The notes under the pieces: model-generated | What the model was told of the DNA's origin: nothing | Seen by the model: the letters and a program-made list of their open reading frames with translations, nothing else | Database searches by the model: none | Position numbers and translations under genes: made by a program | IMG/VR virus record: IMGVR_UViG_3300031994_000034 | DNA length: 64,000 nt | Direction: 5' to 3' (one strand) | Source of the DNA: a virus | Part shown: piece by piece, positions 1-64,000 of the stretch | Layout of the letters: every line of letters begins with the position of its first letter | Position numbering within the stretch: position 1 is the first letter of the stretch

Positions 1-1143
1 CGTAACATATCGGTTGCCGATGAGTTTGTCAGCCCACTCTACATTCTGAGTCCTTGTCAGCTGCTCTTGCAACTGATGAACGGTAGCGAGGTTGTCTTTG
101 TATGTCTGCAAGTTGGCGGCTGCTGTCTTCGGATCGTCAATAAGTCGTTGCCAGTATTGTTCCTGCGATTTCAATGCAGTTTGTGTAAGAGCCACGCCCT
201 GTTGCAGTTGCTGCATCATCAGTTGGTCGGCTTCGGCACGCTGCTGTGCTGCCTTTCGCAATGCCTCTGCTTCACGCTGCGCTGCCCGTTCCGTTTCCAC
301 GCCATACTGTTTCAGGTGCTCTTCTGCGGCTACGATGTTCTTTGCCAGTTGCTGTGCGGCGGGGTCGGCGGTCTTGTAGGTCTGAATGAGTTCCTTGCCA
401 GCCTCGATAGCCTGGCGGATTTCGGCTTCGCTGTATTGTCCCAAGTCATTGCTGCTCAGTAGGGACGTGGCTGCTTGTTGTTCCTGTTTCCGTATGCTTG
501 CCACATGCGCCTCAATGGTCTGCAACTGCGCATTGTACTTGTTCCATTCTTCCGTGCCTTTTGGAATGAGCGTAAGCATGTCGCGCAATCCCTTTTGCTC
601 CTGGTCAAGAACGGACTGCGAGATAGTGCCTCCCTGCTGGATGGTCTCGATAACCTTAGCTGTGTCGTGGTCGAGTCGGTTCAGTTGCTTTTGCGACTCC
701 AGGATGACAGTGTTCAGTTCGCGCTGCCTCTGCAAATCCTCCTCGTTTATGGTGCCGTTTTCCAACTTCTCTCTGATGGGGCGCAGTCGGCTCTGTGCGC
801 CGTTGATGGCTCCTTTCAGTTCGGCTCGGCTGCTGGCTTCTATGATGCCTTCTTGGATATTTTTCACCACCGACTCCAAGGCCGTTGCACCCTTGATAAG
901 TTCACGGACACCTTGGTCGAAGCTCTTGGCCTCTTTCCGTGCAGCCCGCAGTCTGTCGGCTACGTTAAACTCCACACCGTTGGCGTCCTTCATGGTTTTG
1001 ATGCCATTGGTAAAAGCCTTTTCAAGTTCGTCCACCTCCTTGTGCGCATCCTTGGCACTCTGGCGCATGGCGTCGAGGGCTGGGTTCACGCCCTTGGTGT
1101 CGGCGCGGAACTGGATGGTTGCTAAAGTTATCTTGTTGCTCAT
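1..1143 (-). CDS. Coiled-coil virion/tail protein, N-terminal 381 codons (tape-measure-like); continues beyond left edge
   Basis: My reverse-complement translation from ATG 1143-1141 (MSNKITLATIQFRADTKGVNPALDAM...) is stop-free to position 1. Q/E/K/A/L-rich coiled-coil composition. Track ORFs 67..462, 92..379, 386..1219 and 475..1125 are its antisense shadows. Confidence 0.55.
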   Translation of the reverse strand, partial: MSNKITLATIQFRADTKGVNPALDAMRQSAKDAHKEVDELEKAFTNGIKTMKDANGVEFNVADRLRAARKEAKSFDQGVRELIKGATALESVVKNIQEGIIEASSRAELKGAINGAQSRLRPIREKLENGTINEEDLQRQRELNTVILESQKQLNRLDHDTAKVIETIQQGGTISQSVLDQEQKGLRDMLTLIPKGTEEWNKYNAQLQTIEAHVASIRKQEQQAATSLLSSNDLGQYSEAEIRQAIEAGKELIQTYKTADPAAQQLAKNIVAAEEHLKQYGVETERAAQREAEALRKAAQQRAEADQLMMQQLQQGVALTQTALKSQEQYWQRLIDDPKTAAANLQTYKDNLATVHQLQEQLTRTQNVEWADKLIGNRYVT

Positions 1144-1158
1144 TGTCGTGTTTGTGCG

Positions 1159-1707
1159 TTATATCGTTATTTCCTTGTTGCCAGAACGAAGTCCCATGAT
1201 TTCGTTCATCTTCTGGTAGTTGTCGCGGTTGCTGCCAGCGGCATACATCAGGTAGCCCATACCCATGAATGAGAAGTGATCCACCAGCAGTCGCTCGAAG
1301 CGCCGAGCCTGCTTTCGCATTTCAGCCGTTGAGTGTGGTTTTGCCTTGCGCCGACGGGTCGGCACGGGGATGGGTCCCCAGGCACGTCCAGCGATGGCGG
1401 GCACAGGACCGTTGTAAGGCTCGCCCTTACCCACGGCGAGTTCAACGAACTGGCCGTATTTCAGGTAGGTCTCTTGGAACACCTCTGCATCGCCGCCGCT
1501 GTCGCTCCATGCCTTCCATCCGATAGAGCGGATGAGTTTGCCGCTGTTGATGGCATTGAGTCGCTTGATGTTCTGCTTGGAGTCCTTCTTGCCGTGCATG
1601 ATGAAGCGGCGAATGTACTTCATCACCTGCTCGTCGCGCCAGTCAAAGCGAGTGGCGATGACGTTATCCATATACGGGTCTTTCTCCCGCCATCGGTCGT
1701 TAGCCAT
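1159..1707 (-). CDS. Hypothetical protein (182 aa) immediately upstream of the coiled-coil gene; position of a tail assembly chaperone
   Basis: Complete ORF, 15-nt gap to the downstream gene on the same strand. No recognisable motif. Confidence 0.6.
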   Translation of the reverse strand: MANDRWREKDPYMDNVIATRFDWRDEQVMKYIRRFIMHGKKDSKQNIKRLNAINSGKLIRSIGWKAWSDSGGDAEVFQETYLKYGQFVELAVGKGEPYNGPVPAIAGRAWGPIPVPTRRRKAKPHSTAEMRKQARRFERLLVDHFSFMGMGYLMYAAGSNRDNYQKMNEIMGLRSGNKEITI

Positions 1708-1738
1708 GTCCTACGTTTTTGTTTTCTGAGTATTCTGA

Positions 1739-2251
1739 TTACTCTGATGACTCTGAGGGCTCCTGCGGCTGCGCATCCATCAGCCTGACCGTCACCTCGG
1801 CGAGGCAATGCTGCCAGCGGCGTTTCAGTTCGCCCCCTTCGCGGTCCACCACGTCGATGCGCTTGTAGAGTTCTGTTTCAAGGAGTTGCACAGATCCAGG
1901 ACCGTAGAGCGGCAGACGTGGCTTTCGGAGTTCCAGTTCGCAGTTGTAGATGAAGCGCGTGGCCTGCCGCGCCGCCTTGGCGTGTGCCTCGCGGATGCGG
2001 TCAGCGAGTTGGCGATAGTAATCGGCGGTCTGAGCAGTCGGATTATTCTGATTACTCGGAGTATTCCGATTACTCTGACCGCCCCGGGTCATCAGTTCCA
2101 GCACCGCCTGTGCTGCAAGTTCGGCATCGTCAGGCTCGGGTGTGAATGGTGCTTCGGGGACACCCTCGATGCGGAGGGGCTGGGGTGCGGCATCGGCTTT
2201 CGGGTCGTTGCCGCGTGGTTTGCGGTGGAAGATTTTCTTGAAGATTGTCAT
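1739..2251 (-). CDS. Hypothetical protein (170 aa), first gene of the leftward operon
   Basis: Complete ORF downstream of promoter P1. Contains an in-frame nonamer-word insert (GQSNRNTPSNQNNPT, nt 2040-2078). Confidence 0.6.
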   Translation of the reverse strand: MTIFKKIFHRKPRGNDPKADAAPQPLRIEGVPEAPFTPEPDDAELAAQAVLELMTRGGQSNRNTPSNQNNPTAQTADYYRQLADRIREAHAKAARQATRFIYNCELELRKPRLPLYGPGSVQLLETELYKRIDVVDREGGELKRRWQHCLAEVTVRLMDAQPQEPSESSE

Positions 2252-2288
2252 AGTCGTCTGATTGTTCGGATTACTCTGATTTTTATTT

Positions 2289-2325
2289 GCAAGATACTTT
2301 GCTCATCCGCTGAAATCAAGGGCAA
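2289..2325 (-). promoter_or_regulatory. Promoter P1 of the TTGCCCTTGA-N19-TATCTTGC family (leftward)
   Basis: The minus strand reads TTGCCCTTGA (2325-2316), a 19-nt spacer, then TATCTTGC (2296-2289), about 40 nt upstream of ATG 2251. Confidence 0.55.
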
Positions 2326-2362
2326 GGGCGAGGGTGGAAACTGAGTGTTTGTGGATGTGTAG

Positions 2363-2399
2363 TTGCCCTTGATTTGCGGCGATTGAAATCCTATCTTGC
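2363..2399 (+). promoter_or_regulatory. Promoter P2 of the TTGCCCTTGA-N19-TATCTTGC family (rightward)
   Basis: TTGCCCTTGA 2363-2372, 19-nt spacer, TATCTTGC 2392-2399, 16 nt upstream of ATG 2415. Confidence 0.55.
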
Positions 2400-2414
2400 A
2401 GAAAAAACAAAAAC

Positions 2415-5400
2415 ATGCGCACCTCGTCAGTACATTATATTGCCCCATCATCCATCGCCATCACACCGAATGCCAACGGCTCGGCCAACGACCTGGCCGT
2501 ATATATCGCCAGAGGCGCCACCATCAAAGTCTATAGCAAGGGAATAGCTGAGCTTGCCACAGAGAACGGCGCTTATCGGGAGTGGACGCTGACGGGCCGC
2601 AACCGTCGGTTGGCGGACAGTGCCGTGCGCTATACCATCTATGCCCGACTGCCCAAGGACAGCACGGCGGGCGGCTATCTCGTCTTTGCCCCGCAGACGC
2701 TGCGCGACGGCGTGTGGGTGGACAAATACAGCAGCGTGACACAATCGGGCTACAGCGTGCTCTACACGGACAACGGTTTCGACGTGCAACTCATCGACGC
2801 CGACTACTGGTACATCCGCCTGGGCGATGTTTACCTGCCGAAGAACGACCAACGCACGGTGACGCTGGACACGGGCATACTGGGCACCGATCAGTACAAC
2901 GAGGAGTGGAACCTGGACCCCGACACACTGCCCATACGTGTAGTGGTGTCGAACGCAAAGGGGGCAGACGTGCCCTACGTGCGCTGGGGGGAGAGCATCG
3001 ACATCGCGGTAAACCTGATACAGGGCTGGGAAACGGACATCAACAGCCGCGTGCATCACTGGACTATAGAGCGAGACACAGGCAATGCGGCAGCCGACGC
3101 GCTGTGGGGGGTTAAGACGCTGTCACAGCGCACCGTGACGCTGACGCACCGCCGCCCATCGACGGAGAGCAGTGCGCAGGACGATTTCGGCGGTGCCGTG
3201 TCGGCCACGTTCACGCTGAAGGCATGGAGCGTGGTGGTGAATGCAGAAAGTGGCAACTCGCCCTATGAGGAGATAGCTTCGGGCTTCATTACCATCCTGG
3301 CCGAGACGGCAGAACGCTATGACTTGGTACTGTCTGCCGACGCCGTGACCTACAACCCGTCCACGGAAACGTATGCGCCTGCAGGGGGCATCGACATTCA
3401 GGTGCGGGCCACGGCGGAGGACGGCGCGGTGCGGATGCTGACGGCTGCGGAAATAGACAACGCCGGACTTGAACTGTACTACGAGGCTGCAGACGGAAGC
3501 GACGACGACCCGCAGCTGCTGACATTCTCCGGCGAAGAGGGAGAGCCAGGTACGGCTACGCTACCCACCAACGCTTTTGCCGACGGCAAGGGGAAGGTGC
3601 TACGGCTGTATAACCTGGCATCCGAGGAGGTGGCGCAGGGACTGGTGAACTATAGACGACAGAGCATCGACGGAGCGGCGGTGGAGCGCGTATATATCCG
3701 CAGCAAGAACGAGGTGGCCCCCGTGCTGTATGCGCCCGCCTCGCGCGCCGACAGCCAGGGCCGACGCTATACGGAAGACGGATACCTGCCCGCCGTACAC
3801 AGGGATGCGCACGCCGACATCGAGTCGAACGCCGACGGCGGTGTAGGCTCCTACGCCGAGACAACGGCCAGTCCAAAGGGCGCTGACGACACGTACCGCT
3901 ACGAATGGATGGCCGAGCGCACCAAGGCCACACCGCTGGCCGACGGCACGCGCACATGGAACCCGTACCCCGACGGGGCGGCCATGAAACTCTTCAGCAA
4001 GAAGGCCGAGGATGCCGCCCACCTGGTGCTGGACTCCTATCTGTCGCAGGTGGTGCTGACCTATGACGGTGCCGTGGCGAAGGCTTTCGACACGAACTAC
4101 GCACGATTCTACGTAGGAAATACGCTGACCACACCGACATCGTGGGGAATCAGCATTAGTCCCACACCGCCCCAGGAGTGGAACATAATGACCACGGACA
4201 GCGGCGGCGTGCGCGCGATGGAGTTTCGCGACGAGAATGTCATATCCGCCACGGGCCGATATGTGGCCACGGTAACGGCGGTGTATCGGGGCGTGACCTA
4301 TTCGGCTCGGTGGGAAATCAATGTGGAGCGCGAGAGCGTGACGTACAGCATCGAAGCCGAACCGCAAAACTTCATCTACAACGAGACGCGCCAGACGTGG
4401 GAACAGGGCTCGCTGCTGCTGCGCCTGTTGCGACGGGGAACGTATTCGGGCGACACCTATCTGACAGCCGTGCCCAGTGGCATGAACTTCGACGTGCAGT
4501 TCGACGTAGATAAAGCGTCGGAGGAAGGGAAACTGACACATGCAACAGGTAGTACCTACTGGAACTTACAGGCAATGGGTTACGAGGCAGGAATGTCGCA
4601 CATCGCCATCCTTGCCGCCACATCGCCGTACAGAGCTATAGCCACGCTGTCCATACAGACCATCGCGCGGAACGAGGCGACGATACGCCCACGGACGTGG
4701 ACAACGGGGGAGAGTAAATACCTGAGCGGCGCGGAGGGCGAGATGTACAAGGACGTCTTGGCCTACGACAACGGGCAGGGGACACTGACGTGGTACCAGT
4801 GCATACACACTACGCCCACCGGCTTCGCCCCCACCACGGGACAGACGCCTGCCGACTATCCCACGTATTTCGTACAGGCCGACGGACAGTTCGAGTTTGT
4901 GGCCACCAACCTGATGCTGGCCCAGCTGGCATATATCAAGAATCTGGGCGTGAACTATCTGCGCATGGGTGCGGCAAACGGTCCCGGGCTGATACAGATG
5001 CTCGACGCACAGGGCCATGTGCAGTTTGAAGTGACCCAGGGGAACGTCACTGCCAACATCGGTACCTTCAACAATATACACATTGCGGGACAGAGCACGT
5101 TCGGAGGACTACTAAAGAAGTCTAAATGTGTCATTACTCGTGACAACCTGGACGAATATTGTAATACAGAAAGCGCCGTAAATCCCATCTTGTCCTTGGA
5201 AAAGACAGGTACGTGGATAGAAGTACAAAACGCATCCGATAACATCTTATACCTGTGCGTACCATCTATCAATGGGACGGGCCCCATTTACTCGACAGGC
5301 TCGACAGACTCGGCAGCCAGAGATAGCGTCCGCGCACTGGTGGGGAATACTATTATACTATATTATAGTGAAGAGCGGAGTCTGGGAGACTTAAAAGTTT

Positions 5401-5549
5401 ATGGGCATTTCAAACAATCAGGAAGTGTCTATAGCGAAGCCTCATTACAGCCCGGTAATTGGTTTCAAGCAACATGCAGGCTGGGAGCAACTTCTAACCG
5501 AAAAGAAGAGGTCTATTGGGAGATAGATGGCTATTGTACGCTGTCTTGA
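2415..5549 (+). CDS. Large virion protein (1044 aa); tail fibre / receptor-binding candidate (function uncertain)
   Basis: Longest ORF in the window, with its own late-type promoter. The C-terminal ~150 aa have visibly lower GC. All overlapping track ORFs are shorter shadows. Confidence 0.5.
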   Translation: MRTSSVHYIAPSSIAITPNANGSANDLAVYIARGATIKVYSKGIAELATENGAYREWTLTGRNRRLADSAVRYTIYARLPKDSTAGGYLVFAPQTLRDGVWVDKYSSVTQSGYSVLYTDNGFDVQLIDADYWYIRLGDVYLPKNDQRTVTLDTGILGTDQYNEEWNLDPDTLPIRVVVSNAKGADVPYVRWGESIDIAVNLIQGWETDINSRVHHWTIERDTGNAAADALWGVKTLSQRTVTLTHRRPSTESSAQDDFGGAVSATFTLKAWSVVVNAESGNSPYEEIASGFITILAETAERYDLVLSADAVTYNPSTETYAPAGGIDIQVRATAEDGAVRMLTAAEIDNAGLELYYEAADGSDDDPQLLTFSGEEGEPGTATLPTNAFADGKGKVLRLYNLASEEVAQGLVNYRRQSIDGAAVERVYIRSKNEVAPVLYAPASRADSQGRRYTEDGYLPAVHRDAHADIESNADGGVGSYAETTASPKGADDTYRYEWMAERTKATPLADGTRTWNPYPDGAAMKLFSKKAEDAAHLVLDSYLSQVVLTYDGAVAKAFDTNYARFYVGNTLTTPTSWGISISPTPPQEWNIMTTDSGGVRAMEFRDENVISATGRYVATVTAVYRGVTYSARWEINVERESVTYSIEAEPQNFIYNETRQTWEQGSLLLRLLRRGTYSGDTYLTAVPSGMNFDVQFDVDKASEEGKLTHATGSTYWNLQAMGYEAGMSHIAILAATSPYRAIATLSIQTIARNEATIRPRTWTTGESKYLSGAEGEMYKDVLAYDNGQGTLTWYQCIHTTPTGFAPTTGQTPADYPTYFVQADGQFEFVATNLMLAQLAYIKNLGVNYLRMGAANGPGLIQMLDAQGHVQFEVTQGNVTANIGTFNNIHIAGQSTFGGLLKKSKCVITRDNLDEYCNTESAVNPILSLEKTGTWIEVQNASDNILYLCVPSINGTGPIYSTGSTDSAARDSVRALVGNTIILYYSEERSLGDLKVYGHFKQSGSVYSEASLQPGNWFQATCRLGATSNRKEEVYWEIDGYCTLS

Positions 5550-5732
5550 TTTGTAATTTGTGCAAGGCCGTTACCCAAGTGCGGAACCAAAGACACTCAG
5601 TCTTTGCTTTCGCTGCCCTCCTTTGTGCTTAGCGTCATCCGCTGCGGTTGCTCGCCCTACTCGCGACCTTGCACATGTCGAGCACTGCACCCAAACGCGA
5701 GATTGGAGATACTCAATCTCCAAGTCTCACGT

Positions 5733-5769
5733 TTGCCCTTGACCCTGCGGCTCTCATGGGCTATCTTGC
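5733..5769 (+). promoter_or_regulatory. Promoter P3 of the TTGCCCTTGA-N19-TATCTTGC family
   Basis: TTGCCCTTGA 5733-5742, 19-nt spacer, TATCTTGC 5762-5769, upstream of ATG 5824. Confidence 0.55.
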
Positions 5770-5823
5770 AGACAACACTCGGAGTAATCCGAGTGTTCAG
5801 AGTATTCCGAATAATCTAATCAG

Positions 5824-7647
5824 ATGACTATGTTGAAGAATAAGAATCGCGGCGGCATACCCGTACATCACCCAAGGGACATGAAGGAGTTCCGCGAACT
5901 CAATCAGTCGCTCAACCAAAGGCGGTACATCGCCATCGACGCGCTGAGACCGGGACTGCTACACAGCATTACGCTGGGCGACCGCGACACGTCGGAGACA
6001 CAGGCGCAGGACATGGCAACGTGCATGGGCGCCAGGGGCACCATCAGCAACGGCCCCCTGGCAAAGGTGGCATGGTCGTTCGACAGCAGCGAGAAGACAC
6101 CCACTACCATCAGCAAAGACGGCAAACCGCTGGGACGCGGATACATCAAGTGGGGCGCTGGAGACAACCTGCCCTCACAGATTTACGCGCTCTCGAAGGC
6201 ACTTCCATACACGGCGGCTCCGCTCCGCTATCTCTCCGACCTCGCCACGGGGCTGGGCGTGCGGATGATGTACCAGTTTGAGGACGACACGATGTGTCTC
6301 TACGAACATGCCGGCTACCGCATCCTGCAACGCATTGAGGCGCTGAAGAAGGACGAGCCACAGGACACCTACGGCGGCTACTTCGCCCAGGATCCCGACT
6401 CGCAGCGCATCGTGCCCATCGGCGAACTGGACAAGGAGAAACGTCCCGATCCGCTGCTGCGTGGCATAGGCATCGACTACTGGCGGGATGCCTACCGCGA
6501 ATGGCAGCGCACATGGGAGGGCGAGGACACCACCTACGCAGATGGCACACCGCGACACATTCCCGGACTGCGCGAGTTCCTGGAGAATAACGACCTCGAC
6601 CTGAACTTTCTGCAGTGCATGAAAGAAGATCAAATGTTCGACCTCTACTTCCCCACCGTGGGCTTCGAGCGTGGCCGGCGCGGACAGTGGGACCCCCGCA
6701 TCGTGCGCATCGGTTTCCTCAGCATCGTGCATGGTGGCATCCGCTACGAGGTGATGAACGAGTACCGTCACATTCAGAACATCTACTTCGGCGAGAAGTT
6801 CCGTGGCAACACCTTGACGGAGGGGCACACCGTGAGCGGAAAGGACGAGGACGTGGTGATGTACCCCGTAGCTGAAGCCACTCGCCGACTGGAGGAATGG
6901 CGCTACCAGGTGGAGTCGAACCAGCGCACACGCATCAAGGACCGCCCCGTATGGGTGACATGCCCCATCTACTACGGCACGCAGAATTATTACCAGCAGC
7001 CAGACTGGTGGAGCATCATCCTCTCCAAAGCTTACGACTTCTCATCGACCATCCTTTTTGACAAGGCCAAGCAGCGTGAAAACTCAACTTCGTGGGGAAA
7101 AATCATCTATATCTCGCTCGACTACCTCAATATGATTTTTGCCGACGAAGGCATTGAGGGCGACAAGGAAAAGCAGCGGAAGTTCATCGACGAACTGGAC
7201 CAGAACGTAGAGCAGTTCCTGCAGCGCAGGGAGAACAACGGTAAAATGATGCGCCAGTTCATGTGGCTGGGTCAGGACGAGAAGGAACACCACAACATCG
7301 AGATCGTGGATGTGGCTCAGACGAAGAGCGACACGACCAAGGCGGGCAAAGAGGAGCTGGAACTCTCCACCTCGCCCATCTTCCTCGCCTTCGGCGTTGA
7401 TCCTCGCGATATCGGTGTGCCGATGGTCAGTGCCTCCAACGGCGGCACGGCACTCCGCGAGATACGCCTGATGAAGCAGCAACTGCTCAACGTGCGCCAA
7501 CGTGCCTACCTGCGCTTCCTCCGCGATGTCTGCACGTTCAACCGCTACGACCGCCATTGCCGCCCCGTGGTGATGCAGCAGACGTTCACGACGCTGGATG
7601 CCTCGAAGACGGGGACGAAGGAGACCGTGGCCGGAGAGGGAGCATGA
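5824..7647 (+). CDS. Portal protein candidate (607 aa)
   Basis: Portal-like size and a late-type promoter. The segment YIKWGAGDNLPSQIYALSKALPYTAAPL resembles the WG-DN-P N-terminal motif I recall from some portals (weak, from memory). Confidence 0.4.
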   Translation: MTMLKNKNRGGIPVHHPRDMKEFRELNQSLNQRRYIAIDALRPGLLHSITLGDRDTSETQAQDMATCMGARGTISNGPLAKVAWSFDSSEKTPTTISKDGKPLGRGYIKWGAGDNLPSQIYALSKALPYTAAPLRYLSDLATGLGVRMMYQFEDDTMCLYEHAGYRILQRIEALKKDEPQDTYGGYFAQDPDSQRIVPIGELDKEKRPDPLLRGIGIDYWRDAYREWQRTWEGEDTTYADGTPRHIPGLREFLENNDLDLNFLQCMKEDQMFDLYFPTVGFERGRRGQWDPRIVRIGFLSIVHGGIRYEVMNEYRHIQNIYFGEKFRGNTLTEGHTVSGKDEDVVMYPVAEATRRLEEWRYQVESNQRTRIKDRPVWVTCPIYYGTQNYYQQPDWWSIILSKAYDFSSTILFDKAKQRENSTSWGKIIYISLDYLNMIFADEGIEGDKEKQRKFIDELDQNVEQFLQRRENNGKMMRQFMWLGQDEKEHHNIEIVDVAQTKSDTTKAGKEELELSTSPIFLAFGVDPRDIGVPMVSASNGGTALREIRLMKQQLLNVRQRAYLRFLRDVCTFNRYDRHCRPVVMQQTFTTLDASKTGTKETVAGEGA

Positions 7648-7704
7648 TGAAAGTTAAGAGTTAAGAGATGAAAGGAAACATAATGCAATAAGTTTTTTTG
7701 ATTG

Positions 7705-7740
7705 GATGCGGGCCGCTGTGAAGCGTTCCGCATTTTTTTG
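7705..7740 (+). terminator. Rho-independent terminator after the portal candidate
   Basis: ATGCGG-[gccgctgtgaagcgtt]-CCGCAT followed by T7. Confidence 0.6.
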
Positions 7741-7802
7741 TTTCCGTGCTTTTGTGAGACATTAACATAAAATTTGCACGTCTTACATAAAAATATGCAC
7801 TA

Positions 7803-7838
7803 CTTTACATGGATTATCACAAATTATATTTATCTTTG
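7803..7838 (+). promoter_or_regulatory. Bacteroidetes-type promoter (-7 box TATCTTTG)
   Basis: TATCTTTG at 7831-7838, in an AT-rich intergenic region ahead of the rightward accessory block. Confidence 0.45.
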
Positions 7839-7848
7839 CACCGTCAAA

Positions 7849-7970
7849 CCTCTGTGAGGACAGAATCACCCCACACAAATCATATCAATTCGACCGCAAA
7901 AGCGTCGGGCTACTAAAGGACCCCGAAAGTCGTCACAGAGGACTTGACAGCGCTTCGTGCGGTCGAATTG
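7849..7970 (+). promoter_or_regulatory. Structured 5' leader with two interleaved long-range pairings
   Basis: CCTCTGTGA 7849-7857 pairs with TCACAGAGG 7933-7941. CAATTCGACCGCA 7886-7898 pairs with TGCGGTCGAATTG 7958-7970. Confidence 0.35.
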
Positions 7971-7988
7971 TTTTATATATATAGGTGT

Positions 7989-8312
7989 ATGGCTCTGAAC
8001 GAAAGAATGCTGCCGTTGGGCAAGACGAAGACGGTACGCACGGGCGACTGGCTCTACACGCTGGAGGTGGTGGGCTGGAACGACCGGTCGAAGTGCAACA
8101 TGTGGGCAGAGAAGTCCAAGCGGTACTCACCAGCACAACACATCAATACCTATCAACTCGTGGAATCCATGAAGGAAAACGAAGAAATGGAACACGCGAG
8201 GATGATGGCAAAACGAATAGAAGAAAAATTTGGAAATAATGCAGCAAGTGATATGACAAATGGATTAAATTATGAAAGAACTTACAACAGAAGAAAAAGC
8301 CAAACGCTTTGA
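7989..8312 (+). CDS. Hypothetical protein (107 aa)
   Basis: ATG 7989 lies downstream of the leader. The longer track ORF 7944..8312 would begin inside the leader stem. Confidence 0.5.
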   Translation: MALNERMLPLGKTKTVRTGDWLYTLEVVGWNDRSKCNMWAEKSKRYSPAQHINTYQLVESMKENEEMEHARMMAKRIEEKFGNNAASDMTNGLNYERTYNRRKSQTL

Positions 8313-9294
8313 TGAAGCATTAGCAATGGCAAGAGAAGATAATATTATTATTCCTCGTTGGTTTCTTGAAAACGTAGAAAACACACTACGGATTCAAAAC
8401 AATATCAACCTTGATAAAAAGGCTGGGGAAACCTGTCAAGACCGAAATATTAGGGAATCCCTTAATGGGGTAAGAAAACTCTTAAATGGAGAAGAATTAA
8501 CAGGTATGGAACGGCTTGAAAAGCAAGGTGAGCAGAAGTCTAAAGACAAATATACATTCAATTCAATACCTCGCTTGCTTGAAATGATTAAGCCAACAGG
8601 TAGAGCAAAAGCATATTGCCAAAAGTTGATTGATTCCTTACTGCAAGAAGGATATGCCACGGATGCTAAGATAGTTAGTGATTGCCTAAAACAAATGAAC
8701 GGTGAGAAAGTTGCCATGGCAGTTATGGATGAGCAGAAGCCTGTGGAATGGAATAGGGAAGATGAACAGAGCTTAAATGCTTGCCTCGGTTATATATCAG
8801 ACGAATTTCTTAGAAGGTGGCTAATGGATGTCATTCATGTTAAATATGATAAGCCTGCCGATAAGGATGAACCAAAGTATGTTCCAAAGTTCCATGAGGG
8901 CGATTGGGTTATTGGCGGATTAACAAAGAATGAGCCACGGCAAATTGCAGAGGTTACAGAAGAAGGGTATAAAACAACTTATGGTGGATGGATTGGCTCT
9001 TCTTTTGAAAAAGATCTGCACCTGTGGACCATCCAAGATGCAAAGGATGGTGATGTGATTTGTTCTGGACAAATAATACTTTTATTTAAAAAGCGGGAAG
9101 ATAGTGATTGGAATTTTGTTATTGCTTATGCCGGAATTGATGTGTCAGGTAAATTACAAATTACCAATGGACATTGGCTTATAGCTAATGATAGTCATCC
9201 AGCCACCAAAGAGCAGCGTGACATTCTGTTCAAAAAGATGGATGAAGCGGGCTATGAGTGGGATTCCAGAAGCAAAGAATTAAGGTGTACTTAG
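8272..9294 (+). CDS. Hypothetical protein (340 aa), AT-rich; paralog of 17507..18793
   Basis: Shares LEKQGEQ, KFHEGDW, WTIQDAKDGDV and PATKEQRxxLFxKMxEAGYEWD blocks with 17507..18793. Confidence 0.7.
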   Translation: MKELTTEEKAKRFDEALAMAREDNIIIPRWFLENVENTLRIQNNINLDKKAGETCQDRNIRESLNGVRKLLNGEELTGMERLEKQGEQKSKDKYTFNSIPRLLEMIKPTGRAKAYCQKLIDSLLQEGYATDAKIVSDCLKQMNGEKVAMAVMDEQKPVEWNREDEQSLNACLGYISDEFLRRWLMDVIHVKYDKPADKDEPKYVPKFHEGDWVIGGLTKNEPRQIAEVTEEGYKTTYGGWIGSSFEKDLHLWTIQDAKDGDVICSGQIILLFKKREDSDWNFVIAYAGIDVSGKLQITNGHWLIANDSHPATKEQRDILFKKMDEAGYEWDSRSKELRCT

Positions 9295-9327
9295 TGAGTT
9301 ACATGAACAACTTAAAAAACTTTGATT

Positions 9328-9564
9328 ATGGAAGGAATTACAGATAGGTTGTACTTCGACCAACATTCTGCGGCATACAACCTCATCAAAAAGAATGATG
9401 ACGATATTGAGTATGTTCGCAAGGATGCTTTTATTAAAAAGGCTTGTAAATGGCTTAAAAGCAACATAACTAATAATCCAAATGCAAATTCTGTCTTGGC
9501 TCGAAATGGTTGTGTTACTTTAGGAATGCTGATAGAAGATTTCAAAAAATATATGGAGGAATAA
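9328..9564 (+). CDS. Hypothetical protein (78 aa)
   Basis: ATG at 9328; the track start 9322 is a TTG. Confidence 0.5.
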   Translation: MEGITDRLYFDQHSAAYNLIKKNDDDIEYVRKDAFIKKACKWLKSNITNNPNANSVLARNGCVTLGMLIEDFKKYMEE

Positions 9565-9566
9565 CT

Positions 9567-10346
9567 ATGGGAATTATCAATTTCTTCAAGACGCTGAAAA
9601 GGAAGTGCGAGGAAAAACGGCTGGCAGAGGCACAGGCTGAGCGAGAACGGTATCAGGAGCGGAAGCGAATGATAGTTGAATATCTCAATGAATACCGCCG
9701 CAGGAAGTACGATCGAGAAACGGAAAGGTATTTCAATGAGCAGAAAGAAGCGGAGAAGGAAAACTCTGTCTGCCCGCTGTGCCGTTCCAAGAATGTCGTC
9801 CATCATATCGTGCGCACAAAGGGTGAATTACACGGCGATGGTTCATCGCATTCCGGTAGCAGCAGTTTTCTGTTCAGCCACAGCGCATACAGTAATTCAA
9901 ACTGGAAGATTGACGGAGCACTTGACACGCTACCCGTAAACAAATGCAACGACTGCGGACATGAGTGGAATATCAAGAAAGCGGAACTGGCGGAGACGAA
10001 TGACTGGTATTGCCGCAACTATGCGCAATGGTTCTATGATGACATCAAGGGTTATCTGAAAATCGACTTCGACCCATACGACAAGACCGAGCAATACAAT
10101 TCGCTGGAGGAAAAACAGAAAGCCTTCTCCGAGAAAGTATCTAAATGGTTCTACATAGAACCGCTCCGCAATGCGCCCAGATACATGCTCGACTATATGG
10201 TGTTCTGTGGCCATGATAAATACGATAACTATTCTGACATCTTCGGCTTCAAACCAGACGACGATGAGTATTCATACGTCATGCCAGACCGCCTCTTTGG
10301 GATTGCGAAAAGGCTTATCAAATGGGAAGGAGAAGATAATAATTAA
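9567..10346 (+). CDS. Hypothetical protein with two Cys pairs (zinc-ribbon-like)
   Basis: GGAGGAATAACT precedes ATG 9567. CPLCRS...CNDCGH. Confidence 0.6.
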   Translation: MGIINFFKTLKRKCEEKRLAEAQAERERYQERKRMIVEYLNEYRRRKYDRETERYFNEQKEAEKENSVCPLCRSKNVVHHIVRTKGELHGDGSSHSGSSSFLFSHSAYSNSNWKIDGALDTLPVNKCNDCGHEWNIKKAELAETNDWYCRNYAQWFYDDIKGYLKIDFDPYDKTEQYNSLEEKQKAFSEKVSKWFYIEPLRNAPRYMLDYMVFCGHDKYDNYSDIFGFKPDDDEYSYVMPDRLFGIAKRLIKWEGEDNN

Positions 10347-10353
10347 AGGAGGA

Positions 10354-10566
10354 ATGACTATGACAAGTATCCGCAAACTGAAAAAGCGAATCAGGCGTGA
10401 GAATTGGGTTAGTGACGACTATATCCTGAACGGAGAACAAATACGCCGTTGGATTCATGGCGAAACGAGGCTTAACTGTTGTGTGCAACTGCGCTCCTAC
10501 CATCTGCACCGTATCGCCATCAGGAGGGCAAAGAAAGGAGTACGGCAGTCATTCAAACGTAGATAA
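10354..10566 (+). CDS. Small basic hypothetical protein (70 aa)
   Basis: AAAGGAGGA precedes ATGACTATG at 10354. Confidence 0.5.
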   Translation: MTMTSIRKLKKRIRRENWVSDDYILNGEQIRRWIHGETRLNCCVQLRSYHLHRIAIRRAKKGVRQSFKRR

Positions 10567-10585
10567 TAAAAAGGGAGGGAAGCGC

Positions 10586-10792
10586 ATGACAAAGAATGAA
10601 GAAACTATCCTGAACAACCTCGTCAAGACGTTGCAGGAGTACGAAAAAGAATGCTTCAGACAGATAGCATTTATGAACGAGCATAAGTTTGAAATGGAGC
10701 GCGAAGCCATCCGATACAAGCAACAGGCATTCAATCGCAGTTGGCTGGAGGTGGCGAATGCCATTGACGAAATCAAAAAGTTGGAGGAATAA
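10586..10792 (+). CDS. Small hypothetical protein (68 aa)
   Basis: AGGGAGGGAAGCGC precedes ATG 10586. Confidence 0.55.
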   Translation: MTKNEETILNNLVKTLQEYEKECFRQIAFMNEHKFEMEREAIRYKQQAFNRSWLEVANAIDEIKKLEE

Positions 10793-10796
10793 AATT

Positions 10797-11300
10797 ATGA
10801 AAGAAGAGAAAGAAGTGATTCCAATCTTTGTCCCGTTGGACGAGATAGAACAATTTCCCTCCCCGATGGAAATGCCTGACGATGCAGGGCGGCTGGCACT
10901 GAAAGCAAAAGGAAGTGTGCTGCGCGGCTTCCGATGCAAGGACATCACCTCGACATGTCTGTGGAGTAGAAACGGCGCATGGAAAGGATTCTCGAGGAGT
11001 TTGCTATGCCGCTACGATGGCAGTATGCCGCACTTCAACTTCATGCTTCGCACGATGAATAACTGGGAGGATGGGCATAACTATATCGTATTGCTTCCGC
11101 GAGAGGATGGTTCATACGTGGTGTTCGGCAACAGTTTTAGAGATATTACGCTCGACGACAGTAATACGGAACGCCAGACCTTCACTCTTGAATGTCCGTA
11201 TCATTTGGTGCCGTTCCCCTACTACGACGGCACTGTGGAATTGACCGACTGCACATGCCCCGAACTTATGGAGCATCTGTACGGAGCGAAACTGAAATGA
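10797..11300 (+). CDS. Hypothetical protein (167 aa)
   Basis: TGGAGGAATAAAATT precedes ATG 10797. Confidence 0.6.
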   Translation: MKEEKEVIPIFVPLDEIEQFPSPMEMPDDAGRLALKAKGSVLRGFRCKDITSTCLWSRNGAWKGFSRSLLCRYDGSMPHFNFMLRTMNNWEDGHNYIVLLPREDGSYVVFGNSFRDITLDDSNTERQTFTLECPYHLVPFPYYDGTVELTDCTCPELMEHLYGAKLK

Positions 11301-11315
11301 TAAGGAGGAATAACC

Positions 11316-11768
11316 ATGAGTTATATTGCAAGACAACCTAACGGACTGCTGTGCCGGTTCTCAACTATGGTGGATGCCGTGACGCATATCAATATGAGCG
11401 AAGAGGACTACATCGAAATGTGTGCTGAAAGAGCGAGAGAAGAAGCGAAACGTGATTTGGAGGACAAACGTTTTGTCAAGTCTTTCGATTACGTCTTGGA
11501 AGACACTCGCTTCGACTTCATGACCTACGAAGAGTGGCAGGGCTGTCTAAAGGAAATGGGCTACGACGGACCAGAGATGCCGTTCAAGCCTGGCGGCAAG
11601 GTAAGGTTGGTAAACCAATCGGACGCAGACATGGATGGGCGCAAGGCAGTTGTCGAAAGGGCCTACCGCAACAATCGGACGGACAAAATAGACGTGGAAA
11701 TAAGATTCGACGACGAGCAGGATGCTACTTACATGTATAATGACTACGATTTAAAAAAGGAGGAATGA
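11316..11768 (+). CDS. Hypothetical protein (150 aa)
   Basis: AAGGAGGAATAACC precedes ATG 11316. Confidence 0.65.
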   Translation: MSYIARQPNGLLCRFSTMVDAVTHINMSEEDYIEMCAERAREEAKRDLEDKRFVKSFDYVLEDTRFDFMTYEEWQGCLKEMGYDGPEMPFKPGGKVRLVNQSDADMDGRKAVVERAYRNNRTDKIDVEIRFDDEQDATYMYNDYDLKKEE

Positions 11769-11998
11769 CTATGGATTACTCAGAACTAAGAGCAAAAGCA
11801 GCGGCACTTCGTGAAGAGGGAAGAAGTGATGATGAGATTGCAGAGATGCTTCACGACGATATAGCCCAAGCAGCTCAGCACGCAACGCAACATCCGGAAG
11901 ATATGGTAGAGCCAGTGCGGGAATTGGTGAATAATGGCGGTGATGTTATGGTTAAGATGTTGTTCCACATTCTTGGTACACCGCTTTTTAACAGGTAA
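11765..11998 (+). CDS. Hypothetical protein (77 aa)
   Basis: AAGGAGGA precedes ATGACTATG. 4-nt overlap with the upstream gene. Confidence 0.55.
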   Translation: MTMDYSELRAKAAALREEGRSDDEIAEMLHDDIAQAAQHATQHPEDMVEPVRELVNNGGDVMVKMLFHILGTPLFNR

Positions 11999-12004
11999 CA
12001 ACAA

Positions 12005-12193
12005 ATGACTATGCTGAAACCGCAAGACATAAGGATTGGCGACTACCTGCTGGCTGCCGATAAGGTAATAGACGGCGGGCGGTGCAGGGTTGACAACATC
12101 ATATTGAACTGGTTAATAAAAAGGAGTAATGATTATGGAACAACTGAAGATTTACGCTGCAACGCTGGAGGAATCGGCACAGCAGCAGATTGA
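12005..12193 (+). CDS. Possible small ORF (62 aa)
   Basis: Has the ATGACTATG start seen elsewhere in this module, but it overlaps the rtcB start by about 60 nt. Confidence 0.3.
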   Translation: MTMLKPQDIRIGDYLLAADKVIDGGRCRVDNIILNWLIKRSNDYGTTEDLRCNAGGIGTAAD

Positions 12194-13361
12194 TGACATG
12201 AGCAGGAGCGAGGCTTACAAGGACTGCACCATCCGCATCATGCCGGACTGCCATGCCGGGGCGGGCTGTACCATCGGCACGGTGATTGCCATCGGCGACC
12301 GCATCGTGCCAAACACCGTGGGCGTGGACATCGGCTGCGGTATGTTGGTGGTGCGGCTCGGCAAGGCCGATATTGACCTGCATCGGCTCGACAAGGTGGT
12401 GAATGAGAAGATACCCTCCGGCTTTAATATCCACGAGAAGCCTGTGCGAGAGATGGCGTTTCTCGACCGCTTCCATTGCCGCGAAGCCATCGACACCGAC
12501 ATGGCAAAGCGCAGCATCGGCTCGCTCGGAGGTGGCAACCACTTCATCGAGGTGGATGAGGGAAGTGACGGTGAGAAGTACCTGGTCATCCACTCCGGCA
12601 GTCGTAACCTCGGCAAGCGCGTCTGCGAATACTGGCAGCGCAGGGCTGAGGATTACTGCAAGCGGCTTGGCTACGACGAGCAGGAAATCATTGCACGGCT
12701 GAAAGTGGAAGGACGTCAGCAGGAAATCGCCGCTGCCATCAAGGAGGCTAAGAACAGTGCGCCGAAAGTCGGCAAGGACTTGGCTTTCATCGAGGGCGAG
12801 GATGCCGAAAAGTATCTCTACGACATGCAGCTGTGCCAGTTGTACGCCGACGAGAATCGTCGCGCTATGGCCCGAATTATCTGCGACGAAATGGGGTGGA
12901 TGCTTACGAGCATGAATAACTTTACCACCATCCATAACTACATCGACATCCGCCACCGCATCCTGCGCAAGGGTGCCGTGAGAGCTCTCAACGGTGAGCA
13001 ACTGATTATCCCCATGAACATGCGCGACGGCTCGCTGCTCTGCGAGGGAAAGGGAAACATCGACTGGCTCTACTCGGCTCCGCACGGTGCAGGTCGGTTG
13101 ATGTCGCGCAAGCAAGCCATCAGCAGTCTCTCGATGGATGAGTTTCGCCACGAGATGCAGAACGTATATAGCACGTCGGTATGTCCCGAAACCATCGACG
13201 AAAGTCCGATGGTCTATAAGCCCATGCAGGAAATTGTCAGCCAGATAGCCGACACAGTGAAAATCATCGACATCATCAAGCCCATCTACAACTTTAAGGC
13301 AAAGATACCAGAGAAACCCGACTGGAAAGCAAATAGGCATAAACTGAAGAAGGAGGAATGA
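12129..13361 (+). CDS. rtcB: RNA ligase RtcB
   Basis: MPDCHAGAGCTIGTV, GVDIGCGM, GGGNHFIE, HSGSRNLG and SAPHGAGR motifs; 410 aa. The start could be ATG 12135. Confidence 0.9.
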   Translation: MIMEQLKIYAATLEESAQQQIDDMSRSEAYKDCTIRIMPDCHAGAGCTIGTVIAIGDRIVPNTVGVDIGCGMLVVRLGKADIDLHRLDKVVNEKIPSGFNIHEKPVREMAFLDRFHCREAIDTDMAKRSIGSLGGGNHFIEVDEGSDGEKYLVIHSGSRNLGKRVCEYWQRRAEDYCKRLGYDEQEIIARLKVEGRQQEIAAAIKEAKNSAPKVGKDLAFIEGEDAEKYLYDMQLCQLYADENRRAMARIICDEMGWMLTSMNNFTTIHNYIDIRHRILRKGAVRALNGEQLIIPMNMRDGSLLCEGKGNIDWLYSAPHGAGRLMSRKQAISSLSMDEFRHEMQNVYSTSVCPETIDESPMVYKPMQEIVSQIADTVKIIDIIKPIYNFKAKIPEKPDWKANRHKLKKEE

Positions 13362-13364
13362 ACT

Positions 13365-13853
13365 ATGAAACAGACAAATGACATTCTCGCCCAGGAACCG
13401 CAGGTGGAGCCTGTGCAGGAGCAGAACCTTGGAGACGTGAAAGGATATATTGCCTATCTGAACCTTGATTGGCTCAATACGTTTTTCGACCAAGAGGGTT
13501 GGCTGGGCGATGTGCAACGACAGGAGGAGTTTATCGCCTCGCTGCAGGACGGACTGGCCGACGTGTTGCTGCACCATAAGAAAAACATGATGCTCACCTA
13601 CTCGTGGTATGACAACGAGAACCAGTTGTGCCGCGCCATCGAGGTAATGCCCGTGTCGGCTGCCGCAGCGGGGTTGCAGATTGTCACGCCCGACGTGAGC
13701 GGCTATGCGGAACTGAAGAATCTCATTGAGGAGCAGCGACGTGTCATTGGCGAGCAACGATGCGCCATCGAGAAACTGCAAAAAGAAGTGGGCCGGCTTG
13801 ACAGTCGTCGGAGAAGTGCCATACTCGACACCTGCAATCCGGCAGATTGTTGA
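13365..13853 (+). CDS. Hypothetical protein (162 aa)
   Basis: GAAGGAGGAATGAACT precedes ATG 13365. Confidence 0.65.
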   Translation: MKQTNDILAQEPQVEPVQEQNLGDVKGYIAYLNLDWLNTFFDQEGWLGDVQRQEEFIASLQDGLADVLLHHKKNMMLTYSWYDNENQLCRAIEVMPVSAAAAGLQIVTPDVSGYAELKNLIEEQRRVIGEQRCAIEKLQKEVGRLDSRRRSAILDTCNPADC

Positions 13854-13877
13854 TGAAACATAAGAAATGAAGGAGGA

Positions 13878-14159
13878 ATGACGATGACAGAATCATTAAA
13901 GAAGGTGATGCTCGATTGTTATGAGGCACGGCTACTTAACCAAGCAAACGGTATGAAGGACTCCCCGCTTTTACACATGTGTCTTACCTCGTTCCGTCAC
14001 GGCATTGAGAACACGTTGGACGAGGTTGAACCAAAACTGCAAAAACTGAAGCGGCTGGCAGACGCGATGTACATGGCGGCACAGGACCTGACTACTGACG
14101 CTTCGCATCTGCGCAAGGCGATGGATGAATATCATCAATTTATCATTAACGAATTATAA
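13878..14159 (+). CDS. Hypothetical protein (93 aa)
   Basis: GAAGGAGGA precedes ATGACGATG. Confidence 0.6.
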   Translation: MTMTESLKKVMLDCYEARLLNQANGMKDSPLLHMCLTSFRHGIENTLDEVEPKLQKLKRLADAMYMAAQDLTTDASHLRKAMDEYHQFIINEL

Positions 14160-14162
14160 CGT

Positions 14163-14606
14163 ATGGAAAAGGACAAGCGATTAGTGAGTTATCCGGTGGA
14201 AGAAGCAGAGTTCCGCCCGGTTATCAGCATCGGCGGCAGGGAGTATGTCGTCATGCCTTACGAGAAGATTGTGGTCTTACCGCAAGAGGTGGTGGATGCA
14301 GTCGCCCAGCATCCTGAGCGCGACTATGGGGCGTTTTACATCAACAGCCTTGCCGAAAGCCTGCTGGCCGACATCGTGGAGTATCTGAGGGATGCCATCG
14401 CGGTGACAGCCGTGGATGAGGGCAAACATGAAGACCGCCACGAGTACCGCCTGATGCTGCCCGTGCTCATGCCGACAGACACCCATGAACGGTGGTGCAG
14501 AGGATGGACGCCAGAGCGCGAAGAAGAGTTCAGAAACGCGCTCATAGAACGTCGCAGAACAGGCAAACCGCACATCTTCAAGATGGTGGTAGAAAAGGAG
14601 AAATAG
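14163..14606 (+). CDS. Hypothetical protein (147 aa)
   Basis: Complete ORF, 3-nt gap to the upstream gene. Confidence 0.6.
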   Translation: MEKDKRLVSYPVEEAEFRPVISIGGREYVVMPYEKIVVLPQEVVDAVAQHPERDYGAFYINSLAESLLADIVEYLRDAIAVTAVDEGKHEDRHEYRLMLPVLMPTDTHERWCRGWTPEREEEFRNALIERRRTGKPHIFKMVVEKEK

Positions 14607-14707
14607 TCTATGCGGCAAAAAGAGAAACCCGACTGGGAAGCAAATAGGCATAAACTGAACAAGGAGGTGATGCCAATTGAGTATGTTAAACCATAAAATA
14701 CAACCCT

Positions 14708-14965
14708 ATGTTTGCAAAAGTACAAATTTATTGCGATCGGGAAAAATGCTGCTTCGACGATATAAGGAACAGCGAGAGGCCGGAAATCCTCATCAATACT
14801 GAACAGATAACTTCGCTTGAACCAACAACTGATTGGGGATTCTGTGAAGGACATGAGGATTATCCTTATAGAGTTCTGAACATGACAGGTGGCAAAAGTT
14901 ATCTATGCGTGGCGGAAAGTGCTAATGAATTAGAGAGGGCAATACTAAAGCAAAAGGAGAAATAA
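14708..14965 (+). CDS. Hypothetical protein (85 aa)
   Basis: Complete ORF; AT-richer than its neighbours. Confidence 0.5.
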   Translation: MFAKVQIYCDREKCCFDDIRNSERPEILINTEQITSLEPTTDWGFCEGHEDYPYRVLNMTGGKSYLCVAESANELERAILKQKEK

Positions 14966-14969
14966 CCCT

Positions 14970-15779
14970 ATGATACAGGACCTGACACGCACGGACTTGG
15001 TGCGCCTGATTCGCGGATGCGAACCGGGCATGGAACACGTCGGCATGTTGCAGCAGCATGGGCTGGGCGAATATGTCGGCGGCATGAACGACCGCTGGGA
15101 GTGGGCGGGTGAGGAGTGCGACCACTGGAATGATGCCAGTGAGGAAGAGCTGTGGCAACTCTACCTCACCATTACCAACGATAACCGCGACGAATATGCA
15201 CCGTCGCAGGTGTATGTCGTGACCGACGGCTATGAGGATGCAGTGGTGTATGCCGTCTTCACCGACGAAGCGACTGCCGAGCGGTACAAGGATGCAGTAG
15301 GCAGGGACGGATGGGTGATAGAACCCTACGACCTCAATCCGCATTTCGAGGAACGCGAAAAGGTGTGGAAGGCCGAACTGCAAGTGACAACACTGGAGAT
15401 GTCTTTGGAACCCGACCAGAAATCTGGTCACGAAAACCTCCTTGTTGGCTACATACGTCGGTATGGCGACTGCCTCTGCACATGGCTACGCGCCACGGGC
15501 CGCTACGACGCTTCGGCAAAGGCCAACGAAGTGTTCCTCTCCGTCGCACGCGGCAGGGAGCAGGGCAAGTTCCGCTACCTCAACCAGGAGATATACCTGC
15601 CCATCCGGCAGTACCCCGACATCAAGAAATACCCGTTCTACGACGTGGCAAGCGGAAAAATAGTCATGGGCGACCTTGGGGCTGTGCTTATCCCGCAGAG
15701 TGAAGCCCTCCTGTCCGACGGCACACCCAACCCCGACCTCTTCATCCTGCTCGACCGACACTTTGTGGAATACAAATAA
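14970..15779 (+). CDS. Hypothetical protein (269 aa)
   Basis: AAGGAGAAATAACCCT precedes ATG 14970. Confidence 0.65.
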   Translation: MIQDLTRTDLVRLIRGCEPGMEHVGMLQQHGLGEYVGGMNDRWEWAGEECDHWNDASEEELWQLYLTITNDNRDEYAPSQVYVVTDGYEDAVVYAVFTDEATAERYKDAVGRDGWVIEPYDLNPHFEEREKVWKAELQVTTLEMSLEPDQKSGHENLLVGYIRRYGDCLCTWLRATGRYDASAKANEVFLSVARGREQGKFRYLNQEIYLPIRQYPDIKKYPFYDVASGKIVMGDLGAVLIPQSEALLSDGTPNPDLFILLDRHFVEYK

Positions 15780-15837
15780 AACCACAGATTACACGGATTG
15801 AAAGATTTCTTGGCAATGCCCACTAAAACAAAGAAAT

Positions 15838-16623
15838 ATGGGACTGATAACAAAGAATGAGGCGGCAAGAATCCTCGGGCGTTCTGAGCGGGCCATCGAC
15901 GAATGGATAGCCCAAGGCGTACTGAAGACGCACTTGGTGAAGCAGACGAGATACATCGACGGCGACACGGTGGATGCGCTGAAGGACACGGAGGCCGACA
16001 TCACTCATGCGATGCAGGAGCGACAGAAGACGCTCGACGCAATAAAGGAGGAGACGTCGGCTCTCCGCCAGAGAGAGAACTTCAACAAATGGTCTGTCCG
16101 TGAGGCCGTCATGGCATTCGTTGCTGCGCTGGACGTGCTTAACGACGGGGAAAAGCAGGTGCTCGTCGGCGTAATGGAAGGATGTTCATACGAAAGCATA
16201 GGCGAGGATTTCTGCGTGACCCGCGAACGGGTGCGCCAGATATTCTACAAAGCCTTGCGGAGGGTGTCGGTCTCGATGGGGTCGTATCGCCGGATGCTGA
16301 ACGAGACGATAGAACTGCGCCGCCTGCGCGACGAGGTGAAGGAGAAGGACAGGGAGCTGCGACAGCTCCGTAAGATGCTGAACGTGCAGGAGCAGGATCG
16401 CGAAAAGTGTAAGTTAATGAGCACGGAACTTGTCGATATGGACCTGAGTGTGCGGACGATAAACTGTCTGAAGTCGGCTGATATATGCACCGTTGGCGAA
16501 TTGGTGCAATGTAAAAAGCTGGAGCTGCTGAAAATTCGCAACTTCGGAAAGAAGTCACTCAGTGAACTCGACGAACTCCTGGACCGGCTCGGCCTGGAAT
16601 GGGGCGCGAGAGCGGTGAACTGA
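15838..16623 (+). CDS. Transcription factor: HTH + sigma-70 region-4-like HTH + RpoA alpha-CTD-like domain
   Basis: [21 protein letters not shown]; [39 protein letters not shown]; [46 protein letters not shown]. Confidence 0.6.
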
Positions 16624-16662
16624 ACGAATTGATTTTTGTGGGACAATAAAAAGGAACAGCTC

Positions 16663-17316
16663 ATGCAACTGCAACTCGACACGATATATAACATGGACTG
16701 CTTGGAGGGGATGAAGATGATTCCCGACGGGAGCGTGGATGCGGTGATATGCGATTTGCCGTATGGGGTGCTGCATAAGAACAACCCGAATGCACAGTGG
16801 GACAGGATGATTCCCTTTGAGCCGCTGTGGGAGCAGTACAAGCGTGTCATCAAGGACAACGGGGCTATCTGTCTTTTCGGTCAGGGAATGTTCACGGCGC
16901 AACTGATGATGAGCCAGCCTAAGATGTGGCGGTACAATCTCATTTGGGACAAATGCCGTGCCACGGGTTTCCTCAATGCCAACCGTATGCCGTTGCGATG
17001 CCATGAGGACATTGCCGTGTTCTACAAGTCGTTGCCGACGTACAATCCGCAAATGACCATCGGAGAGCCGAGCCATCCGCAAGGGAACGGGGAACACAAG
17101 CAGACAAACAACTGCTATGGAAAGTACAAAAGCGGACGCACCTACGACTACGACAAGCAAATCCGAAAGGTGGAGCCAACACGACCAGGCGAGAAGTTTC
17201 CCATGAGTATCATTCGCATCAAGAAGGAGCATGAGACTACCGTGCTTCATCCCACACAAAAACCCGTAGAACTTATCCGCTACCTAATCCGTACCTACAC
17301 CGATTCGGGGGGGTAA
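16663..17316 (+). CDS. DNA N6A/N4C methyltransferase (beta-class), N-terminal part; truncated at the G7 tract
   Basis: DAVICDLPYGV (DPPY-like motif IV) and HPTQKPVELIRYLI. TAA 17314-17316 follows directly after G7. Confidence 0.8.
   Translation: MQLQLDTIYNMDCLEGMKMIPDGSVDAVICDLPYGVLHKNNPNAQWDRMIPFEPLWEQYKRVIKDNGAICLFGQGMFTAQLMMSQPKMWRYNLIWDKCRATGFLNANRMPLRCHEDIAVFYKSLPTYNPQMTIGEPSHPQGNGEHKQTNNCYGKYKSGRTYDYDKQIRKVEPTRPGEKFPMSIIRIKKEHETTVLHPTQKPVELIRYLIRTYTDSGG
17307..17313. repeat. G7 homopolymer interrupting the methyltransferase
   Basis: cgattcGGGGGGGtaattctc; counted from the sequence lines. Confidence 0.9.
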
Positions 17317-17465
17317 TTCTCGACAACTGCATAGGCAGTGGCACAACAGCCATCGCGTGTCTGAAGGAGCACCGGCACTTCATCGGCTTTGAACTAAACA
17401 AGGAATACTACGACAAAGCCGTGCAGCGTATCGAACGGGAACTGCAGCAGTTGACGCTCTTCTGA
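17313..17465 (+). CDS. C-terminal fragment of the same methyltransferase in the +1 frame
   Basis: Reads VILDNCIGSGTTAIACLKEHRHFIGFELNKEYYDKAVQRIE... (SAM-binding motif I). Stop at 17463-17465. Confidence 0.75.
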   Translation, partial: VILDNCIGSGTTAIACLKEHRHFIGFELNKEYYDKAVQRIERELQQLTLF

Positions 17466-17506
17466 GCAACGGATTATAAGGAATACGAATTATCACGAAT
17501 AGAACT

Positions 17507-18793
17507 ATGGACTACGAAAAGAAATATAAGGAAGCACTTGAGAGAGCAAAAAGAATAAATGACGGTGATGGTGTTGAGTGTCCACCTGGTTGGACAACTT
17601 GTGAAGTTATTTTCCCTGAACTCAAAGCGATTGAGGATGCAAATATCAGAGGTGCAATAATCGATTATCTAAAAGATAACAATCTTACAGAGTGGGCTGC
17701 CTGGCTTGAAAAGCAAGGTGAACAAAATCCTATGAATAAGAATAAACATAAATTTCATGAAGGTGATTGGATTGTTTTTAATAATCACCACAACAGTATA
17801 TATCAAGTTGAAAAAATCGAGAATTATGAATATACTCTTAGACATTTCTTAGGCGGTTCAATGCATTTGTCATTTAGTCATGAAGATATGATTAGGACGT
17901 GGACTATCCAAGATGCAAAGGATGGTGATGTGCTTGCAGAAGACTCTTGCATATTCATAATTAAGAAATTAAATCATGATAATAGTGATAGTGCTGAAAT
18001 ATATTGCTGTTTGTTTGATGATGGTGATTTTGAAGCAAATTCTTCATTATTATTTGATGATACAAGCACTTATCCGGCCACCAAAGAGCAGCGTAACTTA
18101 TTGTTCCAAAAGATGTATGAGGCAGGTTACGAATGGGATGCTGAAAAGAAAGAGGTGAAGAAGATTGGCAATGAAGAAGTTAATGGTGATGATTACGGCA
18201 TTGATGGCCTTTGGCATGCAAAGACCATCCTTGAAAAGACTCTTGGAAATGTTGATGGCTACCAGTCTGATGATGGCATCTTAGACCATAAGGCTGCTAT
18301 CACCGCTGTTAAGAAACTATATGAGAAAAAGCCTACGCTTGAAGATGCCGCAAAGGCATTCTTGCAAGCACTATCAGACACACCGTATAACAACACACCT
18401 ATTGTAGAAGCACAAATTATAACAAAACAATTACTGACATTCTTGTCTGACCCAAAGGCTTATGACCCGGATGCCATCAACGAACATAAATCTGCAGAGT
18501 GGAGTGAAGAGGATGAACAACTTATAGATGAAGTAGCAGTATGTCTAAGAAAATATGAAGAGATAGTTCAAGGAGGCTACTCTAAATTTTATGTTCAAAG
18601 TTTAGCAGATAGAATTGAATCATTAAGACCAGGTAATACTTGTAAAGCAACTGGGTGGAGTGAAGAGGATTCCTATATGTTGGAACAAGCAATTAAATGC
18701 GTAAATAACTCTGGAAAACTTGATGTATCAACAGAAGAAATAGAAGATTGGCTTAAATCACTCAAACAAAGGCATGCAGTGGAAGCCGAGTGA
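17507..18793 (+). CDS. Hypothetical protein (428 aa), AT-rich; paralog of 8272..9294
   Basis: Shared sequence blocks as listed for 8272..9294. Confidence 0.7.
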   Translation: MDYEKKYKEALERAKRINDGDGVECPPGWTTCEVIFPELKAIEDANIRGAIIDYLKDNNLTEWAAWLEKQGEQNPMNKNKHKFHEGDWIVFNNHHNSIYQVEKIENYEYTLRHFLGGSMHLSFSHEDMIRTWTIQDAKDGDVLAEDSCIFIIKKLNHDNSDSAEIYCCLFDDGDFEANSSLLFDDTSTYPATKEQRNLLFQKMYEAGYEWDAEKKEVKKIGNEEVNGDDYGIDGLWHAKTILEKTLGNVDGYQSDDGILDHKAAITAVKKLYEKKPTLEDAAKAFLQALSDTPYNNTPIVEAQIITKQLLTFLSDPKAYDPDAINEHKSAEWSEEDEQLIDEVAVCLRKYEEIVQGGYSKFYVQSLADRIESLRPGNTCKATGWSEEDSYMLEQAIKCVNNSGKLDVSTEEIEDWLKSLKQRHAVEAE

Positions 18794-18825
18794 AGAGCAA
18801 CTTAGAGCATTAAAGGGAAAGAACT

Positions 18826-19713
18826 ATGACACCAGACATTATCATCAACGGCAAGGCCCTCTACACCACGAAGGGTGCGGCACGGGAGTACGGACGCATA
18901 GGCTGCAACTTCTACACGGGTTGCCCGCATGAATGCACCTATTGTTACCTGAAGCGTGGTGCGCCGTCGAAGCAGCTGGGCGGGAATGAGGTTCGCCTGA
19001 AGGCGTGCTTCGAGAACGAGTTCCATGCCGTCAAGATACTGCAACAGGAAATGGACAGGTGGATAGAACCCTGTCGCAAGTACGGCATTTTCCTCTCATT
19101 TACTACAGACCCAATGATAGATGAAACGCAAGGGCTGACTTGTGCTGCCATCTTTGCTGCAATCCTGCGGGACATCCCCGTGTGGGTGCTGACAAAGAGT
19201 TCTACCTTTACCTACAACACACTTGTCATGGCATACCTCGAAGGCATAGACCCCGACAAGCGGCCAAGCATCCACTTCGGCTTCACGCTCACAGGACACG
19301 ACGAGATGGAGCCCCGTGCGAGCACCAACGACAACCGCATCATGGCAATGCGGCGGATGGACCTTATGGGCTTTTCCACCTTCGCCAGTATCGAGCCTGT
19401 CATTACGTGGGAGGCTGCCGAGAGGATGGTACGCGGATCTGTCCTGTGGTGCGACCACTACAAACTCGGTCTGCGCAGCGGCGTGAAGAAGGACTACTAC
19501 GACATCACTGAGAGTGGTGCCGCCATCCAGCGCATCGTGCGGACGGTGGAAAGCTTCGGCAAGACCATCTATCTGAAGGAGAGCACCCGCCGACTGCTCA
19601 GGCAATACTTCCAGCCAGGTGCCTACGAAGCCTTCCTCTCGCACACCGTGGATATGGAAGGGAAGCGGATTGAATTGTGTAAACACGAATTACTCACGAA
19701 TTATCATAAATAA
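18826..19713 (+). CDS. Radical SAM protein (SplB / DNA-photolyase-like family candidate)
   Basis: FYTGCPHECTYCY (CxxxCxxC) near the N-terminus. Confidence 0.6.
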   Translation: MTPDIIINGKALYTTKGAAREYGRIGCNFYTGCPHECTYCYLKRGAPSKQLGGNEVRLKACFENEFHAVKILQQEMDRWIEPCRKYGIFLSFTTDPMIDETQGLTCAAIFAAILRDIPVWVLTKSSTFTYNTLVMAYLEGIDPDKRPSIHFGFTLTGHDEMEPRASTNDNRIMAMRRMDLMGFSTFASIEPVITWEAAERMVRGSVLWCDHYKLGLRSGVKKDYYDITESGAAIQRIVRTVESFGKTIYLKESTRRLLRQYFQPGAYEAFLSHTVDMEGKRIELCKHELLTNYHK

Positions 19714-19716
19714 ATT

Positions 19717-19989
19717 ATGAAACTGAAGACAGCAAGCAAGATACAAAAAGCCTTATGGCTGACTATCTGGTTTCTGATGCTCCCATTCTCTATCGTTGGC
19801 ATCCTCATAGACAGTCTGACAAAACCATTCAAATGGGTGCTTGAAGAATTGGATTTCCTTCGTTTCCGTATCGGAAACAGACTTCTTCGCATGAGTGACG
19901 AGGTGAAAGACGGAACAATCAAGAACGAGTATTTCATCCGCAACTCTACAGCAATAGAAGCATACATCAGTCTGAAAAAGAAACAATAA
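19717..19989 (+). CDS. Small membrane protein (90 aa)
   Basis: One hydrophobic span, ALWLTIWFLMLPFSIVGILI. Confidence 0.55.
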   Translation: MKLKTASKIQKALWLTIWFLMLPFSIVGILIDSLTKPFKWVLEELDFLRFRIGNRLLRMSDEVKDGTIKNEYFIRNSTAIEAYISLKKKQ

Positions 19990-20013
19990 TCAAAACAGAA
20001 ATAACTTTGACCT

Positions 20014-20457
20014 ATGGCAGAAATCATTAACATCCCCGACCTCGGCGAGGCAAGGCTTCCGCTGGAGGAGTACGACAAGATGCGTGACCGCATCCGGGAA
20101 CTGGAGGAAGAAAACAAGCAACTGACAGATACGCTCGACCATGTTTGCGACGAGAACAAGGTGCGGGTGCGTCGGCAAATCATCAGGCAGACGGAACTGA
20201 CCTTCAACCCTCGTGCCTGCGGTATGCAGGAAATCATCGAGGACAAGATGGTGAACATGCAAGACATCACCGACGAACTGGACGAGAAACTCCGTGCCAC
20301 CGAAATGGAATGGAAGGGGAAGTGCGAGGCATTGGAAAGAGAGAACAAGAGTATCAGTAAGGCACTCGAACAATGCCAACGCATGAAGATTAAACTGGAG
20401 CAAGAGGTGGATCGTCTGAAGTATCGCGGATGGTGGAGCAGGTTGTGGAACAAGTAA
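20014..20457 (+). CDS. Coiled-coil hypothetical protein (147 aa)
   Basis: Complete ORF, charged heptad-like sequence. Confidence 0.6.
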   Translation: MAEIINIPDLGEARLPLEEYDKMRDRIRELEEENKQLTDTLDHVCDENKVRVRRQIIRQTELTFNPRACGMQEIIEDKMVNMQDITDELDEKLRATEMEWKGKCEALERENKSISKALEQCQRMKIKLEQEVDRLKYRGWWSRLWNK

Positions 20458-20471
20458 AACCTACAAGCATT

Positions 20472-21107
20472 ATGAAGAAGATTTCATTCAAAGACCGCTA
20501 CGGACTGACGGAGGCGGTGCTGGAGAAGAGGAAGACGATGATACGGAGGGCGGAGCGTATAGACTTCTATCCAGGCAGTCGGGAAGAGCAAATAGAGAAG
20601 TTCTGCAAGCACGGTGCGGACGCAAAGGGGAGACAAGTGTGGTTGGGTTTTGATAACAAGGGAAATTGGATTGCCCAATTTATCTCTCACTATGCGATTG
20701 GCGAAGAGGTGGCGGTGGCGCAGTCGTATAAGTCTATCGTTGAGCAAGACCCTGACAATGATTATGGCAACTACTACGTCAAGCAGTTCCGTTACGCTCC
20801 CGGCTGGACGAACAAGATGTTTGTTCGTGCGGACCTCATGCCCCATCGCATCCGCATCACCGACATTCGTGTGGAACGGCTGCAGGACATCAGCGACGAG
20901 GACTGCCTGAAAGAGGGCGTGTATTTCTATAACTGTGGCATTGATTCAGGCTTCAAGGTGCATGGCATTCGCGGGACATTCTACAGCGCGAAAAGAGCAT
21001 TCTCCTCCCTCATCGACAAGGTAAACGGAGAGGGCACATGGGAGCGCAACCCGTGGGTGCCCGCCTACACCTTCGAGCTTGTGCGTAACAAATCTTTTCC
21101 AATTTAG
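20472..21107 (+). CDS. Hypothetical protein; possible ASCH/PUA-like domain
   Basis: ATG 20472. ISFKDRYGLTEAVLEKRKTMIRR resembles the start of an ASCH domain (weak). Confidence 0.4.
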   Translation: MKKISFKDRYGLTEAVLEKRKTMIRRAERIDFYPGSREEQIEKFCKHGADAKGRQVWLGFDNKGNWIAQFISHYAIGEEVAVAQSYKSIVEQDPDNDYGNYYVKQFRYAPGWTNKMFVRADLMPHRIRITDIRVERLQDISDEDCLKEGVYFYNCGIDSGFKVHGIRGTFYSAKRAFSSLIDKVNGEGTWERNPWVPAYTFELVRNKSFPI

Positions 21108-21178
21108 CAAGAATTAGCAAGAAATATCAAAGTTTCGGGCTTTGCCCGCTTTTGCAAAACGAAGTGACTAAAAGAACC

Positions 21179-21673
21179 ATGGCAAATTATCCAAAAGTAA
21201 CGAAAGAGCTTTGCATGAGGTGTATATATGGCTACCCATGCGAAATGTGGGACGAGAGAGAAGTACCCGCAAAAGGAGAAGAATGCTCAAACTTCTGCGC
21301 CAAGTGTGAAACAGAACAAGAGCGTGACCAGCGTATAATGAATGGAGGCGCAACAACGGCTGACGCTCTATCGTGGTTCAAGTCGCAGGCGAAAGTAGTA
21401 GCGACGCCAATATCTGTTGCTACGATGCTATGCCGTAAGATTATCGAGATATTAGAGCAGGCCGACAAGCGCATCTGGCATACACTTAGCGAGAAGGCTG
21501 ACCTCTCTAAATCCATTATTATGTACGATCCAGCAGGTGACTTTATGAGTCCGCCTGTACGCTGCCCTTTCTCGTTTGATGATTTCTTTGTCAGCGCAAT
21601 GAACAAGAAATATGGTGCTAATTATCAGATGTGGGCATATATGGATGACATCAAACCAAAATTGGAGGACTGA
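21179..21673 (+). CDS. Hypothetical protein (164 aa)
   Basis: accATGGCAAAT start. The track start 21152 is a TTG. Confidence 0.55.
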   Translation: MANYPKVTKELCMRCIYGYPCEMWDEREVPAKGEECSNFCAKCETEQERDQRIMNGGATTADALSWFKSQAKVVATPISVATMLCRKIIEILEQADKRIWHTLSEKADLSKSIIMYDPAGDFMSPPVRCPFSFDDFFVSAMNKKYGANYQMWAYMDDIKPKLED

Positions 21674-21676
21674 CGT

Positions 21677-22075
21677 ATGACAGACCAAGAGCGCAACGCG
21701 CACATCAAGGAATCATCGGGCAACTATATGAGAGGTCGTGCAATGGCACTCTCATTCAAGCCTCTCACGTTACAAGACGTAAGGGATGCCTACGAGTGTG
21801 GAGCCGAAGAAATGGAAAGGCTCATAGACAATTCAATGTGGTGGAAGTCGGCTGACGGCAACGAGCTTCCCGACATCGACCGCGAGGTGATTGCACTGAC
21901 CACCGAAGGCAAGGTGGTGTTTGCCCATCGCCCTGCGGAATCATGGAAAGGCAAGAACCTCGACACGGGCGAGGTCACGACCCACTACCCCAAACGCTAC
22001 GACGCTGGCGGCTGGAACCAACCCGACGTGAAATGGTGGCTCGATATTCAGTTGCCGAAAATTGACAGATGGTAA
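21677..22075 (+). CDS. Hypothetical protein (132 aa)
   Basis: Complete ORF, 3-nt gap. Confidence 0.6.
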   Translation: MTDQERNAHIKESSGNYMRGRAMALSFKPLTLQDVRDAYECGAEEMERLIDNSMWWKSADGNELPDIDREVIALTTEGKVVFAHRPAESWKGKNLDTGEVTTHYPKRYDAGGWNQPDVKWWLDIQLPKIDRW

Positions 22076-22093
22076 TTAAAACGGATTGAACCT

Positions 22094-22885
22094 ATGCTCA
22101 TAAAACTGACAAGCAAATGCACGATGATGTGCCCTCACTGCATGGAGGACGCACAGCCCGAAGGCCTGATGATGACGCTCGACACGTTTAAGCAGGCCGT
22201 GAAGTTCGGCATATACATTGGCAACAGGCACTTAGTCTTGTCGGGCGGCGAACCGACGGAGAACGCACACATCACGGAAATGTGCGAATGGCTCGACATA
22301 GCTACGGGCTGCTACTTCACCATCGTGTCAAACGGCATGTGGCTGAAGGACGAGACGAAGCGGCAGCGTGTGGACTGGATTACCCGGCTGCACCACTACC
22401 TCGGTATGCAGGTCTATACGAACCGCCAGTGGTACCGTGACTACGACTATGTGGTAAGCCACCGCCACGAATACGAGCAGTATCGCAAGGTCATCGTGGA
22501 CATCGCCGACACCATCTTCATGCTGGATATCGGACGGGCGCGAACCAACCCCGAAGCACAGCGCGAGGTGGAGCGCAACCCGCACTTCATGTCGTGCCTG
22601 AACACCACGCTGTCTGCCATCCAGATAGCCGAGCCGCAGATGTTCGGCATCACGATGATGCTACACAACCAGTTCTGCAAGCCGTCGGTCGATTGCGAGG
22701 GCAACGTCCACATGTCCGAGAGCCGCCTCTGCCCGTCGGTGGGCAACGTGAACACCGACAACTTCGCCGACATCTGGCAGCGTATGCGGGCCTTCCGTCC
22801 GTGCGGCCACTGCAGGCAATACAAGAAATTCATGGAAAGCAAACGCCCCGACATCGCCGCCGCCAGGAGGGTGATGGGAGTGTAG
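22094..22885 (+). CDS. Radical SAM protein
   Basis: LTSKCTMMCPHCM (CxxxCxxC), SGGEPT, and a C-terminal Cys cluster CPSVGNV...CGHC. Confidence 0.7.
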   Translation: MLIKLTSKCTMMCPHCMEDAQPEGLMMTLDTFKQAVKFGIYIGNRHLVLSGGEPTENAHITEMCEWLDIATGCYFTIVSNGMWLKDETKRQRVDWITRLHHYLGMQVYTNRQWYRDYDYVVSHRHEYEQYRKVIVDIADTIFMLDIGRARTNPEAQREVERNPHFMSCLNTTLSAIQIAEPQMFGITMMLHNQFCKPSVDCEGNVHMSESRLCPSVGNVNTDNFADIWQRMRAFRPCGHCRQYKKFMESKRPDIAAARRVMGV

Positions 22886-22905
22886 ATAATGAACGAATAG
22901 AACCT

Positions 22906-23235
22906 ATGAAAAAATCAAATTCAGTCAAGTGGGGCATGGACATCGCCCAGGCTTACAACGAAATGATGAAGGCTGACGAACCGACCTTCTGCTGCTTCAA
23001 TAGCGTGTATCTCTACGGCGGTTGCAAGACACCGCCGCATGAGTACGCCGACAAGCAGAGGATGCGCACCATCCTCGCAGGAATGGCATTGCCCAAGTGC
23101 ATTGAGACCGTCAACCAGGTGCTACTCGCCGGCGGCAAGGTGGAAACCAAGACCACCGCAGAGGCAGCCGCACAAATGGCGGTGACATTCACCGACGCGC
23201 TGCTGAGGGAACTGAACAAGGAAACCACGGATTAA
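22906..23235 (+). CDS. Hypothetical protein (109 aa)
   Basis: ATG 22906 (MKKSNSVKWG). The upstream part of track ORF 22594..23235 overlaps the previous gene. Confidence 0.55.
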   Translation: MKKSNSVKWGMDIAQAYNEMMKADEPTFCCFNSVYLYGGCKTPPHEYADKQRMRTILAGMALPKCIETVNQVLLAGGKVETKTTAEAAAQMAVTFTDALLRELNKETTD

Positions 23236-23242
23236 ACGGATT

Positions 23243-23437
23243 ATGCCAATAGCAGAAGAAGCCAAAGAATGCTGGTATCACAGTTGCGCCGCACATTATT
23301 GTTTGGTCGAATCGTGGACTCAGCCATGCACATACCCCGATTGCAGAGTCAAAGACTTCGCAACGGGAGAACCTTATTACAAACATCATAAAAAACAGAA
23401 GCATGATGAATACAAAGTTGATGGACAAGTGCTTTAG
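23243..23437 (+). CDS. Small Cys-rich hypothetical protein (64 aa)
   Basis: Complete ORF after the cacggattaaacggatt word repeat. Confidence 0.45.
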   Translation: MPIAEEAKECWYHSCAAHYCLVESWTQPCTYPDCRVKDFATGEPYYKHHKKQKHDEYKVDGQVL

Positions 23438-23786
23438 GGCACGGATGGATGAACTGCAAAACAGGTTCCCGCTGAAGGAGTTTCTGGATGTGTTCGTCCA
23501 GGAGTTTGCGAGGATGGGTATAGTCTATATCCATCCGAAGGCAGTTGGCGTTGGCAACATCTATGCCGACCGTGACTACGGTCTGATATTTGCCCAGCAA
23601 GAGCACATCAAGACTGCACTGCGCTTGCTGCGTAGATGGGGTTTTGACGTGGAGGAACGGCACGATCGCAAGGATTACGAGAAGTGGGCATACGCCGTGA
23701 TGTTGCCAGAGGAATACCTGCGCAACAAGCAAAGCAGTGATAGACTCGGAGAACGACGCACGGCACTCCGTTCTTTGGAATGTTGA
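23403..23786 (+). CDS. Hypothetical protein (127 aa)
   Basis: Complete ORF; start uncertain. Confidence 0.5.
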   Translation: MMNTKLMDKCFRARMDELQNRFPLKEFLDVFVQEFARMGIVYIHPKAVGVGNIYADRDYGLIFAQQEHIKTALRLLRRWGFDVEERHDRKDYEKWAYAVMLPEEYLRNKQSSDRLGERRTALRSLEC

Positions 23787-23867
23787 CAGCAGTTTTGGGA
23801 TAGAGTAAAAACTGGAGAACGTTAATTTGCCTTCGGTTATATAACCACGGATTAAACGGATTAAATT

Positions 23868-24098
23868 ATGGCACAAGAAAACAGCCCTACACCCGGCGAG
23901 TGCGTCACCATCACAAAAGCACGATACCAGGAACTATTGGACTATGAGCGCATCGCTCTCTGGGCGCTTAACTCTATTGTCGTGACATCCCTGCCCGACA
24001 TGGAAATGAAAGCAGAGAAAATGAAAGAATTGTCTGACGATGCCAAATGCAAGGCGATACAAGCCGCCTTCCAGGAGGCACTAAAAGGAATGGAATAA
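23868..24098 (+). CDS. Hypothetical protein (76 aa)
   Basis: Complete ORF after the cacggattaaacggatt word repeat. Confidence 0.5.
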   Translation: MAQENSPTPGECVTITKARYQELLDYERIALWALNSIVVTSLPDMEMKAEKMKELSDDAKCKAIQAAFQEALKGME

Positions 24099-24102
24099 AA
24101 CT

Positions 24103-24534
24103 ATGACACCCATCAGATTCAGAGGCAAGGATGCCAAGACTGGCGAATGGCTCTACGGCTACTATGTGGAGCAACACTTGCCTGAGTATGATACTGACCA
24201 GCCTGACCACATAACGGGCTATACGAATCTGCCTATGTTGTTCAATGACGAACCTGGGCAGCGCGACGGCTGCTATTGGCACGAGGTGGTATATAACACC
24301 GTCGGCCAGTTCTCCACCCTGCGCGACAAGAACGGAAAGGAAATTTATGCCGGCGACATCCTTAGAGCGGGCGATGAAAAGACCTTGCTCGAAGTGCGCT
24401 TTGTGCGTGGCGTGTTTGCCTTCCTATGGAATGGCGACCTCGACGACGAGTTCCCCTGCAACGCTCCTACGCAGGAGTGGGCAGAGATTGTCGGCAACAT
24501 CCATGACAATCCAAAAATAATTAAACGTAAATAA
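24103..24534 (+). CDS. YopX-family protein
   Basis: VGQFSTLRDKNGKEIYAGDIL ... EIVGNIHDNP. Confidence 0.75.
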   Translation: MTPIRFRGKDAKTGEWLYGYYVEQHLPEYDTDQPDHITGYTNLPMLFNDEPGQRDGCYWHEVVYNTVGQFSTLRDKNGKEIYAGDILRAGDEKTLLEVRFVRGVFAFLWNGDLDDEFPCNAPTQEWAEIVGNIHDNPKIIKRK

Positions 24535-24552
24535 ACTTTTGAATAGAAGCCT

Positions 24553-25359
24553 ATGACCGACTACATTCCCTACAACCAATGGGTGCATCAGCACGACGAG
24601 AAAATCAAGGCCGAGTATGCCGAGCGGCGCACGGCGGACCTGGCGGGCGAGGTGGAACGCAACTACTACACCGTGAGCCGCAAAGCCAAGCAACTTGGCG
24701 TACGGAAGTCAGAGGCGTTCATGCGCTCGTCGTGGTCAAGGGGCGGCAAAAAACCGCTCGGGATAAAGGGTGAGGGACGGAAGCGATTCCGCGCTGCTAC
24801 CGATGCCTACATGAAGGAACACTTTGTCAACACTGCCAACGAGACGCTGGCGCAACTATTCGGCGTGAATGTGAAGACGGTACGCCGCTGGGCCCGACGG
24901 CTGGGCTTGCAGAAGACGGAGGCGTTCATGCAGCGCAGCAGGGCAAAGAGAGGCCTCTGCCGTTTCTACACACCCGAACAGGAGGAGTGGCGTCGGCAGC
25001 GCATTGCCGAAGTCTATCCCGACGGCACGGAGGAGGAACTACAAGCATTGGCGGCTGAGATGGGGGTTGGCTTATATTACATCGGGCGGATAGCATGGAA
25101 TCACGGTATTCACCGTTCAAAGGCGCGAATAAAAGAAAGCATGAGAAAATTGCAGGAGTCAAGAAAGATATTCACGCCGGAACTGGTGGCCGAGATAGCC
25201 GCCTACTACCCCGACCACTCCAACGCCGAATGTGCCGCCCACTTCGGTGTCAAACTCAACTCGCTCAAACTTGTGGCCTCCAAAAACAAATGGAGGAAGA
25301 GCAAGGAATACCTGCACTGCGCACGGCAACAGGCTCGCAAAGGGAATGAAGATAAATAA
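24553..25359 (+). CDS. DNA-binding protein candidate with four tandem HTH-like repeats
   Basis: Repeats of the type LAQLFGVNVKTVRRWARRLGLQKTEAFM, four copies. Confidence 0.45.
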   Translation: MTDYIPYNQWVHQHDEKIKAEYAERRTADLAGEVERNYYTVSRKAKQLGVRKSEAFMRSSWSRGGKKPLGIKGEGRKRFRAATDAYMKEHFVNTANETLAQLFGVNVKTVRRWARRLGLQKTEAFMQRSRAKRGLCRFYTPEQEEWRRQRIAEVYPDGTEEELQALAAEMGVGLYYIGRIAWNHGIHRSKARIKESMRKLQESRKIFTPELVAEIAAYYPDHSNAECAAHFGVKLNSLKLVASKNKWRKSKEYLHCARQQARKGNEDK

Positions 25360-25419
25360 TCTGTGGAATCTGTGTAATCGGCTTTGCTGCTTGGCTCGTC
25401 CAAGAAATCTGTGTGAGAA

Positions 25420-26415
25420 ATGACTATCGGACTTGTTGACATTGACGGACACGCCAAGAAGAAGAAATGGGGCGCGACGGTTTATCCGAACCTTGCGCTG
25501 TGCAAGATTGCGCGGTGGCACAAGCAGCAGGGCGACGAGGTGGAGTGGGCTGTGCCGTTCCTGCACTACGACGTGGTGTATATGGCGAAGGTGTTCAACT
25601 TCTCGCCCGACGACCTGACCTACTACGATGCCGACCGCATCGTGCGGGGTGGCACGGGCTACGACATCCACAGCCAACTGCCCGACGAAATAGACCGGCT
25701 GCAGCCTGACTACTCCATCTATCCGCTCATCCCGAAGGACACCGCCTACGGGTTCCTCACCCGTGGCTGCCCGAACCGTTGCCCGTGGTGCGTCGTGCCT
25801 CGCAAGGAGGGCAAGATTCGTCCCTATATGGACTGCGACGAGATTGCCATCGAGGGACGCACGAAGCTGGTGCTGATGGATAACAACATCCTTGCGGCGG
25901 GAGACTATGCCATTGAGCAGCTGGAGAAAATCATCCATCGTGGCTACCGTGTGGACTTCAACCAGGCCCTCGATGCCCGACTGGTCGATGACCGCTTTGC
26001 CCGTCTGCTGGCACAGGTCAAGTGGATAGACCGGCGCATCCGTTTCGGTTGTGACACGCACGGACAGATTGCCGAGTGCGAACGTGCCATCAGCCTAATC
26101 AACAGCTACGGCTACCGTGGCGAATACTTCCTCTACACGATGATTGGCGGCAAGTCCGACTTCCGCGAATCGTTCGAGCGTGTCAACTACTGGTGGCAGC
26201 GCAATCAGGAACTACGACGAAACCACAAACCAAACATCTACGCATACGCACAGCCTTATCGTGACCCCGACAATCCGCATAGTCCCATCCCTCAATGGCA
26301 AAAAGACATGGCAGGTTGGGTCAACAAAAGGGCCCACTTCGTTGCCCACAGCTTCGAGGACTTCGAGCCCCGCAAAGGTTTCCGCTGTGAGTGGTACGTG
26401 AAGAATCTGATGTGA
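25420..26415 (+). CDS. Radical SAM protein
   Basis: FLTRGCPNRCPWCVVP (CxxxCxxC) about 115 aa from the N-terminus. Confidence 0.6.
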   Translation: MTIGLVDIDGHAKKKKWGATVYPNLALCKIARWHKQQGDEVEWAVPFLHYDVVYMAKVFNFSPDDLTYYDADRIVRGGTGYDIHSQLPDEIDRLQPDYSIYPLIPKDTAYGFLTRGCPNRCPWCVVPRKEGKIRPYMDCDEIAIEGRTKLVLMDNNILAAGDYAIEQLEKIIHRGYRVDFNQALDARLVDDRFARLLAQVKWIDRRIRFGCDTHGQIAECERAISLINSYGYRGEYFLYTMIGGKSDFRESFERVNYWWQRNQELRRNHKPNIYAYAQPYRDPDNPHSPIPQWQKDMAGWVNKRAHFVAHSFEDFEPRKGFRCEWYVKNLM

Positions 26416-26492
26416 AGAAATCCACATTTTCTTAACACGTCCGACGGGATATGTTAAGAAAGTGCGGATTCTTTAACACGTGCGGAAGGTAA

Positions 26493-26945
26493 CTACTCCC
26501 CTCCCTCTGGGGGAGGGGCTGGAGGGGAGGCTACTGGTGCCCGGTAGAACACCTTGCGGGTGTTGTCATACATGAGGTCTTTCCGCGTGCGGATGGGAGG
26601 ATCCTTGGGGTTATGCGTGAAGCTGCGGCGGGTGGGGTCGAAGGTATGGGTGAGGATTTCCTGGCGCATGTTCTTCGTGGGTGCGAACTTCAGGCGTTGT
26701 GTGGACGCGATGGTGCGGTCCTCGTTCCGTCCGCCGTAGGTGTAGTGGTAAGTGCGCTCGGGTATATCCACCACGGCAAAGGTGCCGAAACTCTCGATGG
26801 GCACACACCTGGCACCCTCGCTGAGCTGGTAGCGCAACTCGTCGAACACGGCGGGCAGCACCTGCTCCACCGTGGCCCTGGCGATGCCGCTCCGTTTCAC
26901 CACCTGACTGATGAAATGCTGTTTGTAGTCTTTGGGTCTAACCAT
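26493..26945 (-). CDS. HU/IHF-like DNA-binding protein
   Basis: ISQVVKRSGIARATVEQVLPAVFDELRYQL...IESFGTFAV. Confidence 0.6.
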   Translation of the reverse strand: MVRPKDYKQHFISQVVKRSGIARATVEQVLPAVFDELRYQLSEGARCVPIESFGTFAVVDIPERTYHYTYGGRNEDRTIASTQRLKFAPTKNMRQEILTHTFDPTRRSFTHNPKDPPIRTRKDLMYDNTRKVFYRAPVASPPAPPPEGGE

Positions 26946-27119
26946 AGTTCTTATCCTTAATTTGATTTTTCCGAAAATTTAAGCCCCGATTTTGTAGGTT
27001 TTCTGCTTAAATGGAACTTTAGCGGAGAAATAAGACTGCTTGAGCAGGCTTAACTGCGCAGGGCGCAGACAGCACCGTGACTATCCGCGCCCCGATATGG
27101 GCTGTGTTTGCACAGCCAA

Positions 27120-27566
27120 TTAGAGTTCAACCACCATCCAGTCGTTAGCCAACATATCTTGCTGTGACGCGTTCCATCCGCTTTGAATGGTGTTCTGCGC
27201 GGTCTTCAGACAGATGCAGCCGCCGGCATAAATCTCTCCTCCATTGTTGTCGGCAATCGCTTTCAGCGCAGGGTCGTGACACCATTCGCTCTTAACCATC
27301 GCTTCAGGTTTTAGCCAAAGCCACATGCCCTTACCGTTCCAGCCCTCTCGTGCCACCTTGAAGCCACGCTTCAGCATGGCAATGGCCTGTCCGAAGGTGC
27401 CTGTCTCTCCCGCTGGCAGAAGATCTGCTTCCGTCGCTCCAAAGACATAGCATGTTTCCATGTCGCCGCGTGTGAACGTCGTGCCGTCCCATTCTGGATT
27501 GTTTACTCTTTTTGCTTCCTCTACTGCGCTGATGTACTTCTCAGCCATTTCGTCTTGATTTACCAT
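27120..27566 (-). CDS. DUF2829-like phage protein
   Basis: AMLKRGFKVAREGWNGKGMWL ... GWNASQQDMLANDWMVVE (family recalled by name from memory). Confidence 0.55.
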   Translation of the reverse strand: MVNQDEMAEKYISAVEEAKRVNNPEWDGTTFTRGDMETCYVFGATEADLLPAGETGTFGQAIAMLKRGFKVAREGWNGKGMWLWLKPEAMVKSEWCHDPALKAIADNNGGEIYAGGCICLKTAQNTIQSGWNASQQDMLANDWMVVEL

Positions 27567-27615
27567 AATTGTAATTGTTTAATTGGTGTATTTTTATATT
27601 CATGTAATTCGTGGT

Positions 27616-29565
27616 TCACCTCGGTATTCCCGCCAAGTTTCCGAACCTTCCTCTCAGTCGTCCACCGATGTTGTGCTTGCCTTCGGCACATTCCCTGATG
27701 CCAATGAGCAGGTCATCGAAGGCGTCGGTGATGGTGGTGCGCTGGCGTTTGTCACCGCCTATGCCTTCTTCCGAGGTCAGTTTCTCCGTACCTTTGTACT
27801 TGCGGAACGTGCCTGGCACAACGGCGGTGTTTTCGAGTGCTGCCCGCAGATAGACACAACGCCCTGCTTCGCGGTTGATGAAGACGCTGGGCGATGCCTG
27901 ACCTGAGAAGCAGTCGTTGACGTACTGGTACTTGCGTTCGTGCCGCCACGATGTGAACTCTGCCCGCGTCACCTTGAAGCCGTAACCGGTCAGTTCGTCG
28001 GTCACTACGATATCGAAGCGCGACTGTTCCGATTCCTCCAGTGCGTAGGCTTTGTTGGCTCCCTGCTTGATGCTGCTGGCGACGTAGAAAATCACTTCCT
28101 TGCAACCACGACGCAGGAAGGGACGGTAATACTGTGCAAAGAGTTTCGACAGGCCACGCAGACGCACGCCGTCCTGCACGAAGAACTCCTTCATTACCAG
28201 CAGTGACGGTTTGCCTTGGAAGATGCGCCTCTGTCCGACTACGAAGCAGTTGATGTCCGAATTGGCATCCAGTGCTAAGCACAGGGGTTCTTTGTAGTCG
28301 AGGTCGAGGTCCAGACTGCAATCTTCGCCGTCGTGCTGTAACTGGTCCCATTCGAGCGATTCCGTCTCGAAGTCTGTAGGCCACCGCTGTCCGTCGAGCG
28401 CACGTCCTTTGACGCGGGTGCTGTACTTGTCGAATACGAGGTCGGTGATTTCTTCGCTGACGTAGGTGTTCAGTTCGGAGAAGTTGCAGTAGAAGCCGTC
28501 CTTGGCCGAACCGCGAGGCTGATTGAGGATTTGCAGACGGAAGAGCAGGTCGGGCAGTTCGCGTTGCATCTGACGAATCCATGCCTCCCCTCCCAACAAG
28601 GCTGCGTTCTCGATGCTGGAGAAACGCCAGAAGGTTTCGGACTGTGTGCGCAGGGCGTAGAGTTTGCGCAGGTAGTCCTCGCTCTGTGCCAGCCGTGCCG
28701 CGAAGTTGGTGTGGTGCTCCTTGTCGTAGAGTTCGGCATACCGCACCTCAGCCATCATTTCCTCTATCTTTCGGTTGACATCGGTGGTCTCATACTCCGC
28801 CTCCTTTTCCCAGAGGCATTCACGGGCGTTCAGTCCTGCATCGCTCACCCAGAGTTGCGAGAGCCATTTGTTGTTCATCTTCGGGTCGGTGCCGTAGCCC
28901 CATCGTTTCTGCTCGGTCTTGCGATACGCCTTGGGCAGGAAGTCGCCACGCAGGGTAGGCAGCACTTCCTCCTTCACGCGCTGCCACGGCATATACTTCG
29001 TCTCGTCGCCCATAATGGCCGCAAGGTTCAGGCCATTGGCAGATCCCTTGACTGCGAGTGAAATCATCTGCCAGACAAAGCCGTTGGCAAACGATACGCA
29101 ATTCTCCCACACCCTCGGCTTTGCCAGCGGCGTAGGCCATCTGAGACGGGCAGGCGGACGGCCAAGGAAGTAATGCACGCCCTCTACGAAACCCAGCAGA
29201 TTCATCACCTTCAGCACGTTGGGCATCGTGCGCGTGTAATTCTGCTTGGCACTGGCTCCGCAGAAACCGCCCATCATGCGGGCCAGTCCGATGGTCACGT
29301 CGGCCATGTTGAATGCCAGGAACGCCGACTTGCCCGTACCGCGTCCTGCCAATACCTTGGTGGAGCGTGAGCCGAAGTTGCGGACTTTCTTCTGCCACGG
29401 AGCCATATACACCGTGTTGCGCTTGTCGCCCTGGTAGTCGATGTATTCGCCATCCTCGCCGCAGTCCTCGTTGGCATGTCCGGGCTTGTAGTCCTCCACG
29501 TTGGGGAGCATCCGCGACTCAAACAGATCGCTGCTGTTGTTGGGGTTACTGCCTATTCTTGACAT
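27616..29565 (-). CDS. terL: Terminase large subunit
   Basis: 649 aa. P-loop VLAGRGTGKSAFLAF about 75 aa from the N-terminus. Confidence 0.75.
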   Translation of the reverse strand: MSRIGSNPNNSSDLFESRMLPNVEDYKPGHANEDCGEDGEYIDYQGDKRNTVYMAPWQKKVRNFGSRSTKVLAGRGTGKSAFLAFNMADVTIGLARMMGGFCGASAKQNYTRTMPNVLKVMNLLGFVEGVHYFLGRPPARLRWPTPLAKPRVWENCVSFANGFVWQMISLAVKGSANGLNLAAIMGDETKYMPWQRVKEEVLPTLRGDFLPKAYRKTEQKRWGYGTDPKMNNKWLSQLWVSDAGLNARECLWEKEAEYETTDVNRKIEEMMAEVRYAELYDKEHHTNFAARLAQSEDYLRKLYALRTQSETFWRFSSIENAALLGGEAWIRQMQRELPDLLFRLQILNQPRGSAKDGFYCNFSELNTYVSEEITDLVFDKYSTRVKGRALDGQRWPTDFETESLEWDQLQHDGEDCSLDLDLDYKEPLCLALDANSDINCFVVGQRRIFQGKPSLLVMKEFFVQDGVRLRGLSKLFAQYYRPFLRRGCKEVIFYVASSIKQGANKAYALEESEQSRFDIVVTDELTGYGFKVTRAEFTSWRHERKYQYVNDCFSGQASPSVFINREAGRCVYLRAALENTAVVPGTFRKYKGTEKLTSEEGIGGDKRQRTTITDAFDDLLIGIRECAEGKHNIGGRLRGRFGNLAGIPR

Positions 29566-29574
29566 AGTTTCTGA

Positions 29575-30270
29575 TTACTCTGAATACTCCGATTGCTCCG
29601 ACTGGCAACTCCCCTCGCCTTCGGAAGAGGGGTCGGGAGAGAGGCTTTTTCCCCTTGCCACCATCACCTCCACCAGTTTTTCGATGCGCAACTCCTTCTC
29701 GTCCACATAGCCGCCGTACTTCGACATGATGCGCTTCATCTCCGGGTCGTCCACATCCTGTTTCGTGTCGTCGGCGTCCTTCGCGCTCGTCGTCACCACC
29801 GGCGGCAGGAATGCCATCTTGCTCATGTCTATGCGCTCTTCCTCCGGCTTATCCAGTTGTGCCACCTCCATCAGGCGTTTCGAGCCTTTGTCCAGTGCGT
29901 TCACATTGTCGGTCTCCATACCTATCTTCATCATCTTGTCGGCTGCGGCGCGTACCTTCGCCTCGTCCATGCGGCGGCTGGGCGGAGCGATATGCTCCAC
30001 CACGAAGTCGAACAGAAACTTATCTTTCTGCGCCATGCGCCACTCGGAGTAAATATCTGCCCCCTTGCCCTTCACCAGTTGCTTGAACATGGCGAAGGGG
30101 TCCAGTGTAATCGGGTTCTTCACCCATTGCCAATAGACGTGCTGCACCCGTGCGAGGCGTTCCTTGTGCTCGCGCCGCAGGTCGAGGTCGGAAATGGGCA
30201 CTCCCTGCTCGAAGTGCATCAGTGCGCCCATCATCAGCTTCTGCGATATGGTTGTTGATTCTTCTTCCAT
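29575..30270 (-). CDS. Hypothetical protein upstream of terL (small terminase by position only)
   Basis: Complete ORF, 9-nt gap to terL. The C-terminal SEQSEYSE is encoded by a nonamer-word array. Confidence 0.35.
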   Translation of the reverse strand: MEEESTTISQKLMMGALMHFEQGVPISDLDLRREHKERLARVQHVYWQWVKNPITLDPFAMFKQLVKGKGADIYSEWRMAQKDKFLFDFVVEHIAPPSRRMDEAKVRAAADKMMKIGMETDNVNALDKGSKRLMEVAQLDKPEEERIDMSKMAFLPPVVTTSAKDADDTKQDVDDPEMKRIMSKYGGYVDEKELRIEKLVEVMVARGKSLSPDPSSEGEGSCQSEQSEYSE

Positions 30271-30314
30271 AGTGCTAATTCATCATTGTCACCACACGTG
30301 GCAACTTTTAATTT

Positions 30315-30653
30315 TTAACTTTTCACCTCGTCCGCTTCTTGCCACCCCGTGTCGGGTACAAACCCGTCCTTCTCCTGGAGGTACATCACCCGTTGTGCGC
30401 CGAGCCAGTGCCAGCGGAAACCGTACTCCAGCAGCAGTCGTTCCGCCATCGGCCACGGGTCGCCCCAGTCGATTGTGGCCCGCAGTCCCATCGCGTCGCG
30501 CAGTTGTCCGGCATCCATCACCTCCACGCCGATGGCGAAGCCCGGCATGGGCATCCACCGCTCAATGAAACCCATCACCGCCGCCTTCGCGTTGTTCTCC
30601 ACCGCGTCGATGTCTGTCACCTTCTTCGGTTTCTCTTCGTCTTGTTCTGCCAT
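30315..30653 (-). CDS. Hypothetical protein (112 aa)
   Basis: ATG at 30653 (MAEQDEEK). The longer track ORF begins inside a word-repeat array. Confidence 0.5.
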   Translation of the reverse strand: MAEQDEEKPKKVTDIDAVENNAKAAVMGFIERWMPMPGFAIGVEVMDAGQLRDAMGLRATIDWGDPWPMAERLLLEYGFRWHWLGAQRVMYLQEKDGFVPDTGWQEADEVKS

Positions 30654-30710
30654 AGTTCCGATTGTTCTGATTATTCTGAATACTCGGAGTGCTCTGAGCA
30701 ATCTGATGAC

Positions 30711-31343
30711 TCACACCTCCCTGTACTCCTTCGTCGCATCGAAGCTCGGGCACGCCTTGTTGGCGAAGTCACGATGTCCGTGTATCTCTGCTCCAGGATA
30801 CATCCGTCTGAGGTCCAGCAGCAGCGAGAGCAACGCTGTCTTCTGCAGGTCGGTGCGCGTGTCCTTCGGTGTCTTGCCGTCGGTGGCCACGCCGCCCACA
30901 TACACCACGCCGATGCTGTTAGCGTTGTGCCCCGTGCAGTGCGCTCCGCTGATGTCCACGTCGCGCCCCTCGTGTACCGTGCCGTCGCGATACACCACAT
31001 AGTGATAGCCAATGTCGCTCCAGCCTTGCTGCTTGTGCCACTGGCGGATGTCCGCCACCGTATAATCGCGATACTCCGGCGTGGCCGTGCAATGCACGAT
31101 AATCTCCGTGATGCGTCGCTTCGACCGTTTCAGTCCCAACGCCACCTTTGCCATGCCCGGCAAGAGTTTCGCCAACGTAGCAGGACCCGCGATGCCATCG
31201 TCCTTCAGTCCGTGCTCACGCTGAAACTGCTTCACGGCCTCCGTCGTCAGCGGCCCCCAGATACCGTCGGGGTAAAGATTCAGCGCCCGCTGTATCTGCT
31301 TCACCACTTCTCCCCTACTCCCTTGCTTGTAAAGTGTTGCCAT
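30711..31343 (-). CDS. Endolysin: N-acetylmuramoyl-L-alanine amidase with N-terminal peptidoglycan-binding domain
   Basis: GSRGEVVKQIQRALNLYPDGIWGPLT...; IVHCTATP...GYHYVV...HCTGHNANSIGVVYVGG...HRDFANKACPSF. Confidence 0.85.
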   Translation of the reverse strand: MATLYKQGSRGEVVKQIQRALNLYPDGIWGPLTTEAVKQFQREHGLKDDGIAGPATLAKLLPGMAKVALGLKRSKRRITEIIVHCTATPEYRDYTVADIRQWHKQQGWSDIGYHYVVYRDGTVHEGRDVDISGAHCTGHNANSIGVVYVGGVATDGKTPKDTRTDLQKTALLSLLLDLRRMYPGAEIHGHRDFANKACPSFDATKEYREV

Positions 31344-31379
31344 ATCTTCTAAGTGAAAAATGAAAAAATCTAAGTTACC

Positions 31380-32015
31380 TCACATACCCCTCGCAGATAT
31401 CCACGATGTGTTCACAAAGTGGGGGGGGTAAGATGAGCGTAGTGTCCTGTCCTTGATGGCCTGCAGCCCTTGCTTCGTTCCCCTCGGTGCCCGCTCGTGG
31501 CAGGGGTCGCCGTTCTTGCAAGGCGGTCGGAACTGCGGGTCGGGGTGGTTCGTCCAGATGTCCGTTGCCTTGCGGTAGGTGAAACCGTACTGGCAGTAGG
31601 TTATCAGGTGGCGCGGCAAACCCCGCATGTAGTCCATCTTCCTCAGTCCGCCCATCGGGTTCTCGATGAACCAGAGGCGTGGCGCGAGCTCGCGGATGAG
31701 TTGCAGCGTGTGCTTGTTCACCTCGTCGGCTCGCCGTGCCTTCTCCGTCTTGGGCAGCAGCGTACCCGTCACAGGGTCTTTCGTCCGATGGAAGCCGATG
31801 GCGGCCACCGAGAACGTGGTGCAGTCGCATCCGGCCCAGATTACGTCGGGCTGTCCGAACCGCTCACGGATCATGTCGGCAGTCAGTTTCATGATGTCGC
31901 AGTGCAGCGACGACGGAAACCGCTCGTCCCAATCCACCGTGAAACACTCATGCCCCCGCTTTCGGAAAGCATCGCTCAGGCACTCCGTGCCGCTGAATAG
32001 TTCCAGTACCTTCAT
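31380..32015 (-). CDS. DNA (cytosine-5) methyltransferase candidate; C-terminus affected by a C8 tract
   Basis: KVLELFSGTE, GCDCTTFS, WFIENP, YCQYGFTYRKATDIW. ATG at 32015. Confidence 0.65.
   Translation of the reverse strand: MKVLELFSGTECLSDAFRKRGHECFTVDWDERFPSSLHCDIMKLTADMIRERFGQPDVIWAGCDCTTFSVAAIGFHRTKDPVTGTLLPKTEKARRADEVNKHTLQLIRELAPRLWFIENPMGGLRKMDYMRGLPRHLITYCQYGFTYRKATDIWTNHPDPQFRPPCKNGDPCHERAPRGTKQGLQAIKDRTLRSSYPPHFVNTSWISARGM
31421..31428. repeat. G8 (C8 on the coding strand) homopolymer near the 3' end of the C5-MTase gene
   Basis: aaagtGGGGGGGGtaagatg. Confidence 0.9.
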
Positions 32016-32063
32016 AGTTCGTCTTGTCTGTCTTCTATGCTGCAAGATTCTTGCAGCCATCAG

Positions 32064-32654
32064 TTAAACCAATGCACCTCCGGCGCACCCTGCCATCCCT
32101 TCTCCCACACGAACCAGGCGTAGGCTGTGGCCGAACCGCCGGTGTTCTCGAAGTCGCCGTTCATGGCGCATTTCAGCCGTGCATGACTGACCCACACCCT
32201 TCGGGGGGGGGTAATTCTCAAACAGCCGTGCGCGACGCTTCCCTTCGAGGAACGTCAGTTTGAGGAACATCGCCACTTTCCTCCCCTCTGGGATGATTGC
32301 CAGCGCCTTTTCCACAAACTCCTGTGCGAAGGCATAGGGCGGGTTTGTCACGATATCGCCCTCCCAATGGGTGTTGTCGGGAGAGAGGAAGTCGGCTACC
32401 TCTCCAAAGCCTCGGTCGGCAAGGTCGCGACTTACCACCTCGTAGCCAGCCTCCATGAGTTGCTTGGAGATATGGCCCTCTCCGCACGACGGTTCGAGTA
32501 TCGGTCCACGGAACTGTTCTATCTTGCAGAGCCAGTCCGTTGCTGCCGGTTCCGTGGCGTAGTAGTCCTTGTCTGCCCGCTCGTGATCGCAGTGGTTACT
32601 CGCCCCAATGGTTTTGAAGGTCGATGCGCTGCCGCCTTTCCAGTCTCGTGCCAT
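32064..32654 (-). CDS. DNA N6-adenine methyltransferase, frameshifted at a C9 tract
   Basis: ILEPSCGEGHI (motif I) and IVTNPPYAF (motif IV). After the tract the listed frame looks non-native, while the -1 frame reads ...SATAYAWFVWEKGWQGAPEVHWFN* (stop 32060-32062). Confidence 0.8.
   Translation of the reverse strand: MARDWKGGSASTFKTIGASNHCDHERADKDYYATEPAATDWLCKIEQFRGPILEPSCGEGHISKQLMEAGYEVVSRDLADRGFGEVADFLSPDNTHWEGDIVTNPPYAFAQEFVEKALAIIPEGRKVAMFLKLTFLEGKRRARLFENYPPPKGVGQSCTAEMRHERRLREHRRFGHSLRLVRVGEGMAGCAGGALV
32203..32211. repeat. G9 (C9 on the coding strand) homopolymer inside the N6-MTase gene
   Basis: cccttcGGGGGGGGGtaattctc. It shares the G-run + TAATTCTC flank with 17307-17321. Confidence 0.9.
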
Positions 32655-32666
32655 AGGCTTTTAAAG

Positions 32667-32870
32667 TCACATTTTAATCAATTCCTGCACATGTCTCGGT
32701 ATCGGTTTCTCTCTGCCTATGTCGATAGTCACTCGGTTGCTCCACTTCTCGCAGTGCATCCGTGCGTTCACCTTCATGTCAGGCACCAGTCCGCAAATGT
32801 TCACCCCTCTGCCGTCGGCATAGAGTTTTAAAATCCTCCGTGTGCAATTCATACAATTCCTTGGTGTCAT
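32667..32870 (-). CDS. Small Cys-containing hypothetical protein (67 aa)
   Basis: ATG 32870 (MTPRNCMNCTRR). The longer track ORF starts inside a nonamer array. Confidence 0.45.
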   Translation of the reverse strand: MTPRNCMNCTRRILKLYADGRGVNICGLVPDMKVNARMHCEKWSNRVTIDIGREKPIPRHVQELIKM

Positions 32871-32905
32871 AGTCCTTTCTCTGATTATTCCGAGTATTCG
32901 ATTAC

Positions 32906-33421
32906 TCACTCTTCAATGTACAAATCCTCATTCACGCACAGGTTCAGCGGCTCTTCTCTGGTGAACTGGACCATCACCCCGTACCATCCATCCTCTTTCG
33001 GGTCGGTCGATACGAAGTCAATCATCGCATTGTCCAGGTCAATCCGCGCAAAGTCGCCGTCGATATTCTCCTCCAGCTCCTTCTTGTGCTTATCGAGCAA
33101 CCAGGCGAGGAACTGCTGGCAGTGATACCACGCCTCTTCCCGCGCCTCTGCCGCTGCCTCCCCGTCCGCCATCGCCCTGGCACGGACGAAGAAATACACC
33201 GGGTACGTCCGCTCGGGTCGCGTAATCGTACCGCCACCCTCCACCACGCTCTCCATCATCACCATAGGCGAGAACTTCGGCATAATGCCCTTTGCCATCT
33301 CCACCAACCCGCCCTGCGAGTCCGTCAGGTAAAACCGCTTATTGCCGTTCTCCGGGTTGTCCAGCATCGGCTTATACGTCTTGCACCATTGGCGCACAAT
33401 ACTGTGAAATGTCATAATCAA
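32906..33421 (-). CDS. Hypothetical protein (171 aa)
   Basis: Complete ORF. Confidence 0.6.
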   Translation of the reverse strand: MIMTFHSIVRQWCKTYKPMLDNPENGNKRFYLTDSQGGLVEMAKGIMPKFSPMVMMESVVEGGGTITRPERTYPVYFFVRARAMADGEAAAEAREEAWYHCQQFLAWLLDKHKKELEENIDGDFARIDLDNAMIDFVSTDPKEDGWYGVMVQFTREEPLNLCVNEDLYIEE

Positions 33422-33463
33422 TTATGAATTGTGAATTATGAACTATGAATTATGAATTGTGAA

Positions 33464-34678
33464 TTATGAATTGATTTCCACTCCGAAGTGTGCCGCTGCT
33501 ACCACCACCTTCTCATCCTTCAGCGCAGCTTCCAGCGGTTCCAGCGTCAGGTACTCCTTCCAGTTCACCTTCCATTGCTCAATGCGTTTCTCCCTGGCCT
33601 TCCCCTCTTTTCCTCGCCGCAAGTCGATGAGCCACTTCCGCAGCTCCCGGCGTCTCGCCTTTTGCTCCGAGGTCAGTTCAGTTGGATTACTCTGACTACT
33701 CTGATTACTCTGAGTATTCCGATCACTCTGGCCACCCTCCACGACATAAGCGTTGCCGAGAGCATCGACGCCCACGCGCCCGTCGCGGACCAGCTTCTCC
33801 CACTCCGCATCCAGTTCCAGGTAAATCCCCTTCAGCGTCGCGTCAATCCTCGTCGCCTTCCGCGCCCACGCAGCCCGTGCATCCGGCTTCGCGTTCACGT
33901 CCTCCATCAGCAGGCGCATCTTCTCCCGCGCCTCGTCCAACTCCCTCAGCAGTCCTCTGACAGCCCCTGCCCGCTCCTGCGTCCCCTTCGGCAGCAAGTA
34001 TGCGTACTGGTCAATGTGCTTTGGACGGGCAGGAATAAGCGTGCCCTGCGGTTTCCCAGTAGGGAGGGGAGCAGATACCGCTGCTGGTAGTGTGCCCTGC
34101 GATTCTGTCGCAGGGTTCCCTTGCGTCTTTCCTTGCGCCTGCAGTGCGCCCGTCGGTTTTCCCGTAGGGAGGGGAGTATTCGCCTTTGCCTGCAGTGCGC
34201 CCGTCGGTTCTTGCTTAGGCAAGCGTCCCTTTGGGCCGAGTACCGTCGCAGCCCTCTCGGTTTTCTGATTACTCTGATTATTCCGAGTATTCGGCCCGAC
34301 CTTCCCCGCTGCGCCAGCACCATTGTGAATTGTGAATTGTAAATTGTGAATTGCCGAAAGCTCTTCCGTGAGCTTTCGGACCGCTCTCCATGCACTCTTT
34401 ACCCACAACCGGCTCGGCAGCCACGTCTCCGTCACTGCCATCAATGCCGTCATCAGCACCGCCCCCTCGTGCGCCGCCTCGCAGTCCTCTTTCTCCCACC
34501 TTCCGCTCATCGTCATCAGATTCTGCGCCCGAGCCATCGGCCTATCCGTCAGCGCAAGCAGCCGCTCCCCAGCCGTGCGCAACCACTCCCCCACCCTCTT
34601 GCGGTACGCCTTGCGCTCCTGCGCCGTCATATCCCCGTAGGGTTTCAGGTATTCACCCGTCGTTATCTTCTTAATCAT
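33464..34678 (-). CDS. Hypothetical protein (404 aa) with low-complexity centre and word-repeat inserts
   Basis: Complete ORF. Internal PLPTGKP(T/Q)G(A/T)L repeats. Nonamer and heptamer arrays are read in frame. Confidence 0.6.
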   Translation of the reverse strand: MIKKITTGEYLKPYGDMTAQERKAYRKRVGEWLRTAGERLLALTDRPMARAQNLMTMSGRWEKEDCEAAHEGAVLMTALMAVTETWLPSRLWVKSAWRAVRKLTEELSAIHNLQFTIHNGAGAAGKVGPNTRNNQSNQKTERAATVLGPKGRLPKQEPTGALQAKANTPLPTGKPTGALQAQGKTQGNPATESQGTLPAAVSAPLPTGKPQGTLIPARPKHIDQYAYLLPKGTQERAGAVRGLLRELDEAREKMRLLMEDVNAKPDARAAWARKATRIDATLKGIYLELDAEWEKLVRDGRVGVDALGNAYVVEGGQSDRNTQSNQSSQSNPTELTSEQKARRRELRKWLIDLRRGKEGKAREKRIEQWKVNWKEYLTLEPLEAALKDEKVVVAAAHFGVEINS

Positions 34679-34747
34679 AAAGCCTTCAGTGTTTAGATGT
34701 TCCCTTGTTCCGTATGCTGCGATACTATCGCAGCCCTGCGAAATCCC

Positions 34748-35071
34748 TCACGCTCGGCAATCGGTATTTTCACTTTTCACTTGCGCAGCGTCCCGGTACA
34801 TCTTCGCCAATTCGTCCGGCAGCAGGTCTCTCTTTAGCATCTCCTTGGCCTGTCCTCCCAGCACGCTGTTGAGCAACTGCCACAGCAGCAGATGGTCTTC
34901 GTCGGTCATACGCTCCGGGGCCTGCGGTTTGTCGTTGATTTTGCACGTCAGGCTCATTTTGTTGCTCTTCCCGAAATACGTCATGCTGAACTGCAGTCTT
35001 ACCCGCTCCAGCTTCTTTTGAAATTTCTCCCTGTCAATCTGTTTCATAATCGTAAATTTTATTTTTTTCAT
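34748..35071 (-). CDS. Hypothetical protein (107 aa)
   Basis: ATG 35071 (MKKIKFTIMKQ), 5 nt after the stop of the upstream gene. Confidence 0.5.
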   Translation of the reverse strand: MKKIKFTIMKQIDREKFQKKLERVRLQFSMTYFGKSNKMSLTCKINDKPQAPERMTDEDHLLLWQLLNSVLGGQAKEMLKRDLLPDELAKMYRDAAQVKSENTDCRA

Positions 35072-35076
35072 TTTAC

Positions 35077-35478
35077 TCAGAAGCTCTTTGCTTCCTGTGT
35101 CACCTTCTCCAACTCCCTCTTCTTCTCCATGATTGGCCCAAGGTCCACACGCGGCGCACCCTGGCACCACGCCCGGAAGTTCGGACAACCGCCCGACGAC
35201 CCGAACACCTCCATGTAATCACAGGTGTAGTCGTACCACCGCATCAGTTCCTCCTCCGGCAGGTCGTCCGTCAGGTCCTCAATCATCGTCTGCATCCCGA
35301 AGGCATAGTCCCCGAACATACACGTGTCGCAGAACTCATCCACGAAATACGTGTCCCGGTCATCATACCTCGGCAGCTCATGCTTCTCCGCGAACAGATT
35401 CACAATCTCCACCGCCGCTGCCCGCAGGCCCTTAATTGCCTTCAGCGCCAATTCATGTTTCTTTTCCTTCTCAGTCAT
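35077..35478 (-). CDS. Hypothetical protein (133 aa)
   Basis: Complete ORF. Confidence 0.6.
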   Translation of the reverse strand: MTEKEKKHELALKAIKGLRAAAVEIVNLFAEKHELPRYDDRDTYFVDEFCDTCMFGDYAFGMQTMIEDLTDDLPEEELMRWYDYTCDYMEVFGSSGGCPNFRAWCQGAPRVDLGPIMEKKRELEKVTQEAKSF

Positions 35479-35494
35479 AGCCCTTTCAATTATT

Positions 35495-35920
35495 CTATTC
35501 AGAGAATTTGTTGGGATTTGCCTGCATATCCCAAAGCAACTCCACCAGCGGCGTCGGCTTGTAGTTCCACTTGCCGTCTTCGTACAGTTGCACGTCAGTC
35601 ATCTTGTCGGCGTCCTTGTTGAGAATAACATGGCCAAGCATCTTTTTACTCTCCTCCCGGATGATGCGCGCCACATCCTGCTTGCTGATGTAGCAGTATT
35701 CGCGAGCTTCGCATCCGCGCATCAGGCCCACAAGATTCTCAACCATGTGCTTGCCAGGAAGTGTCTGGTCGGGCGTTGGTGTCCACTCCCAGAGCAGACG
35801 GAAAAGGGTCAGTACCTCCTCATCGGTGGCGTCATTCTGTGTTGGCTTGGCAATCTGCCTTTGCAGTTGCTGCATGTGGCGCACCAGTCGCACCAAAGCC
35901 TTTGTTTCTTCTTTTCTCAT
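35495..35920 (-). CDS. Hypothetical protein (141 aa from ATG 35920; alternative GTG start at 36028)
   Basis: The region between 35921 and 36024 is a TTCACTT word array, as at other gene junctions. Confidence 0.5.
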   Translation of the reverse strand: MRKEETKALVRLVRHMQQLQRQIAKPTQNDATDEEVLTLFRLLWEWTPTPDQTLPGKHMVENLVGLMRGCEAREYCYISKQDVARIIREESKKMLGHVILNKDADKMTDVQLYEDGKWNYKPTPLVELLWDMQANPNKFSE

Positions 35921-36024
35921 ACTTTTCACTTTTAACTTTTCACTTTTCGCTCGGCTATGCCGCTTGGCTCGTCCAAATAATCGCTTCAGCGCTTGCGTAG
36001 AAAATCGGAGCAAGAACTCTCCAC

Positions 36025-36387
36025 TCACCTTTCGTCCCCGCTCCCGTCAATCACTCCCCTCTTCTTCCTGTCTGCCAACTTCGCCAGGTTCTCCTCCGCC
36101 ACATCCTCCAGCGACCAGCCCATCACGCGGCACAGTCCACTGAGCTGCCACAGCACATCACCCGCCTCGCGCCGCAGCTCCGCGATTTCCTCGTCCGTCA
36201 TCACATGACGGCTCTCCGTCAGCAGGCTGTTACGGTCAATCGACGCCTCCTCGTGTCTGATACTCTTCGCCACCTTTCCCGCAAACTCGCCCACCTCGCC
36301 CACGAGGTTCAGCATCATGTAAGAGAAGTTCCGGCACGACGGCATACACGTTCCCATCGCCCGCTGTTGATACTCGTTCAGTTCCAT
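36025..36387 (-). CDS. MazG-like nucleotide pyrophosphohydrolase
   Basis: LVGEVGEFAGKV ... EAGDVLWQLSGL ... NLAKLADRKKRGVIDGSGDER. ATG 36387 lies just downstream of promoter P4. Confidence 0.75.
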   Translation of the reverse strand: MELNEYQQRAMGTCMPSCRNFSYMMLNLVGEVGEFAGKVAKSIRHEEASIDRNSLLTESRHVMTDEEIAELRREAGDVLWQLSGLCRVMGWSLEDVAEENLAKLADRKKRGVIDGSGDER

Positions 36388-36403
36388 ATTTTTGTTTTTT
36401 CGT

Positions 36404-36440
36404 GTAATATACATATACCGTATTTCAAGGTCAAGGGCAA
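36404..36440 (-). promoter_or_regulatory. Promoter P4 of the TTGCCCTTGA-N19 family (leftward; -7 box TATATTAC)
   Basis: The minus strand reads TTGCCCTTGA (36440-36431), a 19-nt spacer, then TATATTAC (36411-36404). Confidence 0.5.
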
Positions 36441-36798
36441 ACAAACCGAGAGGAAAGAACCACGGCAAAGTTTAGTGACAACTAAACAACAATGCAGCCC
36501 GCGAACAACTATGATGCTCGCATGACATACCCCTCATTTTATGTTTTACAACATATTTTGCTTAAATATTCATTTAATTATTTGCTCAAATGATTAAATA
36601 AGCATACCTTTGCACCAGCTACAACATTCTGACAGCCGAGAGCATATACGGACGTGTCCGGCAACCGCATGGCGGCGGCCCCAAGTTTACTTGACGTGGG
36701 CGCAGCACGGCGGGGCATCAGGCAGAGCCTGTTATGCCGAGGCCAAAGAAATGTCGAACTGAGCGAAACGATGTTCAACATTTTATACGTATATTATT

Positions 36799-37635
36799 AT
36801 GGCAAAAAAACAACGAACACACCAGCTACGTCACATCGTAGCCGTGTCAAACAACAAAGGCGGAGCCGGCAAGACCAGCACCGTCCTGAACCTCGCATCG
36901 GCCATCAGCCGGCGCATCGAAGGTTACAGAGTCCTCGTCATCGACTGTGACCCGCAGCGCAACCTCTCCTACTTCCTCGGTTGGGACGACCGACGCGAAC
37001 TGGATGGCTCCCCCACCCTCTACACCGCCCTGTGCAACGAACAGCAGGGGCTTCCAGTCTATCGTGCCGACAACGGCCTGTACTACACTCCGGCCTCCGT
37101 CAACCTGAACGGTATCGACGCCATTCTTTCCCTGCGTCCCAATCCCAGCAAAGCACTGAAGGAAATCCTTTCAAGACCCATCGACAACCGTACCGATGGT
37201 ACTGTGCTCAGCGATTCTGTCGCTGAGAGTTTCGACTTCATCTTCATCGACACCCAGCCCGCCATGTCGCGCATGACCTATAACGCCCTCTACGCTGCAG
37301 ACGGCTACATCATCCCCACAGAACTGGAAGAGGCCAGCGTCAAGGGTATGGCCAACATCGCCGTAGCCGCAGGTAAGGTGGGAGCCGACACGGGCAACCT
37401 CACCATCCACGGTATCCTTATTACCAAACTCGACGCCAAGCTGCGCTCCGCCAAACTCTATGAGCCGCAAATCCGCCAGTCGTTCCGCGAAACCTTCCAG
37501 ACGGCCATCCGCCGCTCCAAGGACATCATCGAGAGTCAAGCCCTCCGCGAGGACGTGTTCACCACCTACTCCGGCGGTCGTGCTGCAGAAGACTATACCG
37601 CCCTCGCCACCGAGTATCTGAGAAAGTTCGCTTAA
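36799..37635 (+). CDS. parA: ParA/Soj-type partition ATPase
   Basis: Deviant Walker A VSNNKGGAGKTSTVLNLA, VIDCDPQ; 278 aa. Confidence 0.85.
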   Translation: MAKKQRTHQLRHIVAVSNNKGGAGKTSTVLNLASAISRRIEGYRVLVIDCDPQRNLSYFLGWDDRRELDGSPTLYTALCNEQQGLPVYRADNGLYYTPASVNLNGIDAILSLRPNPSKALKEILSRPIDNRTDGTVLSDSVAESFDFIFIDTQPAMSRMTYNALYAADGYIIPTELEEASVKGMANIAVAAGKVGADTGNLTIHGILITKLDAKLRSAKLYEPQIRQSFRETFQTAIRRSKDIIESQALREDVFTTYSGGRAAEDYTALATEYLRKFA

Positions 37636-38019
37636 ATAATCATTCAAGCATTTACTTATTTAATCACACACTTATTTAATTATTTATGTATTCACTTAGA
37701 TGCTCGTTCACTTATTTGCTCAACTACTCAAACAAGCAGATGTCTGTTTAATCATATAAGCAAAACCATATTTAATTAGTTAAGCAAAATAGCATATAAT
37801 CATATAAGCAGATAAGCAGATAAAGAAATACTCGTAAGGCAGATATGCAAATAAGTAGGTAAGTATATGAGCGGACAATCATATAAGCAGATAAGTATAT
37901 GAGTGGTTAATTACATAAGCAAACAAGTATCTAAGCAAAAAAGAAGATGGCCAAGTTATTAAAAAGAGTACGCGCAAAGAAATCATTTAAGTATCTAATC
38001 ATTTAATCAGATAAGTATT
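37636..38019. repeat. AT-rich repeat field between parA and its partner gene (centromere candidate)
   Basis: Multiple copies of AATCATATAAGCA, ACTTATTTAAT, ATAAGCAGATAAG and ATAAGTATATGAG. Related TTGCTTAAAT / TTAAATAAGCA words at 36560-36605. Confidence 0.5.
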
Positions 38020-38541
38020 ATGGTAAAGAAAGACAAATTCAAGCAGATGCAGCAGGGTGGGGGAGTGACAGGCTCCTTCGTCGAGTCCCTGGTGCAGGCC
38101 GCCACCACCACAGCGGCCATTCAGCAAAAGGCCGAACAAGAAGCCGCCGCACAGCAGGGGGCCGGGCATCAGATAACCACGAACAATCCGTCAGGCGAAT
38201 CCGATGCCTCCCCGTCTGAGGTCCCCGTCGAGGGGCGGACCACCCTTACCGTCACGCCCGTGGCCGCCCGACAGCCCGGCGGCGAATGGCAATCCATAGA
38301 GCAGCCCAAATTCATGCGCCTGCCTAATCCGCAAATCCCACTCAACGAGTACAATCTGGTTAGCCACTATTGCTCCAGCCTCCCCAATATGACCCGCCAG
38401 GACTTCGTGGAACTTGCCATCGTCGAAAAACTCCACGCCCTCGGGCGACTCTCCGACGAGGAGTTCACCGCTCGACAAACGGAAATACGCAACCGCCCAC
38501 CACGCGGCCAACGGAAAGGAACTAAGCAAACAAGCAGGTAA
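38020..38541 (+). CDS. Partition adaptor candidate (ParG/RHH-like C-terminus)
   Basis: Position after parA. The C-terminus FMRLPNP...QDFVELAIVEKLHALGRLSDEEF looks strand-helix-helix. Confidence 0.4.
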   Translation: MVKKDKFKQMQQGGGVTGSFVESLVQAATTTAAIQQKAEQEAAAQQGAGHQITTNNPSGESDASPSEVPVEGRTTLTVTPVAARQPGGEWQSIEQPKFMRLPNPQIPLNEYNLVSHYCSSLPNMTRQDFVELAIVEKLHALGRLSDEEFTARQTEIRNRPPRGQRKGTKQTSR

Positions 38542-38580
38542 GCATTTAAGTATCTAATTAAAAACCAGCCTCACAAAATC

Positions 38581-39051
38581 ATGCAACAATTCAGCCACGA
38601 CTACACCAAGGTCAGCGAGGCTATGGAAAGCCTCTATTCTGCCACGCGGCTCATCGCCAACGAATGTTACGATGCAGCCCTTGAACGTATTAACGAAGCC
38701 CGCACCATCCTCAGCGAGTACCTCGCCCAGGACAACATGATTCCCGACAACGACGTTGCCGACGGTTGGGTACGCCACAGCGAAGCCCAGGCCGAACTCG
38801 AGGATCTGCGCAGCAGGGTAGGGGACACCCATCGCAGTGCGCCCGACGGTTCGCGGCCCTCAGTAGAAATGGACAGAAAAGAACAAATCATCAAAGAACA
38901 GATTGACGAAGCATGCGTCATGCTTGATATTCTAACAGAATCGATTAAGAAAAAAGCCACCATAGAACCGAACGAAAAAGCCAGCATTAGAGAACTATAT
39001 TACAAGTGCTGGGGTTATATGACACTGGTTGATTCGTCCGATAAATATTAA
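38581..39051 (+). CDS. Hypothetical protein (156 aa)
   Basis: Complete ORF. Confidence 0.6.
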   Translation: MQQFSHDYTKVSEAMESLYSATRLIANECYDAALERINEARTILSEYLAQDNMIPDNDVADGWVRHSEAQAELEDLRSRVGDTHRSAPDGSRPSVEMDRKEQIIKEQIDEACVMLDILTESIKKKATIEPNEKASIRELYYKCWGYMTLVDSSDKY

Positions 39052-39057
39052 ATCGCT

Positions 39058-39228
39058 ATGACACGCACACTATTTCAAGCGCAAGACATTGCATGCACGA
39101 CCGACTGCGCACGATATCGGGAGGGCAATTGCCCGTTTTTTTGGTCAGACAAGGTAAACTGCCCGCGTATTCGTTTCTACATGCACGGGTACGACGTAAG
39201 CGACAGTGACGAGGACTTAACAGATTAG
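39058..39228 (+). CDS. Small Cys-rich protein (56 aa), below the track threshold
   Basis: My translation: MTRTLFQAQDIACTTDCARYREGNCPFFWSDKVNCPRIRFYMHGYDVSDSDEDLTD*. Paralog of the next ORF. Confidence 0.45.
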   Translation: MTRTLFQAQDIACTTDCARYREGNCPFFWSDKVNCPRIRFYMHGYDVSDSDEDLTD

Positions 39229-39233
39229 ACGAC

Positions 39234-39368
39234 ATGGACAAGGACTTAATAGAAGCCGTGCAGCGGGCGTGTACGACAGACTGCCTCCAGTACCGCCACA
39301 ATACGTGCCCGTATCGTTGGACTGCAAAAATGAAGTGTCCGAACGTAAAGCGGTACCTTGACAAATGA
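39234..39368 (+). CDS. Small Cys-rich protein (44 aa), paralog of 39058..39228
   Basis: MDKDLIEAVQRACTTDCLQYRHNTCPYRWTAKMKCPNVKRYLDK*. Shares ACTTDCxxYR..CP....CP..(R/K)(F/Y). Confidence 0.45.
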   Translation: MDKDLIEAVQRACTTDCLQYRHNTCPYRWTAKMKCPNVKRYLDK

Positions 39369-39429
39369 TAACCAACTGCGACTCAAAGAAATCATCGACA
39401 AATTCAGTAACCATTAAAACCAAAGAATT

Positions 39430-40389
39430 ATGAAACTGAACATCATCCAACTCGCAAAAGTAGCAAAATGCACCGCCCTGTTATTGTTGGCAGGTGCCGT
39501 ATGGTCCTGCAGCAGCAAGGACGAGGTGGAGGAAATGCTCTCCACAGAGACTACACCCGTCACCTTCCAGGTGGACGCACAGACGACCCCCATCTTCTTC
39601 GACTTCACCGAAGGCTGGCGCTACATCGGCTCCGACACGGTGAAAAGCGCCAGTTACAAGGCATCTGCCATAACACTCGATCTCCGTCAAGGCAAGCACA
39701 ATATTGTTGCCGTGAAAGGCATCGAAACAAGCAACGACGTTCAAAAAACGGGTGTCCACTTTGACCCGAGCAATCGCACATTCTATCTGCAATCCGAGTA
39801 CGATGCACACGGGCTCGAAGCTGAGACTGCAATGCTTGGTGTTCCCTCCGCCGATGTCTGTTATTGGCGCCGTCAGCTCGAAGTGTCGCCATATCTTCTG
39901 CCCGAACAGAAGCCGGAGTACACGCCTGTCACAGCTAAGCTTTACATCGGTCCTCAATCAGTAGTGCCTGCCGAAATACAAAAGGATATGCGTGTCGTCG
40001 GTACTTACATAAAGACAGAAGTCAAAGAAGTGCCCGTCGTCGAGCAAGTGGGCCTGGATAACAATAGCTATAAACTGCGCAAAACTCCGCATGAGATTTA
40101 CGCTGTATTGAGCGGAACGGAGAGCAGCGGCTTATCGTACTCTACCAATTGTCCGTACATCACACTTTGTCCGGAAGGAGGATTGCATGACATCAGCCTC
40201 ACGATCCGCGTGTCGGCAGAGGTAACGATGAGCGACGGCTTTTTCCAACACCCTTACCGTCGGGACTACACGGTGCGTCTTCCAAAATTCTCGCTGCAGC
40301 GCGGTTATGTAACACGCTTGAGGGGCGCAACACTCTACTCTGAAAAACCAGAAGACTGGACCGTAGAGATGGCGCCTTACGAACAGTGA
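39430..40389 (+). CDS. Surface lipoprotein candidate (319 aa)
   Basis: Signal peptide ...ALLLLAGAVWSC followed by SSKDEVEE (lipobox Cys plus a K/D/E-rich stretch). Confidence 0.65.
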   Translation: MKLNIIQLAKVAKCTALLLLAGAVWSCSSKDEVEEMLSTETTPVTFQVDAQTTPIFFDFTEGWRYIGSDTVKSASYKASAITLDLRQGKHNIVAVKGIETSNDVQKTGVHFDPSNRTFYLQSEYDAHGLEAETAMLGVPSADVCYWRRQLEVSPYLLPEQKPEYTPVTAKLYIGPQSVVPAEIQKDMRVVGTYIKTEVKEVPVVEQVGLDNNSYKLRKTPHEIYAVLSGTESSGLSYSTNCPYITLCPEGGLHDISLTIRVSAEVTMSDGFFQHPYRRDYTVRLPKFSLQRGYVTRLRGATLYSEKPEDWTVEMAPYEQ

Positions 40390-40412
40390 AATACTCACCC
40401 TTTAACTCCACG

Positions 40413-40450
40413 CCGCCAGCCAGCCACCGCGCCGACTGGCGGTTTCTTTT
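40413..40450 (+). terminator. Rho-independent terminator
   Basis: CCGCCAG...CTGGCGG followed by TTTCTTTT. Confidence 0.55.
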
Positions 40451-40487
40451 GCCCATCATTCCGCTCATATCCTCGAAATGGCTCGCC

Positions 40488-41186
40488 TCCCGTTAGGACA
40501 AACCTCCATTCGCGTCTGCGAAACGCGCGTGCGTAACGCATCTACAATGAACTCCCGTTAGGACAAACCTTTCTTCTCCCAAGCGTAACGCGCTTAATAT
40601 CAGCCATTCATTGCAAGGTTTGTCCTAACGGGAACCCGCCGTCACACCTCTCCAGTCCGACCTTCCAATATCATCCCGCCCCGGTTCACTCAAAAAACTC
40701 CCATCAGAACAAACCTCTCCAGGTAGAAACTTATAACGTCTTAAAAATCAATAATTAAAATGAAAAAGAAAGAAAACTCCTCGATTCGAGATAAGTATTT
40801 TTTTGTATATTTAAGAATACGATATAGTATATAGACGCGGCGCAGTGGTTGTAAATCAGCTACTTGCGTCAAAAAAAGTTTGTCCTGCCTGGAACTTTTA
40901 TCCGCAAAAGTTTGTCCTGATGGGAACCGAGTTTTGCCCTGCCTGGAATCGTGCTTTGTCTCAGTGGGAGCACAGGTTTGTCCTATCTGGAGGTTTTATT
41001 CATGAGGTTTGTCCTGATGGGAGCCGGCTTTTGTCCTGTCGGGAGGTTTTGTCCCAACGGGAGCACCACCATGCGGTTTGTCCTTTTAGGAAAAGACTTT
41101 TTGTCTTTTCCGGAAATGTAGGTTTATCTTCTTCGGAAACGCACGTTTATCCTTTTCTGAAACCGAAGTTTGTCCTTTTCGGAAGC
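40488..41186. repeat. Iteron array with central AT-rich stretch (plasmid-type origin candidate)
   Basis: About 17 copies of (A/G)GTTTGTCC-N4-GG(G/A)A. Four at 40488-40716 (mixed orientation), an AT-rich stretch at 40735-40850, and 13 direct copies at 40877-41186 with ~20-26 bp spacing. Confidence 0.7.
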
Positions 41187-41330
41187 GGCAAAACATAACT
41201 CTTTGACCAACAAATCAAACGAATTTGAATAAAAAAGTGCTTAAAAATATAATTTTCTCCCTTTTCGTTTGGAGGTTTATTTATTTATTTATACCTTTGC
41301 CCGCAGCTACAACTCATTTTTATACTCATC

Positions 41331-42845
41331 ATGGGAAGAAAAAAGAAAGAGAAGAGTATCACCGTAGGTATCTCCGACCTCATCTACCAGCCGCACAAGA
41401 TGTCGCGTCTGCCGGCGCTCGACAGTCGCGTGGCCTCGCGCACCATCCTTGCCATCCTGCAACGTCTGCAGGGACTCTTCGCCCTGGCCCGTGCTCAGGA
41501 ACGCGACCCGCAGCTTTATCTGAAGTTCGAGACCGACCAGTTCGAGGTGAAGAAGTCGGCCACCAGCAGCTTCGAGCGTGGCGACGTGTTGTTTAACCTC
41601 TCCCTCTCCGACATCGCCGAGCCCAACCACTACCCGGAGGTCCGTGCCGCTCTGAAGGGACTGGAGCACGTCAAGGTACTCGTGCCTGTCAAGGAGGAAC
41701 CGGGCAAATACCGCACCTCCTCGCTCATGGACATCAAGGGAGAATACGATGCCGACGGCAATCTCATCGGTACCAACTTCTCCGTTATCGTACCCCGCAT
41801 CACCGCCGAGAACATCCTCGACATCAACCTCCTTGGTGGGTTTAGCAGATTCTTACTTTTCACCGCTTCACAGTTCCGCAGCGACTACGGCTACACGCTC
41901 TACATCCGCCTCTCCGACGAATGGCGCCGCTATGGCGACGTCTTCGAGATAGGCTACGAGGATCTGCGTCAGAACATGGGCTTCGTCCTGGAGAAAGAGG
42001 AATACAAGGACAAGGACGGAAAGGTTAAGGAGCGCATCATCGACCACACCAAGAAGCACGCCTCCTGGTCGCTCTTCTGCCGCTACGTCCTCAACCAGGC
42101 ACAGGAGGAACTGCAGATGATGGCCGATCGCCAGCCGCCCGTCACCGACTTCACCTTCTCCTACGAAGGCCTGCTCAACGGTCAGCCTTTGCCTAAGTAC
42201 AAGCGGCCCGACGCCATCCGCTTCACCATCCACCCCACCGCCGTAGGTCGCAAGTTGGCTGCCGATACGGCCTTCTCTGCCCAGAGCATTCAGGCTCGTC
42301 GCATGATGACTGACATCTTCGGTCTCACTGAAGGCCAGGCTCGCACCTTTATGCGCCGCGTCACCCCCGACAATGTGGGCGACCTCCTGCGTGTGATGCA
42401 GCAACTCCAGTCTGACCTCGATGCCGGACGCCGCAAGGCCAACAACCGCACCGCCGTTGCAGTCGATGAGATAAAGAAGTTCCTCAATAAGCAAAAAGAG
42501 GATGCCATCATAGAAGCCGAGGAGGTACCGACTACTCAGTGTAATCCGACTATTCCTCCGGCTACTCAGAGTGTAGAATCCGAGACCGTCGCCTCTCCCG
42601 ACTCCCGCTGGCAGCAGTTCATCGACCAGGTGCTCGCCGACTGCCCCACCGACAACGATCGCGCCATGCTCGGCCCTTTCCTCCGCGAAAGAATCTGTCA
42701 GGCCGTCTTTGCCGACGACACCCTCGCCCTCACCGTCGGCACCCAAGCCTCCTACGACTGGTTCCGTGACTCCTACGGCTCCTTCTTTGCCAAGGAAAGA
42801 GAAAAGCACCTGCCCGGCATTGAGATAAAATTTTTCCTCGACTAA
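41331..42845 (+). CDS. Replication initiator candidate (504 aa)
   Basis: Directly downstream of the iterons, with its own TACCTTTG promoter (41292-41299). SDYGYTLYIRLSDEW is reminiscent of RepB/Rep_3-type initiators (weak). Confidence 0.5.
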   Translation: MGRKKKEKSITVGISDLIYQPHKMSRLPALDSRVASRTILAILQRLQGLFALARAQERDPQLYLKFETDQFEVKKSATSSFERGDVLFNLSLSDIAEPNHYPEVRAALKGLEHVKVLVPVKEEPGKYRTSSLMDIKGEYDADGNLIGTNFSVIVPRITAENILDINLLGGFSRFLLFTASQFRSDYGYTLYIRLSDEWRRYGDVFEIGYEDLRQNMGFVLEKEEYKDKDGKVKERIIDHTKKHASWSLFCRYVLNQAQEELQMMADRQPPVTDFTFSYEGLLNGQPLPKYKRPDAIRFTIHPTAVGRKLAADTAFSAQSIQARRMMTDIFGLTEGQARTFMRRVTPDNVGDLLRVMQQLQSDLDAGRRKANNRTAVAVDEIKKFLNKQKEDAIIEAEEVPTTQCNPTIPPATQSVESETVASPDSRWQQFIDQVLADCPTDNDRAMLGPFLRERICQAVFADDTLALTVGTQASYDWFRDSYGSFFAKEREKHLPGIEIKFFLD

Positions 42846-42952
42846 GCCTGCGTCTTACCCCTGCGCCTTGCGGTTTCCCCGCCCCTGCGCCTTGCGGTTT
42901 CCCCGCAAGGAAACAAGCAAGAGAGGGCCGCAACCACCTGGCACGCTGCCAA

Positions 42953-42984
42953 TAAAAAAGGCGGCCACACCGACCGCCTTTTTA
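42953..42984. terminator. Bidirectional terminator between convergent genes
   Basis: AAAAAA-GGCGG-[ccacaccga]-CCGCC-TTTTT. Confidence 0.6.
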
Positions 42985-43195
42985 AGTTGTAGCTTTGCAT
43001 AAGAAGGTAAGAGATTGCACAAAGGTACGAATAAGCGAGCATAGTACAAAATAAAAAGGCAATTTTCTTTCGGAATATTGAGCGAAAGTACCTTCGACGA
43101 TAGTCAAATCGCACGAAAAAACGCAAAATCAAATACGAATTAACAGATTTTAACCAAACGAAAACACGCCCTCTCGGCTTTCTGATTACTCTGCC

Positions 43196-43807
43196 TCACT
43201 CTCCACTCTTAACTCTCTTCTCCCTCCTCTGCCATTCCCTCCTGATGGCATCCACATGGTAGCTTGGTGTCTTCGTTTCCTCGCAGAACGCCTCCACCAT
43301 CTCCTTGGCCGGGTACCTGCGTCCGCCCTGTTCCTCCGCATATTTCTGGTCGAAGTCCGCCACTGCTGTCCAGAACGTCTTGCGCACGATGCCCTGCAGC
43401 TTCGTCGCCTGCTGTCTGCCGAAGCTCACGTCCCACGTCCACGGCCTTACTACGCCGAGCCGCGTCAGGCACATCTTCGGGCACTCGATGGGTACGAACA
43501 GCGCCAGCTCATCGCGTGTCACGCCGTACAGCTCCGCTGTGGCCTCGGCATCCAGTGTCATCCCGGCCTCGATGCAGTTCCGGCGTGTCACGCTCATGCT
43601 GCCCTTCACCTTCACCGGCTCCATCGTGTCCTCCGCAGCCTGCATCCTGAAGGTTGCCTTGGCTCCCGGCAGGTGCTGCAGGCTCACCACCCGCCGCCCG
43701 TGCGCCGTCACCTCGCCGCCCAGCTCCCGCTCCAGCCAGCCCTGCATATAGTCCGTCACCCTCAGCCACGCCATCGCCGGCTGTCCTCCCTTGCTGTTGT
43801 TAGCCAT
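43196..43807 (-). CDS. Hypothetical protein (203 aa)
   Basis: ATG 43807 (MANNSKGGQPAMAW). Confidence 0.55.
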   Translation of the reverse strand: MANNSKGGQPAMAWLRVTDYMQGWLERELGGEVTAHGRRVVSLQHLPGAKATFRMQAAEDTMEPVKVKGSMSVTRRNCIEAGMTLDAEATAELYGVTRDELALFVPIECPKMCLTRLGVVRPWTWDVSFGRQQATKLQGIVRKTFWTAVADFDQKYAEEQGGRRYPAKEMVEAFCEETKTPSYHVDAIRREWQRREKRVKSGE

Positions 43808-43872
43808 CGTTCTGTCTTTGGTTTCTTCGGCACAAAGATACAACTTTTTTCTGAGCTTCAATCACCCATCGA

Positions 43873-44051
43873 AAATTATTAGAAAACGCCCCAAATTATT
43901 AGGATTGCCCCATTTCTAATAATTTGTCTAATAAAATATCAATCAACGACTTACGCCAATTTTTGCCATTTTCAATTATTAGAAAAGAATATTTTGTAAT
44001 AGATTGGCACACAAAAAGATACATCACGTTTTGAGGCAAATTATTAGAAAA
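43873..44051. promoter_or_regulatory. Operator-like repeats AAATTATTAGAAAA (5 copies, one inverted)
   Basis: Copies at 43873, 43893, 43912 (inverted), 43973 and 44038, directly upstream of the leftward gene 43807. Confidence 0.5.
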
Positions 44052-44598
44052 TGCCCAAATTTTAGGTAAACTATAAAAAACATAAAAAACTGCAGACACA
44101 ATCTTATTACTTCACAATCCTCATCACGTCGCGCAAGAGCTCCCCGTACTCCTCAATTAGTAAAAAGACATTTTCAAATAAAAGGAAAATGTTGATATAT
44201 AAATAGTTATATATATAGTATAAATAATTCTTTAATATTTTTACTATACTTTATAAATCAAAAAAACCTCGAATAATTAAAATTCTACAATATAAATAAC
44301 ACAAAATCAGCGATTTGTGCCGTATTTGCCGACTTAATATCTCCCGAATATCCTGATATTTTTGCGGCGCTTTTTGGGCCGCTGCGTGTAATAAGTGTTT
44401 AATCTCTTGCGCGTTATGCTGAAAACCCGTACCTTTGCATCGCAAACACAAACTGAATAAACCAGAGGTATCCGACCAAAGAACCACCGACCGTGAGGTA
44501 CGTTTCATGTTGTAATTCATAAAAGACGACGGATTTCACCACTTCATCCGTCAGCCGTCGCGCCGATGTTGTAGCTTTCTTTGGCGCGGCGGCTTTCT

Positions 44599-44788
44599 CA
44601 ATTCATAGTTCATAGTTCATAGTTCATAGTTCACTTTTCTCAATTCATAGTTCATAGTTCATAGTTCATAGTTCACTTTTCTCAATTCATAGTCCATAGT
44701 TCATAATTCATAGTCCATAATTCATAGTCCATAGTTCATTTCAGTTCACTTTTCTCAATTCATAGTTCATAGTTCATAGTCCATAGTT
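44599..44788. repeat. Array (~190 bp) of 7-bp TTCATAG/TCCATAG words interrupted by TTCACTTTTCTCAA
   Basis: Read directly from the sequence. Confidence 0.85.
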
Positions 44789-44969
44789 CCGCTCGCTCGG
44801 TTTTCTGATTACTCTGATTACTCCGAGTATTTCGAGTATTCGGCCCGACCTTCCCCTGTGCGCCAGCCCCATTTTTCACTTTTCACTCTTCACTTTTCAC
44901 TTTTCCATTCCTCCCTTGACTCCGCAGCTCATTATACCGATATTACCACCAAAACAAACCCATACCACT

Positions 44970-45590
44970 ATGTACGAAGAATACCAACTCCATTCAGACC
45001 CGGCATCGCCCTTCTATCACCAGTGGCCACAGGCTCCTGCGCCGTCCGACGGTCCCGACTCGGACCGAATCGGCTGCATCGCCAGCATCATCTCGTGGAC
45101 CATCGCCTTTGTCATCTTGTTCATCCTCTGCGCACTCTCCTCCTGCCGCTCCACGCGCACCGTCGTCGTCGAAGCGCGCGACAGCACCTCGACCCACGTC
45201 CATACCAACACCGTCTTCGTGCCCGACACCATCCTCGTGCCCCTGCCGCCCGAGCGCGTCGTAGTCGTGGCCCCCGACACGGTGTCCGACCTCCGCACCT
45301 CCGTGGCCGAGAGCCATGCCGCCATACGCGGTGGGCTCCTCCACCACGAGCTGCGCAACCTCGACGCGCCCCTGCCCGTGCCGGTGCAGACTAAGGTCAT
45401 CACGCGCGACAGTATCGTCTATCTCGAGCGTGAGGTGCCAGTGCCATACGCCGTCGAAGTCGAAGTGCCGGCGCCCCTCACCTGGTGGCAGCACCTCCGC
45501 CTCTGGCTCGGCAACATCCTCCTCATCGCCCTCGCCCTCGCCGCCGGCTACGGAGCCTTCCGCCTTTGGCGCAAGTTCCACCATCTCTGA
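44970..45590 (+). CDS. Membrane protein with N- and C-terminal hydrophobic spans (206 aa)
   Basis: actATGTACGAA start. IASIISWTIAFVILFILCAL and LWLGNILLIALALAAGYGAF. Confidence 0.55.
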   Translation: MYEEYQLHSDPASPFYHQWPQAPAPSDGPDSDRIGCIASIISWTIAFVILFILCALSSCRSTRTVVVEARDSTSTHVHTNTVFVPDTILVPLPPERVVVVAPDTVSDLRTSVAESHAAIRGGLLHHELRNLDAPLPVPVQTKVITRDSIVYLEREVPVPYAVEVEVPAPLTWWQHLRLWLGNILLIALALAAGYGAFRLWRKFHHL

Positions 45591-45690
45591 GTACTCGGAA
45601 TACTCGGAGGACTCAGAAAACTCAGAGTACTCGGAAAACTCTGAATACTCGGATTACTCGGAATACTCTGAGTACTCCGATTACTCCGAA
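45587..45690. repeat. Eleven tandem 9-bp TACTCGGAA-type words
   Basis: ctgagTACTCGGAATACTCGGAGGACTCAGAAAACTCAGAGTACTCGGAA... Confidence 0.85.
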
Positions 45691-45737
45691 AACAAAAAAG
45701 GCAGCCCGTCAGGACTGCCTTTTTTCTCCACTCTCAC

Positions 45738-46034
45738 CTACACCCTCAGCACGAAGTCGTCCGCCCTGAGGATGCAGCAGTCGCGCAGCCGCCGTGTCTG
45801 GCCGCTGGCCGTGAACTGCACCAGCCGCGAGGGGAACGCCCCCGGCCCATCGACATCCACCGCCACCGTCACGCATTCCTCACCCAGGATGCAGTCGCCG
45901 TTCGATGCTGCCACATACCACACCTTCCACGGTACCCGTTCATCTACCATCGCCCACTTGCCGTTCACCTTTTGCCGCGCCTGCCTGGTGCGCTCCGCCA
46001 CCATTCTCAACTCAGATAATGCTAACTGTTTCAT
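45738..46034 (-). CDS. Hypothetical protein (98 aa)
   Basis: ATG 46034 (MKQLALSEL). Confidence 0.5.
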   Translation of the reverse strand: MKQLALSELRMVAERTRQARQKVNGKWAMVDERVPWKVWYVAASNGDCILGEECVTVAVDVDGPGAFPSRLVQFTASGQTRRLRDCCILRADDFVLRV

Positions 46035-46091
46035 GTTTCTATTTTTTTCTTCTCGCACAGATACCACAGATACCACAGATTTTTTATGGAA

Positions 46092-46577
46092 TCAGCCCAG
46101 CCCTTCGCCGCTGCCGCCCTGCGTGTCGCCGCCCGAGCTGGAGCCGCCCTGAGTCGTGCCGCTATCGGTATCGTCCTGGTTGTCGTCATCGTCAGGGTCG
46201 TCTTCGTCCGTGATGAGCTTCACACTCATCGCCTGGACTATCTCGCGCATCTTCACCGAGGCGCGGAACACCAGTTTCTTCCGCCTGATCTTCACGTCCG
46301 CCGCATCGTCCGCCGCCACCGTCGAGATGCTGGGCGACAGCGTACCGATACCCAGGTCCACCGACCGTCCGTCCTTAATCGCGTCCTCCACGGCCAGCAC
46401 CATGTAGCGCAGCACAATCTCTGCAGTCGCCTGCTGTAGTCCCGTCTCGTGACTGATTTCCTTAGCCAGCCGCTCCAGTGAGAACGGGTCCGCCAACCGG
46501 CGCCGGCCCACGAACTTCACTTCCTTCTCCTTGCCGAAGCCTATCTTCGCCTCGGACTTGACATAGTGCAATGCCAT
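46092..46577 (-). CDS. Bacteroidetes HU-like DNA-binding protein with acidic/Gly-rich tail
   Basis: LAKEISHETGLQQATAEIVLRYMVLAVEDAIKDGRSVDLGIGTLSPSI. Confidence 0.5.
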   Translation of the reverse strand: MALHYVKSEAKIGFGKEKEVKFVGRRRLADPFSLERLAKEISHETGLQQATAEIVLRYMVLAVEDAIKDGRSVDLGIGTLSPSISTVAADDAADVKIRRKKLVFRASVKMREIVQAMSVKLITDEDDPDDDDNQDDTDSGTTQGGSSSGGDTQGGSGEGLG

Positions 46578-46972
46578 AATTTTTCCGTTTTTTAATTATT
46601 AAAATTAGTTAAACCTATGTGACAAATCGGGCCTCGATGCCCAAAATACCGTTTCGCGCCCCTCAGAAGATGTTCATGTTGCTCGCGCAACACTCGAATG
46701 TTACCCCCGGTAATACTCGAATATTGTGCCGACAATACTCACATCTTCCAGCGAGACCATCCAAAAGATACACTTTCAACCGCCGCCCAGCAAGGGCGAA
46801 CTGAAGAGGGACAACTGAGTGTTGTCAATACGGGGTGATAATTTCACACAGATACCACAGATTACACAGATTTTTATGCTTTTCAACATAAAATAGAAAA
46901 TAGTTGGAGAAAGATTTGCACAGATAAAAAATGTATTATATCTTTGCAACCGAAAACAAGCTACAGCGGATT

Positions 46973-47488
46973 ATGGAAAGAAGAGAGATTAAACTACCTG
47001 TCACAAAATTGAAGGGTTATCTGAATGAGGTGGGCATCCCCGTCAAGGTGCTGGCAGAGATGGCCGACATCAATCCCGTGCATCTGTATAAGTGCTTGGC
47101 CGGGGAGGTGGACGAGCGTAATGGTTCTGTGCGTACTCTGAGCGACGAGAATGTGACACGTCTGCAGGAGGCTTTGCACCAATTTTCGCTCCGGCTAAAG
47201 TACATCTTTATATTTTATAATACCGACAAGGAGGTGCGCAAGCGGAATGGACGCTGCTACTGTCCCGACTGTGTGGAGCAGATTAAGACGCAGTTGGCTC
47301 CGTCGCTGAGCATTCTGCCGTTCATGCACTATGCGTTGGGGTGGAATCGTAGTAAGGTGCGCAATGTGATGGACTTCAAGAACAGCATCGCCTATGGCAA
47401 TATCAGTCGGGACGACGTGGACCGCATCAACGTGACGCTTGCCGAAGTCGCTACCCGGCTTGACATATTAACCCTGATAAAAGACTGA
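46973..47488 (+). CDS. Hypothetical protein (171 aa)
   Basis: ATG 46973 lies downstream of the -7 box TATCTTTG (46939-46946), which sits inside the longer track ORF. Confidence 0.55.
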   Translation: MERREIKLPVTKLKGYLNEVGIPVKVLAEMADINPVHLYKCLAGEVDERNGSVRTLSDENVTRLQEALHQFSLRLKYIFIFYNTDKEVRKRNGRCYCPDCVEQIKTQLAPSLSILPFMHYALGWNRSKVRNVMDFKNSIAYGNISRDDVDRINVTLAEVATRLDILTLIKD

Positions 47489-47520
47489 CTTCCTCTCTTT
47501 ATATATATAATAAGGTATAG

Positions 47521-47570
47521 GGCTTCGTTGCATACTTTTTATTGCAACGGAGCCTTTGTTTTATTTTTGG
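47521..47570 (+). terminator. Rho-independent terminator
   Basis: GGCTTCGTTGCA-[tactttttat]-TGCAACGGAGCC followed by TTTGTTTTATTTTT. Confidence 0.65.
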
Positions 47571-47639
47571 GGTTGCTATTATGTAAACACCATTCAACGC
47601 CTTTTCGGTTCCAGCCAAACCACTCTATACATGAAGCGC

Positions 47640-47990
47640 ACCCCGCGCCTCGCTCGGGGCCTCGGGTGGGTGCCGACCCCTTTTAGGGGTCGCATATATG
47701 CCGACCGACCGACCACCGACCAAGCAGCGCCCCACTCCCCATAGGGAGTGACCACCCACCGATGCCGACCCCCCTCCCTAATGCGCCCACCTAACGCAAG
47801 GCTAAGACAGCCCCAGAGGGGCAGTCTTAAAAGTCCGATTTGGTGGGTCGGTTGTCGGACTGGGCAGCAGGGTCGGCCATCCCCTCCATGAGGGGATGAT
47901 GCCTTATGGGGTCGGCAAGGTAGGACGGATTCGGGGCAACCCCATAGGGGTTGAGGTTAGGCTGGGGGTCGAAAGCTGCCGATGGCGTGG
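47640..47990 (+). ncRNA. Candidate structured RNA (nested GCCGACC / GGTCGGC arms with CCCC-loop-GGGG hairpins)
   Basis: TGCCGACCCC 47671-47680 is perfectly complementary to GGGGTCGGCA 47908-47917. Two further nested arm pairs. No credible ORF. Confidence 0.35.
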
Positions 47991-48145
47991 ACGCGCGCGA
48001 GGCCCCAACACTTTTTTAACATTCCGAAGAATGTTAAAACAAGTGTTAAAAAATATTTCCTCATGACGCGCGCCTCGGAGTCGTAACTTTGCAGCGGCAA
48101 TCGGCCAAAGACGGCCGACCCACTAACGATAAAATTTTCAATTTT

Positions 48146-48847
48146 ATGGCAACTCAAAATTCCAGCCGTGCCCTTAAGGGCAACACCGAGAGCAAGAACG
48201 CTGCAAAGCAAGTGAACAACCAGCCCGCAACCCGTAGGGTTGTCGAGACCCGAGCCATGTGGGATGTGATTTTCAATCACAGCGTCTCGCTGGTGGTGGC
48301 CTATGCACGTGGCCAGAAGCCGACCGACCCTCGCAAAGGCTTTGCCTTTGAAGCTATTGCGACCCAGCCCCACAGTCGAGCCTATGCACAAAACCTCCTC
48401 AGAGGTTTTGTGACAGGCAAGGCCGGCAAAGTCCTGAAGGACTTTGATGACCTATCCAAGGCCGAAAGCCGTGAGAAGATTGCTGTAGCAATCTTGCTCG
48501 ACTGCAAGTTGGCCAAGGAGGGCACCGAAGGTGCCAAGCGCATCTTGGGCAAGGCCACGCCCCAGCGTGAGAAGGCATTCGCCGAGGCAGTTCTTACAGA
48601 ACTGAGCAAACCTACCGAGCAGCCTACTACCCCCAAGGGGGGTAGGGCGAAGAAGTCCGACGACAAGGCTACTGCCCCTAAGGGCAGTAAGGCCAAGGGC
48701 GAGAGCAAGCCTAAGGCTACCACCCCTAAGGGTGGTAAGGCCAAGAGCGAGAGCAAGCCTAAGGCTACCACCCCTAAGGGTGGTAAGGCCAAGAGCGAGA
48801 AGGCAACTGCCCCTAAAGGGGCAAAGGCTAACGGCAAGGCCAAGTAA
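48146..48847 (+). CDS. Protein with histone-H1-like Lys/Pro/Ala repeat tail (233 aa)
   Basis: ttttATGGCAACT start after the TAACTTTG promoter (48084-48091). C-terminal repeats of KPKATTPKGGKAKSES. Confidence 0.65.
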   Translation: MATQNSSRALKGNTESKNAAKQVNNQPATRRVVETRAMWDVIFNHSVSLVVAYARGQKPTDPRKGFAFEAIATQPHSRAYAQNLLRGFVTGKAGKVLKDFDDLSKAESREKIAVAILLDCKLAKEGTEGAKRILGKATPQREKAFAEAVLTELSKPTEQPTTPKGGRAKKSDDKATAPKGSKAKGESKPKATTPKGGKAKSESKPKATTPKGGKAKSEKATAPKGAKANGKAK

Positions 48848-48883
48848 GTAAGCCTACGGCTTAACGGCCTACCCAGTACAGCC

Positions 48884-48912
48884 CTCACCCCTTAGGGGTG
48901 GGGGTTTTTTGT
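48884..48912 (+). terminator. Rho-independent terminator
   Basis: CACCCC-TTAG-GGGTG followed by GGGTTTTTT. Confidence 0.6.
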
Positions 48913-48927
48913 TGCCGTCCCGATACG

Positions 48928-49774
48928 TGGGCGGCCACACACGGCCTGGGCGCATAATGCACGCCCACGAATCGCGATCGCGCCCCCGTTCCTTGGGGGT
49001 AGGGTCTGGGGAGGGGGTCGCTGGGTGGACGCCCATAACGGCTTCGGAACGTGGACGGCCACGGCGCGACGGCATGGGCGTCCACCCGTCGCGACATCGT
49101 GGGCGTCCACATCGTCGCTGGTGGGCTTCCATTGTCGGGCTGGGCTTTGGCCGTCCACCTAAACGCGGAGTGGTCGCCCACATGAGGGGAGTGGCAGCCC
49201 CTAAACGCGAAACGACGTGGACGGCCATAACGCATGAACGTGGACTTCCACCTGACGGGAAAATGGACGGCCAGAGGTGCCTAATGGCCGCCCAACGTGG
49301 ACGGGTGTGGACGTCCATTGTGGAGGGTGGTGGTCGCTTATTGGCCGTCCATTGTGGACGGAAGTGGACGCAGGATGTGGGCAGGGGTGGGCGACCATCG
49401 TGGCCTTATCTGGCCGTCCACATTGGACGCGGGTGGTCGCCCATCGTGGACGAAGCTGGACGCTTATTGGCCGCCCATCGTGGGCGGAGGTGGGCGCAGG
49501 GTGTGGGCTTATTGGCCGCCCATCGTGGGCGGAGGTGGGCGCAGGGTGTGGGCTTATCTGGCCGTCCACATTGGATGCGGGTGGTCGCCCATTATGGACG
49601 CGGGTGGTCGCCCATTATGGACGGGAGTTGGACGGCCACCTATCCGCGTGTTGGACCCCCACCTAAAGGCGCAATGGACGGCCACGCGGGTGAAATGGCC
49701 GCCCACCTATTTGCGTTGGCCGCCCACCTGAAGCGCGCATGGACGCAGATGGACGCGCCTTAATTGGGCGCCCA
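48928..49774. repeat. Array of about 25 TGGNCGNCCA sites (~22-24 bp spacing), G-rich on the + strand
   Basis: Manual count of exact matches, for example 49052 TGGACGGCCA, 49075 TGGGCGTCCA, 49307 TGGACGTCCA, 49765 TGGGCGCCCA. Includes a perfect 45-bp tandem duplication at 49462-49551. Confidence 0.85.
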
Positions 49775-49975
49775 CACACGGTGGGCAAGCCTGCTAATCG
49801 CGCGAGTCCACGCGCAGGAAAAAATGAACTTTTTTTAACATCGTAGATGATTAAAAAAAGTCAATTTTGCGGACCGACCCCAAATTTGGAAAACCGATGT
49901 TCCGTGTCGTATATTTGCACTCGGTAACTCGCCACTGACGGCGAAGCCACAAACTCTCAAAATTCAAATCGCTTT

Positions 49976-50989
49976 ATGGCAACACGTAACGACAAGCGCA
50001 ATGGCGCAAACAACGCAACTCACGAGAACATGAACGCTGCAACGCAGCAAGTTGAGAACCGCAAGAACGGCAAGGCTCCTGCTGCCCCTACGCCCCAGGA
50101 TGGCACCCCCGTACCCGCAAAGCTCGAAGAGCTCGAAGCACGTCTGACCGAGAAGACCACCGCCCTTAACGAAGTTAAGAAGCAGTCGCAGAAGCTGTCC
50201 GAGAAACTCGCTAAAGCGAGAGAGGACGCTGACAACCAGCGTTACTGCGTAGCAGTAAGTCGTCAGAACTTGGGCACGGCTACGGAAGACGACCTCGCCA
50301 TCATCGCCAGCCGTAAGGCTGAGAACAACACGGCCGAGGGTTTGGCAAAGTTCTTTGCCAAGGAGTTCAAGGATAGCGACGAAGTCGCTAAGGCTCGTGA
50401 GGATGTCCGTGCCGAGGAGGGCTCTCTCGCTTCGGCTATAGCCGAAACCACTCGCCAGTGGAACAACGGCTACGCCGTTCTCTACGGCTCTATCGGCATG
50501 AACAAGCAGAGCTTGAAGTCCATCCCAACCCTGCTGAAATCGGCGGGTTTTAACCCCTTCCTCCAAGTTGCCACTGCCGACGGCCTAAAGGCCGCTACGG
50601 TCACTCGGACAGCCGTCCGCAAGAACGGCAAAGCCGTCAAGAAGGACGGCAAGAGGGTGTATAGATACACCCTCAGAGAGCGGACCAAGTGGTCGGCCTA
50701 TGGTCTCTTCGAGACTATAGAGCGCAACTTCCGGATGGCCGATGTGTACACCGAGGACGAACTGAAAGTTCGTATCGAACTCCTCAACACCCAAGTCAGT
50801 GCCCTAAAGGCACTGAAGAAGGCCAAGGAGGATGCCAAGTCGGACGTCCCCGAGGTAGCGGCTAAAGCCGCCGAGAGCGAGAAGGCTCTGGCCGATGCTG
50901 CTGAAGCAGCAGGTAAGGCCGTCAAGGAGAACACCAACGCCACCACCCAGCACACCACCAAAGGTGGTAAGGCCGAGAAGGTCGCTTAA
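49976..50989 (+). CDS. Hypothetical protein (337 aa), charged/coiled-coil rich
   Basis: ctttATGGCAACA start after the TATATTTG promoter (49910-49917). Confidence 0.65.
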   Translation: MATRNDKRNGANNATHENMNAATQQVENRKNGKAPAAPTPQDGTPVPAKLEELEARLTEKTTALNEVKKQSQKLSEKLAKAREDADNQRYCVAVSRQNLGTATEDDLAIIASRKAENNTAEGLAKFFAKEFKDSDEVAKAREDVRAEEGSLASAIAETTRQWNNGYAVLYGSIGMNKQSLKSIPTLLKSAGFNPFLQVATADGLKAATVTRTAVRKNGKAVKKDGKRVYRYTLRERTKWSAYGLFETIERNFRMADVYTEDELKVRIELLNTQVSALKALKKAKEDAKSDVPEVAAKAAESEKALADAAEAAGKAVKENTNATTQHTTKGGKAEKVA

Positions 50990-52040
50990 CGGCCTATAGG
51001 CCGCAGGGCTTACCGCAGTCGGTGCGGCTAACCCCAAGGGGTTAGGGTCGGTCCGAATCCGACTTGCCCACAATCCTGCACCCATAACGAGGCGTCTGCC
51101 TCGTTCAGCAGGCCGACGAGTTCCATCGGTTTCCCTTCGGGAAAGAGTGAAACCGAGCCTCCTGCCCCTAAAGGGGAGCCTCTTTAAGAGGTCGAGCCAA
51201 GTGCCCAGGCTGCTCCGACCTAAGGTCGGGTGGTGGATGGCTAAGACCATTGAACCCTATCAGGGTTCACAGTAGCGAAGCTGCTGCCTTGCTCTTTGAA
51301 ATGTTGAACGGCTTGTATCCCTGCGTTCCTTATTGGGCGAGCTTTGTCTGGTAGGGAGTTCCGCCAAGAGTCTATCAAGGTTGGCGGTATTGGGTGAAGT
51401 GTAAACAGGACGATGTGTCTATACGGCACGATACGACGGACGGCCATGCGCGGTAGTGGTGGCATAGGACGAGCCAGTAATGGCTCGGAGTAAAGACCCT
51501 ATCGGCATAAAGCAGCCGGACTAAAATGAGCGTATTGTGGACTGGAGATGCTACTGGACTGCACTTGCGAACTGTCGCAGGGTGGGGTGTCATCGGGAAC
51601 GGTGGCATGAGCGCCATACAAGTACGGACGGTGGGAGAGACCACAGAGTGACTGAGACGCTATACGGCTGGGTAGCGGGTGAACACGAGAGCGGTATGGG
51701 CAGTAGGAGACCTCGGCTATAAGACAGCGGTATGCCAACCTATTGGCGGTAATGAGTAGGCGGCGGGCAGTATTGCAACCCCGCGCTATCAAGTAGGAGC
51801 AATCGGCAATTTTGGACGTTACCAAGAATTGACGGAGGAGGAGTGCGAAATGGCGGAAGTCCGCCTGTCTGCACATAGCCGCACAAGTCTGTGAGGCACG
51901 CGAATCTCAACGCTGGGCACGGGTGTCCGGCGCGACTTGGCTATTGGCAACAAGACAGCGGACGGAATGGGCTATTATGGGCGTGCTATGCATCTGCGTA
52001 GTTTCGCTTGGGGTTCGAGTCCCCACACCCCACAAACGGA
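50990..52040 (+). ncRNA. Candidate large structured RNA (~1 kb) ending in a T-arm-like hairpin
   Basis: No credible ORF. A dense series of short perfect hairpins. TGGGG-TTCGAGT-CCCCA at 52009-52025. CACCCCAC 52026-52033 is complementary to GTGGGGTG 51582-51589. Confidence 0.4.
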
Positions 52041-52137
52041 ATTTTGAGTCTGCTATGGGCGGTCGTCGTGACGACGTTTGGCTATCTGCACGCCCATATT
52101 GTGCGAACATTATTATCCACACTATAAAGTTAAAACG

Positions 52138-52335
52138 ATGGCAAGAGAAACCACTATCGGGAAAGTACACGAAGGAGACTTTGTGCGCTTTCGTGACACC
52201 GACACGGCTCCCGTGTGGGTGCGCCAACACTACGACCGCAGCAGCCGGACCTATTCGCTCTGCAAGTACGACGATGCTAACCACGAGCGTTTCTGCAAGG
52301 GGACGCAAAAATGTTACGTCGATTTCGACTTCTGA
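52138..52335 (+). CDS. Hypothetical protein (65 aa)
   Basis: acgATGGCAAGA start context. Confidence 0.55.
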   Translation: MARETTIGKVHEGDFVRFRDTDTAPVWVRQHYDRSSRTYSLCKYDDANHERFCKGTQKCYVDFDF

Positions 52336-52338
52336 CCT

Positions 52339-52500
52339 ATGGCTATTGTACTTGAACTGCGCCCGAAGTATCAGGAACTGCGGGCGAAGGAAACCTACAC
52401 TCGCGAGGAAGTCTTGGACATCCTCTGCGAGTTTGCGAAATCTGTCTATCCCGACATCGCACCTGAACGCATTCGGGAAATCGTTATCAACAACTTCTAA
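52339..52500 (+). CDS. Small hypothetical protein (53 aa), below the track threshold
   Basis: My translation: MAIVLELRPKYQELRAKETYTREEVLDILCEFAKSVYPDIAPERIREIVINNF*. ctATGGCT start, 3-nt gap. Confidence 0.5.
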   Translation: MAIVLELRPKYQELRAKETYTREEVLDILCEFAKSVYPDIAPERIREIVINNF

Positions 52501-52514
52501 ATTTTAGAGAACCT

Positions 52515-52697
52515 ATGAAAAATTTAAAGCTTGCGGGCACTATCTGTGCCTGCATCGGGCTGGCACTATGTACCGGCTCGTCGATTATGAGCGGCATCCT
52601 TGCCGTCTCATTCCTCGGCGTGGCCGTCGTGTGCCTGAATGCAGGTGCACGTAGTGCACATGCCTCCGAACGCAACGCGCTGCAGCAGGCAGCGTAA
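52515..52697 (+). CDS. Small membrane protein (60 aa)
   Basis: Two hydrophobic spans. Confidence 0.5.
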   Translation: MKNLKLAGTICACIGLALCTGSSIMSGILAVSFLGVAVVCLNAGARSAHASERNALQQAA

Positions 52698-52709
52698 ACT
52701 CTATCATGT

Positions 52710-52768
52710 CACACAGATTACACAGATCACACGGATTTCTTTCTGTGTTATCTGTGCTATCTGTGTGA
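52710..52768 (+). repeat. Inverted nonamer-word hairpin (CACAGATNA x3 / loop / TNATCTGTG x3)
   Basis: cacacagattacacagatcacacggatttctttctgtgttatctgtgctatctgtgtg. Confidence 0.75.
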
Positions 52769-52806
52769 ACTTATCCCAAAAACTCAATCATTCAAAATTC
52801 AAAATT

Positions 52807-53007
52807 ATGGCAACCAAGAAAACTATGGCAAGCACCGCCAAGAAGCGTGCAACTATCATCGCTATGGCCGCTATCGCAGGGGCAAGTGTATCACAGACAA
52901 CTGCAGCCGCACGTCAGGCCCTGGCCGACATGCGCAATCAGGGTGACCTCGGGCACGTCTATTCCGTGCAATACACATGGGATCCCTTCGACGGGATGCT
53001 GGCGTAA
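52807..53007 (+). CDS. Hypothetical protein (66 aa)
   Basis: aaaattATGGCAACC start. Confidence 0.55.
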   Translation: MATKKTMASTAKKRATIIAMAAIAGASVSQTTAAARQALADMRNQGDLGHVYSVQYTWDPFDGMLA

Positions 53008-53013
53008 TTTATC

Positions 53014-53072
53014 TCACACGGATTCCACGGATGACACGGATTTCTTTCTGTGCTATCTGTGTTATCTGTGTG
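53014..53072 (+). repeat. Inverted nonamer-word hairpin with G-U wobbles
   Basis: cacacggattccacggatgacacgga / tttcttt / ctgtgctatctgtgttatctgtgtg. Confidence 0.75.
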
Positions 53073-53093
53073 AACTAAAACTCAAAAAAAACT

Positions 53094-53279
53094 ATGGCAA
53101 AGAAACTATCATGGGACGAAGCACTGCAAAGGTTGCTTCGTGGCGAAAGTGTGAACGCCGCCCGCATCAGTGAGGGTGGCGTCTGCTATCTGCGCCACCA
53201 GGCATGGGCGCACGGCTATCGCCTGGAGGACAGTGGCATCTTTGAGTACAGAACCTATTCATTCACTAAAGCGGCATGA
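53094..53279 (+). CDS. Hypothetical protein (61 aa)
   Basis: aactATGGCAAAG start context. Confidence 0.55.
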   Translation: MAKKLSWDEALQRLLRGESVNAARISEGGVCYLRHQAWAHGYRLEDSGIFEYRTYSFTKAA

Positions 53280-53282
53280 ACT

Positions 53283-53564
53283 ATGGCAACAATATCAAAG
53301 GAGCTGAAGGGCTATATCCAACGGGAAGTGGAAGCCCTGTGGCACGCTCGCTGCGACAGTGCAGCGGGCACGGGATGGGGACGCTCGTATGGCGTACCAC
53401 GCGAGAAATTCGCACTGCACAAGGCCGGCATCCGCGTCAAGGAAAACAGCGTGGAGCAGGACGGGCGGAAGTTGGCTATCATACACCGCCGCTATGCCCA
53501 GCGCAAAGTGAACCTATACTATCGTGAACTGAAACCTACTATCGAATGGCTGGAGGCCGCATAA
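53283..53564 (+). CDS. Hypothetical protein (93 aa)
   Basis: aactATGGCAACA start context. Confidence 0.6.
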   Translation: MATISKELKGYIQREVEALWHARCDSAAGTGWGRSYGVPREKFALHKAGIRVKENSVEQDGRKLAIIHRRYAQRKVNLYYRELKPTIEWLEAA

Positions 53565-53568
53565 GACT

Positions 53569-54033
53569 ATGGCAAACAAGTTATCTTTCCGGCGGGGCGC
53601 GAAGGTGCGCTACGTCAAGACTCACTACGACTATTGGTGTAACCCTATTGGCACTACCGAAGAGGTCGTGACGATTGTGGATAGCCCGCGTGACCCCGAG
53701 ACGGGGCACTATTGCCGCCACTACGACTGGCACGCTTATGTGAAGGTGCGCAATGCGAAGGGCGAAGTGTATGAGGCAGGGTGCGACAATTTGGAAGTGT
53801 ACAACACTATCTGGGACCTGACGCACGATGAACTCATGCAGCTGCGTGGGCAGGTGGTGCTCGGCTCATGCTATCTGAGCGACTACAACAATAAATTTGG
53901 TATCGACCCCAACCAAGTCTATACCTTCTGCGAGGGTTACGGCGAGGAAATCGGCTGGGACGACGAACAGGACACGCCCGAAGCCTTTGCCGACTATTGC
54001 GAGGGTGTTGAGAAGTGGGAAGAAGCCGCATAA
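53569..54033 (+). CDS. Hypothetical protein (154 aa)
   Basis: gactATGGCAAAC start context. Confidence 0.65.
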   Translation: MANKLSFRRGAKVRYVKTHYDYWCNPIGTTEEVVTIVDSPRDPETGHYCRHYDWHAYVKVRNAKGEVYEAGCDNLEVYNTIWDLTHDELMQLRGQVVLGSCYLSDYNNKFGIDPNQVYTFCEGYGEEIGWDDEQDTPEAFADYCEGVEKWEEAA

Positions 54034-54107
54034 CACACGGATTCTTTTTCTGTGCTATCTGTGCTATCTGTGCGACAAAAACATCAACCTATCAAAATTC
54101 AAAAGTT

Positions 54108-54485
54108 ATGAAGCAAGTACGAGTTAGCGTGTATCGTGCCGCTGATGGGCGCGACTGCACGAATGGTGGCGTGACATCGCGCCACGACGCTATGACCCTC
54201 TTCTATGACTGCCGGAGGGAGGCAGCATTGCAGTACTGTAAGTACAACGGCATCGACCCCGACGGGTGCCTGGTGCTTGTGAAGCGCACGCTGTGGGGCG
54301 AGCAGCACAACTATGCCGCCCCGCTGGTGCATCAGAGCGGCAAGTGCGGCCCTATGTTCGGAGGAAACTTTGTCTTTACCTCGGACAGCCGCATGGCCGA
54401 GGCGATGGGCACAACGTGCTCATGTCCGGTGGAGGTGCATGACCGCTACGAGACCACCGAGGAGTACGCCACATATAGCAACTGA
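54108..54485 (+). CDS. Hypothetical protein (125 aa)
   Basis: ATG 54108 after the word array and the tcaaaattcaaaag element. Confidence 0.6.
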   Translation: MKQVRVSVYRAADGRDCTNGGVTSRHDAMTLFYDCRREAALQYCKYNGIDPDGCLVLVKRTLWGEQHNYAAPLVHQSGKCGPMFGGNFVFTSDSRMAEAMGTTCSCPVEVHDRYETTEEYATYSN

Positions 54486-54514
54486 CCACGATTTTATCAA
54501 AAACAGATACGACT

Positions 54515-54805
54515 ATGGAAACTATCATAAACAAGAAATGGAATCGCACCGACGTGTTCGAGCCAGTGACGGAGGTGCCTTTCGGCTATTTCGTCTGGAA
54601 TATAGGGCGGAAGAATTTCCCCTATGAGCGTTGCATACCGCTGGCAAAAGACGGACATAACGAATACGAGTGGCAGCGCAATATCGACCCGACCTCACTC
54701 AAGTATATTGAGGTGGCTACCGAGGAGCTGGCCCTGCGCATATTGAAAGAGGCGTCTATGCGAGGATGCGACCGAGAGAAGTTTTACAGAATGATTAACG
54801 CCTAA
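54515..54805 (+). CDS. Hypothetical protein (96 aa)
   Basis: acgactATGGAA start context. Confidence 0.6.
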   Translation: METIINKKWNRTDVFEPVTEVPFGYFVWNIGRKNFPYERCIPLAKDGHNEYEWQRNIDPTSLKYIEVATEELALRILKEASMRGCDREKFYRMINA

Positions 54806-54819
54806 ACGACAATACGACT

Positions 54820-55770
54820 ATGGCAAACCCAAGAGTGTATGTTGGTACTTATGGCAAGTACAACCGTGGCTCGCTGGCCGGTGGTTGGCTGAGTCTGAAA
54901 GAATGCAAGGACTATCAGGACTTCCTGCGGAAATGTGGCAGACTGCATCGCGGGGAGCACGACCCTGAGTTTATGATACAGGACTGCGAGGACTTCCCAG
55001 ACGGGCTGAATTGCGGCGAGTGGCTATCGGAGCAGGATTTCAAGGATGTTATCGCCGCCTGCGAGGAGGAAGAGCGGCAGGAGTCTGTAGCCGACCGGTT
55101 GCGGGTCGCCCTGCGTGAACGTCTGAAGGCCGACGGCAAGGCTGTCCCTGCTGATGACGAGCAGACGCTGCTGGAGGAATACATGAAGGAGTACGAGAAG
55201 GTGTGGCCCGACGACAAGTCGATGCTGGACTATTGCCGCAAGGAGTTCTCGGGTGCCGTGCGCCTGCAGAACGGCGGCATCCTCTATTTCGAGAAGCCGA
55301 GCATCAAGACGGAGTTTTGCTTCGGCTATTCCACCTGCGGACAGGGCGCAGAGTATGACGAGGCGAACAATGCGGCGCGGTCGGCGAGGACGGAGGGCTA
55401 CTTCCTGCACGCCAACCTGGACGAGATGGACGAGCGCATCCGTGCGCTGGAACTGAACTGTTGCTATCCCGAAGGGGAGTGGAATGGCACCTACGACAAC
55501 CTAACGTGGTACATTCAGCGGAAGAGCTATTGCAGCCAAAAGGAGGAACTGAACTTGTTCGAGTTCCGCGCCTGGCGCGAATACGACGTGGAGAACGAGC
55601 CGTGGCGATACACGCCGGGCAGTTACGAGAAGATGTCGGACGCCGACCGCATGACTATCCTCGGCGGCATGAAGCGTGAGCGAGAGAAGTTCGAGAAGCG
55701 GCTGCGTGCCTATCTGAAACGCTACGGCACCACGAAGCTACGCACATGGACCTACTGGCTGGACGAATAG
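54820..55770 (+). CDS. ArdA-like antirestriction protein candidate (316 aa)
   Basis: N-terminus VYVGTYGKYNRGSLAGGWLSL...EFMIQDCEDFP, compared from memory with Tn916 ArdA VYIANLGKYNEGELVGAW. Confidence 0.5.
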   Translation: MANPRVYVGTYGKYNRGSLAGGWLSLKECKDYQDFLRKCGRLHRGEHDPEFMIQDCEDFPDGLNCGEWLSEQDFKDVIAACEEEERQESVADRLRVALRERLKADGKAVPADDEQTLLEEYMKEYEKVWPDDKSMLDYCRKEFSGAVRLQNGGILYFEKPSIKTEFCFGYSTCGQGAEYDEANNAARSARTEGYFLHANLDEMDERIRALELNCCYPEGEWNGTYDNLTWYIQRKSYCSQKEELNLFEFRAWREYDVENEPWRYTPGSYEKMSDADRMTILGGMKREREKFEKRLRAYLKRYGTTKLRTWTYWLDE

Positions 55771-55883
55771 GGTAGTGGATGCTGTGCTATCGGCATGACG
55801 GGCTTTTTCAATTCACAATTCATAATTCACAATTCATAATACACAATTCATAATTCATAATTCATAATTAAAACTCAATCACT

Positions 55884-56933
55884 ATGGCAAGAACAACCGA
55901 TTATCTCACCTTCATGGTGGATGTGACCCCATACGAGCATGAGGGGAACAACTATAATGCACTGAACATCATCGTGGCCTATCGCAAGGGGCAGGGTTTC
56001 GTTATCTGCTGGCAACCCGTGCGGAAGACGGACATGGGTTATATCACTGGTCCTATGCCGAGCCGCGACCCACTCGTGGGCGGCAAGGGATTCGTGGCAA
56101 AGGAGGCATCGCGCAACAACGCGAAGATACTGGAGATGATGAAGGCGGCCCTATTGCTTGGAGCTGAGGGCATCAAGTTCTTCTTCGACCAGCGCAACTA
56201 CGACCGCCTGAAGGAGTTTATGTGCGACGTATGCAACTACGGCTATACGGCTGACGTCGAGAAGCAACTGCAAGAGACTATCAACAACAACTCAACCGAT
56301 AACAACTCAAAATCATCTACAACTATGGCAAAGAAGAACATGGCCCAGAATGAGAGTGCTAACGTGCAGAACGCACAAGTGAACAACCAGGCAGACGAGC
56401 AGCCCAAACAGGTGACGCAGAAGAAGAAAGCTATTGCCGAGCAGCAGCCTGCCAAATTCTCTGTTGTCCCCTATACCAACAAGCAGGGCGAGACGGGTTA
56501 CTTTCTCTTCGGCTTTGCCTCACAGGAGGAAGCAAAGGGCCTGGCCGACCGCATGGCCAAGAGCGTCCGCGAAGGCTTCCGCTATGAGGACCATACCCGC
56601 TATGACGTGGTAGGCTTCCCGCCCCGCTATGCTCAGATGGCACAGCAGATGTGCGATGCACTGAATGCTGGCGATGCAGCTGCCGTGGCGAAGATTGCAG
56701 CCAGCACCTTCGATGTCTATGCCGCTGCCGTGGCCGACGGCAAGGCTGAGAGCGACCGCAAGCGTGCCGAGCGCAAGGAGGCCGAGGCAAAGGCAAAGGC
56801 TAAGGAGGTAGCCAAGGTGAAGAAGTCCGCAGGTCTCTATTCCAAGGAGGACGTAGCCGCTATGATGCAGACACTATTGAATGGTGGCGACGTTCCGGAG
56901 GACATCAAGGCGTTGCTGGCCAAGGTGGCGTGA
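55884..56933 (+). CDS. Hypothetical protein (349 aa)
   Basis: cactATGGCAAGA start after the TTCATAA heptamer array. Confidence 0.65.
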   Translation: MARTTDYLTFMVDVTPYEHEGNNYNALNIIVAYRKGQGFVICWQPVRKTDMGYITGPMPSRDPLVGGKGFVAKEASRNNAKILEMMKAALLLGAEGIKFFFDQRNYDRLKEFMCDVCNYGYTADVEKQLQETINNNSTDNNSKSSTTMAKKNMAQNESANVQNAQVNNQADEQPKQVTQKKKAIAEQQPAKFSVVPYTNKQGETGYFLFGFASQEEAKGLADRMAKSVREGFRYEDHTRYDVVGFPPRYAQMAQQMCDALNAGDAAAVAKIAASTFDVYAAAVADGKAESDRKRAERKEAEAKAKAKEVAKVKKSAGLYSKEDVAAMMQTLLNGGDVPEDIKALLAKVA

Positions 56934-57061
56934 GTGACTTTTTCAATGCACAGTTCATAATGCATAATTCATAATTAAATCAGTCTCGCAGAAATCGCGG
57001 ATATACGCAGAAACATTTCCTCTATTTCCGCTATTTCTGCGGGACATAAACGAAACGAACT

Positions 57062-57226
57062 ATGGCAAGCATGTATGTGACTATACGCATCGACTATGAT
57101 GCACCCATCGAGACGGACATGGAGACTATCGCAGGGATGGTGTGCGAACGGGCTAACGCTCACAATCACACCATCGAGGATGGCGTGACGATCGAGAATG
57201 TGGAACTATGTGGGATTAACGAATAA
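57062..57226 (+). CDS. Small ORF (54 aa) immediately upstream of the RT, below the track threshold
   Basis: My translation: MASMYVTIRIDYDAPIETDMETIAGMVCERANAHNHTIEDGVTIENVELCGINE*. aactATGGCAAGC start context. Confidence 0.5.
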   Translation: MASMYVTIRIDYDAPIETDMETIAGMVCERANAHNHTIEDGVTIENVELCGINE

Positions 57227-57237
57227 AGCAAGAAACT

Positions 57238-58830
57238 ATGGACAAGATATTATCAATGTTTTTCGAGGCAGGGCGGTGGGAATACGCCATTGCCAAGGGT
57301 GTGGGTAAGGACGTTCCGAAGAACGTGTTGTACCAACTATGCAAGCCAGAAGTGCGGATGCAGATGTACGAGGCTATCCGCACGGGACAGTACGAGATTG
57401 CACCGCCACATACGGCACTTATCCCGAAGGATACGCCAGGCGAGTTCCGCACGGTGTATGTGAACGAGGCAGCTGACCGTGTGCTGCTATCCATTGCCAA
57501 CGACCTGCTGTTTGAGTTGATGCCAGACAGGGTGCATCCGCGTTGCAAGTCGTACTTGAAAGGTGTTGGTTGTGGGAGGATAGTGCAGGAAGTCAGTACG
57601 GCCATCCTTGCGGCAAAACCGCAAGGTACAGAGAAATTGGGCTGGAAGAGCGACCTGAGTAAGTATTTCGACTCGGTACCTATCCGATTCATAGATGCTG
57701 CCTTCGACATGGTAGAGGAACGGCACGGACATTCGGCCCTGATCGATGTACTGCGAAAGTATTACCATGCCGACCTCTATTTCACTCCCGATGGGGTGCT
57801 GGAAAGCAAGTACCAAAGTCTGAAGCAGGGTTGCTCGGTGGCATCGTGGCTGGCCGACGTCTTACTCTATCACATCGACGAGCGACTGACTAAGTTGAAC
57901 GGCTATTACGTCCGCTATTCGGACGATATGCTCTTTATCGGGCCGGATGCAGAGCAGGCTATGCAGGTCCTCACGGAGGAACTGGCAGCTATGGAAATGC
58001 GGCTCAACCCTAAGAAGGTGGAGTGGCTGGACGAGCGGCACTGGTTTAAGTTCCTGGGCTTCTCTATCCGTGGCAAGGACATCAGTCTGAGCAGTACGAG
58101 AATCAAGACGTTTCAGAGGGAGATTGAGAACAGGACAGTGAAAAGTGGAAAATCTAAGTTCACAATCACTTCGGCTCTCAACTCCGTGAACCGCTATCTG
58201 TATCGTGGCGACGGACAGGGGCATTCGTGGGCAACGCAAGTGCTGCCTATCGTGAACGTAAGACAGGACATCGCCACGCTGAACCTGTTCGTGATGGACT
58301 GTCTGCGGGCTGCCTGTACGGGCAAGACGAAAGTGGGCGGTCTGGGCTATGACAAGCAGGGTAGGGACGGCTGCATCGTCCGTGGCAGGGGCAGGAATGT
58401 GAGTGCCAACCGCAGGAAGACGGGCGACGACATCGGCGGCTATCTGTCGCTGAGCTGTATGCAGAACGCGATGCGGACGAGCAAGGCGGCGTATGACTCG
58501 CTGGTGCGCTCACTCAACTTCTCGCAGAAAACGCAGAAAGCGCAGAAATCTGATGCTACGAGCATCGAGGAACTGGAGGCGGCGTATGCGGTGTATAAGC
58601 ACTCCATTCCGAGCGAAAGGACGATGGGGCGTGTGCCTCGCTTCTATGCGCTGCCCGAAAGCGAGTTGAGCAATGACGATATGCTCTATGGCGTTCCCCG
58701 TGAACAGGCGGAGCGCGAATTGGAGAAGGTGCTGGCAGGGTTCACGATGCCTGAAGGGGCAGGGTGGTTCTGGCAGAGCGAGAACGACAAGGACTTGGTG
58801 GTGCTGCGCTCATGGTGCAGTGCCGCATAG
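57238..58830 (+). CDS. Reverse transcriptase (530 aa), stand-alone, with ~200-aa C-terminal extension
   Basis: IPKDTPGEFRTVYV, ADRVLLSIAN, GWKSDLSKYFDSVP, SLKQGCSVASWLADVLL, YYVRYSDDMLFIG, RLNPKKVEW, WFKFLGFSI. Confidence 0.9.
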   Translation: MDKILSMFFEAGRWEYAIAKGVGKDVPKNVLYQLCKPEVRMQMYEAIRTGQYEIAPPHTALIPKDTPGEFRTVYVNEAADRVLLSIANDLLFELMPDRVHPRCKSYLKGVGCGRIVQEVSTAILAAKPQGTEKLGWKSDLSKYFDSVPIRFIDAAFDMVEERHGHSALIDVLRKYYHADLYFTPDGVLESKYQSLKQGCSVASWLADVLLYHIDERLTKLNGYYVRYSDDMLFIGPDAEQAMQVLTEELAAMEMRLNPKKVEWLDERHWFKFLGFSIRGKDISLSSTRIKTFQREIENRTVKSGKSKFTITSALNSVNRYLYRGDGQGHSWATQVLPIVNVRQDIATLNLFVMDCLRAACTGKTKVGGLGYDKQGRDGCIVRGRGRNVSANRRKTGDDIGGYLSLSCMQNAMRTSKAAYDSLVRSLNFSQKTQKAQKSDATSIEELEAAYAVYKHSIPSERTMGRVPRFYALPESELSNDDMLYGVPREQAERELEKVLAGFTMPEGAGWFWQSENDKDLVVLRSWCSAA

Positions 58831-59227
58831 ACTATTCGCCACCGCACAGTGGCTATCCCTGCGTAGGGCGGCGCATCTTTAAGGTGCCGGCGTTTCAAAC
58901 ACGGGTTTCACTGGAGCCCATCTGGCAGATTTCCCAGATTGGCTCGGTTCAGCCCGTGCCACGCCGGCACTTATCATCGACGGAATAAAGACGATGTGCC
59001 AGGCCGCAAGGCGCAGGGAAGAGGGTAGCGCATACTGCCTATACAGACTATCAGAACGGCACAATTCAGCAATTCGAGCTATTAAGTCTTCTTTCACGTC
59101 GAACCCTTCGGGTCCGCAGGTACGGCGCTTCGCCGCTTCCGCTGGCTTCGCAGCCAGTACCTGCGGAACCGGGCGGGTCGCGTTCAGAAGACCAAAGCTC
59201 GAATCTTCATCGACACCATAAAGCGCT
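58831..59227 (+). ncRNA. Candidate structured RNA NC1 downstream of the RT
   Basis: No ORF. An 87-nt three-tier hairpin at 58884-58970. The 10-bp stem CCGCAGGTAC/GTACCTGCGG encloses two hairpins. Shares sequence blocks with 60381-61086. Confidence 0.45.
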
Positions 59228-59291
59228 ATGCCGCGCCGTGAGGATGGACTGAAAAACAAAATTATCAACCATTTCAAAACTTAAAATCATT

Positions 59292-60380
59292 ATGAAGACT
59301 ATCAACAACGACGTGAACAACAACATGAGTAACAACAACGAGACAAAGGTGATGTGTCCTGTATGCGGCACGGAGTTCGCCATCGGCGAGCACGAACACA
59401 GAGTGAAGAACGCTGTCAGCATCGGCAAGGACAGTGGGCTGGGTGAGGTCTATCTGCCTGTGAGCAAGCGAGGCGACGCGCTGAAGGCTGCGGGCGTAGA
59501 TACGACGAAGTATTTCTCCATCAACCTGCCTACGGGTGGCAGTCAACTGATGAAGATGACGGACGGGGGTGTGCCTGTGGCAGTGACGGACGACGACCCT
59601 ATCATGGCGGCTATCCGCACACAGGGCACGGTACCTAACCGCTCGCTGTTCCGCCGCTGGGTGATGAGTCAGGTGTTCCACGGCTTGCAGTGTTCGGGCG
59701 GTTTCACGCAGTGGCTGAAGTGGCACGGCTATAAGTATCAGTGGGAGATGCTGGTGGAGGAACTGCGTGTGCAGGCCAAGCTCTACGGCAAGGACATGGA
59801 GAACTATGACGCCCGCAACCGTTGGTTTAACCGTGAACTGGCTGTGACGATGGCGAAGGACTATGTGGAGCAGCTGCGCAAGGATGCACACAAACGTCCG
59901 ACGCACAAGTGCAAGGGTGTGCCCTACATCCGCTTCTCGAACGAGAACTATTTCGTGAGCGACATCGAGAAGAAATTGATTACTCCCGTACATACACGTA
60001 TCGTCGCCATCGAGAGGGCAAAGAATCCTCAGCAACTCTACGATGCCGTGCGTAACTTCTGGTGGAAAATGCCAAGCGGCAGTCAGTATTACGACCAGTG
60101 CGCCGCATGGAAGGATGCCTATAAGGGCATGGGTGCCTATGCCACGATGCAGAACCTGCTGCGCTTCCACGGCTGCGGTTTTCCCAACGGCAACCAGTTC
60201 TATCATGCCCGTCTGTCCAACCTGCAAATGCTGGAGAATGCTGCTAAGGCATACGCCAATGGTGAGGGCTGGCGTCTGTTCGGTCTGATGAAGCAGATGC
60301 TGGAGATGAACGGCATCGACATCAAGGCAAAGATGCAGGAGTGGGCGCAGGCAAAGAAGGCTAAGAACCTGCGCCGATAA
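59292..60380 (+). CDS. Hypothetical protein with N-terminal zinc-ribbon-like CPVCG (362 aa)
   Basis: Complete ORF. The long antisense track ORF 59274..60431 is a shadow. Confidence 0.7.
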   Translation: MKTINNDVNNNMSNNNETKVMCPVCGTEFAIGEHEHRVKNAVSIGKDSGLGEVYLPVSKRGDALKAAGVDTTKYFSINLPTGGSQLMKMTDGGVPVAVTDDDPIMAAIRTQGTVPNRSLFRRWVMSQVFHGLQCSGGFTQWLKWHGYKYQWEMLVEELRVQAKLYGKDMENYDARNRWFNRELAVTMAKDYVEQLRKDAHKRPTHKCKGVPYIRFSNENYFVSDIEKKLITPVHTRIVAIERAKNPQQLYDAVRNFWWKMPSGSQYYDQCAAWKDAYKGMGAYATMQNLLRFHGCGFPNGNQFYHARLSNLQMLENAAKAYANGEGWRLFGLMKQMLEMNGIDIKAKMQEWAQAKKAKNLRR

Positions 60381-61086
60381 GCCATACACGAAAAGGCCGT
60401 GCGACCTATCCGCTGTGAGACGTGCAGACATTTTAGTCGATCAGGATTTCAACCTGTACGTTCATCTCGTGAGGTCCGACATCCATATTGGAATGCGGAC
60501 CTCCACGAGATGACCTTACAGGCCATCCTGATTGTCTCATCGACACGATACAGACACGCACCATGCACGGAGCACAGCGACTATACACCCCAGCACAGGG
60601 GACGGGCACTGCAAGACAGACGCAATTTAGTGAACAGTAGATAAGGGAAGGCGGCCTGCATCCGTCGTATCCCTATTGTTATACGACGGCTGGAACCGCC
60701 TTCGTATCTCACTGTTGACATCGAACGAGTAAAGACGATGTGCCGAGTCTGTGAGCAGTGACCTATCAGGGAGCGCACCCTATCATGCCGCAAGACATCC
60801 ACGCTTTTCAAAGCGCCGGTTCACAGTTTGCCTGGGTTCCACTGGGATATTCCCAGTTCCCCAGGTAAGTTGCACCGGCACTTATCGAACCTATACAGCC
60901 ATGCGCCGAGGATGGTGAGCGACAACGGGAACGGCTGCGCATACAGCCTATGAGGTTTGCAGAGCGGAACTTTCAAACGACATCAGACTTAGATAAGCTC
61001 GCCTCAGTTAGGGCGGCCAGCCTACCCGCTGGCGGCCTTAACGAGGAGAGCTCCCTCTGATGCCCATATCAACCGAATAAAGCACT
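60381..61086 (+). ncRNA. Candidate structured RNA NC2 (related to NC1)
   Basis: No credible ORF over ~700 nt. The hairpin at 60813-60881 covaries with 58884-58970. Repeated ATCGA-N5-TAAAG-N4-ATG(TG)CC motif. Confidence 0.45.
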
Positions 61087-61151
61087 ATGCCAGTCCGCGA
61101 GGCAGACGAAAAAAGAAGGTACAACTTAAAACAAAAATACGCAATAAAATT

Positions 61152-61496
61152 ATGAAAATTAAATCATCTATCGGAAAGAATGTGAACGAGGCGGTGAAAA
61201 ACTGCCGTGAGGTATTGGCAAACGAAACCGTGAACCTGCTGAAGCAGATGCGTGTAGAGCCAGGGCAGGAGGTGCTGTTCAAGAGGGCGCTGTTCCTCTA
61301 TCAGCACAAGGGAATGACCACTGAGACCATTGTCTGCGACCGCATCGCCTACTTCGGACGTGAGGGCAGCGAACCCTATTACATCGTCAGCATGGGCAAG
61401 GACGAGTACGTATCGCCAAAGAGCAATCTTTTTCTCTCGACAGACAGTCTGCAGGGTATCTACGAAGAGGTACGCCGCGTGGTGAGGGAAGAATAA
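61152..61496 (+). CDS. Hypothetical protein (114 aa)
   Basis: Complete ORF. Confidence 0.6.
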   Translation: MKIKSSIGKNVNEAVKNCREVLANETVNLLKQMRVEPGQEVLFKRALFLYQHKGMTTETIVCDRIAYFGREGSEPYYIVSMGKDEYVSPKSNLFLSTDSLQGIYEEVRRVVREE

Positions 61497-61553
61497 TCTG
61501 TGGTATCTGTGCTATCTGTGTGAGAATGTCGCACGGAAATCACAGAAATCACG
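61496..61553 (+). repeat. Nonamer-word array (ATCTGTGNT x3 then CACGGAAAT/CACAGAAAT)
   Basis: Read directly from the sequence. Confidence 0.7.
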
Positions 61554-61587
61554 AAAAAAGAAGGAACAATTAAAAACAAAACGAACT

Positions 61588-62073
61588 ATGATGGAAGATT
61601 TATTCACACGGAAACAGATGGAGAACGCGGTGATGCTGGCCGCTGACCTCTATCAGGGAATGTATTACAGCCCTGCAACCGACGGCGGTGCGCTGGAAGT
61701 GGCAGGTGCTATCATTGACGAAGCCGTGAAGATGGAGGCGTGGATGACGGAGAAATATGGTAAGGACGACGACCAGTATCTCGACCACCTGGATGAGTAC
61801 GAGACTCTATTGAAAAAGAAGTATGGCCTGCAGAAGAACGAGGTGACGGTTATCTTCGGGGAGAATGCGGCACAGGCCTATATGAACGACGGCGTGGACG
61901 GGCTGTGCGAGTTTATCGACGAAGGTCAGCTGGTGCGAATGACGTTCGACACGTTGGCCGAGCGGAGGGCGTATATCAGTGGCATAGACGATGCCGACGG
62001 CTGGTTGGGCAGCGCTGTGCTGGAAGACAGTGATGCCGAGAGCGAGAGAGTGAAGGCTTTATTGGACAATTAA
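61588..62073 (+). CDS. Hypothetical protein (161 aa)
   Basis: acgaactATGATGG start context. Confidence 0.65.
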   Translation: MMEDLFTRKQMENAVMLAADLYQGMYYSPATDGGALEVAGAIIDEAVKMEAWMTEKYGKDDDQYLDHLDEYETLLKKKYGLQKNEVTVIFGENAAQAYMNDGVDGLCEFIDEGQLVRMTFDTLAERRAYISGIDDADGWLGSAVLEDSDAESERVKALLDN

Positions 62074-62087
62074 AACAAGAAACGACT

Positions 62088-62447
62088 ATGACTGTATTGG
62101 AACAAAGATTCATGGAGCGGGTGCCAAACCTGCTGGGCGACATCGCAGAGTCGCCGGAAACTATCGCCAAGGCCAAGCAGCCGAAACAGAAAGTATGGGT
62201 GTTAACCTATGTCGGGCTGAGTGACAGCGACTATGAAGCCAACGGCTATAGTGAGTGCCATGTGTGCGGCACGTTGGAAGCAGCCAAGGAGAAAATGCGT
62301 CAGCTGCGCGACGCGGAGATTGAGAACTGCAAGGTCGAAGGGCGCGACTATGAGATTCTGGAAGACGAGACAACGGAACTGCGCATGTCGTGGTGCTGCC
62401 ACGGCGAGCAGGTGCGACTGGAAATCCACGAAGAGGAAGTGAAATAA
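62088..62447 (+). CDS. Hypothetical protein (119 aa)
   Basis: acgactATGACT start context. Confidence 0.65.
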   Translation: MTVLEQRFMERVPNLLGDIAESPETIAKAKQPKQKVWVLTYVGLSDSDYEANGYSECHVCGTLEAAKEKMRQLRDAEIENCKVEGRDYEILEDETTELRMSWCCHGEQVRLEIHEEEVK

Positions 62448-62508
62448 TCTGTGCTATCTGTGCTATCTGTGTGAGAAAATAACCACGGATGGCACGGATG
62501 TCACGGAA
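62447..62508 (+). repeat. Inverted nonamer-word hairpin (24 paired positions, 5 of them G-U)
   Basis: atctgtgctatctgtgctatctgtg / tgagaaaataac / cacggatggcacggatgtcacgga. Confidence 0.75.
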
Positions 62509-62616
62509 AAAGAAGTATCTTTGACCTGCGGTCGAAGGTACTCACGCTCGGAAAAGCTCAAATAAATTTGGCTTTCCGCTCACTTAATCGTACCTTTGCA
62601 AAAACAACTAACGAAT

Positions 62617-62781
62617 ATGAGAGTGATTGTAACTATTAAGGCAGGCAACAAGGCTGCCGAGAGCTTCTGTCAGGAGTTAGAAATGACCTTGCAGGAGTGC
62701 GAAAAATTGAAAGACATCGCCCGTAAGGTTAACCAGCGGGCAGGAGAAGAGTGCATAACCGCATACGTGCATCAGATTTGA
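62617..62781 (+). CDS. Small hypothetical protein (54 aa)
   Basis: ATG 62617 lies downstream of the -7 box TACCTTTG (62591-62598), which sits inside the longer track ORF. Confidence 0.45.
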   Translation: MRVIVTIKAGNKAAESFCQELEMTLQECEKLKDIARKVNQRAGEECITAYVHQI

Positions 62782-62786
62782 GAATT

Positions 62787-62972
62787 ATGAGTAAGACTAT
62801 TAAATTTGAGATTGCACGCGATCATAGTATCGCTACTGCGTGCCCATACGGAATGAGGAACCCAAGAGTGAAGCACTGGCTGATTTTGGTTGGTTCGCTT
62901 CCATGTGGTAACTGCCAATACTTCGGGCATGATAACTATCCCGAGCATTCTATCGAATGTAATCATCCCTAA
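62787..62972 (+). CDS. Small Cys-rich hypothetical protein (61 aa)
   Basis: ATG 62787 (MSKTIKFEIARD). Confidence 0.5.
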   Translation: MSKTIKFEIARDHSIATACPYGMRNPRVKHWLILVGSLPCGNCQYFGHDNYPEHSIECNHP

Positions 62973-62984
62973 TAACATTATGTT

Positions 62985-63344
62985 ATGGACGAAACATTGA
63001 AATACTTTAAGATATCGGGCGGCGATATATCGGTCAATGTGGTGGTGGCCTGCAAGCCCGACGAGGTGGAGCTGCTGCACGAGAAGTATGCCGGCTATAC
63101 GCTGGAGGAGACGGAATGCCCCGAGGGTGCTCAGATAGTCTGCGCCTCGCCGCACATCAATCCCGATCCATTCGTGATGCACAACCCGGCGGCGTACCTC
63201 GACGATGTGTATGCCAACGTGAAGAGCGCGAAATATGACGGTCCGAACTGCGGGCGCTGCCAGAACCGCTTCCGCTATTCGGAGTTCTGCACCTGCCACT
63301 ACAGGCAGGCTAAACCATGCTACCGCTTCAAGCTGGAGCGGTAA
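62985..63344 (+). CDS. Hypothetical Cys-rich protein (119 aa)
   Basis: Complete ORF. Confidence 0.6.
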   Translation: MDETLKYFKISGGDISVNVVVACKPDEVELLHEKYAGYTLEETECPEGAQIVCASPHINPDPFVMHNPAAYLDDVYANVKSAKYDGPNCGRCQNRFRYSEFCTCHYRQAKPCYRFKLER

Positions 63345-63436
63345 ACCTTACAGTCCTGCACGGCCACCGAGCCTACCACTTGACTGGATGCGGGGCGCAA
63401 TCATGTTGTACATAACTTTTGAATTTTGAGTGACGG

Positions 63437-63469
63437 GCTGCTGCGCTGTGAAGCGCGGCAGTCTTTTTT
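63437..63469 (+). terminator. Rho-independent terminator
   Basis: CTGCTGCGC-TGTGAA-GCGCGGCAG followed by TCTTTTTT. Shares the GCTGTGAAGCG core with the terminator at 7705-7740. Confidence 0.55.
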
Positions 63470-63543
63470 AAGAAGACTATCAACCATCGGAATACTCAGA
63501 ATGCTCCGAGCAATCAGAGTAATCCGAATAACCATAACAGCCT

Positions 63544-63930
63544 ATGACAACGAAAGAACTTATCCCGGCACCGATTGACAACAAGAACCTGATGGAAGAC
63601 GCCTTCGAGGATGACGTGTTCCAAGACTTCTATGCAGCACCAGACCACCGCAAGCGCAATATGCGCCACCTCATTGGGATGCACCGCGAGTGGGGCGGCG
63701 AGTTCGGCTGTGCTATCGTAGATGCCAAGTGGCACCATGCCGACAATATCGTCTGCATCAATGTACTGGCCGCGCCCCCTGCGGAGGACTTCGACATGGT
63801 GCGCAAGGAGGTGTATGCCGCCGCCGCAGACACCTTCAAGAGCTGGCAGTGCGAGGATAACCCCGGACTGGTGGTGAAAACGGAGGTACGCGATGCGACG
63901 CTGATTGTGACATTCTATTTCGAGGTGTGA
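63544..63930 (+). CDS. Hypothetical protein (128 aa)
   Basis: Complete ORF after a nonamer array. Confidence 0.6.
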   Translation: MTTKELIPAPIDNKNLMEDAFEDDVFQDFYAAPDHRKRNMRHLIGMHREWGGEFGCAIVDAKWHHADNIVCINVLAAPPAEDFDMVRKEVYAAAADTFKSWQCEDNPGLVVKTEVRDATLIVTFYFEV

Positions 63931-64000
63931 TGACAACGAGAGCTATCAACGCAGCACTGCTCGCCGGAAAGGTGGTGGTGCTCAGGGACGACCCGCTGCT
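63930..64000 (+). CDS. Start of a further ORF (MTTRAINAALLAGKVVVLRDDPL...), truncated by the window end
   Basis: The ATG overlaps the previous stop (gtgtgATGaca). Confidence 0.35.
   Translation, partial: MTTRAINAALLAGKVVVLRDDPL

Follow-up and report, generated by a model that had tools for sequence, protein, structure and literature searches.

Homopolymeric G/C tracts as probable on/off switches in three orphan DNA methyltransferase genes of an uncultured phage

Introduction

Phage-borne DNA methyltransferases (MTases) shield phage DNA from classical restriction; they are a main route of escape from it and are usually treated as fixed traits. The DNA analysed here, a window of 64,000 nucleotides from IMG/VR virus record IMGVR_UViG_3300031994_000034, raises the question of what it means when the MTase genes of a single phage are each interrupted at a long G/C run: are such runs sequencing errors, scars of decay, recoding sites or switches? 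A sequence-only reading had drawn attention to a C9 tract that frameshifts one of these genes, and to the letters beside it, which recur next to the run of a second MTase gene in the opposite coding sense.

The window belongs to a phage-like contig of 177.6 kb, and its source is a large uncultured phage associated with Prevotellaceae. GenBank phages contain no near match to the locus, and most large ORFs of the window have no match in PHROG or Pfam, so that the phage could not be classified; searches of the sequence for tRNA genes and Rfam families found none. The reverse transcriptase matches the defence-type UG27 class. It was also considered as part of a diversity-generating retroelement, a candidate rejected for want of any template/variable repeat pair within 50-64 kb.

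Results

Three methyltransferase genes are out of frame by one base

G/C runs of seven or more occur in the window at exactly three places (17307-17313, 31421-31428 and 32203-32211), and each sits inside an MTase gene, just as the sequence-only reading had claimed. The features concerned are the following.

16663..17316, plus strand: 5' part of MTase A; called as a gene at the same coordinates in the source contig and found as an ORF, with its exact product (217 aa) already on record
17307..17313, plus strand: G7 tract of MTase A; off, one base short; G8 places S-G-G-V-I-L-D in frame
17314..17321, plus strand: flank TAATTCTC directly behind the G7 run; it opens with a three-base stop codon as long as the run is G7 and reads (G)TA ATT CTC, V-I-L, once the run is G8
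17313..17465, plus strand: 3' part of MTase A in the working frame, VILDNCIGSGTTAIA...QQLTLF and stop, with AdoMet-binding motif I; inside the PF01555 match
31375..32015, minus strand: MTase C, a small C5-cytosine-like MTase, phrog_757
31421..31428, minus strand: C8 tract of MTase C; off, one base short; C9 in frame
32060..32654, minus strand: MTase B, a 197-aa NPPY methyltransferase, phrog_799, without a Pfam model
32203..32211, minus strand: C9 tract of MTase B (G9 on the plus strand); off, one base too long; C8 in frame
32212..32219, minus strand (letters on the plus strand): flank TAATTCTC beside the C9 tract; the minus strand reads GAG AAT TA(C), E-N-Y, directly before the Pro-Pro codons

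All three genes are thus out of frame by one base, G7 needing G8, C8 needing C9 and C9 needing C8, and no lesion besides the tract was found in any of them. Single-base repair gives end-to-end matches to MTase profiles (PF01555; phrog_799, phrog_67, phrog_757). The three MTases are orphan, a restriction partner being absent nearby.

MTase A is a PF01555 N6/N4 DNA methylase with the catalytic motif DLPY. In its present G7 state, the stop codon TAA (17314-17316) follows right after the run and terminates the product at 217 aa. Once repaired to G8, the protein covers profile positions 1-220 of 221 of PF01555 (E 7e-33, 114.8 bits against a gathering cut-off of 26.7) and matches phrog_67 at E 2e-77; the catalytic DLPY is followed by AdoMet motif I, VILDNCIGSGTT, which places it in the beta class. 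The exact repaired protein is not on record, and the closest MTase A relatives encoded by GenBank phages are less than 60% identical.

MTase B as it stands (32064-32654, minus strand) reads ...TNPPY...RARLFENYPPPKGVGQSCTAEMRHERRLREH..., a 196-aa product with a 46-residue out-of-frame tail; removal of one C gives ...ENYPPRRVWVSHARLKCAMNGDFENTGGSATAYAWFVWEKGWQGAPEVHWFN followed by a stop. It matches phrog_799 'DNA methyltransferase' at E 4e-64, and both the AdoMet-binding motif ILEPSCGEG and the catalytic TNPPY are present, while Pfam, NCBIfam and PDB sequence searches returned no match. Its earlier designation as an N6-adenine MTase agrees with these motifs as to the methyltransferase part; the predicted target, adenine N6 in DNA rather than cytosine N4, follows from the NPPY motif alone, by rule of thumb.

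MTase C yields, in its present C8 state, a 211-aa product ending ...SSYPPHFVNTSWISARGM and stop, and its working frame, fixed by the family consensus RSx(I/Y)PxxLCEHIVDICE, ends ...SSYPPPLCEHIVDICEGYVR and stop at 31375. The protein matches phrog_757 'DNA methyltransferase' at E 3e-36; PF00145 scores 18.2 bits, below its 22-bit cut-off and over residues 1-88 only, the TIGR00675 match is weak, and in place of PCQ and ENV the protein has GCDCTTFS and FIENP. The exact repaired MTase C is not on record, and neither MTase B nor MTase C has a match among curated families. Gene callers currently split or truncate such tract-bearing MTase genes.

The run-length spectrum of the window falls from G3 to G6 as 1029, 231, 33 and 4 and then holds one run each of G7, G8 and G9. 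G7 words are as frequent as expected (6 seen, 6.9 expected). Elsewhere than in the three tracts, G6+ runs are rarer than expected: there are 4, at 2986, 3106, 47769 and 48637, where 26.7 +/- 6.5 matching words would be predicted. GGG makes up 15-18% of Gly codons and CCC 19-28% of Pro codons. Because of these codon shares, the depletion of G6+ runs elsewhere and the bimodal run spectrum of related loci described below, the tracts cannot be put down to codon preference.

Tract lengths vary among relatives

As the sequence-only reading had anticipated, tract lengths differ among relatives at all three sites. At MTase A, relative L123 carries G8 and is in frame, and the 90% cluster contains n-1 (216/217 aa), n (266-270 aa), n+1 (246 aa) and n+3 (267 aa) products. 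The MTase B tract is C8 and in frame in L043, L046, L047, L049, L288-L290, L352 and L518, C7 in L121 and C11 in L085, and the +1 product of 196 aa is found on 13 contigs within the 90%-identity cluster. The claim that C9 breaks a real gene and that one C fewer restores it is borne out by the C8 alleles of L288, L290 and L289 (92% nucleotide identity), whose MTase B proteins are identical to the repaired one at 191-193 of 197 residues, and by one contig (ERZ27280348) that encodes, with C8, a protein 100% identical to it. For MTase C, L288 and L290 have C9 and encode complete proteins of 213 aa that agree with the repaired one at 208 residues, L203 has C7, and the cluster members of 201, 211, 213, 218 and 223 aa represent several frames.

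In pairs of near-identical public contigs the tract can be all that differs. L024 and L027 differ as G8 vs G9 with 3000 identical flanking bp, L304 and L306 as G8 vs G7 with 2 mismatches in 2921 bp, and two contigs with the same locus at both ends carry unequal lengths (G8/G9 and G10/G16), a hint of mixed lengths within one population. Length varies in 30 of the 40 multi-member long-run clusters, a between-contig variation read from metagenome consensus contigs, in which G/C homopolymers are open to miscalls. Among 69 PF01555-type genes with at least G7 before VILD, the frame is intact in 42, shifted by +1 in 16 and by -1 in 11, that is 61% in frame and 39% out of frame. Three features of homopolymer contingency loci are found here: a run of about seven or more inside the frame, a change of one base that toggles between full-length and truncated products, and variation much faster than at other sites. 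Length polymorphism is observed between samples and apparently exists within samples as well.

Could the true tracts all be in frame, with the off-by-one lengths being homopolymer miscalls of short-read metagenome assemblies? G/C homopolymers of 8-10 are error-prone, consensus contigs are the entire evidence, and two IMG/VR contigs break within tracts. Such errors nevertheless appear very improbable as the explanation. The same off lengths recur in three identical assemblies (two runs and one ENA assembly, hence at least two runs), which may share data or stem from one population; the C9 of MTase B is reproduced in the assemblies of both SRR9006654 and SRR9006655. The window's A/T runs of 7-8 fall inside intact ORFs or between them, +1 and -1 states together exceed consensus error rates by far, and distinct off products recur on many contigs, the 196-aa form of MTase B being one example. 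Miscalls would also leave unaccounted for both the enrichment of long runs in MTase genes and the flank signature described below. A Logan contig break had been considered as a mark of the C9 tract and was discarded, the break lying ~40-60 nt away and C9 itself being assembled in both runs.

A second alternative is non-adaptive decay, in which the runs would be mutational hot spots and the genes young pseudogenes that are no longer needed, with no selected switching. All three genes of the window and more than a third of the related genes are off, and orphan MTases are often dispensable. We nonetheless judge decay to be unlikely, since the tract is the sole lesion in each gene and the working frame is under strong purifying selection, its post-tract part included. 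In ERZ27280348 the MTase B gene shows 20 synonymous and 0 non-synonymous differences; the synonymous to non-synonymous counts in the working frame are 29:6 for MTase B (7:1 after the tract) and 21:5 for MTase C (4:0 after the tract). This dominance of synonymous changes indicates that the working frame is selected and that the off state is recent. Moreover, tracts are kept in many lineages although one synonymous change would stabilise the gene, as has happened in some relatives that interrupt the tract with CCA/CCT or GGT. Long runs are over-represented in these phage loci rather than purged, and they are enriched in MTase genes: the run spectrum is bimodal (85 clusters with G6, 103 with at least G7), whereas unrelated phage loci show a geometric one (83 vs 16).

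Long G runs carry a strand-specific 3' flank

The sequence-only reading had also described a 15-mer common to two of the tracts, sense at G7 (G-G-V-I-L) and antisense at G9 (E-N-Y), and the sequence is indeed as described: the 8-mer TAATTCTC follows both runs. An identical 8-mer after two of three runs has a chance of ~1e-4 on uniform odds and of ~1e-3 when the bias in the flanks of long runs is taken into account. On the plus strand, TAA stands directly after all three long runs of the window; it follows only 0.8% of its G3-G6 runs, so that three of three by chance is ~5e-7. The suggested search of related genomes for G(n)TAATTCTC in MTase genes was productive, with 42 exact IMG/VR hits, 23 of them in MTase genes of related genomes.

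The two copies do not resemble a single shared element. At site 1 the flank codes for V-I-L in the AdoMet-binding motif GGVILDxxxGSGTT; many synonymous variants exist, of which it is the most frequent (22/81). At site 3 it codes for E-N-Y and persists only in the nearest relatives, as GAGAATTA (L288-L290 and L518) or CAGAATTA (L352), and more distant homologues have GAAAATTA, GAGAAATA, AAAAATTA, GACGCTTA or TCTA. More generally, long G runs in these phages have a strand-specific 3' signature, G(n)-Y-A-A-W-T, which is absent from G5 and G6 runs and fades past +6, later bases being uninformative. TA follows long G runs at 43% of more than 100 site clusters, vs 9% for G5 runs. The signature spans Gly-coding and Pro-coding runs, the latter with only 10 assignable clusters; coding sense was assigned by codon-usage score, ORF length being unreliable for this purpose. 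At Gly-coding sites, 36 of 43 lineages use GTA for the Val that follows the run, where the background share is 23% (p = 6e-17); of 86 GGVILD sites that lack a run, only 8 use it. As GTA prevails after the run, the n-1 state nearly always reads GGG TAA.

Two readings of the flank were rejected. An immediate stop codon in G(n)TAA fits the Gly-coding VILD sites only and fails at GG-Y and Pro-coding runs, and the Bacteroidota -7 promoter box TAnnTTTG is at background at +7/+8, with only one site family fitting.

The GTA bias would speak for programmed recoding, by which ribosomal frameshifting or transcriptional slippage on the run would make 'off' really 'low'. Sites of -1 programmed ribosomal frameshifting are X XXY YYZ heptamers, as in dnaX or the G/GT site of phage tail chaperones. 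The n-1 runs are likewise perfect slippery heptamers whose -1 product is the working protein: in the G7 state, G GGG GGG UAA combines a heptamer with a stop, and a -1 slip restores the G8 protein exactly; at site 2, C CCC CCC is equally slippery, so that the geometry holds at sites 1 and 2 in their present states, while the C9 of site 3 needs a +1 slip on CCC C. Unlike known frameshift sites, however, the out-of-frame arrangement is not conserved, most relatives being simply in frame with varying lengths, and a stable stimulatory structure downstream is absent (fold z = 0.0, 0.3 and -0.7). The TA flank is also found where no stop is possible, in Pro-coding and GG-Y runs. Recoding is accordingly a rather improbable main explanation, and ribosomal frameshifting would be at most a leak on top of a DNA switch.

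We also weighed whether G(n)TAATTCTC is a functional DNA element common to both, for instance a site of binding or nicking, or else a small mobile cassette. The low odds of the 8-mer identity, the TAA after every long run of the window and the 3' signature shared by Gly-coding and the few assigned Pro-coding clusters would all suit such an element. Yet run-less homologues encode the same residues (V-I-L-D; Y/T-P-P), which means that nothing was inserted; the MTase B flank drifts in homologues through ordinary changes, both synonymous and non-synonymous, the last bases are uninformative, and only one (L004) of the 42 exact IMG/VR hits resembles the site-3 context. A common element is hence quite unlikely. 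The earlier argument that protein homology cannot explain the shared flank stands for its start, which conforms to the signature, and not for the 15-mer as one element, each copy encoding the residues of its own family. The two copies are best read as unrelated coding sequences that are both under the G(n)TAAT flank preference, their remaining bases agreeing by chance; the identity of the last three is an ordinary coincidence. The start of the flank is explained neither by protein homology nor by simple slippage. Behind it there may be a DNA-level determinant, a tentative idea to which we give a minor share of credence: either a sequence context that adjusts how fast switching occurs on one nascent strand, or a factor by which the tracts are made or recognised.

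Discussion

Based on the evidence presented here, the three G/C runs are probably hypermutable homopolymer switches, or contingency loci, in three orphan phage MTase genes. Slipped-strand mispairing during DNA replication would gain or lose one G:C pair and throw the 3' part of the gene in or out of frame, so that each MTase would be turned on or off in a heritable and presumably reversible manner; changes of three bases would be tolerated, as the tracts fall on conserved Gly-Gly or Pro-Pro codons. In the majority genotype here all three genes are off (G7, C8 and C9, against the working G8, C9 and C8). MTases may protect phage DNA and may also make it vulnerable to methylation-dependent defences. 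One population could then contain up to eight on/off combinations and hedge across hosts, a putative benefit modelled on bacterial phase-variable MTases and on T2 agt. The fact that all three genes are off could equally reflect relaxed selection in this lineage.

The mechanism is known already, but descriptions of it in phage MTases are scarce. Phase-variable DNA methyltransferases of bacteria (phasevarions) include the mod genes of Haemophilus, Neisseria and Helicobacter. Poly-G phase variation is likewise reported for a Type IIG enzyme of Campylobacter jejuni (PMC4889913). As in these bacterial systems, the phage genes have an in-frame homopolymer with on/off changes of one base, near-identical genomes differ in length and several loci occur per genome. 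In contrast to them, the MTases here are phage-borne rather than chromosomal and orphan, with no restriction partner nearby; the tract lies at a conserved motif of the catalytic fold (before motif I or on Pro-Pro) and not in a 5' repeat region, and the benefit is likely escape from host defence rather than gene regulation.

A precedent with the same proposed logic is the agt gene of phage T2, a contingency locus with a mononucleotide run in a phage DNA-modification gene, whose +/-1 frameshifts appear and are reversed at a rate ~1000-fold above that of a point mutant, and whose modified state guards against McrA/BC and sensitises to TgvAB (Gomez, Barrick and Waters, bioRxiv 10.1101/2025.10.21.683753). 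The T2 runs are A runs in a glucosyltransferase gene, whereas here G/C runs of 7-9 lie in three methyltransferase genes; methyltransferases go unmentioned in the analysis of that paper, and the T2 case is experimental and ours is drawn from sequence. Hypermutable G7-G11 runs also occur within genes of Campylobacter Fletchervirus phages, where they create subpopulations; those runs reportedly sit in receptor-binding proteins, and what they alter is host range instead of DNA modification (Sorensen et al. 2021, Cell Rep 35:109214). Bordetella phage BPP-1, which also encodes a reverse transcriptase, has a poly-G tract in a methylase gene, reportedly a remark in passing on a single gene that was taken no further (Liu et al. 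2004, J Bacteriol 186:1503).

If the tracts are indeed slippage switches, one phage genotype would be a cloud of methylation states. The genome studied here has three such switches, and many lineages of uncultured Prevotella/Bacteroidaceae-type phages share the hot spot, ~40% of its copies being out of frame. A new reading would be called for of host range, of defence and counter-defence, and of 'pseudogenes' in viromes, and the concept of phage contingency loci would widen from the A runs of coliphages to the dominant phages of gut and rumen, one that has recently been given an experimental basis. The flank rule G(n)TAAT provides a concrete handle on what sets the switching rate. Should a DNA-level determinant exist, its reach would extend to an entire group of DNA-modification genes, among them three MTase families and a PP-loop enzyme, and these gut and rumen phages would possess a combinatorial, tunable methylome lottery.

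G/C tracts and reading frames of the methyltransferase genes

One part of the ENA contig ERZ27256871 k141_16910 (177,591 bp) is 100% identical to the window, whose base 1 corresponds to about base 61,901 of that contig. As the sequence-only reading stated, G/C runs of at least 7 are confined to the DNA methyltransferase (MTase) genes of the window, which hold exactly three, one per gene:

16663-17465, plus strand: MTase A, PF01555 N6/N4 methylase
17307-17313, plus strand: G7 tract inside MTase A (site 1)
31375-32015, minus strand: MTase C, small C5-like enzyme, PHROG 757
31421-31428, gene on minus strand: G8 tract (C8 in gene sense) inside MTase C (site 2)
32060-32654, minus strand: MTase B, 197-residue NPPY enzyme, PHROG 799
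32203-32211, gene on minus strand: G9 tract (C9 in gene sense) inside MTase B (site 3)

The PHROG 799 family has >4,000 members and is without a Pfam model; a motif scan of the window found no additional (D/N/S)PP(Y/F/W) gene. Outside the three genes, the window has fewer runs of G6 or longer than chance would give (4 runs vs 26.7 matching words expected), and GGG and CCC are minority codons; codon preference does not explain the long tracts.

The earlier proposal that C9 throws MTase B out of frame was borne out: the frame runs into ...RARLFENYPPPKGVGQSCTAEMRHERRLREH... with C9 and ends as ...ENYPPRRVWVSHARLKCAMNGDFENTGGSATAYAWFVWEKGWQGAPEVHWFN* with one C fewer (C8). Beyond what had been proposed, all three MTase genes are out of frame in the window. 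MTase A stops at G7 (GGG GGG TAA) and reads S-G-G-V-I-L-D-N-C-I-G-S-G-T-T at G8, while MTase C ends in ...YPPHFVNTSWISARGM* at C8 and in ...YPPPLCEHIVDICEGYVR* at C9, the latter in agreement with the family consensus RSx(I/Y)PxxLCEHIVDICE. After one-base repair of the tracts, all three proteins match their own profiles end to end, junctions included.

Intact alleles and selection on the working frame

Three related contigs from other samples (L288, L290 and L289; ~92% nucleotide identity) have C8 at the MTase B tract and C9 at the MTase C tract, and their products of 197 and 213 residues are 97-98% identical to the repaired MTase B and C, post-tract parts included. The repaired MTase B protein has an exact match on record: its gene in ERZ27280348 has C8 followed by the same flank, GAGAATTA, and shows 20 synonymous and 0 non-synonymous changes relative to the window gene. 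Relative to L288, the ratio of synonymous to non-synonymous codon differences is 29:6 in MTase B (7:1 in the post-tract part) and 21:5 in MTase C (4:0 in the post-tract part). This synonymous excess indicates that the working frame of both genes was translated through most of the divergence, and that their off states are recent. The off lengths of the window are seen again in assemblies of SRR9006654 and SRR9006655 and are thus reproducible, though these data sets may share one population.

Tract-length variation in related phages

The 90%-identity protein clusters of the MTases contain every frame state. Relative to the in-frame length n, MTase A products comprise 216/217 residues (n-1, TAA stop), 266-270 (in frame), 246 (n+1) and, with one additional Gly, 267 (n+3); the MTase C cluster holds products of 201, 211, 213, 218 and 223 residues, and in the MTase B cluster a +1 product with an identical junk tail occurs on 13 contigs. 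Within the MTase B family in IMG/VR, the in-frame length is C8 in two codon contexts (TAC CCC CCC CGN and ACC CCC CCC ATT), next to C7 (locus L121), C11 (L085) and many interrupted versions. Pro-Pro is universal in this family, and distant bacterial homologues spell it CCG CCA and similar. For PF01555-type genes, a degenerate scan found G7 to G16 immediately 5' of V-I-L-D-x-x-x-G-x-G at 81 sites in 43 lineages; a long ORF precedes 69 of these, of which 42 are in frame, 16 one G over and 11 one G short.

Near-identical contigs differ at the tract. L024 and L027 carry G8 and G9 with 3,000 identical flanking bases, the tract being their sole difference, and between L304 (G8) and L306 (G7) there are 2 mismatches over 2,921 bases. 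Two contigs start and end inside one tract-bearing MTase locus with unequal tracts, G8 vs G9 in IMGVR_UViG_3300033463_003635 (L298/L346) and G10 vs G16 in IMGVR_UViG_3300028591_000483 (L305/L331). Such ends are what assembly of a circular genome with tracts of mixed length should yield, and suggest length mixtures within samples. Sequencing error is an unlikely source of the off lengths, as these are reproducible between assemblies, include both +1 and -1 (39% combined) and yield off products on many contigs, whereas A/T runs are unaffected.

Across ~2 Mb of related phage loci, 103 site clusters of G>=7 were counted vs 85 of G6, as against a geometric fall-off in unrelated environmental phage loci (83 G6 vs 16 G>=7); the loci were sampled around MTase genes, and statements on these phages refer to such neighbourhoods. 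Plain decay of the MTase genes is contradicted by the fact that long runs are kept and in excess, and by the purifying selection on the working frame. Neighbouring genes of related phages also bear length-variable G/C runs, in further DNA-modification genes, among them a second MTase B-family site (G-G-Y); a PP-loop FSGGKDS (PAPS-reductase-like) gene; a mid-gene PF01555 site; and a gene starting M..VNYPP (example positions: L027 1484, L040 8723, L314 8432; L021 1305, L306 7991; L009 758, L022 6490; L014 5734, L022 2853).

The flank of long G runs

The sequence-only reading had noted a common flank, and TAATTCTC indeed lies 3' of both G7 and G9 on the plus strand, as sense V-I-L at site 1 and antisense E-N-Y at site 3. 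At site 1, the flank codes for the conserved V-I-L of motif I, in the form most frequent among 18 synonymous variants (22/81); homologues lacking the run keep these residues in other codons. The site 3 flank is kept in the nearest relatives as GAGAATTA and in locus L352 as CAGAATTA, more distant relatives having GAAAATTA, GAGAAATA, AAAAATTA, GACGCTTA or TCTA. Recurrence in related MTase genes holds for motif I, the context of 23 of the 42 exact G7TAATTCTC matches in IMG/VR, but only one match resembles site 3 and the others are scattered. From the sequences compared, the two copies of TAATTCTC do not appear to be one element. The claim that homology cannot explain the flank stands insofar as its start departs from chance; the full copies, however, are best read as separate coding sequences.

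The departure is marked. GTA serves as the Val codon after the run in 36/43 lineages vs 23% background (p = 6e-17), but at only 8/86 GGVILD sites that lack a run. With VILD and all pattern-selected sites removed and homologous sites clustered, the clusters being partly related by phylogeny, TA follows G>=7 in 43-44% of 103-133 clusters vs 9% for G5 runs (Fisher p = 1e-16 to 1e-20), and Y-A in 60% vs 20%. Position weights give G(n)-[T/C]-A-A-T-T-[T/C], reaching background by +7, with the 5' side near background. The TA excess is found in Gly-coding (34% vs 7%, 50 clusters) and Pro-coding runs (70% vs 10%, only 10 clusters), sense being assigned approximately, by codon usage. In the window, TAA follows 3/3 long runs (baseline 0.8%). 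Under the empirical weights, TAATTCTC at a long run has a probability of ~6e-4, ~40x the uniform value. Given this bias, identity over the full 8-mer takes only a modest coincidence in addition to the flank preference, which is real but unexplained. By the same codon-usage calls, long runs are 5x commoner as G (Gly codons) than as C on the coding strand (50 vs 10 clusters), the ratio for G5 runs being 1.8 (217 vs 119 clusters; gut/rumen loci L001-L282 and L294-L431 vs L432-L517).

Recoding may add a leak from off alleles: in the n-1 states, G GGG GGG UAA and C CCC CCC form perfect slippery heptamers on which a -1 shift would yield the working protein, and with GTA near-universal the n-1 state reads GGG TAA. 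Yet no structure lies downstream of the runs, and the majority of homologues are in frame.

Other features of the window

Beside the MTase B/C pair, and elsewhere in the window, lie:

26493-26945, minus strand: HU-type DNA-binding protein, beside MTase B/C
27120-27566, minus strand: Tad2-like protein (PF11195, family linked to anti-Thoeris counter-defence), beside MTase B/C
30711-31343, minus strand: Amidase_2 + PG_binding_1 endolysin, beside MTase B/C
12135-13361, plus strand: RtcB RNA ligase
15838-16623, plus strand: protein with sigma-70 region 4 and RNA polymerase alpha C-terminal domain, immediately 5' of MTase A
36025-36387, minus strand: MazG pyrophosphatase
57238-58830, plus strand: 530-aa reverse transcriptase
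52706-52782, 53011-53094, 54047-54087, 61495-61544, 62446-62486; 55792-55868, 56927-56975; about 30640-30705, 32870-32905, 33680-33740: intergenic arrays of short periodic units

The reverse transcriptase, on a phage-like contig, matches the defence-associated RT_UG27 over its full length (E 1.5e-208) and has an RTas346-type C-terminal domain; no template/variable repeat pair lies nearby, which argues against a diversity-generating retroelement. The arrays include (TATCTGTGY)n accompanied by inverted CACAGAT units, (AATTCAY)n and, upstream of minus-strand genes, comparable 9-nt arrays (GAATACTCGGAATAATCAGAG-like); a role as regulatory or terminator elements in this phage is possible. Neither tRNA genes nor Rfam families are present in the window as a whole. 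Ten of its largest ORFs have no PHROG match, and only the reverse transcriptase has a Pfam match; the phage is of a poorly charted lineage.

A putative switch of phage methyltransferases

Bacterial MTases switched by homopolymer tracts are a classical case; the window genes resemble those phase-variable systems but are phage orphan MTases. Literature searches returned no account of gut or rumen phages with several tract-bearing MTases, of the motif-I hot spot or of the flank signature at long G runs. To our knowledge, experimental demonstration of phage contingency loci is limited to a 2025 preprint. It concerns A runs in T2 and T4, and mentions the poly-G of the Bordetella phage BPP-1 methylase gene in passing, unstudied (bioRxiv 10.1101/2025.10.21.683753). 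The T2 agt locus was shown by experiment, whereas switching is read here from sequences alone.

The closest homologues come from assemblies of rumen Bacteroidaceae, Prevotellaceae and Prevotella, among them a 90-kb contig from the isolate Prevotella sp. MGM1, and this points to a Prevotella-type host. We propose that homopolymer contingency loci switch the phage orphan MTases on and off through replication slippage, a mechanism whose reversibility we infer from the pattern of lengths; all three MTases would be off in the present genome. By analogy with bacterial phase-variable MTases and T2 agt, such switching may allow the phage to hedge across two kinds of host, those restricting unmethylated DNA and those attacking methylated DNA.

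Follow-up and report, generated by a model that had tools for sequence, protein, structure and literature searches.

We found that an array of short palindromic sites in a 64,000-nucleotide stretch of viral DNA (the window, that is, the whole of the stretch analyzed) is strictly linked to the gene directly upstream of it, which encodes a 233-aa protein with a Lys-rich tail. The array is genuine and non-coding, it shows both periodicity and polarity, and its core is under selection. Gene and array behave like a portable unit, a cassette that occurs in two clades of temperate Bacteroidales phages or phage-plasmids, 100-140 kb in size. Our preferred explanation, held with somewhat less than even confidence, is that the array serves as a cognate high-copy platform on which the neighboring protein would build a phased nucleoprotein complex, with maintenance of the episome as its favored role.

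The array is linked to the Lys-tail gene across relatives

Every non-redundant locus that carries a homolog of the 233-aa protein has the array directly downstream (22/22). At these 22 loci, the 1.5 kb following the homolog gene contain 8-28 sites, a density of 13.3 per kb as compared with 0.15 per kb elsewhere; in the window, the array begins 81 bp past the stop codon, and the other 63 kb hold 12 sites, against 17 expected by base composition. The linkage holds in clade B, which is without the gene for the 337-aa protein, and it holds for a remote homolog (L037) and in the cultured Bacteroides phage BS-TP1 (host Bacteroides salyersiae), where the homolog is gp57 and the array occupies 66.7-67.6 kb. 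The motif and its two-turn spacing are retained even where the Lys-tail protein is ~31-50% identical and the remaining sequence has diverged. At one locus (L007) the flanking genes are kept while the Lys-tail gene and the array are both missing (co-absence, n = 1 locus), which argues for an accessory cassette.

A scan of IMG/VR for a loose pattern of three sites listed at least 120 loci, for the most part repeats of unrelated kinds, 12-bp coding repeats among them. Among the matches listed, four loci had arrays of this kind (20-23 bp spacing, mixed centres), and the gene was present in 4/4; the ten densest other matches listed were read and proved to be different tandem repeats, with an exact 12-bp period in eight cases, a 20-bp unit in one and a 21-27-bp unit in one. 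An earlier note on this DNA had proposed three binders for the array, the products of 48146-48847, 49976-50989 and 38020-38541. Its presence beside the array at 22/22 loci, and the loss of both in L007, single out the first of these, the Lys-tail protein, whereas the other two have no comparable linkage to the array. The 49976-50989 product, the 337-aa protein, was rejected as an array partner: its gene adjoins the array in clade A only, is absent 3' of clade B arrays and is present in L007, where there is no array.

Sites, spacing and polarity of the array

The window contains exactly 25 matches to TGGNCGNCCA, every one of them inside 48928-49774 (Table 1), as compared with a mean of 1.52 and a maximum of 5 in 100 dinucleotide-preserving shuffles. 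This bears out the earlier count of about 25. One-mismatch variants, of which the earlier note gave examples, lie at 48958, 49122 (TGGGCTTCCA), 49241 (TGGACTTCCA) and 49652. The sites are spaced 21-26 bp apart (mode 23), within the 20-26 bp given before, but that range omitted further spacings of 34 bp and of 45-48 bp (twice 23), the latter being double gaps that contain one-mismatch sites or half-sites. Distances from TGG to TGG peak at 10, 13, 23, 33-36, 46, 57, 69-70, 80 and 92-93 bp, which gives a period of 23 bp and, within it, a sub-period of ~11.5 bp. The spacing approximates two helical turns; the mode is 23 bp for clade A, as against 20-21 bp for clade B.

The array is also polar: TGGNCG occurs 41 times on the + strand and CGNCCA 26 times, and the extra TGGNCG half-sites number 16 on the + strand vs 1 on the - strand. 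Most of these + strand half-sites fall within 49298-49618, in the recently duplicated part of the array; the remaining three are at 48947, 49740 and 49750. Tandem Repeats Finder (TRF) reported a 45-bp unit of 2.4 copies with 96% matches.

Table 1. Features of the cassette and its surroundings, in window coordinates
Feature	Position	Strand	Details
AT-rich palindrome	48012..48039	.	TTTTTTAACATTC-cgaa-GAATGTTAAAA; 5' of the Lys-tail gene promoter; read from sequence
-7 box of the Lys-tail gene	48084-48091		TAACTTTG; read from sequence
Gene for 233-aa orphan protein	48146..48847	+	Helical core, ~residues 33-155; disordered Lys-rich tail of T[TP]KGGKAK repeats
Intrinsic terminator of the Lys-tail gene	48880..48912	+	12-bp GC-rich stem (48880-48906), then T-run
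Array of short palindromic sites	48928..49774	.	TGG-N4-CCA sites: 28 in all, including 25 TGGNCGNCCA
Left-border inverted repeat	48948..48966	.	GGGCGCATAATGCACGCCC; read from sequence
Recently duplicated array core	49279..49625	+	23- and 45-bp units, e.g. TGGCCGCCCAtcgTGGGCGGAGGTGGGCGCAGGGTGTGGGCTTAT; repeat families D1, D2, D4
Right-border site	49765..49774	.	Perfect palindrome TGGGCGCCCA; preceded by TTAAT; previous site 48 bp earlier
AT-rich palindrome	49830..49859	.	TTTTTTTAACATC-gta-GATGATTAAAAAAA; paralog of 48012-48039; read from sequence
Downstream operon promoter	49886..49917	+	TTGGAA-18-TATATT (49886-49915); -7 box TATATTTG (49910-49917)
Gene for 337-aa coiled-coil protein	49976..50989	+	Central alpha/beta domain; C-terminal TTKGGKAEK motif

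The array is non-coding and is not transcribed from inside; no TAnnTTTG box occurs within it. The ORF that spans it (48909-49763, 284 aa), set aside before as an artefact, scored below the codon-usage cut-off, and no ORF across the array is kept in relatives. A coding tandem repeat was rejected as well, the region being split into short ORFs in differing frames in L001-L003, and the 23-bp period is not divisible by 3. The failed codon-usage score and the selection on TGG/CCA positions described below agree with its earlier description as a non-coding array of protein-binding-type sites. A CRISPR array was also rejected, as the repeated core is 10 bp long and the 13-bp spacers are related to one another. 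Searches gave no matches in Rfam at gathering thresholds, no tRNA or tmRNA, and no nucleotide similarity to deposited phages and plasmids, and the literature on the motif and on Bacteroidales phage-plasmids does not describe the element.

The TGG/CCA positions are selected and the array borders are conserved

In the four closest aligned relatives (L013, L032, L034 and L036), the array is in register with that of the window, with a few unit-sized gaps. Across four relatives, TGG/CCA positions are identical in 517/524 cases (98.7%), as compared with 1397/1718 (81.3%) for the spacers (p ~ 5e-31, Fisher); identity is 69% at the N4/N7 positions and 86% at the central CG. Judged by these identities, TGG-N4-CCA is the core under selection. 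The half-site symmetry proposed earlier (TGGNC/GNCCA) therefore stands for the symmetric TGG/CCA, which is selected, while the central CG is a feature of a single lineage. Over the whole protein family the TGG/CCA core is constant, and it is the central CG and the spacing that vary between clades; because of this constancy, covariation of protein and motif is uninformative on the binder.

The array has conserved borders in addition to its polarity, neither of which was part of the earlier description. Clade B and BS-TP1 also have elements of the GCATAATGC type where their arrays are bordered. At the right border, (T/A)AAWTGGGCGCCCA, placed 48-50 bp past the preceding site, is kept in L001, L002, L004/L005, L008, L009, L013-L015 and L025, and L003 and L012 retain the border site with its A-rich lead, but at 36-37 bp.

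The neighboring protein is an orphan with an H1-like tail

The AlphaFold2 (AF2) model of the 233-aa protein has a pLDDT of ~90 in the core and <50 in the tail. Many invariant Arg/Lys residues occur in the core, and the tail motif is kept in distant family members. The Lys-rich tail described earlier is borne out by its TPKGGKAK repeats. Membership in the H1, Hc1 or HU families was rejected, since there is no Pfam or NCBIfam match and the likeness lies in the SPKK-like Lys-rich tail only. BS-TP1 gp57 and a few other members are without the Lys tail, and the tail is thus not essential for the function of the core.

The protein matched nothing in Pfam, NCBIfam or PHROGs, nothing among PDB sequences in a profile search, and nothing at E<0.1 in Foldseek searches of PDB and BFVD; a protein search of PLSDB plasmids found none. 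Its family comprises 139 proteins, which form 35 clusters at 50% identity. When 1.84 billion representative proteins were searched with a profile, these 35 clusters were recovered and nothing outside the family; the distant family members have no Pfam domain. In particular, none of the known centromere-binding classes (ParB/HTH; the RHH proteins ParG, omega and ParR; the TubR winged helix) was matched in Pfam, PHROGs, NCBIfam, PDB or Foldseek searches, and no family or fold match to a recognizable initiator (Rep_3, RepA, lambda O, DnaA-like or similar) was found.

Flanking elements and other replication and maintenance loci

The array is located between the terminator of the Lys-tail gene, whose position is conserved in relatives, and the promoter of the downstream operon, whose -7 box is conserved in the alignment of relatives and was read as a Bacteroidetes-type TAnnTTTG box. 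The AT-rich palindrome 5' of the Lys-tail gene has a copy 5' of the 337-aa gene as well, and in L007 it lies 5' of a 332-aa homolog, with no array there; the copy at 49830-49859 is possibly an operator or an unwinding element. The 337-aa protein has no family or fold match (Pfam, PHROGs, NCBIfam, Foldseek PDB), and neither it nor the other cassette neighbor, a 185-aa protein, has an NTPase match.

Elsewhere, the element carries a canonical Rep_3-type iteron oriV at 40.49-41.19 kb, with GGTTTGTCC / GGTTTGTCCTGnnGGGA iterons (~12 direct and 4 inverted) and an AT-rich core, next to a gene for a Rep-like protein (41331-42845) with RepM/Rep3_C matches (Rep3_C in L004). It also has a ParA locus at 36.8-38.5 kb, consisting of ParA (36799-37635), the locus's own repeats and its own small protein; this sole ParA of the element lies 11 kb from the array. 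With an iteron origin and its Rep, and a ParA locus, already present, the array is a third cis element. Like the oriV it consists of phased repeats adjoining a candidate binder gene, whereas the neighbor of the oriV is Rep-like and that of the array an orphan, and the motifs differ (TGG-N4-CCA vs GGTTTGTCC), so that the array is indeed distinct from the 40.5-41.2 kb iterons, as had been claimed. The same difference of motif (TGG-N4-CCA vs GGTTTGTCCTGnnGGGA in the oriV) excludes the suggestion that the array handcuffs with the Rep iterons. HU-like proteins are encoded by other genes of the element (46092-46577).

A proposed binding platform for the neighboring protein

In the explanation that we prefer, dimers of the 48146-48847 product would sit on the symmetric TGG-N4-CCA core, and further subunits may occupy the same-strand TGGNCG half-sites, at about one per helical turn (10/13-bp alternation within the 23-bp period). 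Coating in this way, probably with wrapping of the DNA, would turn the ~850 bp of the array into a single large nucleoprotein complex that is both phased and polar, and to which the basic tails could supply additional, non-specific DNA contacts. Such a complex might act as a centromere-like segrosome or nucleoid tether that maintains the prophage extrachromosomally. We infer the identity of the binder, the build of the complex and its function; the binder is proposed because its gene adjoins the array and occurs together with it, and the true binder could instead be a protein of the host.

Arrays of at least 20 sites are typical of centromeres and maintenance loci and not of origins. As expected of a partition locus, repeated sites adjoin a binder-type gene (22/22 loci); an NTPase of the ParA, ParM or TubZ kind in the same operon was not found in the cassette. 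The lack of an NTPase there and the unlikeness of the protein to known centromere-binding proteins were counted against maintenance, as was the ParA locus with its own repeats that clade A already has.

A close counterpart in plasmids would be the sopC centromere of the F plasmid, whose 12 units are each 43 bp long, contain a 16-bp palindrome and are bound by SopB, a ParB-family protein encoded beside the ParA-type ATPase SopA. Like sopC/SopB (a type Ia centromere), the array consists of tandem units with a short palindrome (dimer-bound in sopC) directly 3' of the candidate binder gene, its copy number shifts by unit duplication, and gene and site form a cassette. Unlike in sopC, the units here are 23 bp long with a TGG-N4-CCA core, the protein has no ParB/HTH/RHH signature and the cassette contains no NTPase. 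Partial precedents are stbDR of R388, with an 11-bp period, whose HTH protein StbA needs no dedicated ParA encoded in the operon, and the RepC iteron clusters of pAD1 (25 + 3 copies of an 8-bp unit), both of which serve plasmid positioning and stability. These likewise combine a small DNA-binding protein with many short phased repeats near leading-region or anti-restriction genes, whereas they are built of direct repeats (and StbA is an HTH protein), in contrast to the palindromic sites, the orphan helical fold and the H1-like tail seen here. The array is most likely a platform for the neighboring protein, an element of a kind known from plasmids, here built of new parts.

Two-turn phasing is also found in the phi29 system, in which the histone-like protein p6 forms, with a 24-bp (2 x 12) periodicity, an extended superhelical complex that affects replication and transcription. 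The array shares the ~two-turn periodicity and the proposed extended complex; in contrast, p6 reads a pattern of bendability rather than a conserved core, and works on the termini of a linear genome.

A decidedly doubtful variant of the maintenance role is NTPase-independent tethering, in which the helical domain would occupy the ~25-40 sites while the SPKK/H1-like Lys tail contacts the host nucleoid. By analogy with EBNA1 and LANA, an extrachromosomal prophage of 100-140 kb would then reach daughter cells by riding on the chromosome. The family of repeats of EBV oriP with EBNA1, the terminal repeats of KSHV with LANA and the E2 sites of papillomavirus (ACCG-N4-CGGT) combine at least ~20 palindromic sites with a dimeric, sequence-specific domain fused to a basic region that binds chromosomes non-specifically, and systems of this type attach the episome to host chromatin; the half-site/N4/half-site geometry of the array sites further resembles that of the E2 sites. 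Those systems, unlike the present one, are eukaryotic, no homology or common fold was detected with them, and bacterial tethering is putative here. Tethering would also imply a novel class of centromere-binding protein with a novel fold.

Large temperate phages and phage-plasmids are abundant among gut and rumen Bacteroidales, and their maintenance is hardly understood. What the present analysis defines is a conserved cassette of two parts, namely an orphan protein of DNA-binding type and a site array of 0.5-1.5 kb, which is found in at least two clades and in the cultured BS-TP1. If the protein does bind the array, the pair would extend the range of known centromere and iteron systems by a new protein family and recognition code (TGG-N4-CCA with two-turn spacing), would offer a handle for stable vectors or prophage curing in Bacteroidales, and would make the episomal persistence of such phages, and its means, directly testable.

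Alternative explanations

Among the alternatives, the one that survives best, though we regard it as unlikely, is a second and probably lytic origin of the lambda-ori type, with the adjacent protein as its initiator in an O-some-like wrapped complex on the iterons and with unwinding in the 49830-49859 palindrome, possibly aided by transcription from the neighboring promoter. The lambda ori has four iterons inside the O gene, and O dimers wrap the DNA into the O-some; as in that origin, dyad-symmetric iterons ~two helical turns apart are followed here by an AT-rich tract with a palindrome and are linked to the candidate binder gene. BS-TP1 has its own DnaB-like helicase, primase and polymerase, and no annotated initiator. 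GC skew would also fit an origin: the cumulative skew of the window has its minimum at 46.8 kb, is flat until 49 kb and rises after, the + strand genes of 36.8-42.8 kb have negative skew, and the cumulative skew of L004 has its minimum at 8750, shortly before the array (9063), with L002 and L009 alike, all of these being confounded by gene orientation, while in BS-TP1 there is only a plateau (56-70 kb, with the array inside). Skew in these genomes largely follows gene orientation, which counts against an origin. A change of skew sign near the array (window, L004, L002 and L009) was counted against maintenance, as it would also fit an origin. Several points argue against an origin: the 25-40 sites are several times the number in known origins and lie outside the gene, the protein is unlike any initiator family and has no similarity to O, the cassette is dispensable in L007, where it is missing, and a complete Rep/iteron origin lies 8 kb away. 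The AT-rich palindrome, moreover, is found 5' of the Lys-tail gene and in the array-less L007, and so looks like a promoter or operator element.

Less probable again is a regulatory platform, in which the adjacent protein would regulate transcription and the array would serve as a silencer, an insulator or a titration sink. Its targets would be the long rightward operon with small early and anti-restriction genes, or perhaps the level of the protein itself in relation to genome copy number. The location agrees with this, as in both clades the array is always directly 5' of a promoter that opens a long co-directional operon (with ArdA in the window, and ArdC, MutS_I, PcfJ/K and a Lar-like gene in relatives); in clade B half-site arrays also lie 5' of the Lys-tail gene, and a duplicated operator-like palindrome is common to both promoters. 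Yet tens of sites across 0.5-1.5 kb far exceed what an operator needs, the sites stop 110-140 bp 5' of the -7 box without overlapping it, and the conserved register and recurrent clade A border sites suggest a structural complex. ParB, KorB and omega play dual roles, with which a structural complex is compatible.

It is very unlikely that the array is a by-product of tandem repetition with no dedicated binder (a slippage-prone GC-rich spacer, structural DNA, or the target of an unrelated host protein): its internal units are indeed recent duplications, as the 45-bp unit indicates, but TGG/CCA is conserved by position while N4/N7 and the spacers drift, motif and two-turn spacing outlast the divergence of the protein, and the borders and the strict linkage to one gene are conserved.

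Least probable of all is the packaging site considered in the earlier note, a pac/cos-like genome-end element read by terminase or marking the first DNA packaged or injected, for although contigs L003, L005 and L025 begin 0.5-0.9 kb 5' of the Lys-tail gene (two starts within 22 nt) and the downstream operon has anti-restriction genes typical of first-entering DNA, many other contigs break in or near the same repeat- and hairpin-rich region, even inside the tail repeats, so that assembly breaks explain the shared starts, a 144-kb contig has no terminal repeat, and the 233-aa protein is not TerS-like. A physical genome end 5' of the cassette was set aside on the same contig breaks and lack of a terminal repeat. 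Most of the long contigs, like BS-TP1, have the locus at an internal position, well away from the terminase genes, which lie at 104.5-109.4 kb in BS-TP1, and TerL-like and TerS-like ORFs, assigned by eye, are located at 27.6-30.3 kb of the window.

A polar, non-coding array of TGG-N4-CCA sites

The 64-kb window contains exactly 25 copies of the palindrome TGGNCGNCCA, all inside the array (48928-49774), in agreement with the roughly 25 exact sites that the earlier note had counted; dinucleotide-preserving shuffles average 1.5 copies and never exceed 5. There is no second cluster within the window, the other 63 kb holding 12 sites where base composition predicts 17. Sites lie 21-26 bp apart start to start (mode 23), close to the 20-26 bp first proposed, but also at 34 bp or 45-48 bp, distances outside that range; the double gaps contain a degenerate site or a half-site. 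On the + strand, TGG-TGG distances peak at 10, 13, 23, 33-36, 46, 57, 69-70, 80 and 92-93 bp, and the 23-bp period consists of 10- and 13-bp steps in alternation, so that about one TGG occurs per helical turn. The array is polar, with 41 TGGNCG and 26 CGNCCA half-sites on the + strand, hence 16 surplus half-sites on the + strand versus 1 on the - strand. By eye, the + strand of the duplicated 45-bp unit carries a G-quadruplex pattern (GGGcggaggtGGGcgcaGGGtgtGGG; 49481-49507 and 49526-49552) that is not general among relatives.

The array is non-coding and sits between transcription units. A 284-aa ORF across it (48909-49763) failed the codon-usage score that selected 70 genes in the window, and the arrays of relatives are crossed by short, frame-shifting ORFs only, which bears out the earlier reading of this ORF as a repeat artefact. 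Rfam and ARAGORN gave no match in the array, and no Bacteroidetes-type TAnnTTTG box occurs within it. A promoter-like element precedes the downstream gene (337-aa coiled-coil protein; 49976-50989, +), and an AT-rich palindrome and a -7 box precede the upstream gene (233-aa protein; 48146-48847, +). This palindrome (TTTTTTAACATYC-N3-4-GRATGTTAAAA; 48012-48039 and 49830-49859) lies ~50-70 bp 5' of the -7 box of both genes alike and is kept at about 9875-9905 in L007, a relative without the gene-array cassette; its recurrence suggests that the two genes share an operator and that the promoter module has been duplicated.

Features of the array, its flanks and other loci of the window
Feature	Position	Detail
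Strong intrinsic terminator, ends upstream gene	48880-48906	plus T-run
Promoter-like element ahead of downstream gene	49886-49915	TATATTTG at 49910-49917
One-mismatch array sites	48958, 49122, 49241, 49652
Array unit, first kind		TGGNCGNCCAC-CTAAACGCG
Array unit, second kind (45 bp)		TGGCCGCCCAtcgTGGGCGGAGGTGGGCGCAGGGTGTGGGCTTAT; recent duplicate (TRF 96% matches; repeat families)
Left array border, conserved		ATACGTGGGC then GGGCGCATAATGCACGCCC-type inverted repeat
Right array border, conserved		(T/A)AAWTGGGCGCCCA, 48-50 bp past preceding site in most clade A relatives
T[TP]KGGK(A)K repeats	48629-48800	tail of 233-aa protein
T[TP]KGGK(A)K, single	50954-50975	C-terminus of 337-aa coiled-coil protein, far side of array
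ParA	36799-37635	phrog_164; NCBIfam ParA/RepA
ATAAGCAGATAAG/ATATAAGCA repeats after ParA	37747-37930	about 190 bp
173-aa protein after ParA repeats	within 36799-38541	C-terminus RHH-like by eye
Iteron origin	40.49-41.19 kb	about 12 direct and 4 inverted GGTTTGTCCTGnnGGGA
AT-rich core amid iterons	40730-40830
Rep-like gene (504 aa), just 3' of iterons	41331-42845	weak RepM match
Reverse transcriptase (530 aa)	57238-58830	RVT_1
Amidase endolysin, phage-like large ORFs, RtcB, ArdA	window
9-bp repeat triplets	1725, 2038, 23847, 25358, 29570, 33688, 44804, 45592-45690, 46056, 46846, 52711-52766, 53016-53071, 54049, 61496, 62447

Selection on a symmetric core

In a MAFFT alignment of the window with L013, L032, L034 and L036, 517/524 TGG and CCA positions were identical (98.7%), as compared with 81.3% in the spacers (Fisher p about 5e-31), a comparison in which the four relatives are mutually related and the repeated motif helps to anchor the alignment. 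Within the sites, identity was 86% at the central CG and 69% at the N4 and N7 positions. Judged by these substitutions, the core under selection is shown to be TGG-N4-CCA, a symmetric 3+3 bp. In a second clade (clade B: L011, L023-L029, L037 and the cultured Bacteroides phage BS-TP1), the sites retain TGG/CCA without the central CG and are spaced 20-21 bp apart. Relatives whose flanking proteins are just 44-65% identical have 8-28 sites in the corresponding position; by this measure the array persists in DNA that has otherwise diverged. In L011, a second array of half-sites alone (GTGGGCG/ATGGGCG; 7440-7830) lies 5' of the Lys-tail gene, which thus has related repeats on both sides.

Strict linkage to one orphan gene

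We compared the 22 non-redundant loci in which a homologue of the 233-aa protein is followed by at least 700 bp of sequence, and in every one the array lies within 1.5 kb downstream of the gene (22/22). Downstream of these homologues we found 438 sites in 32.8 kb (13.3/kb), as compared with 42 in 277 kb (0.15/kb) elsewhere. Gene and array are also present in clade B, next to a different downstream gene. L007 lacks both and keeps what surrounds them: the 185-aa gene upstream, the spacer rich in hairpins, the promoter palindrome and the 337-aa homologue. In IMG/VR, a loose scan for three sites gave many dense matches; among the matches listed, each of the four loci whose array is of this type has the gene adjoining, and the ten densest of the listed gene-less matches proved, when read, to be tandem repeats of a different sort, in most cases with a period of exactly 12 bp. 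Locus comparison thereby shows the array to be physically and strictly linked to one orphan gene, as a portable cassette.

The core of the 233-aa protein (residues about 33-155) is predicted by AF2 to be all-helical (pLDDT about 90) and contains many invariant Arg, Lys, His and Tyr; the tail is predicted to be disordered. Its Lys-rich character, already remarked upon, reflects T[TP]KGGKAK-type repeats that are kept in most distant members and absent from gp57, the BS-TP1 homologue. A six-frame search of the window finds T[TP]KGGK(A)K in no proteins but the two that flank the array. The 233-aa protein matched no family, no solved structure and no predicted viral structure, and a profile search run exhaustively against 1.84 billion representatives returned 35 clusters, all of the 233-aa family itself; the 337-aa model gave no fold match.

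A temperate phage with plasmid-type functions

The element is a temperate phage of large size that carries Rep and Par functions of the plasmid type; it is probably a phage-plasmid. Its relatives are IMG/VR viral and metagenome contigs of about 110-145 kb and are also found in rumen Bacteroidales and Bacteroidaceae MAGs. BS-TP1 (PQ571274, 111.7 kb), which is tailed and temperate and was induced from B. salyersiae, is a distant but clear relative with its own replisome and a DGR; its authors found no homologous sequences in bacterial chromosomes (PMC12694917). Because a DGR is reported there, the reverse transcriptase of the window may be a DGR reverse transcriptase. The region 40490-41190 is a canonical iteron origin whose repeat differs from TGG-N4-CCA, a distinction the earlier note had drawn. 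In relatives the Rep-like protein is split into Rep3_C and DnaA_N proteins, and in L004 the syntenic protein has Rep3_C and lies next to a DnaA_N protein. The locus 36799-38541 is probably the type Ib partition locus of the element. Since canonical ori and par loci lie elsewhere, the array is a third cis element.

Candidate functions of the array

The array is very probably a protein-binding platform, and the adjacent 233-aa protein is its likely binder, which narrows the candidates first put forward to 48146-48847. The broader proposal of the earlier note, a dimeric protein that loads onto phased sites, is supported. The protein would bind the palindromes as a dimer and spread over half-sites of the same strand, with roughly one subunit for each turn, with the basic tails contributing non-specific DNA contacts; the 23-bp period, being above 21 bp, would impose a superhelical path, and the clade B spacing would put the sites on one helix face.

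We tentatively favour a role in episome maintenance, as a centromere or tether, because of the site number (25-40, comparable to that of centromere or maintenance arrays), a layout of gene followed by array that fits such cassettes, array turnover through unit duplication, the dispensability of the cassette in L007, the Rep and oriV already present, and a small tyrosine recombinase, typical of maintenance regions, in the clade B neighbourhood. Against this role stand the lack of an NTPase in the cassette, the separate ParA locus in clade A and the absence of similarity to known centromere-binding proteins. A lambda-type second origin is more doubtful: dyad iterons, the palindrome at 49830-49859, turns in GC skew close to the array (window, L004, L002 and L009), and a BS-TP1 replisome present with no annotated initiator would all suit it, but the sites are too many, the palindrome is promoter-associated and found without the array too, the skew mostly tracks gene orientation, and L007 lacks the cassette. 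Still less probable is a regulatory role, in which the array would silence the downstream operon of early and anti-restriction genes or serve it as a titration sink; this would suit the invariant position of the array upstream of that operon, and regulatory and structural roles could coexist. A packaging site, as the earlier note had offered, or a genome end is unlikely, and handcuffing with the Rep iterons, also offered there, is excluded because their motif, GGTTTGTCCTGnnGGGA, differs from that of the array.

In its working principle the array is comparable to centromeres (sopC with SopB, pAD1 RepC iterons, R388 StbA with stbDR), an origin (lambda ori with O protein), episome tethers (EBV FR with EBNA1, papillomavirus E2 ACCG-N4-CGGT sites) and phi29 p6, a viral histone-like coating with a 24-bp period. 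The general kind, a protein with a cognate multi-site array, is already known; the array falls into none of the families that are defined by binder homology or by an associated NTPase or initiator. The orphan fold, the SPKK-like tail and the recognition core are new, we found no description of the element in the searchable literature, and the function is directly testable in cultured BS-TP1.

Hairpin-rich regions and dispersed repeats

GC-rich tandem short hairpins (gaccccttttaggggtc, ctccccatagggag, cccctccatgagggg) lie 5' of the cassette (47620-47990; L001 4160-4420; L003 180-400; L007 9200-9800), in a region that opens with a conserved CCCGCGCCTCGCT ... GCATATATGC motif. Two independent contigs, L005 and L025, begin at most 22 nt from this motif; the shared starts are probably an assembly break, and a real DNA or RNA boundary is possible. 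Directly 3' of the 337-aa gene, about 1.1 kb without a credible ORF (51000-52100) is dense with short GC hairpins (aaccccaaggggtt, cccctaaagggg, cgacctaaggtcg, gaaccctatcagggttc); at its end, at about 52010, stands ggggttcgagtccccac, which resembles a tRNA T-arm. Neither Rfam nor ARAGORN gave a match in this stretch, which may be a large structured RNA. L004 and L032 have similar gaps after the homologous gene, and clade B has leaders of 400-450 nt. Triplets of 9-bp repeats (ACACAGATT, TCTGATTAC, TACTCGGAA, ATCTGTGCT) occur in many intergenic regions of the window, often as an inverted pair just 5' of gene starts, and resemble a regulatory motif scattered over the phage genome.

Follow-up and report, generated by a model that had tools for sequence, protein, structure and literature searches.

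A previously undescribed large structured RNA of composite make-up encoded in a mobile element from the rumen

What is encoded by 1.1 kb of apparently non-coding DNA in the record IMGVR_UViG_3300031994_000034? The segment in question (positions 50990-52137 of the window, that is, of the entire 64,000-nt stretch that was analyzed) had been proposed in a first-pass annotation to be an ORF-free, hairpin-dense candidate for a large non-coding RNA (ncRNA). To our knowledge, few bacterial or phage RNAs exceeding a few hundred nucleotides are known beyond rRNA, RNase P RNA, and introns. Those that are known, such as OLE, GOLLD, ROOL, and raiA, are each structurally surprising and functionally unsolved. 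The proposal proved largely right: the segment encodes a previously undescribed large structured RNA on the plus strand, whose conserved helices are strongly supported by comparison with homologous loci. The 1.1 kb are not uniform, however, and comprise a structured domain (50986-51312), a lineage-specific extension (51313-52033), and an inverted-repeat module (52054-52098). No description of such an RNA was found in the literature, and BLAST searches of the segment against phage and plasmid collections retrieved no similar DNA.

The segment directly follows the stop codon of a gene for a 337-aa protein (49976-50989, plus strand). Downstream lie a 65-aa ORF (52138-52335, plus strand), which occurs only in the window and in the near-identical relative L115, and a conserved gene for a 53-aa protein (52339-52500, plus strand), which bounds the locus in almost all relatives and yielded tblastn matches in 15 loci (52-100% identity). 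As annotated initially, 50990-52137 contains no conserved ORF; the ORFs that can be called mechanically do not exceed 135 aa. Decay of a former gene, or coding capacity masked by stop-codon reassignment, is a barely credible explanation. One minus-strand frame of 51313-52137 is interrupted by two stops only, and relatives carry minus-strand ORFs of 110-140 aa, but the open frame is explained by the G-rich plus strand, and all three stop types occur in all six frames. Six-frame protein comparison with the relatives gave only weak and short matches that were equal across the frames, without frame-specific protein conservation, which argues against a hidden, recoded, or decayed gene. Indels were not multiples of three, and substitutions were compensatory across helices.

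All hairpins listed in the first-pass annotation were found in the window sequence. They comprise GGCCTATAGGCC (50991-51002), CTAACCCC-AA-GGGGTTAG (51028-51045), AACGAGGC-GTCT-GCCTCGTT (51088-51107), GGTTTC..GAAACC (51128-51154), CCCC-TAAA-GGGG and CCTCT-TTA-AGAGG (both in the first part of the segment), CCGACC-TAA-GGTCGG (51217-51231), GAACCCT-ATC-AGGGTTC (51253-51269), GAGCCA-GTA-ATGGCTC (51473-51488), and GGCGGA-AG-TCCGCC (51853-51866). The density of hairpins exceeds chance in the first 323 nt, whose minimum free energy of -139.7 kcal/mol compares with -118.6 +/- 5.4 kcal/mol for shuffled sequences (z = -3.9; matched by 0 of 100 shuffles). The stability of the other 725 nt is ordinary (z = -0.64), and the evidence for structure in that part is covariation, not folding energy. 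Comparison of homologous loci showed that helices are maintained by compensatory changes in both the 5' domain and the extension.

The 5' domain is a structured RNA of approximately 320 nt. Each of the 19 distinct homologous loci has it directly 3' of the stop codon of the ~335-aa gene. A covariance model built for this domain (R1) matched each of the 19 loci with 187-346 bits. In the 19-sequence alignment 95.1% of the cells were paired, and double-sided compensatory changes occurred in 38 of 77 pairs, as compared to at most 12 in slid controls; none of 500 shuffles reached the observed value. The domain contains 15 helices, including long-range ones. It opens directly after the stop codon with hairpin H0 (CGGCC-TATA-GGCCG, 50990-51003, plus strand), which is stable in 12 loci and weak or absent in the other 7, and whose covarying stems include CGGCC/GGCCG, CGGCT/AGCCG, CAGCC/GGCTG, and CTACC/GGTAG.

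The first ~70 nt of the segment form a tRNA-like module, which had been overlooked in the first-pass annotation. This module (51006-51069, plus strand; helices 1-4 of alignment A8, each with two to six pairs changed on both sides) consists of an acceptor-like stem GGGC/GCCC (51006-09 / 51066-69), a D-like arm CCGCA-GTCGG-TGCGG (51013-27), a closed 7-bp hairpin with a tetraloop that replaces the anticodon arm and leaves no anticodon loop (51028-45), and a T-arm GUCGG-UCCGAAU-CCGAC (51047-63). The T-arm was found in all 19 loci with a covarying stem, its top pairs and loop being retained as GGTYCGAnnCC and mostly as the canonical GGTTCGAnTCC, and a D-like arm with a loop ending in GG was present in nearly all of them; together, the two arms probably form a tRNA-like elbow. 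The module is not recognized as a tRNA: ARAGORN made no call, and the Rfam model for tRNA-Sec scored 21 bits versus a gathering score of 47. The adjoining multi-helix core of ~245 nt (51070-51312, plus strand), conserved according to model R1 and covariation, contains long-range helices (C51079-C51082 / G51232-G51235, and CCUG/CAGG), hairpins with GNRA and UUCG tetraloops, and the near-invariant strings UUCCCUnCGGGAAAGA, GAGCCAAGUGCC, GCUCCGACC..GGUCGGGUGGUGG, and UGCUCUUUGA. Both strands of a candidate pseudoknot (AAAGAG/CUCUUU) are near-invariant as well, and its pairing is broken in the two variants.

Downstream of the core, sequence conservation depends on the lineage, every lineage having a structured RNA part of its own; in that of the window this part spans ~720 nt. 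The extension of the window ("type A"; 51313-52008, plus strand) is common to eight loci and shows covariation as well. Its block 51624-51763 is 84-86% identical to L001, L104, L135, L137, and L139, and block 51832-51990 is ~73% identical; L001, L104, and other relatives carry a further insertion of ~230 nt. RNAalifold analysis of the eight loci gave 122 pairs, with 95.4% of the cells paired and 29 double-sided changes versus at most 8 in slid controls, where structure and pair counts derive from the same eight-sequence alignment, to which about four independent lineages contribute. Folding of the middle part of the segment favors the plus over the minus strand by ~57 kcal/mol. Other lineages possess an alternative "type B" extension, which also has covarying hairpins.

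The T-arm look-alike noticed in the first-pass annotation, UGGGG-UUCGAGU-CCCCA (52009-52025, plus strand), is followed by CAC and a CCCAC tail up to position 52033. Of 18 loci, 11 have a T-arm of the same form with covarying stems at the end of the extension, with unrelated intervening sequence in three of these, and seven lack it; most loci also share a motif GGCTAT(N)ATGGG(C/T)G upstream of this arm. The reported complementarity of CACCCCAC (52026-52033) to GTGGGGTG (51582-51589) does exist over 8 nt in the window, but the pairing is not conserved in the relatives: L001 and L104 do not have it, and L130 combines a retained 5' strand with a different tail. Covariation favors a local hairpin at 51582-51589 instead (helix 18). 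An alternative closing helix (51391-51394 / 52029-52032) received a positional hint that was no better than for shuffled tails.

These differences in conservation bear on whether the segment gives rise to one RNA or several. A terminator-like score was obtained for a hairpin and U-rich stretch at 51270-51300, where 51270-51287 is followed by CCUUGCUCUUU, and the 5' domain could thus be a separate RNA of ~320 nt; the scan employed models terminators of Bacteroidota poorly. A universal RNA ending near 51270-51300, an independent, lineage-specific RNA with a function of its own at 51313-52033, and a small element at 52054-52098 might be encoded side by side. This arrangement, which we regard as a tentative alternative, would agree with the wholesale exchange of the downstream part between lineages (types A and B; unrelated sequence downstream of the 5' domain in L003, L140, and L134) and with L130, in which the extension is that of the window in its first half and different in its second. 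However, near-invariance across 19 loci, as observed for the supposed terminator tail UGCUCUUUGA, exceeds what a U-run would need. In the predicted structure, this invariant end of the 5' domain base-pairs with the beginning of the extension, the joint helices 1-4 being paired in 100%, 100%, 97%, and 100%. Furthermore, no TAnnTTTG box separates the two parts.

TAnnTTTG is the form of a candidate Bacteroidota-type -7 promoter box, TATATTTG, found at a conserved position upstream of the 337-aa gene (49910-49917, plus strand). In 11 of 15 loci the distance from the box to the downstream ATG of this gene is 55-68 nt, in L104 the box is at -30, and no such box was detected between the ATG and 1.3 kb past the RNA domain in 13 of the 15. 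It is not enriched window-wide (34 occurrences observed, 25 expected). The presence of a conserved box upstream of the gene and its absence before the RNA suggest co-transcription, and the box may be the promoter of a unit formed by gene and RNA. The gene is always located immediately upstream of the RNA. Its product consists of a coiled coil and a small beta domain with Lys-rich disordered tails. It has no match in Pfam, PHROG, or NCBIfam, PADLOC was uninformative as well, none of 99 clusters of homologs contains a Pfam domain, and Foldseek searches with an AF2 model (pLDDT 74) against PDB and BFVD found no match.

The strict adjacency to the upstream stop codon and the lack of a promoter box in front of the RNA would also fit a cis-acting element of the mRNA, either a structured 3' UTR or intercistronic stabilizer, or a control, of the attenuator or processive-antitermination type, of read-through into or translation of the small downstream genes. 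Such a role would further agree with the type B structured block, which extends directly to the start codon of a gene for ~100 aa, and with the module 52054-52098. This module (plus strand) consists of TATGGGCGG, 28 nt with an inner hairpin CGUCG-UGA-CGACG, and CGCCCATA; it is present in at least ten loci, among them both types, invariably precedes the next gene by a short distance, and combines invariant outer arms with a covarying inner hairpin. It corresponds to inverted repeat I3 and may act either as RNA or as a DNA operator. Nevertheless, a cis-acting element is an improbable explanation for the segment. A 320-nt domain of 15 helices with near-invariant single strands and a tRNA-like elbow is far beyond known stabilizers and antiterminators, put RNA having ~70 nt and EAR ~120 nt, and the next gene lies at a variable distance from the conserved domain (~230 to ~1000 nt), behind sequence that also differs between loci, so that direct control of this gene is difficult to envisage.

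The genomic context places the locus in plasmid- or phage-like mobile elements of rumen Bacteroidales. The window encodes ParA, a weakly recognized RepM, ArdA downstream of the RNA, and a UG27 reverse transcriptase, and relatives encode PcfJ/PcfK. About 100 gene-linked variants were found in rumen and gut metagenomes. A search with a single 15-mer DNA word yielded ~100 loci that were mostly chance matches; L105, retrieved by a gapped-pattern search, was a chance match in coding DNA, and a related-locus search with a protein alignment returned one already known contig and nothing further. A coupling of the RNA to the UG27-class reverse transcriptase was considered and rejected: this gene is 5 kb away, has its own upstream gap, and is syntenic in L001 without specific linkage.

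Since ParA, RepM, ArdA, and PcfJ/PcfK resemble the gene content of leading regions, and leading regions carry hairpin-forming single-stranded DNA promoters (PMC11541004), the segment might act as DNA, for example as oriT, replication origin, ssi site, or Frpo-like ssDNA promoter of a conjugative element or plasmid. The folding energy of the 5' domain, which is about equal on both strands, would be in line with this idea. It is nonetheless highly improbable, as many conserved G-U pairs would be A-C mismatches on the opposite strand, which indicates the plus strand as the RNA strand. Two modules have the RNA-specific T-loop consensus GGUUCGAnUCC and a D-like partner, and the segment shows GNRA and UUCG tetraloops, long-range helices, and multi-stem junctions instead of one long imperfect hairpin. 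A search for iterons or tandem repeats that could account for recurrent GGCTAT and CGGTA words revealed no repeat family of note.

The mobile-element location makes the analogy to GOLLD and ROOL drawn in the first-pass annotation an apt one. Like these large ornate RNAs, the segment exceeds 300 nt, is non-coding, contains many helices and junctions supported by covariation, and resides in a mobile element. A match to a known family was not obtained. At Rfam gathering scores no GOLLD, ROOL, tmRNA, RNase P RNA, or group I or II intron was detected in the window; searches at E<=10 with lax filters (50800-52300, 1.5 kb) revealed no GOLLD, ROOL, RNase P RNA, or intron, and searches of six divergent homologous loci at E<=1 gave no relevant match. 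The RNA thus is not GOLLD, ROOL, tmRNA, RNase P RNA, or an intron. The location next to tRNA genes or tRNA islands that is known from GOLLD and ROOL was not observed either, as ARAGORN found no tRNA in the 64-kb window and no adjacent tRNA in eight relatives, the sole tRNA being a tRNA-Tyr ~7 kb away in L002 and L111.

ROOL (RF03087; Rumen-Originating, Ornate, Large) was first found in rumen metagenomes, occurs in phages, prophages, and other mobile DNA, and has been linked to tRNA biology (PMC5737381, PMC12286853). Both ROOL and GOLLD are characterized by assembly into homo-oligomeric nanocages. The RNA of the window resembles ROOL as a multi-junction RNA of hundreds of nucleotides from mobile DNA of the rumen, but is not matched by its covariance model, which captures conserved junctions and pseudoknots, has built-in tRNA-like modules where ROOL lies near tRNA genes, is strictly coupled to one protein gene, is modular in that the 5' domain is universal while the 3' part can be replaced, and apparently has Bacteroidales instead of mainly Firmicutes as hosts. 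With GOLLD (RF01998) it shares the very large size (~800 nt or more), the phage association, and the division into a conserved and a variable half, the latter ending in a tRNA-type T-arm. In GOLLD the 3' region is conserved and the 5' region less so, and the variable part sometimes carries tRNAs (PMC12286853); here no model matches, conservation has the opposite orientation, with a conserved 5' and a variable 3' part, and the tRNA-like parts are not functional tRNAs, as they have no anticodon loop and were not called by ARAGORN. Similarity to tmRNA is confined to a T-arm and short 3' strand that end a long structured body, reflected in a partial model match of 8.5 bits (T-arm and tail). In contrast to tmRNA, the RNA lacks a supported acceptor helix, neither a G-U identity pair nor a reading frame for a tag was identified, its 5' tRNA-like module is contiguous and not split, and no tmRNA was called by ARAGORN in the window or its relatives.

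That the segment encodes a divergent GOLLD or ROOL, or else a giant molecule resembling tmRNA or tRNA and closed through the pairing 51582/52026, is therefore next to inconceivable despite the rumen origin, size, mobile-element location, and tRNA-type modules, which resemble published ROOL and GOLLD RNAs (PMC5737381, PMC12286853), and despite the partial tmRNA match; no GOLLD or ROOL was matched even at the relaxed thresholds, the polarity is opposite to that of GOLLD, and the proposed closing pairing is not conserved. Judged by sequence and secondary-structure models, membership in these families is refuted. The RNA encoded at ~50990-52033 (plus strand) represents an uncatalogued, modular class that is analogous to GOLLD and ROOL and homologous to neither.

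Taken together, these results are best read as one processed ncRNA of ~1 kb that is co-transcribed with the upstream gene and has the invariant core as its working scaffold, a reading to which we assign a probability of roughly 0.55. Lacking a promoter of its own, the RNA would be transcribed with this gene from the conserved TAnnTTTG promoter, and tRNA-processing enzymes of the host would use as punctuation the tRNA-like modules, of which one marks the mRNA/RNA junction and the other the 3' boundary. tRNA-like signals of this kind are known from MALAT1/mascRNA, from tRNA punctuation in mitochondria, and from the action of RNase P on phage P1/P7 C4 RNA and polycistronic mRNAs. The locus resembles these cases in having a tRNA-shaped module at the junction of mRNA and ncRNA and a second T-arm at the 3' boundary before the next cistron. 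It differs in its acceptor-like stem, which has only 4-6 bp (7 bp in tRNA) and is offset by a linker of 2-3 nt from the T-stem; the module thus is not a canonical substrate of RNase P or RNase Z, which makes recognition uncertain and cleavage a presumed step.

We infer the transcript ends, processing, and stability of the RNA as follows. RNase P would cut at the 5' module, and an RNase Z-type cut or an exonuclease stop would occur at the 3' T-arm, so that a stable RNA of ~1 kb would be released and an mRNA ending in hairpin H0 left behind. The invariant core would then act as a folded scaffold, either composed of RNA only, like GOLLD and ROOL, or bound to protein, for which the Lys-rich product of the adjacent gene is a possible partner. 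A role early after entry or induction of the element appears likely, since the RNA stands at the front of a series of small genes that extends to ArdA. More speculatively, and with considerable doubt, the RNA could found a class of its own, the third after GOLLD and ROOL among the giant ornate RNAs of mobile elements and the first for Bacteroidales, that is cut from an mRNA by tRNA-style punctuation; its 5' core, alone or with the Lys-rich coiled-coil protein, might form a higher-order particle that aids establishment or evasion of defense, and the 3' module might be lineage-specific cargo or a specificity domain.

A new class would extend the set of large RNAs to another phylum. It would also offer handles that GOLLD and ROOL lack, namely tRNA-like modules, strict co-encoding with a candidate protein partner, and a constant core with a swappable extension, and may be a case of tRNA-type punctuation in an operon of a bacterial mobile element.

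The segment at 50990-52137, which the first-pass annotation had proposed from sequence alone as a large ncRNA, carries an RNA structure that is conserved, strand-specific, multi-domain and strictly tied to one gene. This structure has a tRNA-type module at the 5' start and, in most lineages, a second one at the 3' end. Large IMG/VR contigs (55-144 kb) carry relatives of the 337-aa gene directly upstream (49976-50989, plus strand); the protein family comprises 99 clusters at 90% identity, all of about 320-360 aa and none with a Pfam domain. In ten divergent members, a gene-free gap of 0.55-1.3 kb directly follows the gene wherever the contig reaches. A gapped DNA pattern derived from three invariant blocks turned up further copies in viral, metagenome and genome collections, one on a 122-kb contig from a MAG (RUG14659, rumen "uncultured Bacteroidales"), and the comparison set comprised 19 distinct loci. 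All features listed in the first-pass annotation were recovered at their coordinates, including the lack of a plausible ORF: mechanical ORFs in 50990-52137 do not exceed 135 aa. All three stop types are present in each of the six frames; one minus-strand frame is nearly open, and the plus strand is strongly G-rich from about 51250 to 51900. A six-frame comparison with the relatives at the protein level gave short, weak matches that were equal across all six frames. The conservation is at the nucleotide level and not coding, and a hidden or recoded gene was therefore ruled out.

The first 323 nt fold with z = -3.9 against dinucleotide shuffles (0 of 100 shuffles as stable), whereas the remaining 725 nt are not stable beyond shuffles (z = -0.64), their plus strand being ~57 kcal/mol more stable than the complement. 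A covariance model of the 5' domain (50986-51312), built from nine sequences, matches directly after the stop codon of the gene in all 19 loci with 187-346 bits. Once the 19 sequences are aligned with the model, standard pairs account for 95.1% of cells, as opposed to 29-49% in controls with partners slid 1-3 columns, and 38 of 77 pairs show double-sided changes (7-12 when slid); none of 500 column shuffles reached the observed values. Compensatory changes recur in the T-arm, the D-like arm, the closed "anticodon" arm and three 3' hairpins, and one helix alternates repeatedly among the loci between CCUG/CAGG, CUCG/CGAG and CCCU/AGGG. In a long-range helix that joins C51079-C51082 to G51232-G51235, G-U changes are the only variation. 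Because G-U pairs are invariant, the RNA strand is the plus strand. In 12 of the 19 loci the domain opens with a covarying hairpin directly 3' of the stop codon (H0, 50990-51003). Next comes a tRNA-like module (51006-51069) with an acceptor-like stem of 4-6 bp, a D-like arm with GG in the loop, a 7-bp helix capped by a tetraloop in the position of the anticodon arm, and a T-arm whose tRNA consensus GGUYCGAnnCC is kept in all 19 loci. The remainder folds into a multi-helix core in which GNRA and UUCG loops occur along with single-stranded strings that hardly vary, namely UUCCCUnCGGGAAAGA, GAGCCAAGUGCC, GGUCGGGUGGUGG and UGCUCUUUGA.

What lies downstream is mosaic. The window's extension (51313-52033) is common to eight related loci (the window, L115, L130, L001, L137, L104, L135 and L139), with 84-86% identity in block 51624-51763, as against ~58% for the adjacent protein, and ~73% in block 51832-51990; some lineages of this type carry a further insertion of ~230 nt. 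RNAalifold predicts 122 pairs, for which 95.4% of cells pair (36-44% when slid), and 29 pairs are changed on both sides (at most 8 when slid). These figures come from the alignment that also yielded the structure, and the independent lineages behind them number only about four. A further seven loci, type B, contain a different block of ~250 nt with its own covarying hairpins and then, in the slot of the long extension, a conserved gene of ~100 aa (among them L002, ~7590-7890; L136, 1863-2168; L141, 1778-2086; L142, 2232-2582; L138, 5425-5808) whose product starts with MATLKDLCS and has an Arg/Lys-rich, Cys-containing C-terminus. In three more loci the sequence in this position is unrelated. 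Possibly, 5' domain and extension are separate molecules; in favour of a single uninterrupted RNA, and against a stop at the terminator-like hairpin 51270-51300, the extension's start is predicted to pair with the invariant end of the 5' domain. On the plus strand of 51250-52140, short words are enriched without forming repeats, such as GCGGTA (5 observed against 0.22 expected), GCTAT and TATTG; they probably reflect motifs that recur in loops or junctions of the RNA.

At the end of the extension, a tRNA-type T-arm (in the window UGGGG-UUCGAGU-CCCCA, 52009-52025) recurs in 11 of 18 loci, even in the three with unrelated intervening sequence, and its stems covary (UGGGG/CCCCA, GUGGG/CCCAC, GGCGG/CCGCC, GGCAG/CUGCC and others); several relatives have the next gene's ribosome-binding site within ~25 nt after it. 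The complementarity of CACCCCAC (52026) to GUGGGGUG (51582), proposed in the first-pass annotation, is not conserved: L001 and L104 lack the upstream complement, and L130 retains the 5' strand with a different tail. Covariation at 51582 favours a local hairpin, not a long-range pairing. An alternative closing helix suggested by RNAalifold (51391-51394 with 52029-52032) holds its position in the eight related loci and performs no better than shuffled tails. A conserved ~46-nt stretch at 52054-52098 (TATGGGCGG, 28 nt that include a covarying inner hairpin, CGCCCATA) recurs across both locus types, in no fewer than 10 loci, and invariably lies a short way upstream of the following gene. It is treated as a distinct regulatory module, with an operator, a terminator or attenuator and a small RNA element as possible identities.

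The Bacteroidota-type -7 box TAnnTTTG, known from Bacteroides promoters, lies 55-68 nt upstream of the ATG of the 337-aa gene in 11 of 15 loci; a twelfth has it at -30. Between the ATG and 1.3 kb past the RNA domain, none was found in 13 of 15. This distribution points to a single transcription unit of gene and RNA and is consistent with Bacteroidales as host. The 337-aa protein, without structural or family match, is predicted to contain a long coiled coil, a small beta domain and disordered Lys-rich tails (pLDDT 74). The contigs are classified as viral in IMG/VR, but a ParA-type partition ATPase (36799-37635, plus strand) and a weak match to a RepM-like replication initiator (41331-42845, plus strand) suggest that the window is a plasmid or phage-plasmid. 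Relatives encode PcfJ/PcfK, MutS_I and HU nearby. With the RNA at its head, a series of small genes leads up to ArdA (54820-55770), an arrangement that resembles a leading or early region in the sense of PMC11541004. Almost none of the large ORFs (including 2415-5549, 5824-7647, 27616-29565 on the minus strand, and 41331-42845) match Pfam, PHROGs or NCBIfam, and the element as a whole is thus very poorly charted. Among the proteins with matches are three clustered radical-SAM or SPASM-type proteins (18826-19713, 22094-22885 and 25420-26415, plus strand; one matching phrog_9298, 2e-99) and an unusual 261-aa fusion of HTH, sigma-70 region 4 and RNA polymerase alpha C-terminal domain (15838-16623, plus strand), which might redirect host transcription. 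An RtcB-family RNA ligase (12129-13361, plus strand; Pfam RtcB, 7e-60) is of note beside an RNA with tRNA-like modules, but lies 38 kb away. A full-length UG27-class reverse transcriptase (57238-58830, plus strand; PADLOC RT_UG27, 691 bits), whose C-terminal part is RTas346-like, has a homologue at the same relative position in L001 and is preceded by a gene-free 300-nt gap (56934-57237). This gap could encode an ncRNA belonging to the reverse transcriptase, on the pattern of other DRT/UG systems.

Rfam 15 at gathering scores returned no match in the entire 64-kb window. At E<=10, 50800-52300 gave only three weak matches: a tRNA-Sec-like one (50999-51069, 21 bits), a tmRNA model fragment over the 3' T-arm (8.5 bits) and a minus-strand lncRNA inside the upstream gene (13 bits). 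ARAGORN detected no tRNA or tmRNA, six divergent homologous loci yielded nothing relevant in Rfam at E<=1, similar DNA was absent from the phage and plasmid collections searched, and a literature search found no description of such an RNA. An identity as tRNA, tmRNA, RNase P RNA or intron was rejected. Membership in GOLLD or ROOL, which the first-pass annotation had left undecided, was rejected, since neither covariance model matched.

The RNA would be co-transcribed with the 337-aa gene, and its tRNA-like modules may be punctuation marks read by the tRNA-processing enzymes of the host: cleavage by RNase P at the 5' module would leave an mRNA that ends in H0, and the 3' T-arm would direct an RNase Z-type cut or stop an exonuclease. 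The short and offset acceptor-like stems are a weak point of this reading. The product of this processing would be a stable RNA of ~1 kb whose invariant core forms a folded scaffold, alone or with protein. The closest known RNAs are ROOL and GOLLD, large, ornate, tRNA-linked RNAs of mobile elements whose function is unknown (PMC5737381, PMC12286853), which the present RNA resembles in kind only: it has no adjoining tRNA genes and, unlike in GOLLD, its conserved and variable halves stand in the opposite order. Owing to these differences and the covariance-model mismatch, it is rated a new class within a kind already known. Its unusual extras are tRNA-like caps that form part of the RNA itself, an obligatory link to the gene, and a 3' module that can be swapped.
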